A stretch of DNA of 64,000 nt from a virus (Duplodnaviria; Caudoviricetes). Under the pieces are notes generated by a model. That model did no database searches and had not been told where the DNA came from. It worked only from the letters and a program-made list of their open reading frames with translations. Numbering within the stretch: position 1 is the stretch's first letter; each line of letters opens with the position of its first letter. Location of the stretch: positions 1 to 64,000 of IMG/VR virus record IMGVR_UViG_3300022670_001836, one strand, 5' to 3'. Positions 1 through 64,000 of this stretch are shown here, piece after piece. The translations under genes and the position numbers were made by a program.

Positions 1-312
1 AGACTCTACTACTACCACTCTATTTTTTTTGACGAGGTCTTTATCATTAATATTTTTAATCAGCCCATTGATTATTTTTTTTCTATCCCGAGCATTAGTC
101 AGATCGCGTTCGACAAGTTTTGCCGCAATTTTGCTTTCAAAACTTGTTACGCCAACTCCAAGTGCCGCAATTTTATCTTTATTGTCCGTCACTTTTTCAT
201 CTTCATCGCCAGCACTGACCGGACTTAAGGTCAAGAAGCTGAAAATCAAAGCTAAAATGATAAGCCCTGTTTTTAAAATAATCTTATTCATATAAGGTAC
301 TTTGTTTTTCAT
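1..312 (-). CDS. Secreted hypothetical protein, 3' end off window (MKNKVPYMNKIILKTGLIILALIFSFLTLSPVSA-GDEDEK...)
   Basis: Manual translation: open frame from ATG 312 (or 291) to the window edge, with a clear signal peptide; co-oriented with neighbours; missing from the ORF track. Confidence 0.7.
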   Translation of the reverse strand, partial: MKNKVPYMNKIILKTGLIILALIFSFLTLSPVSAGDEDEKVTDNKDKIAALGVGVTSFESKIAAKLVERDLTNARDRKKIINGLIKNINDKDLVKKNRVVVVES

Positions 313-354
313 AAGAGATATCCTTTCATACTATTGTGGCAAGGCCATTCCCTA

Positions 355-825
355 TCACTCTATTTTTCGTGAATCCGGACTCATCGTTATGGAGATTTCT
401 AAAACTCTTTCCAATCCGAAGCCTAAAATTTCAGTTGTATATTTACCAATCGAATATGGTCCTAAATCTATTATCTTAGTTTTAAAGCCATCTTTTTTAC
501 AAATTAAGCAATATTCTTCCAGATCGTAGTTGCGCGTCTCGAAAAACAAATTGCCACCGAATGCCGCTGGAAATAACCAATTAAACCTCATATACCCCTC
601 CGCGTCAGAAGATAAATTCGAGATCGGCGCGTATTCAAACGTCTTACCGTCTGAGGAATGTTTGAACGATAAAGAAACAGATGTTGACACTATTGGTTGT
701 CCAGCGTTATCAACAGTTCGGACAACTATAACTATAGCCGCACTTCCCGACCCGGTGTGCGTTAGATTAAAGAAGCATAAGAAAACTAAAGCAATTCCTG
801 ACACGACTATAAATTTGATCTTCAC
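355..825 (-). CDS. Secreted/membrane-anchored beta-rich hypothetical protein
   Basis: N-terminal hydrophobic helix; 156 aa; same strand as the cluster. Confidence 0.65.
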   Translation of the reverse strand: MKIKFIVVSGIALVFLCFFNLTHTGSGSAAIVIVVRTVDNAGQPIVSTSVSLSFKHSSDGKTFEYAPISNLSSDAEGYMRFNWLFPAAFGGNLFFETRNYDLEEYCLICKKDGFKTKIIDLGPYSIGKYTTEILGFGLERVLEISITMSPDSRKIE

Positions 826-838
826 GACCTATATTATA

Positions 839-1239
839 CTATCTTTTATCCTTCTTTTCTTTTTCACTTTTAATTTCCTTTTCCGCCTTTAGGCATTGGT
901 TATAAATAAAACCATCTTTGATGAAATTTTTCACAAACCGTAGTTTCAAGACGTACCGCAGCACAATATTTGGAAGGGTATTCAAGATTTGTCTTTTCAG
1001 CGATTCCTAATATGGGGAATGGGGGTTGTTTCAGTTTTCGGAGGAGCAAGGGCTCTAGGTTAGAAATAAGCAATAATACATAATTATCGCTCATTTTGTA
1101 CCTCACACGTCTTAGGGCGGCCCAATTTAAAACAAGACAGCTATTTTTCCCCTGACATTAAATTCAGACCAATTAAGAGTAAAACTAAAGAAACTACCAC
1201 TGCTTTTTTAGCGTATCTATTTGAGAACTGTAAATTCAT
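839..1239 (-). pseudogene. Decayed paralog of the small secreted HEAT-like genes
   Basis: Starts MNLQFSNRYAKKAVVVSLVLLLIGLNLMSGEK* (signal peptide shared with 2685-3389); a later frame-shifted fragment RQILNTLP resembles VQILNTKP of 3391-4029. Confidence 0.6.
1152..1214. repeat. 63-bp exact direct repeat (second copy 3308-3370) encoding a signal peptide
   Basis: ctgacattaaattcagacc...ttttttagcgt is identical at both positions. Confidence 0.95.
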
Positions 1240-1335
1240 GTTCACCTTTGCATCGATGGTTTTTGGTGCGCATTAGCTAGCTAAATTAATGGAGAAGAAC
1301 TCAGAAAGGATCAATTGGCCTTTTTAACAGCCACG

Positions 1336-2352
1336 CTATTTTTTTGTGGCCTCTTCAAGAACTTTAATAAATTCCTCTACATTCTTTTTCTGGTCCTCAA
1401 AAAGCTTCACCGTCTTCATTATTAGCTTCATCTTCTCTGTAAGTAATTTAACATCTGCATCCGTAACATTCTTTTTAATTAGCTTATTTCTATTTTTCAA
1501 ATCTGAAATGTAAGGAAGGTTATGACAAATAACGTCCCCTTCAAGCTTGTTTATTTTCTTGATCGCGGTTCCCTCCTCCCAGTTTCCAATAAGCACTTTA
1601 AAAGAATGTGCCACAAATAAATCTACTAGCTCTTTAATAGGTTTATCGTCAAATTTAACATGACGATGCATCTTTGATAAAAGAGTTCTTCTTGATGAGG
1701 GATCAAACGTTTTACTCTTCGTGTCGAGAACGAAGCCTACAAGACTACTGCGTTTCTTATTCTTTTTACTTTGTAATAATGCGTATAAATGTTCTACTAA
1801 ATAAAATCCATGCGTCTTTTTAGTCTCTTTAAGATGTTCAACCAGATTGGATATTTGTTTCTCAAGTTTATTTTTTTTGTTCTTTAACACAAACTTCAAA
1901 TCTGAAATGGCAATGTTACCTTTTTCTTTTAACACCTCCGCCTTTTCCGGATTGCTTATAATTGTGTTCGCCAAAGTTTCTTTACTTTTTGAAAAAACAA
2001 GGAACGATTTGCCCGTTTTAATTGAGAGGGAACTCCAGACGGTTGGCATCGACCCCCCCCGCAAGGATCTCCGGCGATACTGTACTAAATCCACCGAATC
2101 ATTTTCTTTGTCGAATTTAATTTTACCTTTTAAAATTTCATCAACTGTAAAATCTACCGTTAACGTTCTCTTCTCATAAGTACCGCTAGATACCACCCAT
2201 TTAGACTCTTTAACGGATTTTATATTGAGGCGAAAGATATGAGTGTAGTAACCGTCTATAGAGTCATTCTCTTGCGAAAACAGACTGTTTGTCGACAAAA
2301 ATAACAAGATAACCATTACAGTTCTACTTAACATATAACCATTATACCTCAT
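1336..2352 (-). CDS. Secreted hypothetical protein (338 aa)
   Basis: Signal peptide (LFS-QE); GAGGAG RBS upstream; Lys-rich. Confidence 0.8.
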   Translation of the reverse strand: MRYNGYMLSRTVMVILLFLSTNSLFSQENDSIDGYYTHIFRLNIKSVKESKWVVSSGTYEKRTLTVDFTVDEILKGKIKFDKENDSVDLVQYRRRSLRGGSMPTVWSSLSIKTGKSFLVFSKSKETLANTIISNPEKAEVLKEKGNIAISDLKFVLKNKKNKLEKQISNLVEHLKETKKTHGFYLVEHLYALLQSKKNKKRSSLVGFVLDTKSKTFDPSSRRTLLSKMHRHVKFDDKPIKELVDLFVAHSFKVLIGNWEEGTAIKKINKLEGDVICHNLPYISDLKNRNKLIKKNVTDADVKLLTEKMKLIMKTVKLFEDQKKNVEEFIKVLEEATKK

Positions 2353-2368
2353 AAACTGAACTCCTCAC

Positions 2369-2545
2369 TTACTCGGTCACATCCAATACCAACCAATCTC
2401 CAGCTCTTTGCGCCGCTATCTGGATATCCTCCAGATTACCTGGGATGGCGCTGACTTCACGGTCTCTGGGGTCTCATGCCACTGGATGATCTGGACAGAC
2501 AAACAACCCATCCATTATTTCACCTGCCTGGCAGATGGCGGCCAT
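2369..2545 (-). pseudogene. Orphan C-terminal gene fragment with internal TGA
   Basis: MAAICQAGEIMDGLFVCPDHPVA*DPRDREVSAIPGNLEDIQIAAQRAGDWLVLDVTE*; GC-richer than flanks; ends just before the RBS of 1336-2352. Confidence 0.4.
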
Positions 2546-2684
2546 GAGTTACTGGTGAAACAGTTTGTGTTTATGAATCGATGGTTCTTAGTTCGAGTTA
2601 GCTAAATGATAGAAAATAGTCCCATTTTTGGAAGCGGGATGTGATGGATCATGTTAAACAGAGGGAACGTTTCTATCCCCCAAC

Positions 2685-3389
2685 TTATTTTTTAACTTTT
2701 TTAGTAAAGGCCTTCTTAATAATTTTTATCGCCTCGGACAAATTTGCTTTTACATCTTTGTCCTTCGCCATTTTCTGTTCTTTTCGCAATCTAAACACCG
2801 CCATATCCAAGCCGTGCCCCCCCACTTGATATATTCCGTGCAAACAAAGCGCGAGTTGATACCTGCGTCCGTCTTCTTTTTTTGAACATTCTTTTATCGC
2901 AGTAATTATTTCATCCACTGCTGGCAAGCCTATTGCTTCAAGTGCGTTAGATGTCAATGAAGGTTCACCTTTATAAGCCTTAGAATCCAAAGCAGTATCT
3001 TGGTATTCAATATGATCAATTAATGGCACTATAAACTCGGGCGATTTTAGCTTCGTGGCAAAATCTAGACAAGTCATTAATGTGGTAAATTCTTTTTGAT
3101 AATTTACATTTACTTCTACTGACCCACCAAACTCAAATTCCTCACCAAGGGCAGGGTCCACCTCACCCTTTTTGTAAATAGAAGCCTGCGTCCATGCGGA
3201 TTTTTCGTTTAGGTAGTTAAAAACAAGTTCGACCTTTTTACTGTAATCCCCAGAAAATACCTTTACTTCTTTCTCGGACAACACTTTTGCCTTTGCACTC
3301 GTTTCCTCTGACATTAAATTCAGACCAATTAAGAGTAAAACTAAAGAAACTACCACTGCTTTTTTAGCGTGTCTGTCTAAGAAATACAA
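2685..3389 (-). CDS. Secreted helical (HEAT/PBS-like) protein, candidate immunity protein
   Basis: Signal peptide; NALEAIGLPAVDEII HEAT-like motif. Confidence 0.75.
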   Translation of the reverse strand: MYFLDRHAKKAVVVSLVLLLIGLNLMSEETSAKAKVLSEKEVKVFSGDYSKKVELVFNYLNEKSAWTQASIYKKGEVDPALGEEFEFGGSVEVNVNYQKEFTTLMTCLDFATKLKSPEFIVPLIDHIEYQDTALDSKAYKGEPSLTSNALEAIGLPAVDEIITAIKECSKKEDGRRYQLALCLHGIYQVGGHGLDMAVFRLRKEQKMAKDKDVKANLSEAIKIIKKAFTKKVKK

Positions 3390-3390
3390 A

Positions 3391-4029
3391 TTATTTTCGC
3401 CTGATCAATTTGATCAATTCCTCAAAAATTAAATTGTCCTTCAATTTCTCAGTTGTGATCTTGGACTTATTAATTTTCACCCTCTCTTCTAAAATCTTTG
3501 AAATCAACTTCTTGCTGTATTGAATCGTCAAGAGATTAGAAGCCCAGTACTTCTTCGGTTTTGTGTTGAGAATTTGAACGTTATCGAAAATAAGTTGTAT
3601 CACCTGACCATTAGACTTAGGATCTCTTAAAGCCATCAGACATGGTTGCAATTCTGCCATGTTGTCTAAAGATTTATGACCAGGTTTGTCGTAAGTGAAA
3701 TCAATATTTTTCAGTAGAACTAGCATCGATTTACTAGTACGAATTTCCGACAAAGCGAGCGCAGCATCTCTCCGAACCTCTCCCTTCTGCTTATTGTCAC
3801 TTAGTATTCCTGCCAAATACTCCGTAAGATAATCCCCCTTATCATTAACCGAAACGGCTATTTCCAGCCATCTTTCATTACCCTTTTTAATCTCGTCGTC
3901 AATCGCATCAAGTTTAACAGTATTAACAACCGTCTCTTCATATCCTGAAACTGTATAGAAAACAGCACAGAAAATGGATACCACAACGAAATATTTGAGT
4001 TTGTTTTGCATTACTAAATTCCTTTCCAT
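3391..4029 (-). CDS. Secreted HEAT-repeat-like protein, candidate immunity protein
   Basis: Signal peptide; VRRDAALALSEI HEAT-like motif. Confidence 0.75.
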   Translation of the reverse strand: MERNLVMQNKLKYFVVVSIFCAVFYTVSGYEETVVNTVKLDAIDDEIKKGNERWLEIAVSVNDKGDYLTEYLAGILSDNKQKGEVRRDAALALSEIRTSKSMLVLLKNIDFTYDKPGHKSLDNMAELQPCLMALRDPKSNGQVIQLIFDNVQILNTKPKKYWASNLLTIQYSKKLISKILEERVKINKSKITTEKLKDNLIFEELIKLIRRK

Positions 4030-4060
4030 TCCATATTATGATTTTTGAACTTCCGCTAGG

Positions 4061-6052
4061 TTAAGGGTCGAGTGTTACATCAATTCCTTTTTCAGCCACT
4101 TCACTAACTTTTTTCTTCTGCTTCGTTTTAAATATACTGTATTCCCACAAATCTTTGCCGGTAAAGGCAAGAAGTTTCTCGACCACTACCACCTTAACGG
4201 TGTCTTTTATTAGTAGGTCAAAGGTTTTCCCGTCGGCATTTCTTCCTGCGTTCGCCTTTTTCGCCGCCCCTTTTGCAGGCCTGTAGTCTAATTGAAGATC
4301 ATCTTTGTTTTTATCATAAGATATTAGCAAACCCGCTGTGTCCGTGTTGGTCAAAGTAGAAGTTGTAATTTTAGGATCGGCATTGCCAAACCTATTTATG
4401 GGAAATGCCCAGCTGATGGTAGCATTGTCTTTGATTAGCTTGTCCGTGACTGATCTGATTAGATATGTTGTGACATGCCAGTCTACCTTTGCTGACGCTC
4501 GGCTTCCTTGTTCCTTAGTTACCGGCTTGTTCTTCTTATCTTTATGTTCAAATGCTTTTCCGTCGAATCGAACCCTTACCCATTCCAGCGCTGAAAAACG
4601 AAACGTCTTGAATGCTGTAAGTTTATTTGCCGGTATACTCTCAGATACTCCATCGTACGAGAAAAGATGATGAGACTTCGTCGGTATATTATGTTCGTCA
4701 ATATCATCCGTATCATCATTGACAACCTCATCTTTTTTCGGAAGGTCGTCCTTGTCCACTCCTTGCGTAAGTTTTTCGAACTTGCCCTTACCAAGAAGTA
4801 TTTTGTAATAACGGTATTTTGCTTGTCTCGTAACGTCAAATTTAATCATCTTGTATGTAGTTTCTACGTCAACAGGAAGTATTTTGAATTTAAACAAAAT
4901 CCGCCCCCCATAAAAATGATCATTCGTACCATCTTTCTTAAAGAATGGACCGTGACCAAAAAACTTGCCGTCCTTTCCAGATAAAGCCTTTATAAACTTC
5001 TCCAACGGCGTCTTCGCTAACTCACCGGGAATTTTTGCTTTTGGATCAGTAATCGTGCTCACCTTCACGACTTCCATTGAAGTCGCAACAACAACATCAG
5101 TTGATCCCTTATATGTCGCCAGAATTTTAATATCGGCAATTTTGTCACTTCTCTTTGTGGTTTCAACCCAAACTTCTTGGGGTAGATCTTTTGATTTGAA
5201 TTTCAAATCCTTCAACTTGATCTGTTTTTCCTTTGTGGATGACGTCCAAAACGTAACGTTTTTATTTGTACCAGTTAAAGTAAGAACCACTTCAGCTGTA
5301 TTGTCAGCTGGAGATGCCGACTTAATAATTAATTTCATCAGATCAACTTCGTCCCTACCGGTTTTTCCTTTTTTAACAGATTTGTCATCTGTATCGGGTT
5401 TACCATTGCCATTAGTATCATTTGTATTAACCACTGTCACAGCACCGGTAGTATCTTCGACTGGGTCACCAATCGCCTGGCCGCCAGTAGCGCCACCTAA
5501 TCCGTTGTGGATAACGATATCCACCCCGTCGCCTTCCTTTTCCTTAACAAAAACCGTCCAACGCTCGATGACGGCTGGCCCCTCACCGCCCTCGGTCGGC
5601 GACATATTACCCTCTGCTCTAATTGGAAAGGGACTGGATTCTTTACCTTCTTCCTTTGTAAATGTTACGGCTATTTGAACCACAGTCTCACTATCAGGCA
5701 TTACTAGAGCTATTGGCGTTAACGGGTCCAGCTGAAGATCCACGTAGTGAGCAAAAAACGGGAGATTGGGATTGTCATCAAAAGGCAGGAATATCCATCC
5801 TGCTGGCGGCGTGAATGGTTTAGTTTTCATATAGATGGTTTCAGCTGTTTCAATAAATTCCAATGCTATAGAAATATCCCCATCAGAATTTGAGACAATA
5901 CCATTCTGTTCCACCGTGCCGGGCCGGTGCGTTACTTCTTCAGCAAATAGAAAATTAGAGACAACCGCTAGATTAATTCCCACAACAAACAATAGAGTAA
6001 ATAAGAAGCCTTGTTTCTTGACCGGCAGATTGTCCAAATTTTCATATTTCAT
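4061..6052 (-). CDS. Large secreted multidomain protein (663 aa), candidate polymorphic effector
   Basis: Signal peptide; acidic Ca-binding-like motif VNTNDTNGNGKPDTDD...DEVDLMKL followed by a beta-rich domain; basic C-terminal half of unknown fold. Confidence 0.75.
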   Translation of the reverse strand: MKYENLDNLPVKKQGFLFTLLFVVGINLAVVSNFLFAEEVTHRPGTVEQNGIVSNSDGDISIALEFIETAETIYMKTKPFTPPAGWIFLPFDDNPNLPFFAHYVDLQLDPLTPIALVMPDSETVVQIAVTFTKEEGKESSPFPIRAEGNMSPTEGGEGPAVIERWTVFVKEKEGDGVDIVIHNGLGGATGGQAIGDPVEDTTGAVTVVNTNDTNGNGKPDTDDKSVKKGKTGRDEVDLMKLIIKSASPADNTAEVVLTLTGTNKNVTFWTSSTKEKQIKLKDLKFKSKDLPQEVWVETTKRSDKIADIKILATYKGSTDVVVATSMEVVKVSTITDPKAKIPGELAKTPLEKFIKALSGKDGKFFGHGPFFKKDGTNDHFYGGRILFKFKILPVDVETTYKMIKFDVTRQAKYRYYKILLGKGKFEKLTQGVDKDDLPKKDEVVNDDTDDIDEHNIPTKSHHLFSYDGVSESIPANKLTAFKTFRFSALEWVRVRFDGKAFEHKDKKNKPVTKEQGSRASAKVDWHVTTYLIRSVTDKLIKDNATISWAFPINRFGNADPKITTSTLTNTDTAGLLISYDKNKDDLQLDYRPAKGAAKKANAGRNADGKTFDLLIKDTVKVVVVEKLLAFTGKDLWEYSIFKTKQKKKVSEVAEKGIDVTLDP

Positions 6053-8118
6053 TTTTTCTTTTCCTTCTCTTCTTCTTTTTTCTTCTGCGAGAACGCAACA
6101 AATTGATCTATATAATGGCCCATAACACTATTCCAATTCTCATTAAATTTTGGGGCCTTCTTTAATGTAGTGATTGCCTTTGCCGTGTCGCCAAGCCTGT
6201 AATAACACACCGCCAGGCTGATATGCGCCTTATAAACGATAGTGTCCTTTTTCTTCGACTTAACCAATTCTTGAAAAAGTTTCATTCCCTTTTTTTGATA
6301 CTCCCCGTTACGTGACAATACACCGACATTCCCAGCGGCAAACTTCGCTCTAAATTCACTATAGGTATTGTCTTTGTTTTCGTAGACTTTTTCGTATTCA
6401 GGAAATGCCTTCTCCCGCCCATCAATCCAATAAGTTGCCGAGGCGAACATAAATTGAGGATAATCTTTTTGTTTCCGGCTTAAGTTTCCAAATTCGCCTT
6501 TCAATAGACGCTTTGCGATTTTACGCGCGTGTTTAAAGTTCATCGTCACGTAATAGAAGTCGCCTAGCATCACCATCATTCGCTGCTTCTTTTTAGGATA
6601 GAGTTTTAAATCTTCTGGGACAGCATAAAGAAAACCCTTCTTAGCCGCCCCCATCAATCTAGTGTAATCCGTGGGATTGTAACCCTTAATCATGGCCTTT
6701 GGCACATTTTCAAGCCCCAGCAATTTGGAGAAACACTTTATAGCCTTCTCCTTTTTCTTATCCACCAAATATAAGAATCCTAGAAATTTGGCACACTGAC
6801 ATTCCAAGTCGTCCAGATACCAGGGTGCCGTGATTCGGTTTAGCAATTGACTTGATGAAATAGAGTTCAAATGAACACTACCAAAAAAATTGGGTTTTGA
6901 ATGTTTGTCTTGGGGTGGTCTGACAAGTGGTACAGCACCAGGAAGCATCCCCGGAAGCTTACTTATCTCGGCGATTTCAGCGCTTATAGGATCATTCTTT
7001 CGTACATTCGCGATGAATGTCTCCAACTTCACAAACCACTTCATGGCCTCATCAGGATCCGTTTTGTATTCAATGGCCATTCGCCCCAATTCAAGGAGCG
7101 CCTGTCCCTTATAGAGCCCATAGAGCGGCTCCTCCTCAACGAAAGCCACTAGATGTTTTTCAGCCGCCTTGCGATTCCCGTCAGAAATCAAGGCGAGCGC
7201 CCCATTGAGCTTTGCTGCTTCAGCATAGATTGTGTCAGGATGCTTTTTTATTACTTCGGAAAACCAAGCTATCGCTTTTTTATATTTTTTTGCCCGTCTA
7301 CAGTTTTCGCCCCGGCGATAAAGGATGAACCCTTCCCCCACCGCCTTCAAAAACTTCGCATCATCAATAACTTTTTGCTTTTTTCTAATCCTCGCAGCAA
7401 TCTTCTTTAACTCACGTCTACAGATGGCAATATTTGCTTTGAGGCGTTTCCGCAAATCAATCATATCTTTTGGAAGTTTTACCTTATCTGCGTCTTTTTT
7501 ATAATTGCCAGTGTAATTGCGCTTTAGAAGGTCTAGATAGGCCTTAATATTATGCTTAGCAAAGTTCAAAGATTTTAGTGCTTCGTTCCATTCAGTTTTG
7601 CCCATATGAGCAAGTCCCAACAACTCCGCGGCGAAAACTTGTTCTTTCGGATTTCCGTTTTCTTCGCCAAGCAATTTATTCGCAAGCTCTATGGCTTCTT
7701 TATATTTCTTTGCTTCAACGTATTTTCGTGAAAGTTCAAGGACCGCGCTGAAATGAGCGTGTTCATAATCCCCCGCGTCCAATTTTTTCTTAAACGATTC
7801 CAAAGCCTTTAGACTTGCGGCCTCAGCTCTCTTCTGATTTTTTTGGAATTTTAGAACCTTTGCAAGTAGCGCTTCTACTTCGGCATCTAGTTCTTGCGTC
7901 TTTTGCGTTCGGCTTATTTTGGTCTTTAATTTTTTGATCGCTGTGTACGCACTTTTATATTTCTTCTCGGCGAGATATTTATTAATCTTGGTTATACGCT
8001 CTTCCCGCCAACCACGCTCTTCTGAGACACCTGGAACAAAACAGGACACTGAAATAAAAATTAATAATATGACTTTAAAATTCATCGGATCGAAATCATA
8101 AGCCATTTCTCCCACCAA
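6049..8118 (-). CDS. Exported tetratricopeptide-repeat protein
   Basis: Multiple TPR-like helix pairs (e.g. YKKAIAWFSEVIKKHPDTIYAEAAKL; AHISLAVCYYRLGDTAKAITTL); hydrophobic N-terminus; 4-bp overlap with the next gene. Confidence 0.85.
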   Translation of the reverse strand: MVGEMAYDFDPMNFKVILLIFISVSCFVPGVSEERGWREERITKINKYLAEKKYKSAYTAIKKLKTKISRTQKTQELDAEVEALLAKVLKFQKNQKRAEAASLKALESFKKKLDAGDYEHAHFSAVLELSRKYVEAKKYKEAIELANKLLGEENGNPKEQVFAAELLGLAHMGKTEWNEALKSLNFAKHNIKAYLDLLKRNYTGNYKKDADKVKLPKDMIDLRKRLKANIAICRRELKKIAARIRKKQKVIDDAKFLKAVGEGFILYRRGENCRRAKKYKKAIAWFSEVIKKHPDTIYAEAAKLNGALALISDGNRKAAEKHLVAFVEEEPLYGLYKGQALLELGRMAIEYKTDPDEAMKWFVKLETFIANVRKNDPISAEIAEISKLPGMLPGAVPLVRPPQDKHSKPNFFGSVHLNSISSSQLLNRITAPWYLDDLECQCAKFLGFLYLVDKKKEKAIKCFSKLLGLENVPKAMIKGYNPTDYTRLMGAAKKGFLYAVPEDLKLYPKKKQRMMVMLGDFYYVTMNFKHARKIAKRLLKGEFGNLSRKQKDYPQFMFASATYWIDGREKAFPEYEKVYENKDNTYSEFRAKFAAGNVGVLSRNGEYQKKGMKLFQELVKSKKKDTIVYKAHISLAVCYYRLGDTAKAITTLKKAPKFNENWNSVMGHYIDQFVAFSQKKKEEEKEKKK

Positions 8119-8308
8119 TTCAACTTCTCTATTTATTTTTCTTTGAAGGCTTTGGTCTTGGCGGCCGGGGCGGCGGAACTAACCCCTTCTCCGTTCTTTT
8201 ATTGCCAGAGTGATCAAAGTAACCAAAGTGATCATTTTGATAATTCGACCGGCGGTGTAAAAAAGACATGCTTGATTTGTCACGTCCATCGCCAGGGCAA
8301 ATAGTCAA

Positions 8309-9202
8309 TCACCAAAGTTTTTTGAAAAACAGAAACACCTTGGCAACATCATCCTTGCCCCTCTTCGCACCAGGAGCTGTATTGAACTCAAGCCGTAAGG
8401 TGGGCATCCCCAGATATTTTGTGCTAAGATTTTTAAAAGGCAAAGGAGCTTCCCCCCTTATTAATAACCTGTTTCGATTGAGATCTTCAATTTTTGCATA
8501 CCCCGCCATCACATAAGCACTGGGTCCCACTGCTGCTCTTATGCCGAAACAATAATGATGCTGCGCGTCATATCCCTTGTCATTTGTTGCATCGACAAAA
8601 TAACCCGTTTCTAGATGCAAGCCAAACCTAGAGTAATATGTTTTCTTAGGCGCTCGCCAATAATCTTGATACACGTATTTTTTACCGGTTTCTGCAAACC
8701 AAATAATCATGCCCACCGTTCCATCTAAAGTGTTTGTTGAACGTAGCTTGCCGTTGTCATCAAAGGGATTGTCAGTGAAACTCGCATGGGCAAAAATATC
8801 GGTAGAACACCCTCCCTTCATACCTCCCTTTTTAGAGTCAAACCCACCCCAAGGTATCGATTCCACTGTGGCCCCCATTCTAAGATAGGGATGGGCACGT
8901 TTCGACGCGCCGTCAAAAGCCGAATAAGAAGTGCCCTCTTCATATAAAAATTTATAACCTCTACGGGAATGATCGATCGAACTAAGATTAGTATATGTGG
9001 GTATCGCATAAGGGTCTCTCTCTGCTGCAGCCCACTCCGTTGCAGTCTTCTTAGCCGCTTCAGCCTTCTTTACTATCCACTCGGCCTCAGTGAGTTTCTC
9101 CTCTGTGACCGTCCCCTCAGAATTATTTTCACCGAGCAGCTGTACAGTGCCGGCAAGTGTCAAGCCAATCGCAAAAGCAAATACGATTAATATTTTTTTC
9201 AT
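8309..9202 (-). CDS. Exported protein, possible outer-membrane beta-barrel
   Basis: Signal peptide; alternating Gly/aromatic beta-strands; aromatic C-terminus (VFLFFKKLW). Confidence 0.6.
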   Translation of the reverse strand: MKKILIVFAFAIGLTLAGTVQLLGENNSEGTVTEEKLTEAEWIVKKAEAAKKTATEWAAAERDPYAIPTYTNLSSIDHSRRGYKFLYEEGTSYSAFDGASKRAHPYLRMGATVESIPWGGFDSKKGGMKGGCSTDIFAHASFTDNPFDDNGKLRSTNTLDGTVGMIIWFAETGKKYVYQDYWRAPKKTYYSRFGLHLETGYFVDATNDKGYDAQHHYCFGIRAAVGPSAYVMAGYAKIEDLNRNRLLIRGEAPLPFKNLSTKYLGMPTLRLEFNTAPGAKRGKDDVAKVFLFFKKLW

Positions 9203-9402
9203 TATGCTAAAACCTTTCTTGTGTAACGAAGTGAAAGCAATTTAATCGAAAGATATAAATACTTCAATATAAAATTGGTCATTCAAAGTTGATATTGAAA
9301 AATAGAATCGCCAAATTGATCATTTGTTTCAAAGTGCTGAAACTGTTCAAAGTGTCTAAAGGTTTAATTGCATAAAAAACTCATACCCGATACCAGCTTC
9401 TT

Positions 9403-9440
9403 AAACCTAGTGATGATGTTATATTATCATTAGGTTTTTT
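9403..9440 (+). terminator. Hairpin with T-run (terminator-like)
   Basis: aaacctagtgatgat-gttat-attatcattaggttt-ttt; pairs with G-U on the + strand. Confidence 0.4.
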
Positions 9441-9727
9441 CATTTTTATTGGTGGTCGAAATCAAAACTGATAAATGCGCGTGGATCTGCGATATTTTCA
9501 TTCTTAAATGATTCAAGTGATAACTTAATTTATACGCCCAAATTTTAGCGAAAATTGTCATCAAAATGTTCATTTGACTCATTTGTTTCAATCGTTCCGA
9601 TTAGAAAAAAAATGCTATTTGAATTGTTACTACAGTTGTTACGATGGAGTCACCGGCGGCTTCAACTTTCAGAATGCCTGGACGACGTCCTGGATCGCTT
9701 CAGAAAATTTGGGAGTGCTCTAAAGGA

Positions 9728-12259
9728 TCACTCGATGCCGAAGATTTCTTCTTCCAGTTGCGTCTGTGAAACAATCGTGGCCTTCACCAGAATGTAATCG
9801 TTCAACGATTGTTTCAAGCGCACTGTTGATCCAAAGAAAAAGTTGAGAACAGGAATTTTAGAGATGAAGGGAAGCCCGGCGTAATCATCAACCTCTTCAC
9901 CATTGGCAAAGCCGCCGACCAGGATACTGCCACGATCAGGCACCGAAGCTGTTGTCCTGATGGCGCGGTAGGCAATCACCGGTAATTCGATTTGTGTCGC
10001 ACCACTAATGCCTCCGGCATTGGTAGTCACAAAGTCCAAACGAATAAATTCGGCCACGGTGGGTCTCAAATCCATCGTGATGTACTTTCTGTCATGGGAC
10101 ACGATGGGACGAACATCCAAAGAAATACCTGTTTGGATGTAACCAATTTCCGGATCAAAAAGACCGACACCTGCCTGAGTGACCGCTGTGAGGTCTCGAA
10201 TGTAAGCCTGCTGCGTCAAGACTGCAACGTTGGCTCTTTGAGTGTTGAAACAGGTGATCATTGGAGCCACGAGGAAGTTGGCGTGTCTTTTATGGGTCAC
10301 GGCTCTTAAAAGACCGGCGACCTGAAGGTCATTGAGGTATTCGAATGTGATGGCCAGGCCCTCATTGAATTTGACGCCATTATTCTGGTTGTCAATCTGA
10401 TAGGTGAGGCCCACAAAGTTCTGTGTCCGTCCGCGTAGAGTATCACGTCCAGAAGTGGGGCTCAAGAAACCGAGTTCATTACTGATGTTGTTGATGTTGT
10501 CATTTGAGGGGTACTGGTTCAGGACGGTGTCATCACCCCATGGTGTGACGGGCGGTTGGGCCAAGCCGTTGTAGTCGACCCCGACGAAATTGAGGTCAAG
10601 GCTGTTCAGCCTCAAAAAGCGTACTTGAATGGTGACTTGAAGATTTCGTTGGGCTCTCATGCCTGTGAGAATTTCTTCAATCTTTTCGTGGATCTCGACC
10701 GAGTTGTTCACCACGATCGATCCGTTGCGGTACTCGATACTACTATTTTCGCCCCAAGCTTCCTCACCGGTGGCATTGGTGATCAGATCCAGCAAGTCGT
10801 CGCCAGATGGTGGATCTTCATCGGGTTCGAGGATTTCAATCTGAGCACCGCCGGCATCGGCCTGCACCATGCTGATCTGAGGGCCGGCGTAATCGTTGAT
10901 GGTGGCGATGAGGTCACGCACATCGTAATTGACCAATTCGGCTGTGGAGGCAAAGGTTTCTTTGTTTCCAATAAAGATGGTGCCGTACTTCAAGGTCCAG
11001 CCCAGGTTGTCACTTTCGATTTTTGAAACCACGATCTCAAGGACCTGCTTGAAACTTAGGTTGACCACCGGGATTTCATCGATGACCTGTTCGAGGTCGA
11101 TATCGTTGTCCAATTCAATCAATACTTCGTAGGCGATCATCAATTTCTGAATGAGTTCCTCAAGTGGTTGTTCGTCATAAGGCTGGGTGGCGGGTTTGTC
11201 GAGAATACCTCTCAGTCGAGTCTTCCACTCAGATTCAGAAGAACTACGACGGGCGCGGTTGGCCTTCTTGCGCTTACGGGCAATGTCCATGAAATCGTCA
11301 GGGAAGCTGATACCCATATTGGGGTCCAGCAAAATATAACCCTCAGCGTCGTAGAGCTTGCGGGTTTCGTTGTGAATGAATTTCTGGTGAACGGCCAAGG
11401 CGCGCGAGCCTTGATCGATTCGGGTGCCCGAAAGCGATAACATTTTTTTGGCGTGCTCGTTGCCCAGCTCCATCTTCAGAATAATTTTGTAAAGTGCGAT
11501 GGCTCTTTCGTAATCGTGAGAAGCATAACGGTCGTCGGCCTGTTCTGTGAGACTGTCCAGGCGTTCTTGGTAAACGAATTGATTTTTTGCCAGAGCACGT
11601 GCGGCCTCCGCTTCGGCCCGATCTTGTCGGTCCACGGTGATGACTTCATCTTCAGCGCGTCGTCTTCCTTTATTCTCTACGAGGAGGTAATTGATTTTTT
11701 CGCGGTACGCAGTGGCGTTTGAGTCGTAGGGCAAAAAGGCAATGGCATCCAGTGTGGTGGTCAGTTTCTTTTTCGCTTCGTCAAACTTCTTTTCTTTGAT
11801 CAGTTTCTGCGATTCTGCGATGGAGAGTTTGATTTCAATTTCCTGCTGGTTGTCGAAAGCTGTTTTCACATTTCGCTGCTTTTTGAGCAGGTCATCTGTT
11901 TTGTCTTCGGGAATGCCAAGGGCTGAATTGACTTTGGTCAAAAGTTGTTTGGATTTTTTGTGACTCTTCACATAACTGAGGGCGTTGATCAGATTTTCAC
12001 GGGCCTGTTGCAGATCCATTTTTTTGGGATCCTTTTTTTCAGAGGCGGTGTGATCGCTGTAAAATTTGACGGCGGTGCGGTAATGGGAATCGGCAGCCAT
12101 GCGGTTGACCTGTTCGGTCTTGGCCTTGCGCGCTGCGGCTTCTTTGGCCAAATCTGCGGCGCTCTGCTCTTCTTGAGCGGGCAATGCCATAAAAGTGCTG
12201 CAGGCAATCAAAGAGGCAAAGAACAAAAATTTGTAGGGTCTTTTGTGGGTCTTTTTCAT
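9728..12259 (-). CDS. Type II/III secretion-type secretin (GspD/PilQ family) with long helical N-terminus
   Basis: Signal peptide; YDVRDL N-domain motif; QVTIQVRFL; APMITCFNTQRA; GISLDVRPIVSHDRKYITMDL; TTASVPDRGSILVGG; GLPFISKIPVLNFFF secretin signature. Confidence 0.92.
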   Translation of the reverse strand: MKKTHKRPYKFLFFASLIACSTFMALPAQEEQSAADLAKEAAARKAKTEQVNRMAADSHYRTAVKFYSDHTASEKKDPKKMDLQQARENLINALSYVKSHKKSKQLLTKVNSALGIPEDKTDDLLKKQRNVKTAFDNQQEIEIKLSIAESQKLIKEKKFDEAKKKLTTTLDAIAFLPYDSNATAYREKINYLLVENKGRRRAEDEVITVDRQDRAEAEAARALAKNQFVYQERLDSLTEQADDRYASHDYERAIALYKIILKMELGNEHAKKMLSLSGTRIDQGSRALAVHQKFIHNETRKLYDAEGYILLDPNMGISFPDDFMDIARKRKKANRARRSSSESEWKTRLRGILDKPATQPYDEQPLEELIQKLMIAYEVLIELDNDIDLEQVIDEIPVVNLSFKQVLEIVVSKIESDNLGWTLKYGTIFIGNKETFASTAELVNYDVRDLIATINDYAGPQISMVQADAGGAQIEILEPDEDPPSGDDLLDLITNATGEEAWGENSSIEYRNGSIVVNNSVEIHEKIEEILTGMRAQRNLQVTIQVRFLRLNSLDLNFVGVDYNGLAQPPVTPWGDDTVLNQYPSNDNINNISNELGFLSPTSGRDTLRGRTQNFVGLTYQIDNQNNGVKFNEGLAITFEYLNDLQVAGLLRAVTHKRHANFLVAPMITCFNTQRANVAVLTQQAYIRDLTAVTQAGVGLFDPEIGYIQTGISLDVRPIVSHDRKYITMDLRPTVAEFIRLDFVTTNAGGISGATQIELPVIAYRAIRTTASVPDRGSILVGGFANGEEVDDYAGLPFISKIPVLNFFFGSTVRLKQSLNDYILVKATIVSQTQLEEEIFGIE

Positions 12260-12408
12260 GGTCTCGGGTGTTCCTTATATGTTGCGCTTTGATGAATAAA
12301 TTATCGTGAAACATGTTTTCTATTTATTGTGTTATTACGCCAAATTTTTGTGTTATTTATCCAATCGGGGAAGATCGTGGCAATTAGATAATGAGCAATA
12401 ATAGAGAA

Positions 12409-13590
12409 TTATTGCTCGTTATTTAAAGGCTTCACGTTCAATAAAATATTTTCCTTGGTTTCTTTGCCCGTGACCGAAGATTCAGTTATCAGTTCTTCGT
12501 ATTCAATAATATAAGGAATCTTTTCAATGGTAATCCCTTTGAGTATATTGGCCGAATCAGCCGAGCCAGAAATTCGCCGTTTCTCGTCGCCTAAGCATTT
12601 TATGCGCCAAGTATGGTTAACTACATCAACCTTAAGAAAAACACCTTGCACAGCTATTTTTTCTGCCTCGCACTCATTTTCAAGTAATAATATCTCATAT
12701 ACTTTTTTAGCTGTTTCACTAGTGAGTTCCGTCTTTTTCACTTCTTCCATTGAAGGCGTTGTCCACAAATAATTGATTGACAATTCATTGTCGCCTAGAT
12801 ATTTTGAAAAATTCTTATAAGTAGAAATAAAGTGAGAGCCGTGACCTTTTATCCTTTCGATAAATTGTTCTGGACTTTCTGCGGAATCGAAGATTACAGA
12901 GTCTAATAAACCAAGTGCCTTCTCAGACACCGATTCACCGAATAAATCAACGTTATTTATGGTTTGTATTTTTATAGTAAGCGAACCGGCTCCGGTCGCA
13001 AATACTTCCAAACCCTCTACATCGTTTTGAAACGGTATTCGGGCTTCTTTGTCCAATGGTCTCAACGCATCAGAGTATGCATATTTAACCAAACTTTGTA
13101 TAGACATTAACAGCCTTGTTAAGTGTTTAAGGCCCAACGCGTGTGGGGTACTAGAATCAAAATCATTAAGATGTAGCTCTATTACTAATTTTTTTCTCTG
13201 CGTAGCTTCCATTCTTAGTAGCATATCCTCGGGCACCGCCGCTTCAACGATATAGCCTTCACTTGGTAACCAATCAGGGTTGAGCTCCCCTACTTCAAGT
13301 TTACCCGAAATAATTTCAACGGTGTCCTCATCTTGCTGATGTAGAACACCTAGATTTAGAAAGCCCATTTCGGGTGCCGAGTATATCGCCTTTAGATCAA
13401 TGTCATTTGAACGAAATGAAAAATAACGATCTTGTGAAATTTGTACGCACAAATATGCGTCCTGCCCCCGATCTATTTCATGTGCTATCGCCATCACCAA
13501 ATATAAGGTATTAATAATATCGGAACAAACCAATAGAACGGGTTTGTCATAATATTCAAGAACGTCAAAGTTTTTTAGTAAAATTGTCAT
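12409..13590 (-). CDS. DUF6575-like protein, candidate defence component
   Basis: N-terminal LEYYDKPVL...LPSEGY pattern recalled as DUF6575; C-terminal OB-like segment; located in an R-M island. Confidence 0.6.
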   Translation of the reverse strand: MTILLKNFDVLEYYDKPVLLVCSDIINTLYLVMAIAHEIDRGQDAYLCVQISQDRYFSFRSNDIDLKAIYSAPEMGFLNLGVLHQQDEDTVEIISGKLEVGELNPDWLPSEGYIVEAAVPEDMLLRMEATQRKKLVIELHLNDFDSSTPHALGLKHLTRLLMSIQSLVKYAYSDALRPLDKEARIPFQNDVEGLEVFATGAGSLTIKIQTINNVDLFGESVSEKALGLLDSVIFDSAESPEQFIERIKGHGSHFISTYKNFSKYLGDNELSINYLWTTPSMEEVKKTELTSETAKKVYEILLLENECEAEKIAVQGVFLKVDVVNHTWRIKCLGDEKRRISGSADSANILKGITIEKIPYIIEYEELITESSVTGKETKENILLNVKPLNNEQ

Positions 13591-13603
13591 TGTTTAAATT
13601 TTA

Positions 13604-13990
13604 TCATATTACAGACACAACAGATGCCACAAGATCCAGAGGCCTACAAATTGATTTAAGCCACCACGAATAATGACGACCTCCCTTTTTTGATTTTATT
13701 ACACCATCATCAGTTCCGATCTTAATAACAGCAATTGCTTCATATTTTCTAAATTTTGCAATCGACTTTAAATTTTTAGCACCTTCCTTCGTTGTATATA
13801 ATGATAGCGATTTCGATGCGCACTCCTTTTTTCCGGAATAATCTTTATTAGGGTACAATTCGTGATATGACTTAAAATCCTGAGGCGTTGCAGAATTAAA
13901 TTCGATAAGTCGATAAAATAAAACTCCTTCTTCTGCATTGTGAGCGTCGTCTGGTGGGCAGCCATCTGGCAAGGTTAATTTCCAAGTCAT
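13604..13990 (-). CDS. Small protein with ADP-ribosyltransferase-like motif order
   Basis: LPDGCPPDDA...FYRL...DFKS...SLSLY...HYSWW; 13 bp upstream of the DUF6575-like gene. Confidence 0.55.
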   Translation of the reverse strand: MTWKLTLPDGCPPDDAHNAEEGVLFYRLIEFNSATPQDFKSYHELYPNKDYSGKKECASKSLSLYTTKEGAKNLKSIAKFRKYEAIAVIKIGTDDGVIKSKKGGRHYSWWLKSICRPLDLVASVVSVI

Positions 13991-14193
13991 TATTTCTTCC
14001 TTAATAGTTTATTCAAGTAGGACTTAACTCCTGTCTCAACTGCTATGTCGTTTACCACTTTCCTCGTAATCTTTGCGCCCATTTCATTTAAACCGTCAAG
14101 CTCTTTATGGGTCGCTATTTGAGATTTACGAATCTCTCTTACCCCTAGATTCTTTTATTCAACCGATGTATTATCGGCAAGGGCACCCCTCCA

Positions 14194-15144
14194 TCAAATT
14201 CCCTTACTAAAAGGTAAACTTTTTATGTATTGTTCCATGAACTTATAATCGGGGTTACCTTTACCATCTGCGGGTAATTTGATTAAAGATTTGTTCATCC
14301 GAGCAATACCCCATTTTCTCCCGTAGTTGTAGCGGTATTTTTCCCGTCTGATTAAAGTGGTCATAAACAAAGCAACGTATTTGTTCATCTCGAACTTACT
14401 CTTAAATATATGAACAGCTTCAGAAGAACAAAAAGGCAGTGGTTGATAGTAAGATTCAGCGACGCTTCCGTCTCTGTTAACGCTGATAGTGTTGCCTTCA
14501 TGAAAAGGCTCAACTGAAGAAAGGGAAGTCCAGCCATTATTGCTATCAGAAGACGTGACTATTGGGGTTGATCCTACACCATCAACATCTTTTTTTCTTG
14601 GGCCCTGTCCTCTTTCAATGTCAAATAAATCTTGGTATACGAACCATTTCCATTTTTTTACTTCGAGATCAGGCCTTCTATTTTTTATAAAGGGTTGGGC
14701 TTGGTCATCAAAGTTGAAATCAGAAATTGTAGACACCCATCGTGGGATTTCACTAAGCTCTGGAATCAAAATGTCCTTCAGTGTTCTATTTGCCTGCCTT
14801 CCATAATTGTACCTGAATTTGTTCACGTAAATGCAGGCGCAATAAAATAGCTTTTCTTGAAGCGTCATTTCTAGTTTAGGCGTAAGACAAGCTATGTGGT
14901 ACCCAGAATAGAAGGGCTCTAGCTGTAAAAATGTTGATAGTACCGAACCACCTAAGGCAACCGTTATTGTATTGGCGGGTGTGGGCTCTACCCCAAGTAC
15001 GCTTTCAACTTCTGCGCTAACCCCATTATTTTTTTCTGAGCGCGAAACAAAATTAATTCCGTCCGTGCATTTTTTGAGCTTGTTCAATGCAAACCCATTA
15101 CCAGACGCTAAGTCAAAAAGGTCTGATATTTTGAGTAATTTCAT
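14194..15144 (-). CDS. Restriction-modification specificity subunit (BcgIB/HsdS-like)
   Basis: Two homologous TRD halves (NNG...NTI...Q..PF...(F/Y)RYNYGR); 4-bp overlap with the R-M gene. Confidence 0.88.
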   Translation of the reverse strand: MKLLKISDLFDLASGNGFALNKLKKCTDGINFVSRSEKNNGVSAEVESVLGVEPTPANTITVALGGSVLSTFLQLEPFYSGYHIACLTPKLEMTLQEKLFYCACIYVNKFRYNYGRQANRTLKDILIPELSEIPRWVSTISDFNFDDQAQPFIKNRRPDLEVKKWKWFVYQDLFDIERGQGPRKKDVDGVGSTPIVTSSDSNNGWTSLSSVEPFHEGNTISVNRDGSVAESYYQPLPFCSSEAVHIFKSKFEMNKYVALFMTTLIRREKYRYNYGRKWGIARMNKSLIKLPADGKGNPDYKFMEQYIKSLPFSKGI

Positions 15145-16973
15145 GACACACCATTTTTCAGTTTGAAGAGCATATAATTCTTTACGGTCTCTTCAAAATC
15201 ATTTCTGGTGATAGTACTGTAGTCCGTCTCCATATAGGCCTCAACACACCATTCGTCTTCAGGTCCAACCTTCATTTTCACTGAGTGGCCCGGTATTACT
15301 CGGCCATTGCGATAGTTGTCAACCCACCCGTCTCTGATTTCCTCCCACCTGCGGTTCAGGTCATACCGGCCTAGAGTTTTCGTTTTTACAAAGCCATCGT
15401 TTTTCCAATACCCAAACCATGTCTCTTTGTCGGATTGCTCATGAGGTACCTTAGCGGTGAAAATCATAATACAACTAACCACCCCAACAGGCTGAAAAAG
15501 TTCAGTAGGCATAGACATGACGGCTACGAGCGTGTGTTCGTTCAACAGCTCACTCTTTAAGTCATGAGGAGATATGGCCGATGACATCGGTACGATTGCG
15601 ATTCCTGTTCCACCCTTTTTCAAGCAGTGAAGCATGTGTCTAATAAATTCCAACTCATGTAGATCTTCATCGCCCTGTGCATAAGGAGGGTTTAACATCC
15701 CGACATCACATTTTCTCTTTACTATATCATCGGTAATAGCGTTATCAAAACAACTGCCCTGGTATAGATTAGCCTTGCCGTCTCCCCTCAAGATCATATT
15801 GCTTGCTGCCAAAGCATACATGTGAGGAAGATTTTCAACACCGATAAGGCACTCATTTTTTATTTTCACTACCTCCTGGTCGGTTGAAGTCTTCGTAGTC
15901 ATGTTATGCATTGCAGATATTAAAAACCCACCTGTGCCTGCACAGATGTCTAAAACTTTTGAGCTTTTATGGAGATTACCCAGCAAAGAAAAAAGTTCTG
16001 TTATGTGCTTTGGCGTTAATACAATACCCAAAGCTCTCTTATCGCCCCCAGTGTATTTTAAAAACTCCCCGTAAAATTGACCGACTATGTCATAGTTGCC
16101 TTGGTGATTGATATAAGGCCAAACTTCTTTATGAAGCACAGTTATAATTTCACGTAAGACGCCTTCGGGATAGCTTTTAGTCTTCCCCAAATTTGGATGA
16201 ACAGCTATCGATGAGTAGGGTTGTGTAATATTATTCTTTTTGGCCGGCATATCAGCCTTTCCGAACTCTTTTTTGATAGCTCTCATCCACAACCCTTGTA
16301 ACTCGTCAATATCGCATACCCGATAAGCGTTATTGAAGACATTATCTCTCAAAGCAATAAGAGTACCGCTCACCAGTAGGGGCTTTTCACTCTCCGTTAA
16401 TTTCGCGTGGTCTCTCAGAAAGTCATGAAGCTTCGCAGAAAATTTTGTCAGTCTTTCAGAAAATGTTTTTTTGAGTTCGGGGTTGAAATTTGCCAATCGA
16501 ATGTAATCAGACCAACCGATTATCTCTTCTACTGGCTTTCGTGCTTCAGTGCTTAAAGGAATGGCGGAATCAGCGTCTTTGAAATGGATGAAATTTGATA
16601 CCCTTAAATTATTTTTTCTGACGCCACTTACTGCGATAGCAATTACATTATAGGAGGAGGAAAGTGCCTTTGCGTAATGTAGAACGCCGTCTACAGCGTG
16701 CTTCTCAGGGTCCTGTCTACCTTCTTTACTCTCATGATCTTTGATGTTTTTTTTGCATTCAATAACAACAACGTAATCAAATTCTTCGGAATTGGTGATA
16801 ATAAATTCTGGCCTGCCTACGCCTCCGTTCCCTGCTTTTCCAGCAGATTTAAGGCACCTTTTGATGCCCGCAATTTCACTCTCTTGTTCTGTCACCAAAA
16901 AAACGTCGTTTTGATAGCCTCGGTCTTTAAGGATTTTACGTACAATGTTTTCTGTAACTTTTTCGTTCGCCAT
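15141..16973 (-). CDS. Type IIB (BcgI-like) fused endonuclease/N6-adenine methyltransferase
   Basis: N-terminal PEF...IECKK nuclease motif; LDICAGTGGFL (motif I); NPPY (motif IV); paired with an S subunit. Confidence 0.88.
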   Translation of the reverse strand: MANEKVTENIVRKILKDRGYQNDVFLVTEQESEIAGIKRCLKSAGKAGNGGVGRPEFIITNSEEFDYVVVIECKKNIKDHESKEGRQDPEKHAVDGVLHYAKALSSSYNVIAIAVSGVRKNNLRVSNFIHFKDADSAIPLSTEARKPVEEIIGWSDYIRLANFNPELKKTFSERLTKFSAKLHDFLRDHAKLTESEKPLLVSGTLIALRDNVFNNAYRVCDIDELQGLWMRAIKKEFGKADMPAKKNNITQPYSSIAVHPNLGKTKSYPEGVLREIITVLHKEVWPYINHQGNYDIVGQFYGEFLKYTGGDKRALGIVLTPKHITELFSLLGNLHKSSKVLDICAGTGGFLISAMHNMTTKTSTDQEVVKIKNECLIGVENLPHMYALAASNMILRGDGKANLYQGSCFDNAITDDIVKRKCDVGMLNPPYAQGDEDLHELEFIRHMLHCLKKGGTGIAIVPMSSAISPHDLKSELLNEHTLVAVMSMPTELFQPVGVVSCIMIFTAKVPHEQSDKETWFGYWKNDGFVKTKTLGRYDLNRRWEEIRDGWVDNYRNGRVIPGHSVKMKVGPEDEWCVEAYMETDYSTITRNDFEETVKNYMLFKLKNGVS

Positions 16974-16992
16974 TCTTTAGCCTTCTTCCGTG

Positions 16993-17559
16993 TTAATCTT
17001 GCCCACCTAAAAGCGCAATAATAACCTTTGCGCTTATATTTTCTACAGAGGCTCTACCTATTTTCCATAAAACACTTAAGGTGCCGGATTCTCTATGGGA
17101 ATTATATGTGTCTTGATATCGGGAACGGGCCTCATCACTAAGTTCCATTTCGTTCCGACCCTCATCCAAAAATGAAGTCACCCTTTTTTCGACGATTTGA
17201 TTTTGTCGAAGCACATAGCTAGCGAAGTCGTCCTCTGTCAACTCTTTTACCAGCATAGGCTGCACTTCAATTTGAAGTTCCCATAGTACCTTAAAGGCAT
17301 TAAGTTTAGAAGAACTGTCAAAGCCTTTTATTTTTGAGGTGTAAATTTGAATCGCAGCGAGTCTCGCCCTAAACTCGTTAGGGTTGAATTGTACGAGGTC
17401 TTTTAAGTTGGGGACAACTTCTTCGGATAAAAAATTATGAAGGTTATCTAACTCGCTCATTTTACAATTTCCAGGTGCCCGCATTATCTCTGACACATGC
17501 TCTTTCGCTAGTTTAAGGCAATTATAATAATGAGTTCTCGCTTCGTTAGTATCGTTCAT
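16993..17559 (-). CDS. Hypothetical helical protein
   Basis: 188-aa ORF co-oriented within the island. Confidence 0.7.
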   Translation of the reverse strand: MNDTNEARTHYYNCLKLAKEHVSEIMRAPGNCKMSELDNLHNFLSEEVVPNLKDLVQFNPNEFRARLAAIQIYTSKIKGFDSSSKLNAFKVLWELQIEVQPMLVKELTEDDFASYVLRQNQIVEKRVTSFLDEGRNEMELSDEARSRYQDTYNSHRESGTLSVLWKIGRASVENISAKVIIALLGGQD

Positions 17560-17610
17560 TACTATTTTTCATTTTTTCCCACCTCCACACAAGAACCCAT
17601 TATAAACATC

Positions 17611-17666
17611 CAACAACTGGCAACAACTGGCAACAACTGGCAACAACTGGTACCGGGTACCAGTTG
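17611..17666. repeat. (CAACAACTGG)x4 tandem repeat running into the 23-bp palindrome CAACTGGTACC-G-GGTACCAGTTG
   Basis: Directly visible. Confidence 0.95.
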
Positions 17667-17675
17667 CTCGGCTGT

Positions 17676-18620
17676 TCAAAATTTGTTAACATTTAATTTT
17701 TTTATAATATCTCTACTGGCCGATTCCAAGGATACCAATTCGTCAATAGCTTTTTTATGAATCTGATCCCATTCCCTCTCGCCGTTTCGATAACCACCAA
17801 TGTCGTATTGTTTTCTAATTGCGCAATAACGTCGATTTTCCATTTTCTCCCACAATAAAGATGATCCAAATTTACTTTCGATTTCATCTTTCTTTTCAAA
17901 AAGTTGATCAAAGATATCTGCATTCCACCTTTCTGAATCACGTCCTTTATCAATGTAGAGTTCAATACTAATGGAGTCTTTTGTTATACTGCAATTATAT
18001 CCAATACCTCTAACACCAGCGGATGTTCCTATATAGCTATATTTGCCTGGAGAAATCGAATTGAATAACTTAGTTTTTTGTTTTGCGGTTTCCAAAAATA
18101 GTGACCAGAATTTGTATCGCAACTTGTGTCGTTCAGTATCGTTTTGTTTGATCTTGCCAACAGCTTTAGTTTCTTCGCTTGGGCCAACAATTTTTGTGAT
18201 AAGTGGTGCGGGGGCTGAATCTCCTATTTTTATACCTTCTATTTTAAGGAGAAAAAAATCACATCCATTGTCACCTTCATTTAGCCAGTTGATAGCTGTA
18301 ATATGTTCTTGCCTTGGTTCGGATACAATCCATATAGCTGTTTTTGCTTCGAAATTTGAGAGATAAGTAATTAATTTACCTAGATGGTCATGATCACTTT
18401 TTTCTAGCTGATTTTCAATGATTACGGTGTTTCCTTCGGTGTCCTCGGCTTTGATATCGACATTAAATGAACCAGTAGATACTTCACGTTCCGTATTTTG
18501 AATGGTTAATCCCAATGATTCGTTTAGGACATCTATATTTTCGTTAAGCCACACGGTAAAGTCAGTGGCCTCATGTTTCCAAATACTACGAAGAGATACA
18601 TGTTCAATTTTTCCTATCAT
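17676..18620 (-). CDS. DUF4268-domain protein with N-terminal PD-(D/E)XK (NucS-like) nuclease domain
   Basis: W.HEA.DFT.WL; VDI...IIENQL..SDHDHLGKLITY; C-terminal FW..F...ELYID...IE..FG..L.W. Confidence 0.82.
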   Translation of the reverse strand: MIGKIEHVSLRSIWKHEATDFTVWLNENIDVLNESLGLTIQNTEREVSTGSFNVDIKAEDTEGNTVIIENQLEKSDHDHLGKLITYLSNFEAKTAIWIVSEPRQEHITAINWLNEGDNGCDFFLLKIEGIKIGDSAPAPLITKIVGPSEETKAVGKIKQNDTERHKLRYKFWSLFLETAKQKTKLFNSISPGKYSYIGTSAGVRGIGYNCSITKDSISIELYIDKGRDSERWNADIFDQLFEKKDEIESKFGSSLLWEKMENRRYCAIRKQYDIGGYRNGEREWDQIHKKAIDELVSLESASRDIIKKLNVNKF

Positions 18621-18640
18621 GATGATCTCCTAAAGTTTAA

Positions 18641-18662
18641 AACTGGTACCCGGTACCAATTG
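18641..18662. repeat. Second copy of the palindrome, AACTGGTACC-C-GGTACCAATTG
   Basis: Directly visible; downstream flank ctagttgtt resembles ctcggctgtt after copy 1. Confidence 0.9.
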
Positions 18663-19095
18663 CTAGTTGTTTAAGTTAAAACTATCAGTTGGTTTTGATA
18701 GTATTTTTTATTTCGTTAATAAAATATTCTTGTGGATCATTATCACACTTTACGTAGAATGTTTCGCCGTTTGATAAGCACACTGTAAGCTCGTCATTTT
18801 TCATTTTTTCTTCAGCACGTTTCGCCTCATTTTCAGCCCAGCGTTGTTCAGGTGTCAAAGCCGCTCTTCGTGCCGCCCCCTTTCACGTTTTAAAATCTGA
18901 CCAATGTTTAATAAAATTGTAATCAGGCAGGTCATTATAGGTGCGCCTAAAATATTGTCAAAACGTTTTATTGGCATCTCTGGCTTTTACTGAGAATAAA
19001 AACAAAAGCTTTGCTAACTCGCTAATTATTTAATTTGAGGCATTTAAACAGATTAATCACTTTGGATATTTTGAGCATCTTGGTCATTGCGGAGA

Positions 19096-19458
19096 TCAAT
19101 TTATTAACCATTCCATCGCCTTTCCCATATCATCTGTGATCATAGAAAATTCGAGACCAGCATCCTTTTCTTGCGTGTACCTTTTCGAATAGATCCGCTC
19201 AAGACCTCTCGTGATCACATACGCTCTTTTCGATGTCAGGCTGAAAGGCGATAGCTGGCCGAGTTTTTCGAGACCTTCAGCCGTTACCAAATTCCTTACG
19301 ATCCCTCTGGCATCGGCAAGAAAATTGAATTCTGGTTTGAAGTCTGGGTGGCCGGTGATGTAAAAGAAGTTTTCATATGATTGGCCGTCGGTGATCTCAC
19401 CGGTGATCGTGTTGATCACGAGTTTTTTTTCAACGTCAATTATTGTCACGATGCCCAT
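19096..19458 (-). CDS. STAS/SEC14 (SpoIIAA-like) small protein
   Basis: TITGEIT...HPDFKP..NFLADAR...KRAYVI...AMEWL pattern. Confidence 0.65.
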   Translation of the reverse strand: MGIVTIIDVEKKLVINTITGEITDGQSYENFFYITGHPDFKPEFNFLADARGIVRNLVTAEGLEKLGQLSPFSLTSKRAYVITRGLERIYSKRYTQEKDAGLEFSMITDDMGKAMEWLIN

Positions 19459-19460
19459 TT

Positions 19461-19841
19461 TTATTGAGAGCCAATGGAATAAGCTTCAGCCTCCCGCACC
19501 ATCTCACTGATATCAGCCATTAGGAATGGCTTTTGAACTACTCGAAGAACATTTGGGTAGCCAGAAAACTTGATTGATAAATCGACGGGATTGCAACCGC
19601 TTAGAATGATGGTTTTCATAAAAATCCTGGCCGCCTCCAACTCTTCCAAGACTTCCTCGCCATTCCAAATAGGCAAACTGAAATCGAGAAACAAGAGATC
19701 GATGTCCCCTTTCATTATTCTGAGAACGGCTTCTTTGCCCTGGTTGGCTGCAAAAACTTCGTGGTTGTCGATTGTCAATAAATGTGTCAGCATTTTAATA
19801 ATGCCCTGTTCGTCATCAGCAATTAAAATCCTCATCGTCAT
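19461..19841 (-). CDS. Single-domain response regulator (CheY-like receiver)
   Basis: ILIADDE, LLFLDFSLP, IILSG, QKPF; GAGGAGG RBS. Confidence 0.92.
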   Translation of the reverse strand: MTMRILIADDEQGIIKMLTHLLTIDNHEVFAANQGKEAVLRIMKGDIDLLFLDFSLPIWNGEEVLEELEAARIFMKTIILSGCNPVDLSIKFSGYPNVLRVVQKPFLMADISEMVREAEAYSIGSQ

Positions 19842-28016: not shown

Positions 28017-28672
28017 CCTCCCCAATTTGATAGGGCTAGAATTTCAGGGGTTGATAATTGCCTATCGTAAACCCTTATGTCATCAAATATATTTCCAGAA
28101 AAAACGTCATCAACTTTACTCCTACCAATCGTAGCGTCGCCGTCTAAAATCGTATTAAGAGTTACAGGAGCACCCTCTTTTGTAGAAACAGTTAAAGGTG
28201 AGCCGTCTAAATATATCAAAATATCATCCGTCATAGTCGAGCCGTTAGGAACTACAAAGGCTCCGTGCCTGAATAATACAGTACCTAAACCTAGTCCATC
28301 AGCACCCCATCTATGACCGTTAAACCGCACTTCCAACGCGTCATCATTAGCGGTTATTTCAAATGCGTTTCCAGTAAAGTCGAACCCGTAACGAAACGCC
28401 GCACGAATTCCGCCAGAAGCGGGTTGAAAAAAGAAAGTTATTGTTCGAGGATCAGCACCATCAGGTAGAGATGAATCCGCATTTGAAATGTCAATCTCCT
28501 GGTCAATTCCATTAAGATCAATTCCGTTTTTTAGAACTGCTGGCACCCTTGTAGGATTATTTATCAGTGTCCCATTGTTTCCAGCGATTCGATCTATGAC
28601 GACTGATCCCGAAGTCTCATTAAGAGGTAAGTGTAATATTAAGCCTTGCTCTGACCACGGTTTAACTTTCAT
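28013..28672 (-). CDS. LamG/concanavalin-A-like virion protein
   Basis: LILHLPLNETSGSVVID...NNGTL; FDDIRVYDRQLSTPEI. Confidence 0.9.
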   Translation of the reverse strand: MKVKPWSEQGLILHLPLNETSGSVVIDRIAGNNGTLINNPTRVPAVLKNGIDLNGIDQEIDISNADSSLPDGADPRTITFFFQPASGGIRAAFRYGFDFTGNAFEITANDDALEVRFNGHRWGADGLGLGTVLFRHGAFVVPNGSTMTDDILIYLDGSPLTVSTKEGAPVTLNTILDGDATIGRSKVDDVFSGNIFDDIRVYDRQLSTPEILALSNWGG

Positions 28673-30543
28673 TACGCTGTGAAATTCGGGGTCAGAACGG
28701 CGCTTAAATGTGTGCCGTCATATTTCAAATACAACTCAGCATAAGTGCCCGCGCCATTGGCGATACTCACTGCCACGTCACCTTGAAATTTAAAAATTGA
28801 ATCGAATGATGTAATATCATGGTTCCCCAAACCATCTTTATTTATTTTTACAAATATTTCAGTTCCAGCTACCAGATTTATAGGCAGTCCAAAAGTTCTG
28901 TCAGCAGTGAGGGTAACTTGTTGATGCCTTTTTGAACCGTCCACAATAATAGCTGCTTGATCTGTGATCGTGGCGACATCTGATTGCAACTGATTCTCTT
29001 TCAAATTAAGAGGCTTCAAAAAATCAATCAGAGCCTTCCCAAATCTCGCAACGATTTCATCTTCTGCGCCAATCGCCCAAGCTGTGCCAGTGGTCAGGGT
29101 TCCTAATAAAAAGTCATCGGCTATGGTTCCAGTATAAGGACTACCATCTGGGTCACTGCCTGTCACGCCGATCTGCCCTATAATTGAGAGAACCGTTACG
29201 CCGTCACCAGCAAATATAATACGTGGAACATGTTCTTCGTCAACATTGTCTGTATCTGCGTTGAGTGCAAGCCTGACACCTTTTGTTGATACGTACTCAA
29301 TTTCATACTGATCATTAAGATTTTTCTCGGTATGAAACCCTTCGGTTGGATGTACCTCAAAAAAGAAGTTAAGAGGCGCAAGTAGACGTCCATTTCCTAG
29401 AATTTGCAGCGTTGTGTTGTTTGCTAAATCTTTAAACTCTAATACTGGATCTAAATTTAGTGTCCTAGCGGTTTGAAGTGTTATAGCGCCAGTAACATCG
29501 TCAATCGTAAACTCTGGGTCAGATGAATTTTTATAAGCCGACTGAAGCGTAACAACGCCGACAGCACCACCTAACCTTCTATTAAGAATTGCGGCTTGAG
29601 CGCGATTGTCAAAATCACTAGCATCATTGCCAATAACAATTTGAGCCAATAAGATCGCTCCATCGATACCAACAGCAAAATCGAAATTTGCGAGATCGGT
29701 ATCGGCAGCTGCTAGTGCCTCGGATGCATTTGCATACTCAGTCTGTCCCATCTGCAAGATATTGAGAGTCCCGAAGGCAAAGAGATAATGAATTGTGGCT
29801 TGCGTCCCAGTTAAGGCTGTCGGCACACCAGCAACATCTCTTTCTTTAGGGAAGGTTGCTACCGCCGAACTATCGATTGTTTCATCACTCAAAATGACAT
29901 CGAATAACAAAGGCGTTGACGCGTTGCCATCAGCAGGAATCGGAACAATATTTGGATCTTTGACATTTGAAAAATGATTGCCGCCCTGAGCGAAAAATAA
30001 CCCCGCATTTCTGAAAGCTTGCAATTGTGCCGTGACAGGACCTATCAGAGCACCTATGAGTTTGGCACTATCAGGCAAAAAATCAACAAAGTCATTCAAC
30101 ACAGTGCCGATTGATTGAAGCATTCTGGGCGTTAATACAATTTCGGTCACCACGCCGGCTTCAAACTCTACCGTGCATAAGAGAATGTTGTCTCTCAATT
30201 GTGTCGGGGTGAGCGGAGTTGATTGTTGCTGTATCGTTCCCGTGACATCCACAAAGATGTATTGGAAGCCGATAGCAGTGGGCATCGTTATGGTAAAGAT
30301 TGGGTCAGCCGACCAAATAACATTGACTCGTGATACATTTGCCGGATCGGTGGTGGAATCAGACACAACGCCTGTGCCAGCCGTCACATTGATCTGAGTG
30401 GCCGATGCAATGGTGGCACCCGCCCAAGCGGAAACACCGGTGATAATGGTCTCTCTCGCAGCCAAATCCTCCGCAAGACCAGGCACTTCAGAAATATCCT
30501 GAATCGCCTCTTCCAACTGCTCTTTTGTGAACTTAACTACCAT
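28672..30543 (-). CDS. Tail fibre/virion structural protein
   Basis: Acidic, beta-rich; C-terminal VTLTADRTFGLPINLVAG fibre-type domain. Confidence 0.7.
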   Translation of the reverse strand: MVVKFTKEQLEEAIQDISEVPGLAEDLAARETIITGVSAWAGATIASATQINVTAGTGVVSDSTTDPANVSRVNVIWSADPIFTITMPTAIGFQYIFVDVTGTIQQQSTPLTPTQLRDNILLCTVEFEAGVVTEIVLTPRMLQSIGTVLNDFVDFLPDSAKLIGALIGPVTAQLQAFRNAGLFFAQGGNHFSNVKDPNIVPIPADGNASTPLLFDVILSDETIDSSAVATFPKERDVAGVPTALTGTQATIHYLFAFGTLNILQMGQTEYANASEALAAADTDLANFDFAVGIDGAILLAQIVIGNDASDFDNRAQAAILNRRLGGAVGVVTLQSAYKNSSDPEFTIDDVTGAITLQTARTLNLDPVLEFKDLANNTTLQILGNGRLLAPLNFFFEVHPTEGFHTEKNLNDQYEIEYVSTKGVRLALNADTDNVDEEHVPRIIFAGDGVTVLSIIGQIGVTGSDPDGSPYTGTIADDFLLGTLTTGTAWAIGAEDEIVARFGKALIDFLKPLNLKENQLQSDVATITDQAAIIVDGSKRHQQVTLTADRTFGLPINLVAGTEIFVKINKDGLGNHDITSFDSIFKFQGDVAVSIANGAGTYAELYLKYDGTHLSAVLTPNFTA

Positions 30544-30544
30544 C

Positions 30545-31600
30545 TCAACTCCTCGTCAACAATTCGTTCAAATAATCACCCATCTTGAAAGGCGAAGTCA
30601 GGGTGTTTGCTTTGAACAGCGCCGGGTCTGAATTGCTCCAAAGATTTAATTTGTTGATAAGGTCTGCCGACAAAACCGTTGAAAACGGAGGTGAACCCAT
30701 TGCCTCATTCAAGATATCTCCCAACATGAACGGCGTTAAGGGCGTGATGTCCGCCAAGCTGGGGTCGTGAAACCGCCAATCGTTTAAATCTTTGATTTGT
30801 TTGCTGGTCAAGATCTGGCCGCTCGTGGCGGCATCAGCCAGAACCGTGCCGAGTTCAAAAGGATCTGTTAAGGTGTTCGCAAAATCTAGTGCGGGGTCAG
30901 ATTCGTCCCATTCATTGAGTAGGCCGCTCGTTTCATCGGGTAGTGAAATAGGAAGAGGTTCAGGGGCTGGAACACATGCCACCCAATCGTTAAAGTCATC
31001 CAAGGCCTCGGCGGCGCTGAAAAAGGTGTCGTGTACTTCAATGCGTTCTTCTTTGGTATTTGAAAAACTCGCGCTCAAATTTACCTGCGCCCCCAATGCC
31101 GTACGCCCACCAACCAGCACTGAAGAAAACCCGGCACCCGAAACAGAGTTTTGAACGGAATAAGAAACCTCGACACCGTTTAAGTAAATCGCAATCACCC
31201 CCACTTTGACGGTTATTAGAATCCGTTTCCAAACACTATTGGCCCCAAATCCTGTGGAAGATGTGGAGAGGAGGGTGTCCGAAACCCCCGAGTGTGCGGC
31301 AGCTGTAAAGAATTGGCTATTAGTTGACAGAAAAAAGCGGAATGCGTTTTCAATGGGAGAAACCACCGCCTGTTGAATGATAAAGTTAGTTCCGCCTGTG
31401 TCAGATGGTTTAAATAAACCTATGGCAACCGTGTATTCTGTAAGTCCTATCGGAATAATACCGGTCTCCATATAAATAACGTTGTTGTTGGTATCACCTT
31501 CAAAGGCGACCCCTGGGTCACAAGAACCATCGCCGTAAGTGGGATCGCCTGATTCTAGCCATCCGTCAGATAAATCATCATCTCGAAATACTGAACTCAT
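30545..31600 (-). CDS. LamG-like domain plus three LNxW..xDPxL repeats, virion protein
   Basis: IYLNGVEV LamG-like core; three C-terminal repeats. Confidence 0.7.
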   Translation of the reverse strand: MSSVFRDDDLSDGWLESGDPTYGDGSCDPGVAFEGDTNNNVIYMETGIIPIGLTEYTVAIGLFKPSDTGGTNFIIQQAVVSPIENAFRFFLSTNSQFFTAAAHSGVSDTLLSTSSTGFGANSVWKRILITVKVGVIAIYLNGVEVSYSVQNSVSGAGFSSVLVGGRTALGAQVNLSASFSNTKEERIEVHDTFFSAAEALDDFNDWVACVPAPEPLPISLPDETSGLLNEWDESDPALDFANTLTDPFELGTVLADAATSGQILTSKQIKDLNDWRFHDPSLADITPLTPFMLGDILNEAMGSPPFSTVLSADLINKLNLWSNSDPALFKANTLTSPFKMGDYLNELLTRS

Positions 31601-31603
31601 TTC

Positions 31604-31726
31604 TTACCCTTCCGCAGCAATGTAAAAAGTTTTGGTTAGCGCCACCGAAAGGTTTATCCGAATCCAAATAGGAAAGGTGGAGAATTCTCCCCACTTAATG
31701 TCGCCTTTTGTCAATGCGTCATTCAT
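31604..31726 (-). CDS. Small hypothetical protein (40 aa)
   Basis: TAATG coupling; MNDALTKGDIKWGEFSTFPIWIRINLSVALTKTFYIAAEG. Confidence 0.4.
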   Translation of the reverse strand: MNDALTKGDIKWGEFSTFPIWIRINLSVALTKTFYIAAEG

Positions 31727-32094
31727 TAGACAGGTCTTGTGATAATCAAATCAAAAGTGCCGTCACCGTTTGAAGGCGTGGCATCGGGTGTGACAGTGAC
31801 TTCACCATCTGCCGTAACCACAGCTGCCAATGCAGTGGCGGTTGTGCCACCTGTATCGGGCAATGTGATGACTGCCGTCACGAGATCGCCCAACAAAACA
31901 TTGGGAATCGAACTCACCACCGTGGTGGCAGCCGAAGCGAGAACTTCATCTTTGATAATCTGAGTGGAAAGCGCTCTTTGAAGCAAGTCGCCCACGTTCA
32001 GCGCATTAACGCCGGCCAGAGTTCCTTTTTTCAATGCTGGGTCTGACAAAGACCAATCGTTGAGTGCGTCTATTTGTATTTGTGTGAGTGACAT
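31726..32094 (-). CDS. Virion (decoration-like) protein with one LNDWSLSDPAL module
   Basis: AAGGGGG RBS; beta-sandwich-like C-terminus. Confidence 0.7.
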   Translation of the reverse strand: MSLTQIQIDALNDWSLSDPALKKGTLAGVNALNVGDLLQRALSTQIIKDEVLASAATTVVSSIPNVLLGDLVTAVITLPDTGGTTATALAAVVTADGEVTVTPDATPSNGDGTFDLIITRPV

Positions 32095-32195
32095 GGTATC
32101 CCCCTTAAAGGTTTGGTTTTTTGGTTGTTCAATCGGGGGGAAGCGATTGAGGGTTAGTTTTTATTTATTTCATTTTTAAAAATCCGCTAAATGTC

Positions 32196-33338
32196 TCATG
32201 TGACCCTCCGAATTGTGATCTTTGCGGAGGGATTCGTCGTCGGCGATGTGCCGGTTGGCCCAGGTGTAATATCAACGCTCGTCGCAGAACCTTCACATTC
32301 AATGGTCAGGTCTTGACCCGAAACGCCATTGAATAAAAAAGCACTTGTCAATTCTCTGATATCACCACTGTCATTTAGGCCGATTGAACCAAAACTTCCA
32401 GCTATTTCAGTTCCATTGAACAAAGCCCGAATACCTATAGTTTCAGCACTTCCTCCAGATGTCTTTCTCGCGTTGCATGAGATTATGACTTCGAATACTC
32501 CCGTTTGGTTGCAGGCGAAAATATTGGTATTTGCCGTGTGCGTCCAACCATCGAGAATGCTATTGTCGCTGAAGGTAAAGTCTTGAAAAGTATCGGCACT
32601 ACTGATTGCTTGCGTGGTCGTGTCATAGGCATTTAGATAATTATTATTGAGTGATCCACCACCCCCAGGCGCGAGGGCTGCGATTGCATCAGCTACTCTT
32701 TCGGCAGTCCAGCGTCGAACAGTGGTACTTGTGCCCGCCTCCGCTTCGACTTGTGTGATAACAGTAACCTGATTGCCGTAAGCCGTTTCGATTTCGGCAT
32801 CGCTCTGATCTGCGGTCGCGTTCGTTTCGATGCCTGTGAGTTTGGTTCTTTCGGTATCTGAGAAAATCTTGCCAGTGCCGGTTTCCGACAAATCATCCAT
32901 GTCAAGAAGAACAACACCTGTTTTACCTGCCACTGAGCTTACAGCATCGCCACTTTCCAGTGCGGCGATCGCCTGCGCGACCCTTTCAGCTGTCCAACGT
33001 CTGACCGTGGTACTACTTCCCGCTTCAGCCTCGGCCTGCGAGATAACTGAGACTTCATTGTTATAGCTCGTTTCAATTTCAGAGTCGCTTGGGTTCACGT
33101 CTGCGAGAGCCTCAATTGCATTGAGCTTGCTCAGCAAGGTATCTGTTAGATTGTTGGTATCCAATTCAGCAAAAAGTAAAGACTTTACCTCATCACCCGC
33201 CATTGGTGGCCCACCATTGACGCGAAACAACCCTGCATTCGTCAGCGTGATTTCATATTTCGAAAGAAGATCAGGGCTCATAATAAAGAGCAAAGGCCCT
33301 TTTGTAGGATGACATACAATTTGCGGTTCGCCAGCCAT
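32196..33338 (-). CDS. Fibre protein with two EAEAG..TTVRRWTAERVA repeats and C1q/BclA-like tip
   Basis: Repeats visible; paralogous to 33338-35170. Confidence 0.8.
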   Translation of the reverse strand: MAGEPQIVCHPTKGPLLFIMSPDLLSKYEITLTNAGLFRVNGGPPMAGDEVKSLLFAELDTNNLTDTLLSKLNAIEALADVNPSDSEIETSYNNEVSVISQAEAEAGSSTTVRRWTAERVAQAIAALESGDAVSSVAGKTGVVLLDMDDLSETGTGKIFSDTERTKLTGIETNATADQSDAEIETAYGNQVTVITQVEAEAGTSTTVRRWTAERVADAIAALAPGGGGSLNNNYLNAYDTTTQAISSADTFQDFTFSDNSILDGWTHTANTNIFACNQTGVFEVIISCNARKTSGGSAETIGIRALFNGTEIAGSFGSIGLNDSGDIRELTSAFLFNGVSGQDLTIECEGSATSVDITPGPTGTSPTTNPSAKITIRRVT

Positions 33339-35170
33339 TATGAAATTCTCCTTATTGTGATGGTTCCTGATATTGCTGTCACAACACTTCCAGCTGTGGG
33401 GCCAGGTTGAATGTTGTTATTGTTGTCATCTTCTGCGGCCCACTGTATTTTGAGATCTTGTGATGCTGTTCCGTTGAACATGAAATTTCTATCAAGCGGA
33501 AACGCAGAGTTTTTGTGAACTACGTCAACGCCTCGATGGGAACCGGCAATCTCGACTCCATTGAATAGAGCCTTCATGTTTATCTCTGTGTTACCGTTAC
33601 TACCTGAATCAACACTCAGTTCGATTTTGCATTCATAAACACCCGTGACAGGGCAGGTAAATAACGCTGATCCGCCAGTATGAGTCCAACCGTTTAAAGG
33701 CCCGTTTGTTGAAAAGGTCACATCTTGAAAGGTATTAGCGGTAACGATTACCTGTGTGCTAGTGTCATAGGCAAAAATGAAATCGGTACCCCCCCCGCCA
33801 CCTCCGCCCGTTTCCAAAGCAGCAATAGCCTGCGCAACTCTTTCGGCAGTCCAGCGTCTAACAGTGGTGCTTGTGCCGGCTTCAGCCTCAGCCTGAGAAA
33901 CAACTGATACCTGGTTGTTGTAAGCGGTTTCAATCTCACTGTCTGATTGATCGGCCGTAGCCCCTGTTTCAATACCATCAAGTTTTGTTTTGTCGGCTGA
34001 AGATAAAAGACCGCCAACCGAAGTGGTTGCTGAAGGTATTGGATCACTGCCATCTGATAAATGCTCAATACCATGATCAGGGAGATCATCTTTGTCGATG
34101 AAGGTGATTAAAATTTCTTGACTGTCAGAAATGTTCGCACCTGATGCTGAAACGTTTGTAACGCCAAAAGTAAAAAAAGTTGTGTTGTCTGTGATGCTAG
34201 CCACACGAAAGACTTGAGACGCCGTTATGTCATTTATTGGCTGAAGCCTAATCCGCGAACCAATTTCTAATTGGTTGAAAAATGAACTTAGATCTACGCC
34301 GTCTGAATCTTCATTGTCTATAAAAAGTTCAGTGGCTGATGATTGCGTTGTGTTATTCCATTCAATGCTCTTATCAGCAGGTGGTGCCGTTTGATCTGAG
34401 ACATCGGCAAACCAAATAGAAGAATTGTTAGGACCAACGATTTCTATTATTTCTAATATTGAGGCTGCCGCTATAGCAACAACGGCCTGACCCACTCTCT
34501 CGGCAGTCCATCGTGTTACTGTGGTATCCGTGCCTGCTTCAGCATCAACCTGTGTGACAACAGCCACTTGATTGTTATAACCCGTTTCAATTTCAGAATC
34601 TGTTTGATCTGCTGTCGCCCCAGATTCAATACCATCGAGTTTTGTTTTATCGGCAGCCGACATACTCCCGCCAACAGAAGTTGTGGCCGAAGGTATAGGG
34701 TCGTCGCCGTCTGAGAGGTGTTCAATACCGTGATCTGGCACATCTGCTGGAGAAATAAAAGTAATTGCCACATCTTCGCCATCAGCGATATTGCCGCCAG
34801 TGGAATATTCGAGTGTGACGCCAAAAGTGAAATAGGTCGTATTGTCGGTGGTACTTGTGACCTCAAAAACTTGAACCACGGCAGGGTTATTGGCAAGTTG
34901 CAATCTTATTTGTGAACCAACGGTGACCTGGTTGAGAAAAGCGGTCAGATCAACGCCATTTTTATCGTTGTCATCAATGAAGAGTTCAGTAGCCGATGAC
35001 TGGGTTATGTTATTCCACTCAATCCCCATATCAATAGGGGGCGCCGTTTGATCTGAAACATCGGCCAACCAAACAGAAGCGTTGTGCGCACCCCCACCAG
35101 AAAGTGCCACAGCAGCCGCAATGATGTTTTCGGCGTTCTCAATATTGATTTGAGTACTAATTGCCACCAT
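33338..35170 (-). CDS. Fibre protein with ~200-aa tandem duplication and C1q/BclA-like tip
   Basis: Two copies of DVSDQTAPP...DHGIEHLSDG...DKTKLDGIE...WTAERV. Confidence 0.8.
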   Translation of the reverse strand: MVAISTQINIENAENIIAAAVALSGGGAHNASVWLADVSDQTAPPIDMGIEWNNITQSSATELFIDDNDKNGVDLTAFLNQVTVGSQIRLQLANNPAVVQVFEVTSTTDNTTYFTFGVTLEYSTGGNIADGEDVAITFISPADVPDHGIEHLSDGDDPIPSATTSVGGSMSAADKTKLDGIESGATADQTDSEIETGYNNQVAVVTQVDAEAGTDTTVTRWTAERVGQAVVAIAAASILEIIEIVGPNNSSIWFADVSDQTAPPADKSIEWNNTTQSSATELFIDNEDSDGVDLSSFFNQLEIGSRIRLQPINDITASQVFRVASITDNTTFFTFGVTNVSASGANISDSQEILITFIDKDDLPDHGIEHLSDGSDPIPSATTSVGGLLSSADKTKLDGIETGATADQSDSEIETAYNNQVSVVSQAEAEAGTSTTVRRWTAERVAQAIAALETGGGGGGGTDFIFAYDTSTQVIVTANTFQDVTFSTNGPLNGWTHTGGSALFTCPVTGVYECKIELSVDSGSNGNTEINMKALFNGVEIAGSHRGVDVVHKNSAFPLDRNFMFNGTASQDLKIQWAAEDDNNNNIQPGPTAGSVVTAISGTITIRRIS

Positions 35171-35176
35171 TCACCC

Positions 35177-35425
35177 CTATTCCACGATACTTTGAAGATA
35201 TTCAAGCATTGTTTTTAACGTGCCCGCTTCGGCTGAAGCGTCAAGCGCGCTCAGAGCAATAAGTTTTGGCGAGTCTGTCACCCTGGCTTTTATTTCAGCA
35301 ATGAGCGCGGCTTGCGGCTCGTCGAATTCTTCCACCGTTTGACCTGCTCCGGCGACTAAATCAATGAACCCCGCTTCAAGCGCGTTGCCACTTCCATCTT
35401 TCAAAACTTTCCATTTGAGAGGCAT
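35177..35425 (-). CDS. Small protein, possible fibre chaperone
   Basis: Position and coupling. Confidence 0.55.
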   Translation of the reverse strand: MPLKWKVLKDGSGNALEAGFIDLVAGAGQTVEEFDEPQAALIAEIKARVTDSPKLIALSALDASAEAGTLKTMLEYLQSIVE

Positions 35426-37890
35426 CAGCTATCCTCCTCCCACTTCTCAACCCAACCATCGACATCAATATCAATACTGGTCGCGCCTTGACCTTTGAAA
35501 TCAATCTGTTGAACGGAATTGAGAGGAAGCTCTCCCCCGTAACCGGTTGCTTCACTATTGAAACTTGCCCAAGCGTGGCCGATCGCCGCACCTGAACCTG
35601 TCACCCGCCAATCCAGAGCACCAGAAGAGCCTCCGGTTTGAGTGTGTCCGTATAAAAGACCATGTCGAGAAGTAGGGGGAACAAAACTTGAACAATCTGC
35701 TGCCATAAAAGTAGTGTTCGTGGCACCTGTAACAATATTTTGAAGATCATCGAAAATAAAACGGTCAAGATCAAAGTCACCCACAATGAGATTACTGCTC
35801 CCATTATTGCGAGCCCACATCACTCTTCGATAATCATCGTGAGTGACGGGCAAAACTATTGAGCCGTCATAATTGGCCGCCGACACAAGCATGAGTTCAG
35901 GATCGTTCACACCGCTTGTGTCAATAAGGGCCACTACCGCATACCAGGTGTTGGCTGCTTCTGAGCCTTGATCCAATCCACCGACCCCGATAATCGTGAG
36001 GATGGCTGACTTGAGCGTAGCGAATGTGACCACTTTGCCCGAGAGAACACCTTTTACCGTCGCTCCTGCAGCCAGTGTTACTGTGGTTGTGGTGACAGCG
36101 ACAGCGATCTTTGACACAACGCGAGAAATCGCTTCTAACGCTATGGGCACGCCATCTAGCGCCAGTTCATCGTTATCTGTAAGGGTGAGCTTTCGTTGAG
36201 TGCCATTGGGCGCTTTAAAAAATGGTCCTTCGCCTGGTATAACGACGCCAAGGTCCTCAAGGGCCGCTCCGGTGGCTGAAATCTTGGTTCTCACAATCAC
36301 TCTGACTCTGTCAAGGACAGTGGGTGTGATACCCGTCGGTCCAAAAGTGATTTCGCTGACACCTGTTTTTGTGTAAGAATCTTTGTCTTGAATCACACCA
36401 CCCACAAAAACCATGGCATCCCCTGGCTGCCAGTTGGGGATGTTGAGCACATAAGGGCCCTTAGTACCATCACCCATCACAAATTCATCTGCGCCCTGTG
36501 TGACAACCAAAAAATCAACCAAACTTTGCCGAGGTATGAAAATCAGTGTCTCTTCAGCGGTGGTACCGGGAATGGATGGATTGACAATCGTTACCTGGGT
36601 GGGCGTAGAAAGAAAGTAGTCATCGCTTGGTGCATTGCCTTCAGAAAATAAAACCTGGCCGTTTCTAACCGCGATCAAATCATCTTCAGATCCAGAGGAA
36701 AAAGACAGATTAAAAATACTTTGAGGCGCACCAAAGAGTACGGTGAATCGATCAACCGGTGCGGCGATAATGGATGCGCCCCCACCGCCTTTGTTGAGCC
36801 AATGACGAATATCTTGAATATCATCTTGCGTGATGGTAACTGGCCCCGTACCATCGACCCGCACAATGGCCAAACCCATTCGATCAACGGCAATATCAGG
36901 AGCGTCAGCAAAAAGATCGAGGGTGGCCGTCACCACATCAGAGAAATTGGTGATATCAAGAACGCCCGAATCATCAACCTCGACAATATAAAGACGAGTG
37001 TTGGTCGCGACGCTGGCCGGAGCAAAAACCGCTGTACTTTGAGCGGGAACGTCCACCACCCGAAATCCGGTGGTAGAAATAATCAGACCTTCAGCCGCCA
37101 CCCTCACCGTATCATCCGGTGTTTCTTGACTAAGAATTTTTATTGCGGAAGGGTTAAAGGCCGGAACGCCGATGCCAGCTTGTTCGCCCCCAAGAGCCGA
37201 GGCTCTGATCTGAAGCCGAACATCTGTGAGGTCGCCGGCATTGATGGCATCTTGACCATCGAAGCGTTCCAAAGTCGCCAGTTTGATGGTGAAATGTTCG
37301 ATATTGTCACCATCAATAAAATCAGCCGGTGTCGTCGTGCCTTCAGCCACAAGAACCTGTGAGATCAATCTCAAACGGTCGGTTTTGCTTTGAGCCTCGC
37401 CATCGGGAACAAGAGGTGGGTCTTCAACGCCGGTGATACGTTTTAAGAAAATATCAAGGTAGACCTCATCGGTTCTGTCGCTGCCCGACGGTGTGGTCAA
37501 GGCGGTTGGTATGGGTATCAGGCTGGCATTGAGATCAGTATTTTGAGTGAGGTAGGTGGTCGTTGTCTCAATAATGACATGGTAACCGCGCAGATAAAAA
37601 TGGAAGGCGCCATCAGCCGTGCCATCCCCCCCACGAATGGTGAAATCGTTTGTTGCGCTGCTGCCTATAATATTGAAGGCATCGCCAATGGCGATATCGC
37701 CCATGATGCTTTGAATCAAACGACGGTTGGCATCAAGATCACCAAACCGCAGTTCATCGCGATCAGGCGAGAAAATGCCTTCACCTTGACGGTGCAAAGT
37801 GATCTGATACTTACGCAACTCATCGTAGTTGTCACCGGCGTAAACGCCGCCGCCCTGCCAGCCCGTGGGATATGCTTGTCTAGTTGGCAT
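35425..37890 (-). CDS. Tail fibre protein (baseplate-attachment N-terminus)
   Basis: N-terminal ~230 aa paralogous to 37900-39705; GGLDQGSEAANTWYAV fibre motif. Confidence 0.8.
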   Translation of the reverse strand: MPTRQAYPTGWQGGGVYAGDNYDELRKYQITLHRQGEGIFSPDRDELRFGDLDANRRLIQSIMGDIAIGDAFNIIGSSATNDFTIRGGDGTADGAFHFYLRGYHVIIETTTTYLTQNTDLNASLIPIPTALTTPSGSDRTDEVYLDIFLKRITGVEDPPLVPDGEAQSKTDRLRLISQVLVAEGTTTPADFIDGDNIEHFTIKLATLERFDGQDAINAGDLTDVRLQIRASALGGEQAGIGVPAFNPSAIKILSQETPDDTVRVAAEGLIISTTGFRVVDVPAQSTAVFAPASVATNTRLYIVEVDDSGVLDITNFSDVVTATLDLFADAPDIAVDRMGLAIVRVDGTGPVTITQDDIQDIRHWLNKGGGGASIIAAPVDRFTVLFGAPQSIFNLSFSSGSEDDLIAVRNGQVLFSEGNAPSDDYFLSTPTQVTIVNPSIPGTTAEETLIFIPRQSLVDFLVVTQGADEFVMGDGTKGPYVLNIPNWQPGDAMVFVGGVIQDKDSYTKTGVSEITFGPTGITPTVLDRVRVIVRTKISATGAALEDLGVVIPGEGPFFKAPNGTQRKLTLTDNDELALDGVPIALEAISRVVSKIAVAVTTTTVTLAAGATVKGVLSGKVVTFATLKSAILTIIGVGGLDQGSEAANTWYAVVALIDTSGVNDPELMLVSAANYDGSIVLPVTHDDYRRVMWARNNGSSNLIVGDFDLDRFIFDDLQNIVTGATNTTFMAADCSSFVPPTSRHGLLYGHTQTGGSSGALDWRVTGSGAAIGHAWASFNSEATGYGGELPLNSVQQIDFKGQGATSIDIDVDGWVEKWEEDS

Positions 37891-37899
37891 CAGAATACC

Positions 37900-39705
37900 T
37901 CAATGGAAATACTCACAGCCCATGACCACAAAACCACGGCTACTGTTGGCAGATTGCACCTGTCCTGAAAGTGTTATTTGACCGGCGCTGTTCACCGGCC
38001 ATTCAAATGCTCCCGTGGGGTTGTATTGATTACTTGCCGTATCAAACCGAGAACCAATATCTGCTGCTGTTGGATCGCCCGTCGCACCAGGGGGAGCGGC
38101 ATAAAAAAGCCCTTGATTTCCCAGCGAAAAATAAGCGACTTTCACGAATCTCGTATGCGTGGGCGGAACAAGGGCCGAAACCACATAGCTGGCCAGCGTG
38201 CTGGCCACCGTGCCTGTGGTGGTTAAAGAATTTCTGGTGGTGTTGATAACGTAATTGAACTTTCGACCATTGATATGCGATTCAAATACCTCGGCCAAAG
38301 CTGATTTTGTCACAAAATGGAAGATCCATTTATAGAGGTCAAAGCCTGCAGGCAGATTGCCTTCTAAAACAATGTTTTGATTGTCGCCCTGAACATCTGA
38401 AGTGGTGGCGATGAGCGCATCGGGGCCCGCACCTGTGCTGCTACCTATGGCATAAACATGGTACATGGTGTTTGCTGCGAGAGTGCCGGTATCAAGCCCG
38501 TTGACACCGGTTGTTGTGAGATTCAAATTGAGAATACCGCCTGAATCCAAAACCCGCGAGCCGAGGCGTTCGGCCACTTTGTATTCAGCTTGAACGGTTG
38601 TCACGCCCAGCGATCCCCCCGCTTGCGCAATGACGAGAGAGTTAAAGGGAAGCACTTGTAATATAAGACCATTGTTTTCTTCAATAGCAGCTTGAACATC
38701 TGTCGCCACCATGCCTGAAGGCACGGGATCGTAACTAATGCCATCGGCATCAGGCACGGGGATATCACTTTGCAAAACAACTGGATTACCGGCACTTGGC
38801 GTTCCCACCACGTTGTCAAGGGCGGCTTGCATTGCGGCCAAACCGGCCAATAACTGATTGCCCGCCGTGGTGTTGTCAAGTTGCAATTGCTTCGCGTCTG
38901 AACCAAGAATTACATGACGCCCCGCCGAAGGCAAACCGCCAGAAGTGTTATCAATGGCCGATTGCATGCCCCCTGGATCAACCAGATTGAGCCCGCCATT
39001 CGCCAAGATACCAAAGGTAGTTGTGCGGCGATCGTCGCTGACATCAAAAGCATTGATGGCATCTTGACCATCGAATCTTTCGATGGTGGCCAAGGGGAAA
39101 AGAAAATGCTCAACACCACCACCATCGGTGAAGGGCGATGCGGGAACACTGCCGCCTTCAGCCACTTTCACTTCTTGAATCAGACGTAACCTTGTGGTCA
39201 AAGCCACTTTCAAGTTGTCGGGCACCAAAAAGGCGTCATCTGCAAAAGTGATCTCTTTAAGGAAGACCTCAAGATAAACTTTGTCTGTTCGGTTCCCACC
39301 TGAAGGAGTGGTCAGCGCAACCGGCACGGTGCCCAGATCTTCGTTGTATTGAGTGTTGTGTAATAGATAGGTGGTGTCTGCATCGGCGATGGCCATAAAA
39401 CCACCCACAAAAGCGTTTTTCGGTGTGCCTGGGGCGTTATCGCCACCCACTATTTGAAAATCGTTGTTCGCGCCGGTGCCCACTACCGCGAAGGCGTCTT
39501 CCACCGCCCCGTCGCCCATGACGTTTTGCATGAGGCGGCGCTTCCAGGTATCGTTGATCGATTGTTTTTCGTTTTGGTCAACGTTGTAAATTGAACGACC
39601 ATTTTGATGAAGCACCGTGAGATAACGTTTTAACTCTTCGAAATTATCGCCGATATAATCGCCTTCTGAAAAGGCCGCTGGAAATAAGCCGCGTGGTGCC
39701 GTCAT
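37900..39705 (-). CDS. Tail fibre protein (baseplate-attachment N-terminus)
   Basis: LTTPSGGNRTDKVYLEVF; ATDVQAAIEE; NGLDTGTLAANTMYHVY. Confidence 0.8.
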   Translation of the reverse strand: MTAPRGLFPAAFSEGDYIGDNFEELKRYLTVLHQNGRSIYNVDQNEKQSINDTWKRRLMQNVMGDGAVEDAFAVVGTGANNDFQIVGGDNAPGTPKNAFVGGFMAIADADTTYLLHNTQYNEDLGTVPVALTTPSGGNRTDKVYLEVFLKEITFADDAFLVPDNLKVALTTRLRLIQEVKVAEGGSVPASPFTDGGGVEHFLFPLATIERFDGQDAINAFDVSDDRRTTTFGILANGGLNLVDPGGMQSAIDNTSGGLPSAGRHVILGSDAKQLQLDNTTAGNQLLAGLAAMQAALDNVVGTPSAGNPVVLQSDIPVPDADGISYDPVPSGMVATDVQAAIEENNGLILQVLPFNSLVIAQAGGSLGVTTVQAEYKVAERLGSRVLDSGGILNLNLTTTGVNGLDTGTLAANTMYHVYAIGSSTGAGPDALIATTSDVQGDNQNIVLEGNLPAGFDLYKWIFHFVTKSALAEVFESHINGRKFNYVINTTRNSLTTTGTVASTLASYVVSALVPPTHTRFVKVAYFSLGNQGLFYAAPPGATGDPTAADIGSRFDTASNQYNPTGAFEWPVNSAGQITLSGQVQSANSSRGFVVMGCEYFH

Positions 39706-40250
39706 CAGAAAGTCATCCTGGCGATGTATTCATCTAATGGCGCCGAGATAGATCTGTCTCTTAAAGGAATAATGATGTGGTTCATCATCTGGCCGCTGTT
39801 GGCCGTCAGTGAGGCATCACCACCGAAGATACCGAACTCTCTGACCTGGGTGGGGTTCTCACCCGCCGAGAGTCGCCCCATAAATTCAAGCCGGTCGGTC
39901 GGGGTGTTGGTGCACACATCCAAGTTGTCTAAAAATTCAACGGTTTGCAGGGGTTCTCTAAAGGTTTCGTTCACCAGCTGAGTGTTGGTGACGGCTTCGT
40001 TTGATTTACCGTTATCGAGCAAGATATCCCAGGCACTGTCACCAGAGCCCCAAGCCATAAAAAGATTGGGGGTCGCAGTCAAAAAGGGAGGATGGCCTAA
40101 AATAAGACCCGCGATCAAAACGCCGATACTGTCGACAATGATATTGCTGCCTTCGTGGAAAACCAATCTTCTGCCGTCTGGCAAAACTTCCTGGCAAATC
40201 CAATAGGCAGAGAGCTCGCGCTCGTTAAGATATTTTCTTGGTTTGCCCAA
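39705..40250 (-). CDS. Baseplate/tail-collar protein
   Basis: AWGSGD...LVNETFR...REFGIFGG pattern of myophage collar proteins. Confidence 0.75.
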   Translation of the reverse strand: MGKPRKYLNERELSAYWICQEVLPDGRRLVFHEGSNIIVDSIGVLIAGLILGHPPFLTATPNLFMAWGSGDSAWDILLDNGKSNEAVTNTQLVNETFREPLQTVEFLDNLDVCTNTPTDRLEFMGRLSAGENPTQVREFGIFGGDASLTANSGQMMNHIIIPLRDRSISAPLDEYIARMTF

Positions 40251-40345
40251 GCCTCACCCCTCTCACATTAAACCTCGCAAGGTTCCATGTGCATCAGGGG
40301 GTGTGCAACGTGAACATGTTAAAAAATAATAATCAGAGACCCTCA

Positions 40346-41467
40346 TTATGGGTTCTCGTCATGGTCTGTTTGTGCGTGGCGGTAGATGCTACGTGAATTT
40401 TCAAAATCATCCCGCGTTGTTCTGAAATCATCTCGGATCAACCAGAACTGCTTATATACTACTCCTTCTTCGAAGATATTGGTAGCGAGTGTGTCGTCTT
40501 CGATCACTGGCCCATAATCACCCTCATCAACGAGCAACAAAAAACGCAGCCGGTACCTCTTGCCGGCGGCCTTATAACGATCGAGGTGCGCACGTATTTC
40601 TGCGTCAGTAAGAGGGATGCTTCCCCCTTCGGTGATGATCCACACATCAAAGCCGCCAGGCAGAGTCAAAAAATCCTCATCCTTCACGCCGACGGTGCCG
40701 ATCATACGGGCTTGCGCTACGTCGAAATCCCGTGCCCTGCTTTGAGGTTCATTGGTCACACCGAAGGTAATCATGTTGCCACCGTGGTAATCGTTGGTGT
40801 ACATGACCGGATGGGTTCTCACCTTCACGTCGCGATCGGGGTTGCCATCAAACAAAAGAACGTCTACCAAAATTTGTTCTAAAGCAAAATCATTGATCTT
40901 TGGCCTGATGATAGTATTGATGACGCGGCGGCTGTAATCAAAATCACTTTCGTTTGGTAAACGGGCTTCGTTGTAATAATCTCGGGCCCAATGATCGAGG
41001 AAGATGCCTTCGGCGGTCAAAATATTCATTTGCCTCAAACCGGCGGTGAAGTTGTCATCTGAGACCTGAAGCTCTTTAGCAACGGCTCTAAAGAGTGACC
41101 AAATAAAGTTGGTGAAGATAAAAAACTTTTTTTCGTGCGAATCAGACAGCCTGTTTTTATCGCGCTCAATCAAGCTGCAGGCATTGAGATCTTGAACGCT
41201 CGCAAAATCGGGGATGGCATCAACGGTGTAACGTGGGTTGGCCTCAAGAATTGTTTTTAATGAAGCGAAGGTTTCTTGGTTGAGATCGAGGAAAAAATCA
41301 TCGAGGGCCGGATCGGTGGATTGAATTCTTAAAAAACCATTTTCAATCGTGTAGGTGGCCTCGACCCCACTGTAGGTCACCCGAAACACTTCAAAGATGT
41401 TTGAGTCTTTGTTGACTGAGTTGTAGACGTTGTCTAACAGATCTTCAAATTTTGCGGTCATTCCCAT
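40346..41467 (-). CDS. Baseplate wedge protein (gpI-like)
   Basis: TAEGIFLDHW...RLPNESDFDYSRRV; KAAG. Confidence 0.8.
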   Translation of the reverse strand: MGMTAKFEDLLDNVYNSVNKDSNIFEVFRVTYSGVEATYTIENGFLRIQSTDPALDDFFLDLNQETFASLKTILEANPRYTVDAIPDFASVQDLNACSLIERDKNRLSDSHEKKFFIFTNFIWSLFRAVAKELQVSDDNFTAGLRQMNILTAEGIFLDHWARDYYNEARLPNESDFDYSRRVINTIIRPKINDFALEQILVDVLLFDGNPDRDVKVRTHPVMYTNDYHGGNMITFGVTNEPQSRARDFDVAQARMIGTVGVKDEDFLTLPGGFDVWIITEGGSIPLTDAEIRAHLDRYKAAGKRYRLRFLLLVDEGDYGPVIEDDTLATNIFEEGVVYKQFWLIRDDFRTTRDDFENSRSIYRHAQTDHDENP

Positions 41468-42600
41468 TATGGCAAAACCACCTCTGTCAGAGTGATGGTG
41501 CCGAGGATCCCCACCTGGTTGAAGGCAATCACAACGTTGGCCGTGGGGTCATTCATCACCACGTCAAAAACACCGGGCACCCCCTTGATGGCGCAGATGA
41601 TATCGTTGAGCAAAATATCCTGAGCGATTTTACTGTTTTCAAAAACCACTCCGATGGCATCAATGATTGATTGCTCTAATTCACTGAAAGAAAAATTGTC
41701 TTCAAGAATGATATCGGCATCGACATCAATCACAATTTCTTCAGCGGCTTTCACTGAAGCCACATCCCCCGCCGCGCGAAAGCCCGCCACCCGGCCCAAG
41801 GTGGGGTCATCAAACCCGTCAATGATTTTTTGTGCTTCAGCCACCAGTTCAGCCGAGGTGTTGCCTTGACCATTAAAGATAAAAACGTCAAAGTAACCGG
41901 CGGGTGCGGTGTCGTTGACTGAAAAAAGTTCAAACACAAAAGCATCGGTGACACTTTCAATCACAATGCCATTGGCATCAAGAATCACGGCGGTGCGGGC
42001 CGCAAATTCAATACCTTCCACATGCGAACGAGCCAAAGACACAATAAAACGCCTGAAACGGTCACGTCTTTCAAGTGGTGTCTCAAGATCGCGCCCAGAG
42101 CTGAAGGCGGCAGGGTTGGCGATTGAATCAATGCCCGTTAATGGGGCCACAAGTTCTGTCACCGTATTGGGTGTGGTGTTTGACACAGAGCCTTCAACGC
42201 TTGCTTCGACTCGTAGTGACACTGTTGTGGCAGCGATTTCGATTTGACCTTCAGCTAAAGTAACATACTCTTTATTGGTGCCCGGCACTTTAACTAGGGT
42301 GCCCTGAGGAATAACAATTGGAGCCACGGCGGGAATGTTTGTTGTGAATTCAACGATGCCTGAAGCTTTACTTGGTTGCAAGCGACTGAAATCAAAACCT
42401 TTATAGACAGCCGTTTCAATAGCATCCAATAAGCCCTGCCAGGTATTGATATTGAGATCTTCCACCACCAAAGCTACTGCTTCTAAAACGGTACGCAAAA
42501 CCGAACCGACGTTGAAGTCAGTGGCTTTAACAGTAGATGTTGAAACCGATGCAATCAGGGAAGCCGCGATGGCGTCAAAATTACGAATATTAAAAGCCAT
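41467..42600 (-). CDS. Baseplate J-like wedge protein
   Basis: TDFNVGSVLRTVLEA; IPQGTLV; GRDLET...RDRF; VPGVFDV. Confidence 0.92.
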   Translation of the reverse strand: MAFNIRNFDAIAASLIASVSTSTVKATDFNVGSVLRTVLEAVALVVEDLNINTWQGLLDAIETAVYKGFDFSRLQPSKASGIVEFTTNIPAVAPIVIPQGTLVKVPGTNKEYVTLAEGQIEIAATTVSLRVEASVEGSVSNTTPNTVTELVAPLTGIDSIANPAAFSSGRDLETPLERRDRFRRFIVSLARSHVEGIEFAARTAVILDANGIVIESVTDAFVFELFSVNDTAPAGYFDVFIFNGQGNTSAELVAEAQKIIDGFDDPTLGRVAGFRAAGDVASVKAAEEIVIDVDADIILEDNFSFSELEQSIIDAIGVVFENSKIAQDILLNDIICAIKGVPGVFDVVMNDPTANVVIAFNQVGILGTITLTEVVLP

Positions 42601-42615
42601 TGTTTTTTCCCCTGT

Positions 42616-44886
42616 CTACCTGGTAGCCACAAAATTAAAGTTGGTCAATGTCAAATCGTTATTGGCCACGGCATCAAAACGAATGCCGGTTTGATCGTTT
42701 TCAATAATAGCCTGAGCATTTTTGATGGATATGATTCGGGGGTCTCTTGGTATACCTTCTCTCAAATCAACAATGATCTGGCTGGCGTTTTCTGGCGTGC
42801 CCAGCCGGCCCACTCGAAGAGGCAACCCAATGCCATAGTCGCTATGATGTTTGAGTTCTTCAGGGCCTGTGTTGATTCTTATTTCAAGGGCCTGTTTTAT
42901 GTTGTCCCGGCCTGTTTCTGTGAGAACGATATCGCCTATGATGTCATCAAGGGTGATGAAGCCCTCGGCATCCAATTGAAAGTCAAGGCCAAATACACGA
43001 TTGAAATCCGACGTGTCTTCGGTTTCCTTGCTGTTGACAGAGGTGGCCGAAACATTTGAGACGGGCGTCAAAATAAAATCCCCCACCTTCAAGACCTTGG
43101 TATTGGATTCTTCAGGGTTTTCATGAAGCGAAGATTGAGCCAGCGAATTGTAGGTGACAGTGGTGCTGGTTTTCAAAACGATAGTGTTGGTGCTATTGTC
43201 AACGGATTCAATAATATGGGATTCTTCAACTGTGCCGTCAGTGAAATAAATTTCTTGATTGACGGCGGCGCCTTCAACATTGATAAAGACATAAGTATTG
43301 CCCGCACCAGAAGATATGAAGAGATCGGCGAGTTTGGGTGCCAGGGTCTCGATAAAGTCTTCAGAAATATAGGGGTAACGAAGGTTGTTCAAAACCGCCA
43401 GCTCTTCCCATCGTTCAGAATCCCCGAGATGTACGCGAGCGATTGATTGAAGTGTTTCACCTTGAATAATGGTTTTTGATTCAACATCGTCGATGACATC
43501 GATATTGGTGATGTCCAGGCCGGCATCGTTGACAGATTGCTGGTAGTCAACTTCGGTATCGATCACCAAGCCATTGATGGCGTTTTGAAGTTCAGCAAGA
43601 GCATCAATATTCCCAAAACCCTCAAGAACTGGATCGACTGATTCAAGCAGAGACAGCGAATCAAGAGCTGATGACGAAAGTGCCACTGAATCTAAAATCT
43701 CTACTGGCACACCCGCCGACGATAATTCTTCAAAAGTATTTTGACCCTGAACTGGCCGAATCGCAGGTGTGGCGGCACCCAGAATCGTGGCGCAGGCATC
43801 ACCACCTGAAATCAAATTAATGCGTGGTCTCAGGTTGCGGCCATTGGTGAAATCTTGCAACACACATTCAAGATCGCCGAAGGCCTGAACGACGCCATTG
43901 ATGGTTGAAATAAAGTCGGTGGCAATGTTGGAGGGCAAATCGGTGAAATCTTGAAGGGTTCGCGCCACTTTTCTAACAGAAGCCGCCACACGAGAGATAT
44001 TGCCGGTAATGAAACTGGCGGTATCTTGGATCATCGCTATCGAATCTTCCCCGATCGAGGTTAAGTTGTCGACAGTATCAAGGGCGTCTTTGCCGACATC
44101 GAACACAGCGCGAATACCGGCAGGCAAAATACCCTGATTTTCTTCAAGCCCTGAAAGTTTGTCTTTGATTTCAGCGCTACGATCGGCCAAAAGGCTTCTC
44201 AAGCCGCCGGTGGCAAAGAAATTGGCATAAGCATCAAAAGTGACCGAAACTTGACGTTGGGCCCGAACATCAATATCCATCACCCGCATGGTCAAGGTGA
44301 AAGGAAAGAGCAAGGGCCGAGCTTTTGTGCGGTTGATTTTGAGATCTTGTAAATGCACCTGATAGGTCAATTGTGATGGACCATCTGTGTATTCAACGCG
44401 GAGATCCCCGGTGATCAATCGAACTATAGGATACCGTCTGGTTTCCACGCTTTTGCGAGATTCCTCTTGCCCCAATTCAAATTGATAAAGCTCATAGAAT
44501 TCCTGCAGGGATTTATAGGCCTTGAAGCCATCAATATTGCCCCGAACACTCCACCCTGTCGTACCGCCCAAAGTGATCGTGGGCACACCAATACCAAAAT
44601 GATCGATGGTGGCCCCACCCAATGTTTGCACAACGGTTGACCTTGAGGGGAAGTTATAGCCGGTGGTTTCAGGATTGATTAAAAAGGTGTACTCGGCAAG
44701 AATCGCATTGCCTCGGCGCATCATTAAGGTGTAGGGCTTGCCATTACCTTTGTCATCACTTTGAGCAGTGGGTATAACACTCGGGTCACGACGCGGCTGT
44801 TGGTCGCTTCCAAAAAGAAAGTCGGTAATACCAGGACCGGCGTCACGAAATCGGCTGACATCTTGGGCCAAATCTCCTAATGCCAT
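42616..44886 (-). CDS. Fused tail-tube initiator / LysM / gp25-like baseplate protein
   Basis: FLINPE...QTLGG..ID.FG.G...ITLGGTTG; GETLQSIARVHLGDSERWEELAVLNNL (LysM-like); G.DNIKQAL...H.DYG...DPRI (gp25-like). Confidence 0.8.
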   Translation of the reverse strand: MALGDLAQDVSRFRDAGPGITDFLFGSDQQPRRDPSVIPTAQSDDKGNGKPYTLMMRRGNAILAEYTFLINPETTGYNFPSRSTVVQTLGGATIDHFGIGVPTITLGGTTGWSVRGNIDGFKAYKSLQEFYELYQFELGQEESRKSVETRRYPIVRLITGDLRVEYTDGPSQLTYQVHLQDLKINRTKARPLLFPFTLTMRVMDIDVRAQRQVSVTFDAYANFFATGGLRSLLADRSAEIKDKLSGLEENQGILPAGIRAVFDVGKDALDTVDNLTSIGEDSIAMIQDTASFITGNISRVAASVRKVARTLQDFTDLPSNIATDFISTINGVVQAFGDLECVLQDFTNGRNLRPRINLISGGDACATILGAATPAIRPVQGQNTFEELSSAGVPVEILDSVALSSSALDSLSLLESVDPVLEGFGNIDALAELQNAINGLVIDTEVDYQQSVNDAGLDITNIDVIDDVESKTIIQGETLQSIARVHLGDSERWEELAVLNNLRYPYISEDFIETLAPKLADLFISSGAGNTYVFINVEGAAVNQEIYFTDGTVEESHIIESVDNSTNTIVLKTSTTVTYNSLAQSSLHENPEESNTKVLKVGDFILTPVSNVSATSVNSKETEDTSDFNRVFGLDFQLDAEGFITLDDIIGDIVLTETGRDNIKQALEIRINTGPEELKHHSDYGIGLPLRVGRLGTPENASQIIVDLREGIPRDPRIISIKNAQAIIENDQTGIRFDAVANNDLTLTNFNFVATR

Positions 44887-44899
44887 AGGGATCTCCTGT

Positions 44900-46027
44900 T
44901 CATAGACTCACCTTGACCGTGTTTGAAGGTGGCGGAGGCGTCTGGTTTGGAGGCCCCTGGCCCAAAGCTGAATGAGTGTGGGTGGCGGCCCAGGCCTGCC
45001 AGAGCTCGCCTGGTAACACGCCAAAACTCGCACCTATGCCCAATTTCACATCAGCACTGGATAATTCAATTTTGCTTGAGCCGTTGATAATCAGCTTGGC
45101 CAAGTCCATCGTTAGGTCTGTGGCATCGATCTGGCCAGACTGCATTTCCAAAAGCATCGTGGTGGTTTCTAAATTCACGGCGGTGGCCATCAGTTCGATA
45201 ATGTCGGCTTCAATGGTTTTGGTATCGACGACAAATTCAGTTGAATCACCGTCGACGGTTTCTGATTTATTGCCTGAAACGTTGAGCTCATAGTTTTCGG
45301 CCACATTAATCGAAACAGAGCCTGTGGGGCTTATGGTGACCGTGGTCCCGGAGGCATGCTCCAGGTGAATGGTTTTTGCTGGTTCTTGCGTGGCCGGGTC
45401 ATCGGCTTTTGTTTTCCACTTCTGATTGGTGTCTTTGCCCACCAGATCAGTGCGCACTGTGCCTTCCCCCACTCGAAGAAAGGTGCCATCGGGGAAAACA
45501 TGATCGTAATTGCCGTCTTCATCAATCAGGCTATAAATATCGCTGTGATGGCGATCGATTTTGTGCTGTTCAAAAAACATCATTTCTGAGGTTTCGGGAT
45601 AGATAAAACCAATGCAAATAGGGTTCGCCACCTTACCAGATAAAAAGACGATCACGGCGTAGGAATTAAAACCCTTTTCGACCTCCTTAAAACTGGTTGC
45701 AATGCGGGGACGAATGCCAGGGGCTGGCGATTCGCCGTCGTTTTCCAACTTCTTTTCGTTTGAGGTCTCGGGAATGAAAAAGGCATCTTGCGGGTGGTAT
45801 GAAACGTTGACCAAATCAACGAGGCCCGTTTTTGACGAGCCTGAGGGCACCATCACCTGTACGTCGCGTACAACGCCGCCCCCATCTAGAAGCATCACAT
45901 CAATCAAATTTCTTTCAGGGAAGGCATCAATCACTCTGGCCAGGTGATGAGAATGATCGTTCACCAATGAGGGGTCCAGGGGCTGCCCACCGAGTAGTGC
46001 TGCCTGTTGTCGGTGTTTGAGGGTCAT
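44900..46027 (-). CDS. Baseplate central spike (gpV/gp5-like)
   Basis: OB-fold N-terminus; LEHASGT beta-helix; terminal HTH (His-x-His) motif. Confidence 0.82.
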   Translation of the reverse strand: MTLKHRQQAALLGGQPLDPSLVNDHSHHLARVIDAFPERNLIDVMLLDGGGVVRDVQVMVPSGSSKTGLVDLVNVSYHPQDAFFIPETSNEKKLENDGESPAPGIRPRIATSFKEVEKGFNSYAVIVFLSGKVANPICIGFIYPETSEMMFFEQHKIDRHHSDIYSLIDEDGNYDHVFPDGTFLRVGEGTVRTDLVGKDTNQKWKTKADDPATQEPAKTIHLEHASGTTVTISPTGSVSINVAENYELNVSGNKSETVDGDSTEFVVDTKTIEADIIELMATAVNLETTTMLLEMQSGQIDATDLTMDLAKLIINGSSKIELSSADVKLGIGASFGVLPGELWQAWAATHTHSALGQGPPNQTPPPPSNTVKVSL

Positions 46028-47796
46028 TGTGAGCCCGCTTTGAATTGTTTGTTAAAATCAAGGCTTGAGGCTGCGCTATCACTGACGGTGCCCTCTGGCG
46101 GATTATAGGCCCGTTGTTTGTCTTGAGCGACGGCGCTTTTTTCAAGAGAGTTGAGGCTGAGATCAACAATGCTATTACCATTATTGATAGCGGCAGTGCC
46201 ACGAGTCAGTCGTAGAGTAGTCGTGAACCTGTCAAATGCAGTGAATGAATGTGAAACGCCTTCTACATAAAAACTGGCGGGCCGCGCATTTTTAATTTCC
46301 ATCGTGATGTACTGACCAATGCGGATTGTGGGATCGCCCATGATATTAACCGTGCCTTTTTCATAATCGGGGTTATAACGATAAGCATCGACGACAGCGG
46401 TATTGAATTGACGAAGATAAGTTCTGAGTAGAGGCTCGGTAACTTTGAGTTGTTTTTCAGGCCCCTGAGCCCCCCCAGCCGTACCCTTGGCCACATCATC
46501 GGGATTTTTGGCATCAAGCAGAAACGGCGAAAATGTTGATTTGATCTCGATGGGCCTGAAGCCATAAAAATTAGTGTGGGCACGAAGCAGGAAGGGATTG
46601 GAGGTGGCTGTGGTGTCTTGGTACAAACCATTGAGATTGGCGATCTTCCAATTCATGAGTTCATATGGGTACATACTGAAATAGGTGAACACATCCGAAT
46701 CGTCTCTGAAGACCTCTTTTCTGACGATGTCTGTGAGTTTGATATTTGTTTCTTGTTTTAAGGTGTCGGAAGACTCTTCAAAAAAACTGTTTTGATAACC
46801 TTCGTTCAATTCAAAATTGCTACCTGATATTCCAATTTCCTGTTGGATATCGACGGCGCGCGAACCTTCGCCTGGGCGCAAAAAATCAGCAACTGAGATT
46901 CTTCTTCTCAATGTCATCAATTCGATTTCTTTTTCGGCGCCCTGACCGTCGGGTGCTCGCCAGGGTGTGGCTCGAAACACAAAGACGCTTCGATCTTCAA
47001 GTTCTTGAATAAACATCTCGCACCAAGGTGCGTTTTTCGCGTAATCCAAAACGTTTAAAATGCTGCCATGCTGTGTGGTGAGATTGGCCAGAAAAAGTTT
47101 GAGGAGTACGATATCGCTGCCCGTATCTACTGTAAATGAGCCCGCCAGGTGTTCGGCCAAACGTGGTACGTGATAATCTTTCAGAACTTTTTGAATATAA
47201 GGTTGAATAAAGACATTCAAGATTTCGTGCATGAACTGATTGGGAGTGAAGTTGCGCGAGAACATTGAAATGCTATATTGGGCCGAAACAAAATCCCCCA
47301 CCCTGATCGCCACGGCGTTTTCTGCAGCTCCTGCCAAAAATGATTGTCTTTGAGCGGAAGTGGCCAAGACAGCCGAAAGTTCTGGCCTGAAGAAAAGCCT
47401 TTGTTTGACAAAAATCTTGCCGATATCGCTACCGGTTATGGTCGTGCGATCTTCGCCGCTTGTTTCGCCCGCTGTCTCTGTGCTGCCGACACTATCGATA
47501 AAACCACGCATCACGGGTATCAGATCATCATCTACCGTTTTGGCAAAAATCTCGATGTAGGTCATGGGCCTGAAGAATTCTTCAATATTTTTGATACCAC
47601 GAAGTTTGTTGTCTTTGGCCATTTCGTTGGCCACTTGAATACGGTTTCTTAAAGTGAGGGTGAATTTGCCCACAAAACTATTCAGATCTTTTGAGGTGGT
47701 GACCCCGATAACATATTCAGTGACATCTTTAGGGCTCTCCCCCCGTTTGGTGGCCGTTACTCGAAAGCGCGGTGCTCTGGTGCGAACATTAACCAT
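46024..47796 (-). CDS. Baseplate hub (gpD/gp27-like)
   Basis: GFIDSV...ITGSDIGK; GDPTIRIG...FYVEGVSHSF...TTLRLTRG. Confidence 0.85.
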   Translation of the reverse strand: MVNVRTRAPRFRVTATKRGESPKDVTEYVIGVTTSKDLNSFVGKFTLTLRNRIQVANEMAKDNKLRGIKNIEEFFRPMTYIEIFAKTVDDDLIPVMRGFIDSVGSTETAGETSGEDRTTITGSDIGKIFVKQRLFFRPELSAVLATSAQRQSFLAGAAENAVAIRVGDFVSAQYSISMFSRNFTPNQFMHEILNVFIQPYIQKVLKDYHVPRLAEHLAGSFTVDTGSDIVLLKLFLANLTTQHGSILNVLDYAKNAPWCEMFIQELEDRSVFVFRATPWRAPDGQGAEKEIELMTLRRRISVADFLRPGEGSRAVDIQQEIGISGSNFELNEGYQNSFFEESSDTLKQETNIKLTDIVRKEVFRDDSDVFTYFSMYPYELMNWKIANLNGLYQDTTATSNPFLLRAHTNFYGFRPIEIKSTFSPFLLDAKNPDDVAKGTAGGAQGPEKQLKVTEPLLRTYLRQFNTAVVDAYRYNPDYEKGTVNIMGDPTIRIGQYITMEIKNARPASFYVEGVSHSFTAFDRFTTTLRLTRGTAAINNGNSIVDLSLNSLEKSAVAQDKQRAYNPPEGTVSDSAASSLDFNKQFKAGSQ

Positions 47797-49796
47797 CAGT
47801 CTTTCCTATCCGTGGTGACGTCCTGCGAGCCGACAAGTACGCCTTCTTTATCCATGAAAGTGACTGTGATTTTTTGAGGTTGTGCCAATGTTCTTTCGGA
47901 AATAAATTCTTTTAATGCCTCAACGAAAAGTTGAAAGTCAGCTGATTTAGTCATGTCCTCAGAAGTGGCAAAACCCATTTGCGTGGCTAGTCTTTTTGTT
48001 TGAGCTTTACTAAAACCGAGCGTCAGGTCTCCGGTTGGTGTGAATTCGCCTTCTTCCCCAGCAAAGATATCGCGTAGTTTTTGACTGAGTTGCATGGCCA
48101 TCTTGCCTTGAAAACCACCAAATAATTGGGCTTCACCACCACCCCCAACAGCAAAACGGCTGGTGATGGCTTCAAGTTTTTTCTGCGAAATTTTGTCAAC
48201 AAAACCATGTTCCCCCACAAATTTACGCATGAATTCTTCACGGTCATCACGAAGCATCAAACCAGCCACATCGCCCAACAAGAGCGAAGCCGCTCTGAAA
48301 ATGGGAACGGCCTCGCCAAATCTCAGCATGGCATCGGTTTGTTTGGCCCTGGCGGCTTCAAGTTTGTCAGCCTCCATTTGTGGGTCAAAGGCAGCGGCAC
48401 GCTTTTTGAATTCAGCCAACCCGCCTCCGGTGGTCAGATCGAGACCTTGCACCACTTCAAGAAAGGCTTTTGTTTCTGTGAATTTTCTTTTTGTTTCACC
48501 GGCAAGAATGACGGCCACGTTGTCTAAAGAGCCTGTGCTGGCCGTCATTTCTTTGAGCATGGTTTGGAAGACCTTGCCCCCATCGGCCATGATGCCTTTA
48601 TCCAGTTCTTTTAAGACGTCAATCTGCGATCTGCCTTGTTCACCGGCGATTTTTGAAGTCAAGAATCTACCGAAAGTACCTCCGATAATGCCCTGACCCG
48701 ATTGAAGCACGTTGTCAACAGAAGCGAGCATTTGCCTCATGCCAGCACCGGTGAATTCAGCACCTTTTTGAGCCAACCCCCCCATAACACGGGTGAAGAA
48801 GTTGACTGCGTCTCGTTTTTCTGATTTGTCCAAGGTGGTCGAGATGGTTTTGAGATAATCGACAGCCTGGCTCAAAAATTCGCCCACGCGCCCGCGCAAG
48901 GCTGGCGCTCCGGCTCTGGCTCGTTCGCCGAGGCCCCCTAAAAATTCGCCTAAACCGCCACCTTCAATTCCGGCTCCTCTCGCCTGACCAATCAGGCCCG
49001 CAGCTCGTTCGCCACGAAGACCTAAAAACTTGGCAATACGTGCAGCCCCAGTAATGTCTTCCGCGAGATTTCCGAATTGTTCACCCCTGGTTCTCCCAGT
49101 CATGCCGCCAGCGCCGGTGATGGTCTGAGCCATTTGAAGGGTCTGAGGTCTGGCGAAACCAAAACGTCTCATCTGACCACCGATCCCTCTATCAAAATCC
49201 ATGATTCTTTCAACAACTCGTTGATTTCCGGTGAGACCACGGGCGAAAGCGAGTTCGCTGGTCATGTGTTTGACAAACATGTCGCTGGCTTCTTTCGCCG
49301 TACCGGCCAATTTTTTAAGAGCCATACCAGCGGCGACGGCTGCACCAATCACCGGACCACCGGCCTGAAAAGCACCCGCAATTTGCCCGACAGCCGTGCC
49401 CCCTAAAGCCGTTCTGGCCAATTGACCACCAAACTGCCCCAATCGACCCCCTCGACCCAATTGAGCTTGGCCGGCAACAGTTTCAGCCTTGGCGGCAATT
49501 CGTTGAACACCAATGGTTTCGCGTTGAAGTCGTCTTCCTAATCGCTCTCGCTCAGGACCGGCGGTTTCCGCCTCAATTCTTTCGCGAATATCAACAAGGC
49601 CGAGAGCTTTTTGCTTGATCTGTAGGCGTTGCTGCTCAAAAAGATGGCGGGCACGTTCGCTGACCTGCCCCCCTCTTTTTGTGGCTTCTTTATAGAGATC
49701 TTCAAGGCGTTTGAGCGCTTTGGCTGTTTCAACCACCTCTTGCCTGATATCACTGAGGCCATCGACCTCCAGCTTGATTTTTTTAGAATCAACCAT
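47796..49796 (-). CDS. Tape measure protein
   Basis: Gly/Ala-rich helical 666 aa, between the chaperones and the hub. Confidence 0.8.
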   Translation of the reverse strand: MVDSKKIKLEVDGLSDIRQEVVETAKALKRLEDLYKEATKRGGQVSERARHLFEQQRLQIKQKALGLVDIRERIEAETAGPERERLGRRLQRETIGVQRIAAKAETVAGQAQLGRGGRLGQFGGQLARTALGGTAVGQIAGAFQAGGPVIGAAVAAGMALKKLAGTAKEASDMFVKHMTSELAFARGLTGNQRVVERIMDFDRGIGGQMRRFGFARPQTLQMAQTITGAGGMTGRTRGEQFGNLAEDITGAARIAKFLGLRGERAAGLIGQARGAGIEGGGLGEFLGGLGERARAGAPALRGRVGEFLSQAVDYLKTISTTLDKSEKRDAVNFFTRVMGGLAQKGAEFTGAGMRQMLASVDNVLQSGQGIIGGTFGRFLTSKIAGEQGRSQIDVLKELDKGIMADGGKVFQTMLKEMTASTGSLDNVAVILAGETKRKFTETKAFLEVVQGLDLTTGGGLAEFKKRAAAFDPQMEADKLEAARAKQTDAMLRFGEAVPIFRAASLLLGDVAGLMLRDDREEFMRKFVGEHGFVDKISQKKLEAITSRFAVGGGGEAQLFGGFQGKMAMQLSQKLRDIFAGEEGEFTPTGDLTLGFSKAQTKRLATQMGFATSEDMTKSADFQLFVEALKEFISERTLAQPQKITVTFMDKEGVLVGSQDVTTDRKD

Positions 49797-50086
49797 GTCT
49801 GTTGTCTAAATCTTCCCAGAACTGTTCGTCGATCTCGATTTCGCTCAAGTCAATATCGCTACGGTAGACGTCGTGGCCTTTTTCAATATCGGCAGTGTCT
49901 TTAAGATGTTCTTCCAACTGCTCCACTCCTTCAAAATCGATCAGCCAATCTATTGCGCAGCTCTCTAAAAACCGTGGATCGTTGGCGGGCAGTTTGTAGT
50001 GCTGCCTGTACCAAAACGATCTATTGCTGAGCTGTCGCCGCGCTTCCCTCTTGATTTCCGCTGGTATCGTGTCCCTTTCGAAAAAG
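49789..50086 (-). CDS. Tail assembly chaperone C-terminal extension (expressed by frameshift)
   Basis: FWYRQHYKLPANDPRFL motif; overlaps the upstream chaperone in the +1 frame. Confidence 0.7.
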
Positions 50087-50407
50087 TGACCTCCACTCGT
50101 AGAATTGTTCATACAAGTCGATAATCATGTCGATGTCATCGCAGGTATCAAAGTCAAAATCTTCAGGAAGTTTTTCGGCACAGACAACAAGCTCGCTCAT
50201 GACCGTGGCCAGGTAGTAGCTGTGCGCATCGATGCCCAATGGGTATTCTTTTTTCTTTTCAATGTCATACTCAAACTTCACACCCGTGAGGTAAACTTCA
50301 CCTCGATGGCGCGAAATTTCGATGATGTCTTTGACTGTGGGGTAACGAAAAGCGAAAGTGCCGAAACCTTCAACATCTTTCTGCCAGATCTTCAAATTCT
50401 TGTTCAT
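50021..50407 (-). CDS. Tail assembly chaperone
   Basis: GTFAFRYPT...LYEQFYEWRSLFR; position after the tube gene. Confidence 0.8.
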   Translation of the reverse strand: MNKNLKIWQKDVEGFGTFAFRYPTVKDIIEISRHRGEVYLTGVKFEYDIEKKKEYPLGIDAHSYYLATVMSELVVCAEKLPEDFDFDTCDDIDMIIDLYEQFYEWRSLFRKGHDTSGNQEGSAATAQQ

Positions 50408-50598
50408 TGCAACTCCTCTACGGTTTTTCCGCTTATTGATTTGAGTGTTTTTGGAAGCACGTCGCTTCCCGTTAAGGTTTCTTCTTTTCTGACGAGTTTG
50501 ACGATGCCTTTTTGAAATTGAAAGGTCAGGGTTCCATAGAACCCTTCCTCTTCGATTTCTTTAAAAAGTTCGGCGACTCGTTCGTATTTTTCTTGCAT
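50404..50598 (-). CDS. Small DUF2292/YezD-like protein
   Basis: FYGTLTFQFQKGIVKLVRKEET. Confidence 0.6.
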   Translation of the reverse strand: MQEKYERVAELFKEIEEEGFYGTLTFQFQKGIVKLVRKEETLTGSDVLPKTLKSISGKTVEELQ

Positions 50599-50626
50599 GG
50601 GTTTTTCCCTTTACAGATGCGATTTT

Positions 50627-51070
50627 TTAGCTGGATGATTCTCCTGTGGTCATGTCGCCGAAGGTTCTGAGAGCCATGAATTGAGCGCTCTTTGCCACGA
50701 TGGCATGTTTGGTGATCTCGATGTCGCCTGAGGCAAAGGTACATCCCTCATACTTCTTCAAAACGCGACCGGTGATTTTGTCTTGCACCTCGATGTCAAA
50801 CACAGTGCCCTTCAAAGAGTCTTCAGGTGTGATATGCGCTAGGCCCTCTGAGAACATTGACTGACGGCGTAAAGACATATACTGAACAGTCAAAGAATAA
50901 CGAGCCACGGTGGTGACATGCTCCTGAACTGTGACCTCCCCCACGCCGGAAAGTGGCTCCGGCGCATAATCATCATTCATGCGCAATGACTGTATAACGC
51001 CGACTTCTCGGTTGTCTTGTTTGACAACGATAAGATTGCCTGAGTGAGCGAGTAAATTTGTACGAGCCAT
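50627..51070 (-). CDS. Tail tube protein
   Basis: HSGN...VG.IQS...DDY......GVGE...QEHV; FDIEVQDK...Y.GC; follows the sheath. Confidence 0.88.
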   Translation of the reverse strand: MARTNLLAHSGNLIVVKQDNREVGVIQSLRMNDDYAPEPLSGVGEVTVQEHVTTVARYSLTVQYMSLRRQSMFSEGLAHITPEDSLKGTVFDIEVQDKITGRVLKKYEGCTFASGDIEITKHAIVAKSAQFMALRTFGDMTTGESSS

Positions 51071-51080
51071 ATGTTTCTCC

Positions 51081-53444
51081 TTATGCGGTCAAAGTGCCCT
51101 GGAAGGGGACCAAATGGGCGGCGATCAAAATGTAATTGGCGGGGATCCCGATGGATGCTTCGAAAGAAACCTCAACCACATCACCATTGAGTGTGGCGGT
51201 GATATTTCTAAAACCAGGGTTTTCGGTATCGCCCACGATCAAACCATCGCGCTGCAGGTTGTTTAAGATTGATTGAGTACGAGACACGACCGCTGGCAGA
51301 AAAAAGATATCCGAGACGCGGCCCACAAATTCCAACCCCAATGCCTGTTCAACAGACTCGGCGATCTCATCCGCATTCAAGCGAACTGAGATTTCGGTGT
51401 CTGTGAATTTTGTGCTACCGAGTTCTGTGGTGAGGCCTTGAACAACTCGAATACCCACACCTGGCACGACTTCAGGGAATAATAAACCACCCTGTAACAA
51501 CGCTCGTTGTTCGGCAATGGTGAGATCATTCGTGAATTCGATACCTTGAGTGCTGATGAAGCGATTTGTCACCGCATTGGGGATCCCCAATCCGGCCTGA
51601 AGCCCAGCAAATTGAGCGGCCACCAGGAAGGGATCCAGATCCACTAAATCACCATCATCATTGAAATCTTTGAGACCGAAGGGCACCAAGGCCGTCCGGT
51701 TAGAATTCAGATTGAAGGCACGATCAAGGTAGTTGTCGAGGGTAATTGTTCTTTCGCCGAGCGCCCCGCCGGCGAATTGGACACGGCGTTTTTTGTTGAT
51801 GATGCCAGACATCGTTTGAACATGGGTGTCACCCATCGCATGAACAGAGGCTATAGAGGTCAACAAGCACAATATCTTGATATCAACAGTTTCAAGCAAA
51901 AGAAGTGCTTCGCTCCATTCAGTGTTTGTGAGAGCACCTTCGATGCCGCCGGCGAAGAAAGTGGGCGGAATATTTGTGGGCACGACTTTAGCTGCGCCCG
52001 CTTGGACCGCTTCGATAATGTCACCAAAGCCCCCACTATTGAGGGCATCGATCACGGCTTGAAAATCAGACTTCGCCTGAAAGACAGCTGTTTTGATATC
52101 TTGGGCGGCCACGTCATCCAATTCACTCGATGCGCGAGTGGGAAGGGTGTCTGAAACAATACAGGTGTAGTTGGCATCTGTATCGATAAAATCGCAGAGC
52201 TCTTGCAAAGTGGGAAAGTTTGAAAAAAGCAAATTCAGATTTTCACTGGGTGCGCCGGTCACAGTTGTCGTGAGCGAAGTTGCCCCAATATCCATCACGG
52301 CGGCTGAACCAGCACCGATGTATTGAACGGTAAAACTGTTGCGTTCGACGTTGTCTTCGCGATTGACAGAGCCGTCTTTTTCGAGAGTCAGTTTTTTGCC
52401 GGTTAATGTGCCATCTTCAATTTCCAGTTTGATACCGGTGGTATGCAAACCAAAATCCACGCTGGTGAGATTGATCGTCACAGCAGGAGCGGCAGCCGAT
52501 CCAGAATGAAGTACGTTGTCAAAACCAAAAACGGTGGCCGTCGATGTCACGTTGACTTGGATACTTGAAGCAACGCCGAGAGTGTTTGAAACAAGGCTCA
52601 GCTCAAGCCCAGCCAACTGATTGACGGTGAGGCCGGCAATGGCCGCCTCGATCACAGTTTTGGCTTCTGCGAAGGTGACAGCGTTGATATCGGCCACGTT
52701 ACCGGTGCCCGCAACCAGGCCGAGTGCTTGTCCGATTTTCGCCAAAATTGTACCGGAGCCTGCAATAATATTCACGCTTGAAGCGGTGCCCTCGCTATCT
52801 GATTTGATGTCGATTTCACCCGCATTGATAATGGCCGCAGCACCCAGCAATTGGGCGTTGATAACTTGTGCGTACAACTCGGCAGTGGTTTCGGTACCCG
52901 CTCCAAAAGTAATGGTTTGAGTAGGGCCCCCATCAATGCTGATATCAAGGGTTTCTGCAGCCGAAGCGGCGAAGGTGCCGGCAGCCCCTGCCTTGAGTCC
53001 TGAGGTGGCCAAGAAGGTGGCTGTTGCATCTCCCCCAGCATCCACATCGACCACCAAAGTTTGGCCGGCATCGAGGTTCCAGGGAGCAGCAGCAGTGCCA
53101 TCGGCCTGGCCCGCTGAAGCGGCGACGCCTGAATTGAGATCAAGGATTGACTGGGTGGCCGCGTTGGCGCGAATTGTAAAAAGCTCAAAAACACCTGGGC
53201 TGTCAGCCGAAGGAGCAAAACACTTTTTACAGGCTTCGACGATATCACCCTTACGGTGAGCGCGACGCACTGAAGTGATGTCTGTGAAACGACGAATCAA
53301 ATTAGGCTCACCGCCCTCCGCCTGGCCGACAATGGCCACAATGATTGAGTTGTCAACGTTATCGTTATTGAGCGCGGTATCATCAATTCTTGCGGCCGCT
53401 TGCGGCTTGATAAGAAATTGACCATCAAAGTTAACTCCACCCAT
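51081..53444 (-). CDS. Contractile tail sheath protein with inserted domains
   Basis: IVGQAEGGEP; C-terminal IRVVQGLTT...EISV...PANYILI. Confidence 0.92.
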   Translation of the reverse strand: MGGVNFDGQFLIKPQAAARIDDTALNNDNVDNSIIVAIVGQAEGGEPNLIRRFTDITSVRRAHRKGDIVEACKKCFAPSADSPGVFELFTIRANAATQSILDLNSGVAASAGQADGTAAAPWNLDAGQTLVVDVDAGGDATATFLATSGLKAGAAGTFAASAAETLDISIDGGPTQTITFGAGTETTAELYAQVINAQLLGAAAIINAGEIDIKSDSEGTASSVNIIAGSGTILAKIGQALGLVAGTGNVADINAVTFAEAKTVIEAAIAGLTVNQLAGLELSLVSNTLGVASSIQVNVTSTATVFGFDNVLHSGSAAAPAVTINLTSVDFGLHTTGIKLEIEDGTLTGKKLTLEKDGSVNREDNVERNSFTVQYIGAGSAAVMDIGATSLTTTVTGAPSENLNLLFSNFPTLQELCDFIDTDANYTCIVSDTLPTRASSELDDVAAQDIKTAVFQAKSDFQAVIDALNSGGFGDIIEAVQAGAAKVVPTNIPPTFFAGGIEGALTNTEWSEALLLLETVDIKILCLLTSIASVHAMGDTHVQTMSGIINKKRRVQFAGGALGERTITLDNYLDRAFNLNSNRTALVPFGLKDFNDDGDLVDLDPFLVAAQFAGLQAGLGIPNAVTNRFISTQGIEFTNDLTIAEQRALLQGGLLFPEVVPGVGIRVVQGLTTELGSTKFTDTEISVRLNADEIAESVEQALGLEFVGRVSDIFFLPAVVSRTQSILNNLQRDGLIVGDTENPGFRNITATLNGDVVEVSFEASIGIPANYILIAAHLVPFQGTLTA

Positions 53445-53455
53445 CGAAATACTCC

Positions 53456-53671
53456 TTATTTACCTTTGAATTCTTCGAAACGGGAGGCGTAGTTTTTCTT
53501 TGTGTCCCGTACCCTTCCGGCTACTTTTTCTTGATGTAGAAAGCCACCTAACAAGGCAGAATTACGGGAATCAACAACGCTATTCACAAACCTTTGAATT
53601 GAAACCAAAGGCTCACGTACTGGAGCTTCTTGTTGAGTTGGATTAGACGTCGATTTTGATTTCTTCCCCAT
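53456..53671 (-). CDS. Small phage protein upstream of the sheath
   Basis: 71-aa ORF with AAGGAAG RBS. Confidence 0.65.
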   Translation of the reverse strand: MGKKSKSTSNPTQQEAPVREPLVSIQRFVNSVVDSRNSALLGGFLHQEKVAGRVRDTKKNYASRFEEFKGK

Positions 53672-54043
53672 CTTCCTTGCTTCCTTTCGTTCTCATTTGT
53701 CAAACAAACGAGAGTTGGATTCAGCAAGGGGGTAGTTGCCTTGTTATGATTTCAAATAATATAGTTCTTAAGTTGGGGGATAGCGACTATGAGATTGATA
53801 TTGAGGGGTACGGCAATTGCCCCTGCCGAGATTAGAGATCAGCATTAAGTGCGTACGCTGAGATCGTAGAACCATCGTTGGCTTCGGGGTTCGTTTTTGA
53901 AAATCTTATAGTCGTTCGTGTTTACCTTTTGTTATCCTGTTATCAGAACCACACATTGATGAGGCAATGTGCGCTGACAGCGCAGAAGTGGCGATCGCCG
54001 CCCAAAAAACGCCCTCATTTTTTGATACGTTTGCGTTATAATT

Positions 54044-54071
54044 GGTTCGTATAATAGATGTTATGTTCTCG
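54044..54071 (+). other. attI-like (also dif-like) recombination site heading the cassette array
   Basis: GGTTCGTATAA-TAGATG-TTATGTTCTCG; G/TTATGT (54060-54066) is the exact complement of ACATAAC in attC1. Confidence 0.65.
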
Positions 54072-54094
54072 AATCACAAAAAGGGGTATTCACA

Positions 54095-54430
54095 ATGAAG
54101 TATTGTTTAATTTTAACTTTCTTGCTTTTGACTGGTTGCACATCAGACGTTCTTCACGTTGGGAAAGACACATACATGGTGTCGTCAAGTGGCGCAGGTT
54201 TTTCCACAGGTGGAGTGCGGACAAGTGTTATCGAAAAAGCTAACAAGTTTTGTGCGGAACAAGGCAAGGTTATGGTCATTCTTAGTCTTGACGTTCAGCC
54301 GGGAAGGCTCGGAAGAAATCCCCCGAGTGCCGATTTAACCTTTAGAGCTGTTGCGCCAGAAGATGCTGAAAATGTGCGGCCTAATTTTGAGCGTGCTCCT
54401 GATCATATTCAAGAATATAGGGTTAGATAA
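54095..54430 (+). CDS. Lipoprotein (cassette 1)
   Basis: LLTGC lipobox; GKDTYMVS...ANKFCAEQGK. Confidence 0.85.
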   Translation: MKYCLILTFLLLTGCTSDVLHVGKDTYMVSSSGAGFSTGGVRTSVIEKANKFCAEQGKVMVILSLDVQPGRLGRNPPSADLTFRAVAPEDAENVRPNFERAPDHIQEYRVR

Positions 54431-54487
54431 ATAAATGAAGCTGCTAAATCATTATGGGAAATTGCGGAAGAATATCTTGAAAAGAAC

Positions 54488-54543
54488 ACATAACTAAGCG
54501 CTGCAGCGGAACCCTACGGGCCCGCTGAGCTTTGATGTTAGAC
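54488..54543 (+). other. attC site 1 (56 bp)
   Basis: ACATAAC-taagc-GCTGCAGC-ggaaccctacgggccc-GCTGAGC-tttgat-GTTAGAC. Confidence 0.9.
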
Positions 54544-54724
54544 CTTGCTTCTATTGTGCCCAAATACATCAATTTATTTATTGTGTCTAAAGTGTCTATT
54601 CCGAAGATATTTTAGAAATTTCAAATCTTGTAGCGGCAAGTCATTTTAAAGTTAAGATGTTAGTTAGCTTTAGCTTAAACCCTTCGAAAGGAACGAATAT
54701 GGTAAATTGGAAAGCGTGTCAAAA

Positions 54725-55357
54725 ATGAAAAAAACAATAACCGCCTTGGCATTTGTCATCGGCCTAATGTTTGCGAGTATAGCGCAGGAAAAACAAAAAG
54801 AATGGTCAGCACAGATTGGCCTAACGAATTCAACTCTTGATGAAGAAACAGTTGTTGGGGTCAACACCACAAGCGATTATTTGGACGACTTCAGTGTGGG
54901 CACAGATGTTAAAATTCAGTACCACATAAGCGACATGTTTTCGATTGGCATTGGCCGTAATGAGATCACCTTCGATGAAGATAGTTTTGATCCGGCTGAA
55001 AGCTTGAGCGATCTTAAGATGAATGCGACCTATATTAGCTTAACTTTTAGCGCCCCAAAAAGAACTTGGCAGGGCTATGGCTCTATAGAAATTGGTGATA
55101 GCGACATTGATGATGTTGATGTCACTTACACTGCCACCGCCTTCACCAATAATATTTATGAGGGTGAATCGGGAAATTACTTTGCATTTGGCGGCGGTGT
55201 TAAATACCATATTAACGAGGACATTTTCTTGGATTTTTCTTTTCGCGTAAGAGATTATGGGACGATCCAAAGAAATGCGGTAAATTACACAGCGGCGATT
55301 CAAGATGTTGATGTCGTGACTTCTGGTTTCGATATTGCATTTGGTATAAAGTTCTAA
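54725..55357 (+). CDS. Outer-membrane beta-barrel protein (OmpA/OmpW-like; cassette 2)
   Basis: Signal peptide; FGGGVKY; C-terminal FGIKF. Confidence 0.85.
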   Translation: MKKTITALAFVIGLMFASIAQEKQKEWSAQIGLTNSTLDEETVVGVNTTSDYLDDFSVGTDVKIQYHISDMFSIGIGRNEITFDEDSFDPAESLSDLKMNATYISLTFSAPKRTWQGYGSIEIGDSDIDDVDVTYTATAFTNNIYEGESGNYFAFGGGVKYHINEDIFLDFSFRVRDYGTIQRNAVNYTAAIQDVDVVTSGFDIAFGIKF

Positions 55358-55366
55358 GGACTATTT

Positions 55367-55430
55367 ATCTAACTAAGCGCTGCAGCGGACACAGCACCAG
55401 AGCGAGCCGTTTGCCCCGCCTCCGCTCAGA
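55367..55430 (+). other. attC site 2, truncated (left half only)
   Basis: ATCTAAC-taagc-GCTGCAGC-gga..., with no matching L'/GTTRRRY. Confidence 0.7.
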
Positions 55431-55486
55431 GACCTAATAAAAAGAAAAAAAAGTGAATTAAACTTTGAAATAATATTGGAGAAAAC

Positions 55487-55939
55487 ATGTCAAAAACAAT
55501 TGAACAAATGCTTTTCAACAATCAAATGTTTAGCATTTTAACTTTAAAGAAAGATCCCAATTTAGGAAATAATATTTCTGACGCTTATGCCTATGCATGG
55601 TATCACAGTATTTATCCTTTTTTTCATGACGATGCCGAATGGCATAAGCCATATGGTGATCTTTTTAAAATTTCAGGCAGTATGGTGGATGAAATCAGCC
55701 TTTTCTTTGACACAATTTGGAAACAGCAAAATACAATTTCATTTTATGAGCTTGAGGAGCAATTTAAGGCGAAGACTCATTGGCCTCGATCTTCTTTAAT
55801 AGTCGTTTGTAGATACCTGTTTCTAGATGATGGTTTTAGCAATACATTTTGGAACAAGCTTTGTGAAAACAAGAAATGCCCTGTAGAAGCGCATTCAATA
55901 ATATTACCATTTAAAGCAAGTGATCTATATCTTGAATAA
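55487..55939 (+). CDS. Hypothetical protein (cassette 3)
   Basis: GGAG RBS; ends 14 bp before attC3. Confidence 0.8.
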   Translation: MSKTIEQMLFNNQMFSILTLKKDPNLGNNISDAYAYAWYHSIYPFFHDDAEWHKPYGDLFKISGSMVDEISLFFDTIWKQQNTISFYELEEQFKAKTHWPRSSLIVVCRYLFLDDGFSNTFWNKLCENKKCPVEAHSIILPFKASDLYLE

Positions 55940-55953
55940 TCGAATAGTTTATC

Positions 55954-56009
55954 ATCTAACTAAGCGCTGCAGCGGAACCCTACGGGCCCGCTGAGCTTAG
56001 TTGTTAGAC
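55954..56009 (+). other. attC site 3 (56 bp)
   Basis: ATCTAAC-taagc-GCTGCAGC-ggaaccctacgggccc-GCTGAGC-ttagtt-GTTAGAC; core identical to attC1. Confidence 0.9.
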
Positions 56010-56017
56010 CGTAAGAA

Positions 56018-56182
56018 TCATTCTGAGGTTAAATTTTCGTTTGAAGAATTTGATTCCGGTCTTTTAAAAACTGAAGGTGGTGGTGGTGCAATCGGAGCTA
56101 CAGTTCTTGTACCAGGCTTATCAGCCGCTTTTACCAAACTCTTAACAACGCCTTCAGTTAGTGGTGAGATTTTTTTTTCCAT
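56018..56182 (-). CDS. Small proline-rich peptide (54 aa)
   Basis: AAGGAGGT RBS; MEKKISPLTEGVVKSLVKAADKPGTRTVAPIAPPPPSVFKRPESNSSNENLTSE; overlaps the 3' end of the membrane gene. Confidence 0.7.
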   Translation of the reverse strand: MEKKISPLTEGVVKSLVKAADKPGTRTVAPIAPPPPSVFKRPESNSSNENLTSE

Positions 56183-56834
56183 CGGTTACCTCCTTTAACA
56201 TTGCGTTAGGTATTTGCTCTATTATAAACTTTCCTGCTTCTTTTGACAAATAAATCGTAGGCACTTCATATAGAAGGTTTGAAATTTCATCAAAAACAGA
56301 CACTTCGTAGAGAACGAGCTCCTGAACTTTTTCATTCTCTGAATAAGATTTAAGCCTCCCTTGATAAATTTTCTTTTCATCAAAATCGCGGATGTATAAC
56401 CAATCAATTTCTTTTGAGTTCAAATAATATGAATAAAGATTTTCATCACCATACTTAACCCCCACTTTACATATTCTCGCAACTCTGTTCATCACTTTAT
56501 GATTTATTATTGCCGATGCAAAAAAAGCGACCGGAACCGCAAGTAGTGTTGCCCAAAATATTTCGCTGATATTAATAATAAAATCTGTTTTTTCGAAATT
56601 ATTTAAAATAGTCAATTTTTCAAAGAAAATACGTTCAATCCGAATGGCGGAAAAAAAATCAATAATTATGTATGCCGTTTGTAGAGAGCCGTATGAAAGA
56701 GTGCCTAATAAGAAAGAATAAAGAACGAACTTAAAAGGGTTCCATTTTGAATGGACGGCAATCTTATCACAAACGATTGCTGCCACGATTCCTGGAAAAA
56801 ATATTATCATTAGAGTAACAGCGAGTTGGTTCAT
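56154..56834 (-). CDS. DUF6338-like membrane protein
   Basis: IFFPGI first TM, three TMs, C-terminal YQGRLKSYSE...ELVL.EV...IYL domain. Confidence 0.7.
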   Translation of the reverse strand: MNQLAVTLMIIFFPGIVAAIVCDKIAVHSKWNPFKFVLYSFLLGTLSYGSLQTAYIIIDFFSAIRIERIFFEKLTILNNFEKTDFIINISEIFWATLLAVPVAFFASAIINHKVMNRVARICKVGVKYGDENLYSYYLNSKEIDWLYIRDFDEKKIYQGRLKSYSENEKVQELVLYEVSVFDEISNLLYEVPTIYLSKEAGKFIIEQIPNAMLKEVTDGKKNLTTN

Positions 56835-57118
56835 TGCACGATTATAACCAAAAACTCTTGTTCTTTACCGTATCAGATAATAATTTATTTGAAAAAAACA
56901 ACAGGTATCAAAACAAAATTAAAACCGCTCGAACATTTCATGAACACAACATTTTCACGTTTACATGTTCAAAGTGATCAAAGTGATCAAAGTGATTGTT
57001 TTCAAATTGGTTTTCCGAAATTACAATTTTGGGGTCAAATGTTTCGCTTTCAAGTTGGTATGATTGCGAATAAGGAAAACTTAATAATGATATCTTTATT
57101 TCATGAAAGAAATTAATA

Positions 57119-57244
57119 ATGTGTGCACACCTGATTTTTTTTGGGCTTCATTTCTTGGCCTTGATATTTGGATTTTTCGGTTTATTTATTACTATCCCAC
57201 TACACCTTATTTTCACGGCCATATCAGCAAAAAAGAAAAATTAA
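57119..57244 (+). CDS. Small membrane protein (41 aa)
   Basis: MCAHLIFFGLHFLALIFGFFGLFITIPLHLIFTAISAKKKN; lies just before attC4. Confidence 0.6.
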   Translation: MCAHLIFFGLHFLALIFGFFGLFITIPLHLIFTAISAKKKN

Positions 57245-57293
57245 TAATGCTCAATAGAGATTTGATTGTGTTTGTTAGAACCCACCCTGTTTC

Positions 57294-57349
57294 GCCTAAC
57301 TAGGCGCTTGAGGGCACGGACAAACCGCCCCTCATCTTGAATATTAGGC
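57294..57349 (+). other. attC site 4 (56 bp) with non-consensus R' (ATTAGGC)
   Basis: GCCTAAC-taggc-GCTTGAGG-...-CCTCATC-ttgaat-ATTAGGC; same 7-5-8...7-6-7 geometry as attC1/3. Confidence 0.7.
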
Positions 57350-57429
57350 GTGCTTGTAAGTAGTTTTCTAAAAAGCAATCTAAATATATGGATTGGTCTC
57401 TTAGGTAAATATATCAAGAGGAAGTAAAA

Positions 57430-57543
57430 ATGGGTAAGCGTAAAAACCATAATGATGACGAGTTGATGGAGCTGTTTTTTTTGGGCGTTGCTTTGTTTTC
57501 GGTGGTTTACATGGCTGCGGCTGCGGGTTGTTTGGGTGGATGA
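57430..57543 (+). CDS. Small TM peptide (37 aa)
   Basis: AGAGGA upstream; MGKRKNHNDDELMELFFLGVALFSVVYMAAAAGCLGG. Confidence 0.4.
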   Translation: MGKRKNHNDDELMELFFLGVALFSVVYMAAAAGCLGG

Positions 57544-57760
57544 CAGGGGAAAGGGTTTATTGGGGGCGGCAATTCACCGAACCGTTATAAATTTCAAAAA
57601 ATCAAATACAAACGTTTTTGAAACTAAAAAACGCCACGAAGATTTAATCCTCTATAAAAAAACATCATGGGAATGAAGATGAATTCCCCAAATATGAATT
57701 ACGGTGGTAGCTATTGAAAAATGGTTGGGGTTTGGAAAAGATGCCATAGCGTTTCTACCT

Positions 57761-57785
57761 AAAAAAGGCCGCTTTCGCGGCCTTT
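57761..57785 (-). terminator. Rho-independent terminator
   Basis: aaaggccgc-tttc-gcggccttt, with a T-run on the minus strand. Confidence 0.7.
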
Positions 57786-57895
57786 AAATAAACGTTTTTC
57801 CCAACTCAATTAGTAATTAGCATCGATTCTTGCTCTATCGGTGGTAAATTGGCGATATTGTAATGAAAGTGATGATTTATAGGTGACACTAATGT

Positions 57896-59272
57896 ATGAT
57901 TATCGGCATGAAAAAAAGCAAAAAAGAGAAGTCGTTTTTAGCAGATAGTTTAGCCCATATTGTTAAAAATTCAGATGTCAAAAATTGGGGCACCTTTAAA
58001 GATAGTTTGAGAGCACCCGTTCATCGTTGGTTTACATATCCAGCAGGATTTTCTTATAAAGCTGTCGAGCATTCTTTGGAGCGTTATAAAATTGTAGAAG
58101 GTATGACCGTTTATGACCCATTTATGGGGTCCGGTACAACGAATTTGACATGTAAAACTCTGGGTGTAAATTCTGTTGGCGTTGAAGCGCATCCATTAGT
58201 TTTTAAGATTACTCAAGCGAAAATGAATTGGAACCTTAAGCCAAAAGAGGCCTGTAAATTTATTGATATGTGTGAGAAAAATTTTGAAAAACGATTAAAA
58301 ACAATTACTTCAAAAAAATCTTTTGATGTGACAGACCATTTTCCCGAGTTGATTTTCAAATGCTATCCGTTAGAAACCGTTAAAAAACTATACACTTTAA
58401 GAGAAATGTATCTAACTGAAAAAATGTCTAGAGCCGCCCAAGGTTTCTTTTATGTGGTTCTTACGGCTCTGTTGCGTAATGTATCTAGCGCTGCAACAGG
58501 TTGGCCTTACATTGCTCCAAAAAAATTAAAAATCACATCTGAGAGTAAATGTGTCAAAACGGAATTTGTAAAGTTGGCAAGAAGAATGGTGCAAGACCTT
58601 CAGGATATTCAAGAATCATTTTTAAGTGGAGTGGCATCGTCAAATCACAATATTTTCAGGGGAGACTCGAGAGACACGAAGAAAAAGATTGAAGATGAAA
58701 GTGTAGACCATATATTTACTTCACCACCGTATTTAAATAATTTTGATTATGCAGACAGGACAAGATTGGAGTTGTACTTTTGGGGCGAGGCAAAAACATG
58801 GGGTGAAATTAGTGCCAAAATACGCACAAAATTAATCACATCTGCAACTACGCAGATCAATCGCAGCGATTCTAAATATGAATTACGACCAGATTTCATT
58901 GCGGACTGTCCCGAAATCACTAAGTTTTTGCAAAAGTCTGCGGATAAATTGGGTGAAGTGAGACTGGTGAAAGGCGGAAAGAAAAGTTATGACCTTATGG
59001 TTTTAGGTTACTTCAATGATTTATATCTAATCCTTAAAGATTGCTATCGAGTTTTGCGACCTAATACTAAAGCGTTATTTGTGCTCGGAGACTCTGCACC
59101 TTATGGCGTGCACATTCCAACGGATAAACTAATTGGTGAAATCGGTTTGTGTTTAGGTTTCGCAGATTACAAACAGGAAGTCCTCAGAAAACGAGGAGAC
59201 AAATGGAAGTCAAATCCACAAAGACACTCTGTTGCATTGCAAGAATCTATAATTATTTTAGAGAAAAAATAA
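57896..59272 (+). CDS. Type II DNA methyltransferase (probable N4-cytosine)
   Basis: DPFMGSGTT (motif I) before TSPPY (motif IV). Confidence 0.9.
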   Translation: MIIGMKKSKKEKSFLADSLAHIVKNSDVKNWGTFKDSLRAPVHRWFTYPAGFSYKAVEHSLERYKIVEGMTVYDPFMGSGTTNLTCKTLGVNSVGVEAHPLVFKITQAKMNWNLKPKEACKFIDMCEKNFEKRLKTITSKKSFDVTDHFPELIFKCYPLETVKKLYTLREMYLTEKMSRAAQGFFYVVLTALLRNVSSAATGWPYIAPKKLKITSESKCVKTEFVKLARRMVQDLQDIQESFLSGVASSNHNIFRGDSRDTKKKIEDESVDHIFTSPPYLNNFDYADRTRLELYFWGEAKTWGEISAKIRTKLITSATTQINRSDSKYELRPDFIADCPEITKFLQKSADKLGEVRLVKGGKKSYDLMVLGYFNDLYLILKDCYRVLRPNTKALFVLGDSAPYGVHIPTDKLIGEIGLCLGFADYKQEVLRKRGDKWKSNPQRHSVALQESIIILEKK

Positions 59273-60093
59273 TGGCTGATTATAAAAAAGTTGCCAACCC
59301 TGGCAGTGCTTTAGGCGAAGCTGTAGGTGCTTCAATGGAATGCGCTTTAAAAGAAGAATTAGGCGTATTCGCTGATGATAGTGGTTTTCATTATTTGACA
59401 TCAGGCGTTCGAAAAACAAAGTCTGGTGCAAAAGTCAAAAAATTGTTGATGTCAGACAACTATGCTAATGAATATAATATAGATGGTGTCTTAGCAAATG
59501 ATGCTATGCAACCTTTAATAATTTTTGAATCAAAATACATTAGGTACAAGAAACATAACCGAGACAAAGGAAGTTGGATTTGTACAGCGCATTCAGCAGT
59601 TAGACGAAGATATCACAGCATACGCAGTTCAATCGCGGTGCTTGCAGGAAGTTGGAGCGGTTCTTCACGTACAATGATGCAAAGTAACGACATCAATTTA
59701 TTTTTAATACCCTTTGAAAATATTTGTGAAATATTACTTACGCTTGGTGTTGACTTTCAGTGGGCCGAGAAGGATAAGAAGAAGGCTACGGAAGCGTGGC
59801 TGGCATGGAATCAACTTTCAGAGCCAGAAAAGTCGAGTGTAGGGCGACAGATGATTGAAGTAATCAAGGAGCCCTTAAAAGAACTAATTGAAAAAATATT
59901 AGACGATTCAATTGAAAGAGAAATTGAGAAAGTGGTTGTCGAAATCACTTCAAATATCGGTGAATTAAAAGTGTTTGAGTTTGATACTGTTGAGGAGGCC
60001 ATAGAATTTTTGGGTCAAGATGAATTGAGAGATTATTTTACAACGACAGACTCACTTTCTCTTTTTGACCCGCCGCCTGAATTCGAAGAATAA
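59272..60093 (+). CDS. Type II restriction endonuclease (PD-(D/E)XK)
   Basis: IDGVL...IFESKY; TAATG coupling to the MTase; start reassigned to ATG 59272. Confidence 0.75.
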   Translation: MADYKKVANPGSALGEAVGASMECALKEELGVFADDSGFHYLTSGVRKTKSGAKVKKLLMSDNYANEYNIDGVLANDAMQPLIIFESKYIRYKKHNRDKGSWICTAHSAVRRRYHSIRSSIAVLAGSWSGSSRTMMQSNDINLFLIPFENICEILLTLGVDFQWAEKDKKKATEAWLAWNQLSEPEKSSVGRQMIEVIKEPLKELIEKILDDSIEREIEKVVVEITSNIGELKVFEFDTVEEAIEFLGQDELRDYFTTTDSLSLFDPPPEFEE

Positions 60094-60273
60094 GTTTGTA
60101 AACTTTCAACTTGGATATAAAAAAAGACGCACCGAAGCGCGCCCATGTATGTCTACCTAGTTATTGAGCGGGTTTGGGCTCAATCGGCTCGATTATGACG
60201 TGAATAATCTTTTCGGCTATTGGCCCTTGGCACGAAGGTGGAAAAATCATAGAAGAAAATCGGGTAAATACAA

Positions 60274-60903
60274 CTAACAATCCGGATCATTAATATTCGT
60301 CACTTCCGTGACAACCACATCATCGATGAGATCGGTCAGGATATCTGTGTGGGGAATCAATGTCTTACACGACAAATTGAAACCTCGGCTAGTGATCAGA
60401 TTGGGCGCAAATTCCTCGTGATTTTGTAAAGGCGTTCCACTTATCAAAATATCCAACATGCCCTCACTATTGAAAAAATTCAGACTGGTCACCAAGGCCA
60501 CCCGGACGAAATGATGAAGCAGCACCGTTGTGGTGGGTTCTTTCGACCAAACGACGATGCCGAAGTTTTGTTCCCAATACTCGCCTTTTGTTCGTTCAAA
60601 CTGACTATCAGTCTCGTTAAATTCTTCGGTGACGTTGTTGCCCACTGAGGGGTGAGAAACCCTCTCTTGCCCTGGCACAACGTGTATCATGGGCATTCTG
60701 GTATCGATTCTTGGGTAGGCGTGCAAAACTGGCAGGTCTTCAAGGGCGGCATAATAGTCTTTGAATTCTTGAAGCTCAGCCGCTGTTAAATCTTCATCGA
60801 AAAGAACATCAAAAACAGCGGGGTCGGCGGTGGCGGCGTCGATAAATACTTTGATTTGCTTGACGATCAATCGCTCTGCCAGGGCCAGTCTCGGAATGGT
60901 CAT
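60274..60903 (-). CDS. Tail completion/terminator protein
   Basis: HAYPR....PMIHV; position at the end of the neck genes. Confidence 0.7.
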   Translation of the reverse strand: MTIPRLALAERLIVKQIKVFIDAATADPAVFDVLFDEDLTAAELQEFKDYYAALEDLPVLHAYPRIDTRMPMIHVVPGQERVSHPSVGNNVTEEFNETDSQFERTKGEYWEQNFGIVVWSKEPTTTVLLHHFVRVALVTSLNFFNSEGMLDILISGTPLQNHEEFAPNLITSRGFNLSCKTLIPHTDILTDLIDDVVVTEVTNINDPDC

Positions 60904-61577
60904 TCTTCTAATCCCATATCGCGCAAGACCAGATCAAAAAGATCAAGACCTTCAAAACCAGGGTGGAACCATGAATTTGTGTTGGTGACATTTGATATCG
61001 TTCTGAAAGTGCCGTAAGTCGGCCCGCCTTTACGAACAATTTTTTGCATTCGCTGGTTGATGTGATCGCGGTGTCTCTGGCCGGCTAAGTTTCTCTGCCT
61101 CGCTGATGATTTGGTTCTCGAAACGCCGTAAGCTGTGACGTTTGATTTCCCTTTTGTCAAAAAGGCCGGAAATGTTTGGCGGTCTGACGAGGTTCTCAAG
61201 TTTTTCATGATCTGATGTTGTTCAGTTGACATTCTCTGAAAACGAACCGATTGAGGTGTGCCCTTGCGCATGAAGATAATTTGACTGTCGCCATCTTTGA
61301 TAAGGCCAGGTCTCATGTTATAGGGCACCTGGCCTTGTTCAAGCATATTGGGGAAGGCCCCCACCAGTTCGATAATCACGCTCAATCTATCCCCATCCAC
61401 TTGAAAAGGGTGCTGAGTGACGGCATTGATGTAATCTTGACGGGAGGTATGTAAGGTCTGCTGCGCTCTTGATTTAACGTTCGTCACGAATACTGAAGCG
61501 ATCTCTGCCAAATAATCTGATGGATTCGGAAACGAATTCATGACCTCTTCTGTGAATTGTAAATCGATACCACGCAT
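60900..61577 (-). CDS. Neck/tail-completion protein
   Basis: LHTSRQDYI; NMLEQG..PYNM; YGTFRTIS...SWFHPG. Confidence 0.75.
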   Translation of the reverse strand: MRGIDLQFTEEVMNSFPNPSDYLAEIASVFVTNVKSRAQQTLHTSRQDYINAVTQHPFQVDGDRLSVIIELVGAFPNMLEQGQVPYNMRPGLIKDGDSQIIFMRKGTPQSVRFQRMSTEQHQIMKNLRTSSDRQTFPAFLTKGKSNVTAYGVSRTKSSARQRNLAGQRHRDHINQRMQKIVRKGGPTYGTFRTISNVTNTNSWFHPGFEGLDLFDLVLRDMGLEE

Positions 61578-62239
61578 TACTGCACCACGTCGTGTAGGTA
61601 ATCCAACTCGGCCAGATGATTACGGGGCATTCGAGTGAATGTGTTGGGCCGCAAGACGGTGTCGCGGATTTCATGTATGGCTTCCAAAATAATATAAGAA
61701 GGATTAGTGATGTAGCGAATTGTGACAGATGTGCCATCAGACGGCTTGCTACTGGGCACAAAAACAATCGCCCCATCAACAATATTAAAATCCACACCTT
61801 CTTCAAAAATTTGAGCTTCGCTTGCCAGAAAGACAACTTCTAAAGCTGGATAGCGTAGTGTTTCCTTTGAGCCGATAAAAAGAAGTTCAGAATAAGTAAT
61901 TTGTGAATCTCTTGAAGTCAATCGATCTTTGAATGAAAGATTGTGTTTTGCCGGCGAAGTGATGCTGACCTTGCCTAAGATCCAATTACCCTGCACCCCC
62001 TGGTCGCTGAAGGCATCGATATTTCTTAATGTCGTGACAACGACGGTGATATCAATGGGATCAAAATACAACCAACCATACCCCAGACAGGCATCACAAG
62101 ATGGATCGGTAGTTCCATCTTCCCGCGCACAAAAACAAATGGTTGCTTTTTCCCACTTGAAACACAGACCTTTTTGATCGAGTAACTTTTCAAAGGCTTT
62201 GACATTAAAATCAACCCGTATTGGAAGGGTGTCTGTCAC
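61577..62239 (-). CDS. Head-closure/neck protein with Cys cluster
   Basis: WEKATICFC...CDACLGYGWLY. Confidence 0.75.
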   Translation of the reverse strand: MTDTLPIRVDFNVKAFEKLLDQKGLCFKWEKATICFCAREDGTTDPSCDACLGYGWLYFDPIDITVVVTTLRNIDAFSDQGVQGNWILGKVSITSPAKHNLSFKDRLTSRDSQITYSELLFIGSKETLRYPALEVVFLASEAQIFEEGVDFNIVDGAIVFVPSSKPSDGTSVTIRYITNPSYIILEAIHEIRDTVLRPNTFTRMPRNHLAELDYLHDVVQ

Positions 62240-62556
62240 GGTGATTCATCAGGCCCAAAAAACTGAAAATTGTGATCTTCATCTTCCCAGAATTCAAAGA
62301 GATCAACGGTGGCCACCTCCGGAGCCAAGATCGTTCTCTCAACCTGAACAGAGGGTATCCTCACCACATAAAGCAAGGTCTGCTGAAGATCGATTGTGAA
62401 ATCGCCATTGGCATCTGTTTTGACTTCTTTTTGGCCAATATCTGAGCGCGGGAATTTATCGGTTATTTTGGTGTTCAATTTAAAAAATAATGACTTACCC
62501 GCAATGCCATTGCCATCAAAACCTCTGAGTTGACCAGTTACGGTTACAATAGCCAT
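62236..62556 (-). CDS. Virion Ig/prealbumin-like protein
   Basis: VTGQLRGFDG; KTDANGDFTIDL. Confidence 0.65.
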   Translation of the reverse strand: MAIVTVTGQLRGFDGNGIAGKSLFFKLNTKITDKFPRSDIGQKEVKTDANGDFTIDLQQTLLYVVRIPSVQVERTILAPEVATVDLFEFWEDEDHNFQFFGPDESP

Positions 62557-62933
62557 CAGACTGCCGATTCCAAAACAGTGATCTCGAATTGGTCTATTGT
62601 CTTTTTAGCCCCACCCCCAAGATCTTCATAGATCTCAAGAACAAAAACGCCCGTATCAATAAGATCGCCGGCGACAATACTTAAGGTGGCGATCCCATTG
62701 GTCGGGTCTGTCAGAGCTAGGGTTTTATTAAAATACTCAAAGGCCCCATCAATCAAATCTCGTTTGAAGATGCCTTTGTAAATCAAACCAGTGAGATCGA
62801 CGGGCGTGCCATCAGGGTTCAAGAAGGTGAATACTTGATCGAGAGTGTCATCGACAAACCAAAATACAATATTTTGATTTTCATCGAGAAGTAGTTTGCG
62901 GCCGCATGTAGGGCCAAATCCGGCATTTACCAT
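62556..62933 (-). CDS. BppU-N-like virion protein
   Basis: PDGTPVDLTG...TDPTNGIATL. Confidence 0.65.
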   Translation of the reverse strand: MVNAGFGPTCGRKLLLDENQNIVFWFVDDTLDQVFTFLNPDGTPVDLTGLIYKGIFKRDLIDGAFEYFNKTLALTDPTNGIATLSIVAGDLIDTGVFVLEIYEDLGGGAKKTIDQFEITVLESAV

Positions 62934-62945
62934 TAAAGCCCACCT

Positions 62946-63008
62946 AAAAAAAAATGAAGGGTCAAGAAGTAACCTAATAGTTCCCCCCGAAACTACCCTG
63001 ACCCTTCA
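62946..63008 (-). terminator. Long-stem hairpin followed by T9
   Basis: tgaagggtca...tgacccttca inverted repeat, A9 on the + strand. Confidence 0.55.
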
Positions 63009-63011
63009 AAC

Positions 63012-63524
63012 TTAAATACTTGCCAACCCAGAGGCGGTGACCGCCACATCACCCGAACCGGAAGATGTAGTGACCACGATTCGAAACACTGTCGGATCAG
63101 GCGCAATGACACCAGCTTGAAGCTTGTCCCCGAAACCAAATGGCACCGTGATTGTCTGATCGGCAGCCATAAAAAAGGTATAAATGGGCGTGCCAGCAGC
63201 AAGGCCCCCCGCTTCATCTTCAACTCTGATTTCAATCGTTGCCGCCGTATCTGAACTTATCGTGAGAGTTTTAACGTCAAAAAGAGTGATGGGCCTACCG
63301 AATTTATTAACAGCTGAAGAATCAAAGACAATGGCAGAACCCCCAGATGCAATTGCCGTAAATTTTTCAAGGGTCTTGATAGGTTCAAAGGTGCACTTGC
63401 CCGTCAACAAAGCAGCATTGTCAACCACATCATCACTTACCTGAGCAGCATGACTCCCACGGTTATAGGATTCATTACCCCTGGCTTCGGGTGTTTTGTA
63501 TTTTTCTGCAATTCTCTCTGCCAT
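63012..63524 (-). CDS. Virion structural protein (beta-rich)
   Basis: AAGGGG RBS; within the structural operon. Confidence 0.65.
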   Translation of the reverse strand: MAERIAEKYKTPEARGNESYNRGSHAAQVSDDVVDNAALLTGKCTFEPIKTLEKFTAIASGGSAIVFDSSAVNKFGRPITLFDVKTLTISSDTAATIEIRVEDEAGGLAAGTPIYTFFMAADQTITVPFGFGDKLQAGVIAPDPTVFRIVVTTSSGSGDVAVTASGLASI

Positions 63525-63534
63525 TTTTTACCCC

Positions 63535-64000
63535 TTAATACACGGACATCTTGATGCCCTTCCAGTAGCCACTGAGTTGCTTTATTGAAGCTTCCAGCTC
63601 TTCCTGGTATTGCTTGATTCTGAATGAAAAAATATTGCCTGCGGCTTTGTTCAATCCCGTGGATTGATTCAGGCCGTCAATTCCGAGTGAAAAATTTGTC
63701 ACACCCAAACCACCGATCAGCTCACCGGCAATATTCAAGATGGCAATCGCCGCCCTTTTCATCACCGCATCTTTGACATCAGGTGGTAGCTTGCCCGGCG
63801 CAAAACCGGCCACATAATCGATATGCCAGAAGTTTGGCAAGCTGGTCAAACGGCTATGTACCAGGGGCAAAAATTGACCACCTTGGCCGATAATTATTGT
63901 GTTGATAGAGCCGGCCTGGGGCACCAACTGGATGATGCCATGCTGAAATTTACCCCTGACCCAATCAAGTGGGTATTCAAAAATCTTGACGCTGGTCGGA
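63535..64000 (-). CDS. Head-tail adaptor, 5' end off window
   Basis: Frame open to the window edge; IDYVAGF...LPPDVKDAV...SLGIDGLNQS...RIKQY. Confidence 0.8.
   Translation of the reverse strand, partial: PTSVKIFEYPLDWVRGKFQHGIIQLVPQAGSINTIIIGQGGQFLPLVHSRLTSLPNFWHIDYVAGFAPGKLPPDVKDAVMKRAAIAILNIAGELIGGLGVTNFSLGIDGLNQSTGLNKAAGNIFSFRIKQYQEELEASIKQLSGYWKGIKMSVY

Follow-up and report, generated by a model that had tools for sequence, protein, structure and literature searches.

A probable integrase-less integron platform, headed by a putative attI-like docking site, among the structural genes of a large tailed phage

Integrons are regarded as bacterial devices, and phages mostly as targets, in that many cassettes are anti-phage defences, or as accidental carriers. 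The closest phage systems are those surveyed by Qi et al. 2023 (Front Microbiol, PMC9892861), who list, for 10,705 phage genomes, 17 integrase-less clusters alongside 3 complete integrons, give Pseudoalteromonas phage PH101, Tetrasphaera phage TJE1, and Polaribacter phage P12002L among their examples, and report that phage attC sites were recombined by IntI1. The first-pass annotation of the DNA studied here had called phage integrons and CALINs rarely reported, a statement that needs updating to these counts. The clusters as described in that survey resemble our locus in having attC-bounded cassettes without intI, mostly in one orientation, with associated DNA methyltransferases. They are small, however (two attC sites suffice, and the cluster presented in detail has three), whereas the present phage has four arrays and at least 11 attC sites. 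For virulent phages, the survey's account gives no conserved head site and proposes entry by illegitimate recombination; here, in contrast, the same ~45-bp site heads each array and the junctions are exact at G/TT.

Three other systems bear comparison. The Shewanella prophage M16-3 (PMC9892861) is described as carrying, between tail, capsid, and terminase genes, a complete integron together with a CALIN headed by attI. Its attI-headed cassette array between phage structural genes, with more than one attI copy in one prophage, is like the arrays behind the putative attI-like sites of the present phage, but an intact IntI lies by one of its arrays, its attI is of the known Shewanella type, and it is regarded as a cryptic 40-kb prophage. 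The present phage has no IntI in 134 kb, a head site unlike any known attI, and structural genes that are long open frames. A preprint by Loot et al. (10.1101/2022.09.11.507474) describes IntI inserting cassettes into double-stranded genomic attG sites (GWT), described as dif-like, and suggests that attI derives from such hotspots. Both settings have cassettes outside a classical integron at a double-stranded G/WT site; attG insertions, however, are scattered single events in bacterial chromosomes, whereas the site here is longer, conserved, repeated, repeatedly occupied, and in a phage. Finally, mobile integrons (classes 1-5) likewise have short arrays, attC sites of mixed sequence and length, a mobile carrier, and cassettes mostly in one direction. 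Unlike them, our arrays have no intI, recognisable Pc promoter, or resistance genes, and their carrier is a phage rather than a transposon or plasmid.

The carrier is a large tailed phage, a myovirus, from a marine sediment metagenome assembly. Its record comprises 134 kb of a 158.6-kb contig (~24 kb of the contig lies outside it; CheckV completeness, 84%), and the window, the whole stretch analysed here, is the first 64,000 nucleotides of that record. A 6.5-kb island, with a G+C content of 0.34-0.40 against 0.48-0.51 in the phage flanks, has a neck-region gene on one side and the tail-sheath operon on the other:

50627-51070, tube gene, phage flank
51081-53444, minus strand, tail sheath gene (PHROG 279 tail sheath, E 6e-42)
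53456-53671, minus strand, 71-aa gene, first of the sheath operon, backbone left of the island (homologues in both relatives)
53770-60273, plus strand, whole island: head region, cassette array, and restriction-modification pair (BLASTN and alignments against the relative L144)
60274-60903, minus strand, 209-aa neck-region gene, backbone right of the island (homologues in relatives)
60.9-62.2 kb, virion protein genes, phage flank, with major head protein and portal genes beyond

The sheath protein is 35-37% identical to those of Bordetella phage PHB04 and Aeromonas phage ST4. Relatives with sheath proteins 86% and 63% identical to it lack the island, and in them the neck-region gene, a small gene, and the sheath gene are adjacent. 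In L144 (sheath 86% identical), positions 1162-4945 correspond to 53769-49959 and positions 3-1073 to 61340-60276 (BLASTN and alignments), with ~88 bp of L144 replaced by the island. The gene order there is the 209-aa homologue, a 180-bp gap, and a 70-aa gene; in a 116-kb relative it is a 205-aa gene, 10 bp, and an 80-aa gene. The 70-aa and 80-aa products are homologues of the 71-aa protein, whose gene is directly upstream of the sheath gene in both relatives, and the island edge falls directly after the stop codon of the 209-aa neck-region gene. Hence the array does not split a tail operon, as had been proposed, but occupies what is an intergenic gap in the close relative; the broader placement within phage structural genes holds, with tail sheath, tube, virion, head, and portal genes flanking it. 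What had been named as counting against a phage landing pad was one en-bloc insertion into a dead prophage. The relatives lack the whole island, restriction-modification pair included, and their alignments fit en-bloc gain and, equally, stepwise capture, so one event and several are not separated.

To score attC sites we used R1, a home-built covariance model whose training set was 30 attC sites, all from bacterial arrays. Five of its source genomes, covering 20 of the 30 sites, were tested, and all five had an integron integrase above the curated cut-off, versus none of 14 controls. Some training sites had been located using a word from the phage's own sites, so the L'' half of the model is favoured. 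R1 found 11 attC sites on the record, all on the plus strand, nine of them with E < 0.01 and seven beyond the four in the window; its background, over 119 kb of unrelated loci and loci of other viruses, was only 5 matches at E <= 1. The window sites are:

54488-54543, plus strand, attC site 1, 56 bp, R'' ACATAAC, R' GTTAGAC (R1 39.5 bits, E 3.5e-8; bottom-strand fold -9.7 kcal/mol)
55367 to ~55430, plus strand, degenerate attC with R'' and L'' as in sites 1 and 3 and an L'-like stretch, R' box missing (R1 14.5 bits)
55954-56009, plus strand, attC site 3, 56 bp, R'' ATCTAAC, R' GTTAGAC (R1 45.1 bits, E 1.1e-9; bottom-strand fold -12.3 kcal/mol, z -2.4)
57294-57349, plus strand, attC site 4, 56 bp, R'' GCCTAAC, R' ATTAGGC (R1 16.6 bits; fold -13.6 kcal/mol, z -3.0)

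The annotation had picked out from the letters three 56-bp sites with R''-L''-L'-R' geometry and one truncated site, all of which were recovered, and had named failure in an attC covariance model as a refutation. Sites 1 and 3 pass R1 clearly. Site 4, the weakest of the three, is borderline (E 0.05-0.06 in larger searches, 0.003 on the island alone), and the degenerate site falls below significance in larger searches (E 0.19-0.24; 0.012 on the island alone). The two cores said to be identical share 52 of 54 bases (sites 1 and 3). An extra L'' base, claimed for all three, appears as an unpaired column on the L'' side between 3-bp and 6-bp helices; it is clear in sites 1 and 3 and less clean in site 4. 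Site 4 also has an A in place of the conserved G of its R' box (ATT for GTT), and it is 89-92% identical to 84123-84185 and 85250-85299, at the sites at 84130 and 85247 (self-BLAST). R1 scores on the opposite (minus) strand of the window are much lower (16.9, 5.8, and 4.3 bits): 45.1 versus 16.9 bits at site 3 and 16.6 versus 5.8 bits at site 4.

Base pairing points the same way. Across the phage sites, 86.8% of R-box and L-box cells are paired, versus 27-48% when the partners are slid, and at two pairs G:C is swapped to C:G in three phage attC sites. The 7-bp R helix (R'' RYYYAAC, R' GTTRRRY) is 88% paired across the phage sites, with AAC and GTT in place in sites 1 and 3. The attC sites in the record fall into at least three sequence types with lengths of 50-128 bp. 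By R1 and by R/L-box pairing, the window sites are attC sites, and they are predicted to be recombined by an integron integrase.

No such integrase is encoded nearby. The annotation had noted no adjacent intI, and this extends to the whole 134-kb record, in which no protein matched the integron integrase model (TIGR02249) above its cut-off (best match 28-38 bits versus 265). With four attC sites within 2.9 kb and no intI in the record, the array classes as a CALIN; a complete integron was considered and rejected, there being no intI adjacent to the array in the record. Since the record is partial, an intI could lie just outside it. The sole tyrosine recombinase of the record (120450-121481) is a 343-aa, Xer-like protein. 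It was rejected as an IntI, since it scored 38 bits against the TIGR02249 cut-off of 265 and aligned only through the C-terminal catalytic region (model positions 243-303), short of the full-length alignment with an IntI-specific extra domain that marks the family.

Upstream of the first cassette lies the head region:

53770-54018, plus strand, upstream part of the head region, two modules (self-BLAST and alignment)
54019-54063, plus strand, attI-like docking site, ~45 bp, ending ...TATAATAGATG/TTA (four near-identical copies in the record)

The crossover in this site is placed between G54060 and T54061. Its four copies end at 54063, 74533, 82379, and 84916 and head the array here and those at ~74.5, 82.4, and 84.9 kb. 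Homology among the four heads ends exactly at G/TTA; the next bases are TGT, GGC, GGT, and TAC, and the cassette that follows differs from copy to copy. With different cassettes on its four copies, the site would work as a reusable docking point. Further upstream, the copy at 74248 has one of the two modules, and the other recurs in the copies at 74.4 and 82.2 kb of the record (53754-54063 versus 74248-74533, 77% identity; 53879-54067 versus 82194-82383, 88%; self-BLAST). No copy without cassettes occurs anywhere in the phage record, no other occurrence was found beyond this phage, and no known attI matches it. Being found nowhere else, the head is best termed a putative attI-like site. A sigma-70 consensus scan gave no good promoter in the head region or the conserved 45 bp, and promoter-like matches in the island were no commoner than in shuffles. 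The DNA 3' of the last attC has nothing in common between arrays. As far as phage cassette clusters are described in the 2023 report, a docking site present four times in the same phage would be new.

Behind the head, we delimited the cassettes by their junctions:

54061-54537, plus strand, cassette 1, 477 bp, starting TTATGT, a 6/6 complement of its own R'' ACATAAC
54095-54430, cassette 1 ORF, 111-aa lipoprotein with LTGC lipobox (translation)
54538-56003, plus strand, cassette 2/3, 1466 bp, starting TTAGAC, 5/6 against its own R'' box
54725-55357, cassette 2/3 ORF, 210-aa outer-membrane beta-barrel (Pfam OMP_b-brl at 42.3 bits, cut-off 28.7; E 1.2e-10)
55487-55939, cassette 2/3 ORF, 150-aa protein, no relatives found
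56004-57343, plus strand, cassette 4, 1340 bp (junction and ORF calls)
56018-56182, minus strand, cassette 4 ORF, 54 aa
56154-56834, minus strand, reverse-oriented cassette 4 ORF, 226-aa DUF6338-like membrane protein (atlas DUF6338 clusters)
57119-57244, plus strand, cassette 4 ORF, small and hydrophobic

Cassette 2/3 is probably two fused cassettes. A G/TT crossover is known to leave a hybrid R' box at junctions. In the record, cassette starts complement their own R'' box at 6 of 6 bases in eight of ten cassettes and at 5 of 6 in the other two (6/6, 5/6, and 5/6 in the window). The match first noticed at cassette 1 is exact, GTTATGT at 54060-54066 complementing ACATAAC at 54488-54494. In the 82.4-84.6 kb array the starts alternate between TTAGGT and TTAGGC, tracking the cassette's own R'' box and not the abutting site. 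This pattern is, on its sequence, the footprint of IntI-type recombination.

We consider it likely that the island core is an integrase-less integron platform, an attI-like site followed by three to four attC cassettes and filled by an IntI-type recombinase acting in trans. The double-stranded attI-like site would end at G54060/T54061, with each of the cassettes behind it closed by a folded-hairpin attC. An integron-type tyrosine recombinase cutting between G and TT, encoded outside the 134-kb record, would have placed them; most likely it would have come from the integron of the host and acted in trans in the infected or lysogenic cell, and the four-copy head would serve as a docking point that can be used again. 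That the integrase is the host's and that capture took place in the phage rather than before transfer is what we infer. The landing pad proposed by the annotation gains support from a ~45-bp head site in four copies, each ending G/TTA with different cassettes, and capture may still go on. With one attC degenerate and an A for the conserved G in the R' box of the last, however, the window array may now be partly frozen.

A different origin, which we regard as unlikely, is passive capture, in which part of a bacterial integron (attI and cassettes, perhaps with the restriction-modification genes) would have entered by illegitimate or homologous recombination, been duplicated, and stayed inert, no integrase ever acting on phage DNA. 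The entire island is missing in relatives, which fits one gain, and the head regions are mosaics of common upstream modules, which suggests spread by homologous recombination. Cassettes of two arrays also share a 209-bp segment (56909-57117 in cassette 4, 87% identical to 75606-75831; self-BLAST), and Vibrio anguillarum phages are described as carrying parts of host chromosomal integrons (PMC9892861). Moreover, one attC is degenerate and another has a mutated R' box. Against passive capture, however, the four heads have four different first cassettes with exact G/TT joins, each matching its own R'' box. Block duplication would copy cassettes; for the contents to differ, either the duplicates underwent integrase-type turnover or there were four separate captures. 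The spread of attC types and lengths, too, resembles sampling of a mixed pool, not a slice of one sedentary integron.

If the integron-type platform is set aside, a Xer-type recombinase might drive the system, either the phage's 343-aa enzyme or host XerCD acting on a dif-like head core, as in Xer-exploiting elements and pdif modules. In its 11-6-11 arrangement and its ATAA and TTAT inner arms the head core resembles dif, and it has 0 mismatches to a degenerate dif-style pattern; as that pattern was composed after the site was seen, the match is weak evidence. The crossover is at one edge of the 6-bp central region. The phage enzyme aligns over its full length with the XerC and XerD models at 80-84 bits, but every Xer cut-off is far higher (84 versus 335). 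The mobile units bear attC hairpins of the kind that integron integrases use as substrates, R and L boxes and extrahelical base included; the strand asymmetry and the hybrid R' boxes agree with the single-strand IntI pathway, and the island has no second bounding dif-like site. We therefore judge a Xer-driven system very improbable.

Least credible is an assembly artefact in which bacterial cassettes were joined into the phage contig through common repeats: the source is a marine sediment metagenome, a single run, probably the source, contains the record, unitigs break at the head repeat and attC cores, and depths vary from 11 to 29 over the array, but independent unitigs from that run anchor both island ends without repeat resolution. 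One of 45.8 kb continues from the tail genes as far as 53957 in the array-specific head region, and another of 17.4 kb begins in cassette 4 (from 57088), crosses the restriction-modification, neck, head, and portal genes, and reaches the next head copy. Cassette order and copy number between 53929 and 57116 rest on short repeats in a short-read metagenome assembly.

The cassette products are mostly small proteins predicted to be exported or membrane-bound, in agreement with the envelope cargo first described (a lipoprotein, a beta-barrel, and membrane proteins). The 111-aa lipoprotein has homologues at 55-70% identity, carried by integrative elements and short metagenome contigs that lack attC sites. 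The 226-aa protein falls in DUF6338 clusters of the atlas (feature score 0.95, structure TM 0.75-0.82), and the 150-aa protein was its own only match in a search of 5.8 billion proteins. None of six cassette proteins scanned, four of them from the window array, matched a known defence family. If the arrays are expressed, as we suppose, the envelope cargo may alter the cell surface of lysogens; receptor masking or exclusion of other phages, with which the annotation had called this cargo compatible, would be a conjectural further role. A wider reading, which we put forward tentatively and with less than even confidence, is that the phage is an integrase-less mobile integron, bringing its own multi-copy attI-like site, using any host's integrase, and loading, carrying, and perhaps unloading cassettes between lineages, while envelope proteins and restriction-modification benefit it in lysogens. 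If true, phages would tap the cassette pool systematically through several dedicated docking sites and a host integrase, cassettes would have an extra transduction route between lineages, and the site would be a natural example of attI arising from a double-stranded hotspot. With a site of only 45 bp and exact junctions, the docking idea is directly testable by standard recombination assays.

At its end the island carries a predicted type II restriction-modification system, called from a methyltransferase gene and an adjacent endonuclease gene:

57896-59272, plus strand, type II DNA methyltransferase, 458 aa (PADLOC MTase_II, 218 bits, E 4.7e-65)
59272-60093, plus strand, probable type II restriction endonuclease, 273 aa from ATG (PADLOC REase_II, 45.5 bits, E 1.8e-12)

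An R1 search of the island found no attC after the endonuclease gene. The methyltransferase is also matched by Pfam N6_N4_Mtase (E 1.5e-13) and by a PHROG DNA methyltransferase family, and the endonuclease ATG overlaps its stop codon.

A covariance model (R1) was built from 30 bacterial attC sites, taken from cassette arrays with the same general attC layout; an integron integrase scored above the NCBI curated cut-off in five source genomes tested and in 0 of 14 control genomes. In the 30 aligned sites an R helix and an L helix are formed, and a single base on the 5' side stays unpaired. This fold is backed by covariation, with 89.8% of cells paired versus 23-46% when partners were slid, and with both-side changes at 12 pairs. 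Because part of the training set was found via a word from the phage's own sites, R1 favours the L'' half. Searching the phage record with R1 returned 11 sites, every one on the + strand:

window 54488-54543, + strand, attC, 39.5 bits
window 55367-55415, + strand, degenerate attC, 14.5 bits
window 55954-56009, + strand, attC, 45.1 bits
window 57294-57349, + strand, attC, 16.6 bits
record 75002-75129, + strand, attC, 48.3 bits
record 76881-76938, + strand, attC, 44.4 bits
record 82789-82913, + strand, attC, 33.8 bits
record 83259-83384, + strand, attC, 22.9 bits
record 84130-84185, + strand, attC, 25.4 bits
record 84525-84574, + strand, attC, 37.6 bits
record 85247-85302, + strand, attC, 20.9 bits

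The four window sites lie where the first-pass annotation had placed them. Scores on the opposite strand were far below those on the + strand, and in a control search five matches at E ≤ 1 turned up in 119 kb of other loci, confined to three other viral contigs. Rfam, which may hold no attC family, gave no match in the window at gathering thresholds. At the degenerate site, an R''-like ACCTAAT (window 55421-55436) follows an L'-like stretch in the place of the R' box, and may be the trace of an old rearrangement among sites.

Integron integrases cut between the G and the TT of the R' box, so each R' box is a hybrid with its G from one cassette and TTRRRY from the next. A cassette should therefore open with six bases that complement its own R'' box rather than the R'' box of the adjoining site. 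Eight of the ten cassettes of the record match their own R'' box at 6/6 positions and the other two at 5/6; the window cassettes score 6/6, 5/6, and 5/6. The complementarity of G/TTATGT and ACATAAC, first noted for one cassette, is confirmed and holds more widely in the record. The starts in the array at record 82.4-84.6 kb alternate between TTAGGT and TTAGGC, tracking each cassette's own R'' box.

Self-comparison revealed that the DNA directly 5' of the first cassette is repeated within the record. Window 53754-54063 matches 74248-74533, 53879-54067 matches 82194-82383, and the last 46 bp of this head region recur at record 84872-84917. In 4/4 copies a stretch of about 45 bp is nearly identical, ending ...TATAATAGATG|TTA, and the aligned homology ends exactly there (the next bases are TGT, GGC, GGT, and TAC). 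Each of the four heads leads into a different cassette start, which matches that cassette's own attC. This is the look of a putative attI site after insertion of different cassettes. Upstream of this site, the head regions are mosaic, built from two or three modules. A hairpin in the head region had a significant fold z-score in the window copy and not in the copies at 74 and 82 kb, and so we claim no conserved hairpin.

There is no empty copy of the head site in the record. Neither a 24-base head-site word nor a 24-base word from an upstream module had an exact match in the viral or metagenome collections. With up to two mismatches, a 20-base head-site word matched once in 401 genomes from the class of one bacterial array MAG, versus eight times for a reversed-pattern control, which is chance level; the head-site word was also absent from five marine genomes that contain similar attC words.

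Alternatively, the head-site core may be a dif or pdif site. Window 54044-54071 has a dif-like 11-6-11 layout, and the sole tyrosine recombinase of the record is Xer-like. Such a layout has been reported for double-stranded attG sites usable by integron integrases (preprint 10.1101/2022.09.11.507474). The core resembles dif or pdif in its 11-bp arm ending ATAA, 6-bp centre, and second arm starting TTATGTT. The recombinase fits Xer models best, at 84 bits, far under their cut-offs; against the IntI model it aligns through the catalytic C-terminus only (38 bits versus a cut-off of 265). We found no integron integrase within the 134-kb record, which is cut from a 158.6-kb contig.

Three more arrays carry the same attI-like head site, at record 74248-78000 (L010), 82060-84575 (L011), and 84735-85302 (L007). 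They sit beyond the window, in the interval from the portal to the terminase genes, and together hold at least seven R1-positive attC sites of 50-128 bp. Truncated attC sites occur at record about 77227 and 77931, and two small lipoprotein genes (record 85325-85995) follow the last attC. Cassettes of two arrays share a 209-bp non-coding segment (window 56909-57117 and record 75606-75831, 87% identical) with tandem 9-mers, CAAAGTGAT three times in the window and CAAAGTGTT five times in the other copy. The segment may be a common regulatory or operator region.

The sheath protein led to two relatives. The closer one (L144, a 4,954-bp contig; 86% identity) has a 180-bp gap after a 209-aa gene, and then a 70-aa gene and the sheath gene. 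In the other, a 116-kb contig (run ERR10503219; 63% identity), the order is a 205-aa gene, an 80-aa gene, and the sheath gene, spaced within about 10 bp of each other. BLASTN and alignments set the island borders at 53770-60273, with about 88 bp of L144 replaced. The comparison with L144 puts the island in the gap between two genes where the sheath operon begins, so the array is not strictly inside a tail operon as first proposed. Island G+C is 0.34-0.40 versus 0.48-0.51 in the flanks. The island also encodes a restriction-modification pair:

57896-59272, + strand, type II methyltransferase
59272-60093, + strand, probable restriction enzyme

R1 found no additional attC in the island, including 3' of the restriction gene.

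Among the sequencing runs listed, the stretch is present only in a marine sediment metagenome run, probably its source, and in no RNA run. One unitig of this run (45.8 kb) covers the tail genes and enters the head region, reaching 53957; another (17.4 kb) starts in cassette 4 (57088), spans the restriction-modification, neck, head, and portal genes, and reaches the next head copy. Both island ends are therefore anchored in phage DNA, and these independent unitigs mostly answer the question of an assembly artefact. The order of pieces between 53929 and 57116 is less certain, as the repeats it hangs on are a few tens of bases long. "Skip" joints (54063 to 56909 and 54064 to 57297), considered as excision products, had sides of 27-28 bases and were taken as repeat overlaps between arrays.

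The record (134,459 bp, cut from a 158,641-bp contig) is labelled a provirus in IMG/VR, 84% complete. It encodes a full myovirus part set on the - strand, as well as a primase, helicases, and the recombinase:

record 42.6-47.8 kb, - strand, baseplate and hub proteins
tube 50627-51070, - strand, tail chaperones and tube protein
51081-53444, - strand, tail sheath
60.9-62.2 kb, - strand, virion proteins
record 64.9-66.3 kb, - strand, major head protein
record 71.7-73.1 kb, - strand, portal
record 94.5-96.0 kb, - strand, large terminase
record 120.4-121.5 kb, tyrosine recombinase

By sheath, the nearest isolates are Bordetella phage PHB04, Aeromonas phage ST4, and Pseudomonas phage Touem01, at only 34-37% identity. 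A motif around CTATATT lies on the - strand at window 53754-53769 and record about 74250-74265, upstream of - strand operons at this island and the portal-side island; it is kept in L144 and may be a phage late promoter. Window 1-28000 has a lower G+C (0.35-0.43) and showed no genes for phage structural proteins. This left part encodes a secretin-like protein at 9728-12259, a large methyltransferase at 15141-16973, and a TIGR-Tas-like protein at 23439-24326 that scores 61.8 bits with NCBIfam, under the cut-off of 100. The stretch may derive from the host or from another element, which makes the provirus borders doubtful.

The cassettes of the window carry the following cargo:

cassette 1, lipoprotein
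cassette 2/3, outer-membrane beta-barrel and a 150-aa protein for which relatives were not found
cassette 4, DUF6338-like membrane protein on the opposite strand and small hydrophobic ORFs

Most proteins of the other arrays have signal peptides, lipoboxes, or membrane segments. Pfam and NCBIfam matched nothing in the cassette proteins besides the beta-barrel, and six cassette proteins scanned with a defence-system library (four from the window array) matched no known defence family. Homologues of the cassette 1 lipoprotein lie on integrative elements and on short metagenome contigs without attC sites. The envelope cargo named in the first-pass annotation (lipoprotein, beta-barrel, membrane proteins) is upheld; as to its role, we only infer, as plausible, that the cassette proteins would alter the cell surface of the lysogen.

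The first-pass observation of a cassette array in a phage is confirmed, and its interpretation is supported in part; this kind of element is already known from the clusters of Qi et al. 2023 (PMC9892861). That survey screened 10,705 phage genomes and reports 17 clusters without an integrase, several of them with methyltransferases like this island, along with 3 complete integrons and 1 lone integrase; 5/6 phage attC sites recombined with attI1 under IntI1. It also describes Shewanella prophage M16-3, where a cluster headed by attI lies between structural genes; unlike our phage, this prophage has an intact IntI. New here are the number of arrays in one phage, a conserved head site with exact junctions in 4/4 copies, and 134 kb without an integrase.

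An 18-base attC word occurred in 9 contigs of the viral collection, only two or three of which have an R1-positive attC. Its matches in the genome collection were mostly single chance matches and yielded no host, yet included real bacterial arrays usable for training. An 86-kb viral contig (L142; IMGVR_UViG_3300033153_005726) has two R1-positive attC sites about 1 kb apart on the - strand, at 1056-1177 and 2086-2217 (E 2e-6 and 1e-4), and is a further candidate phage cassette cluster.
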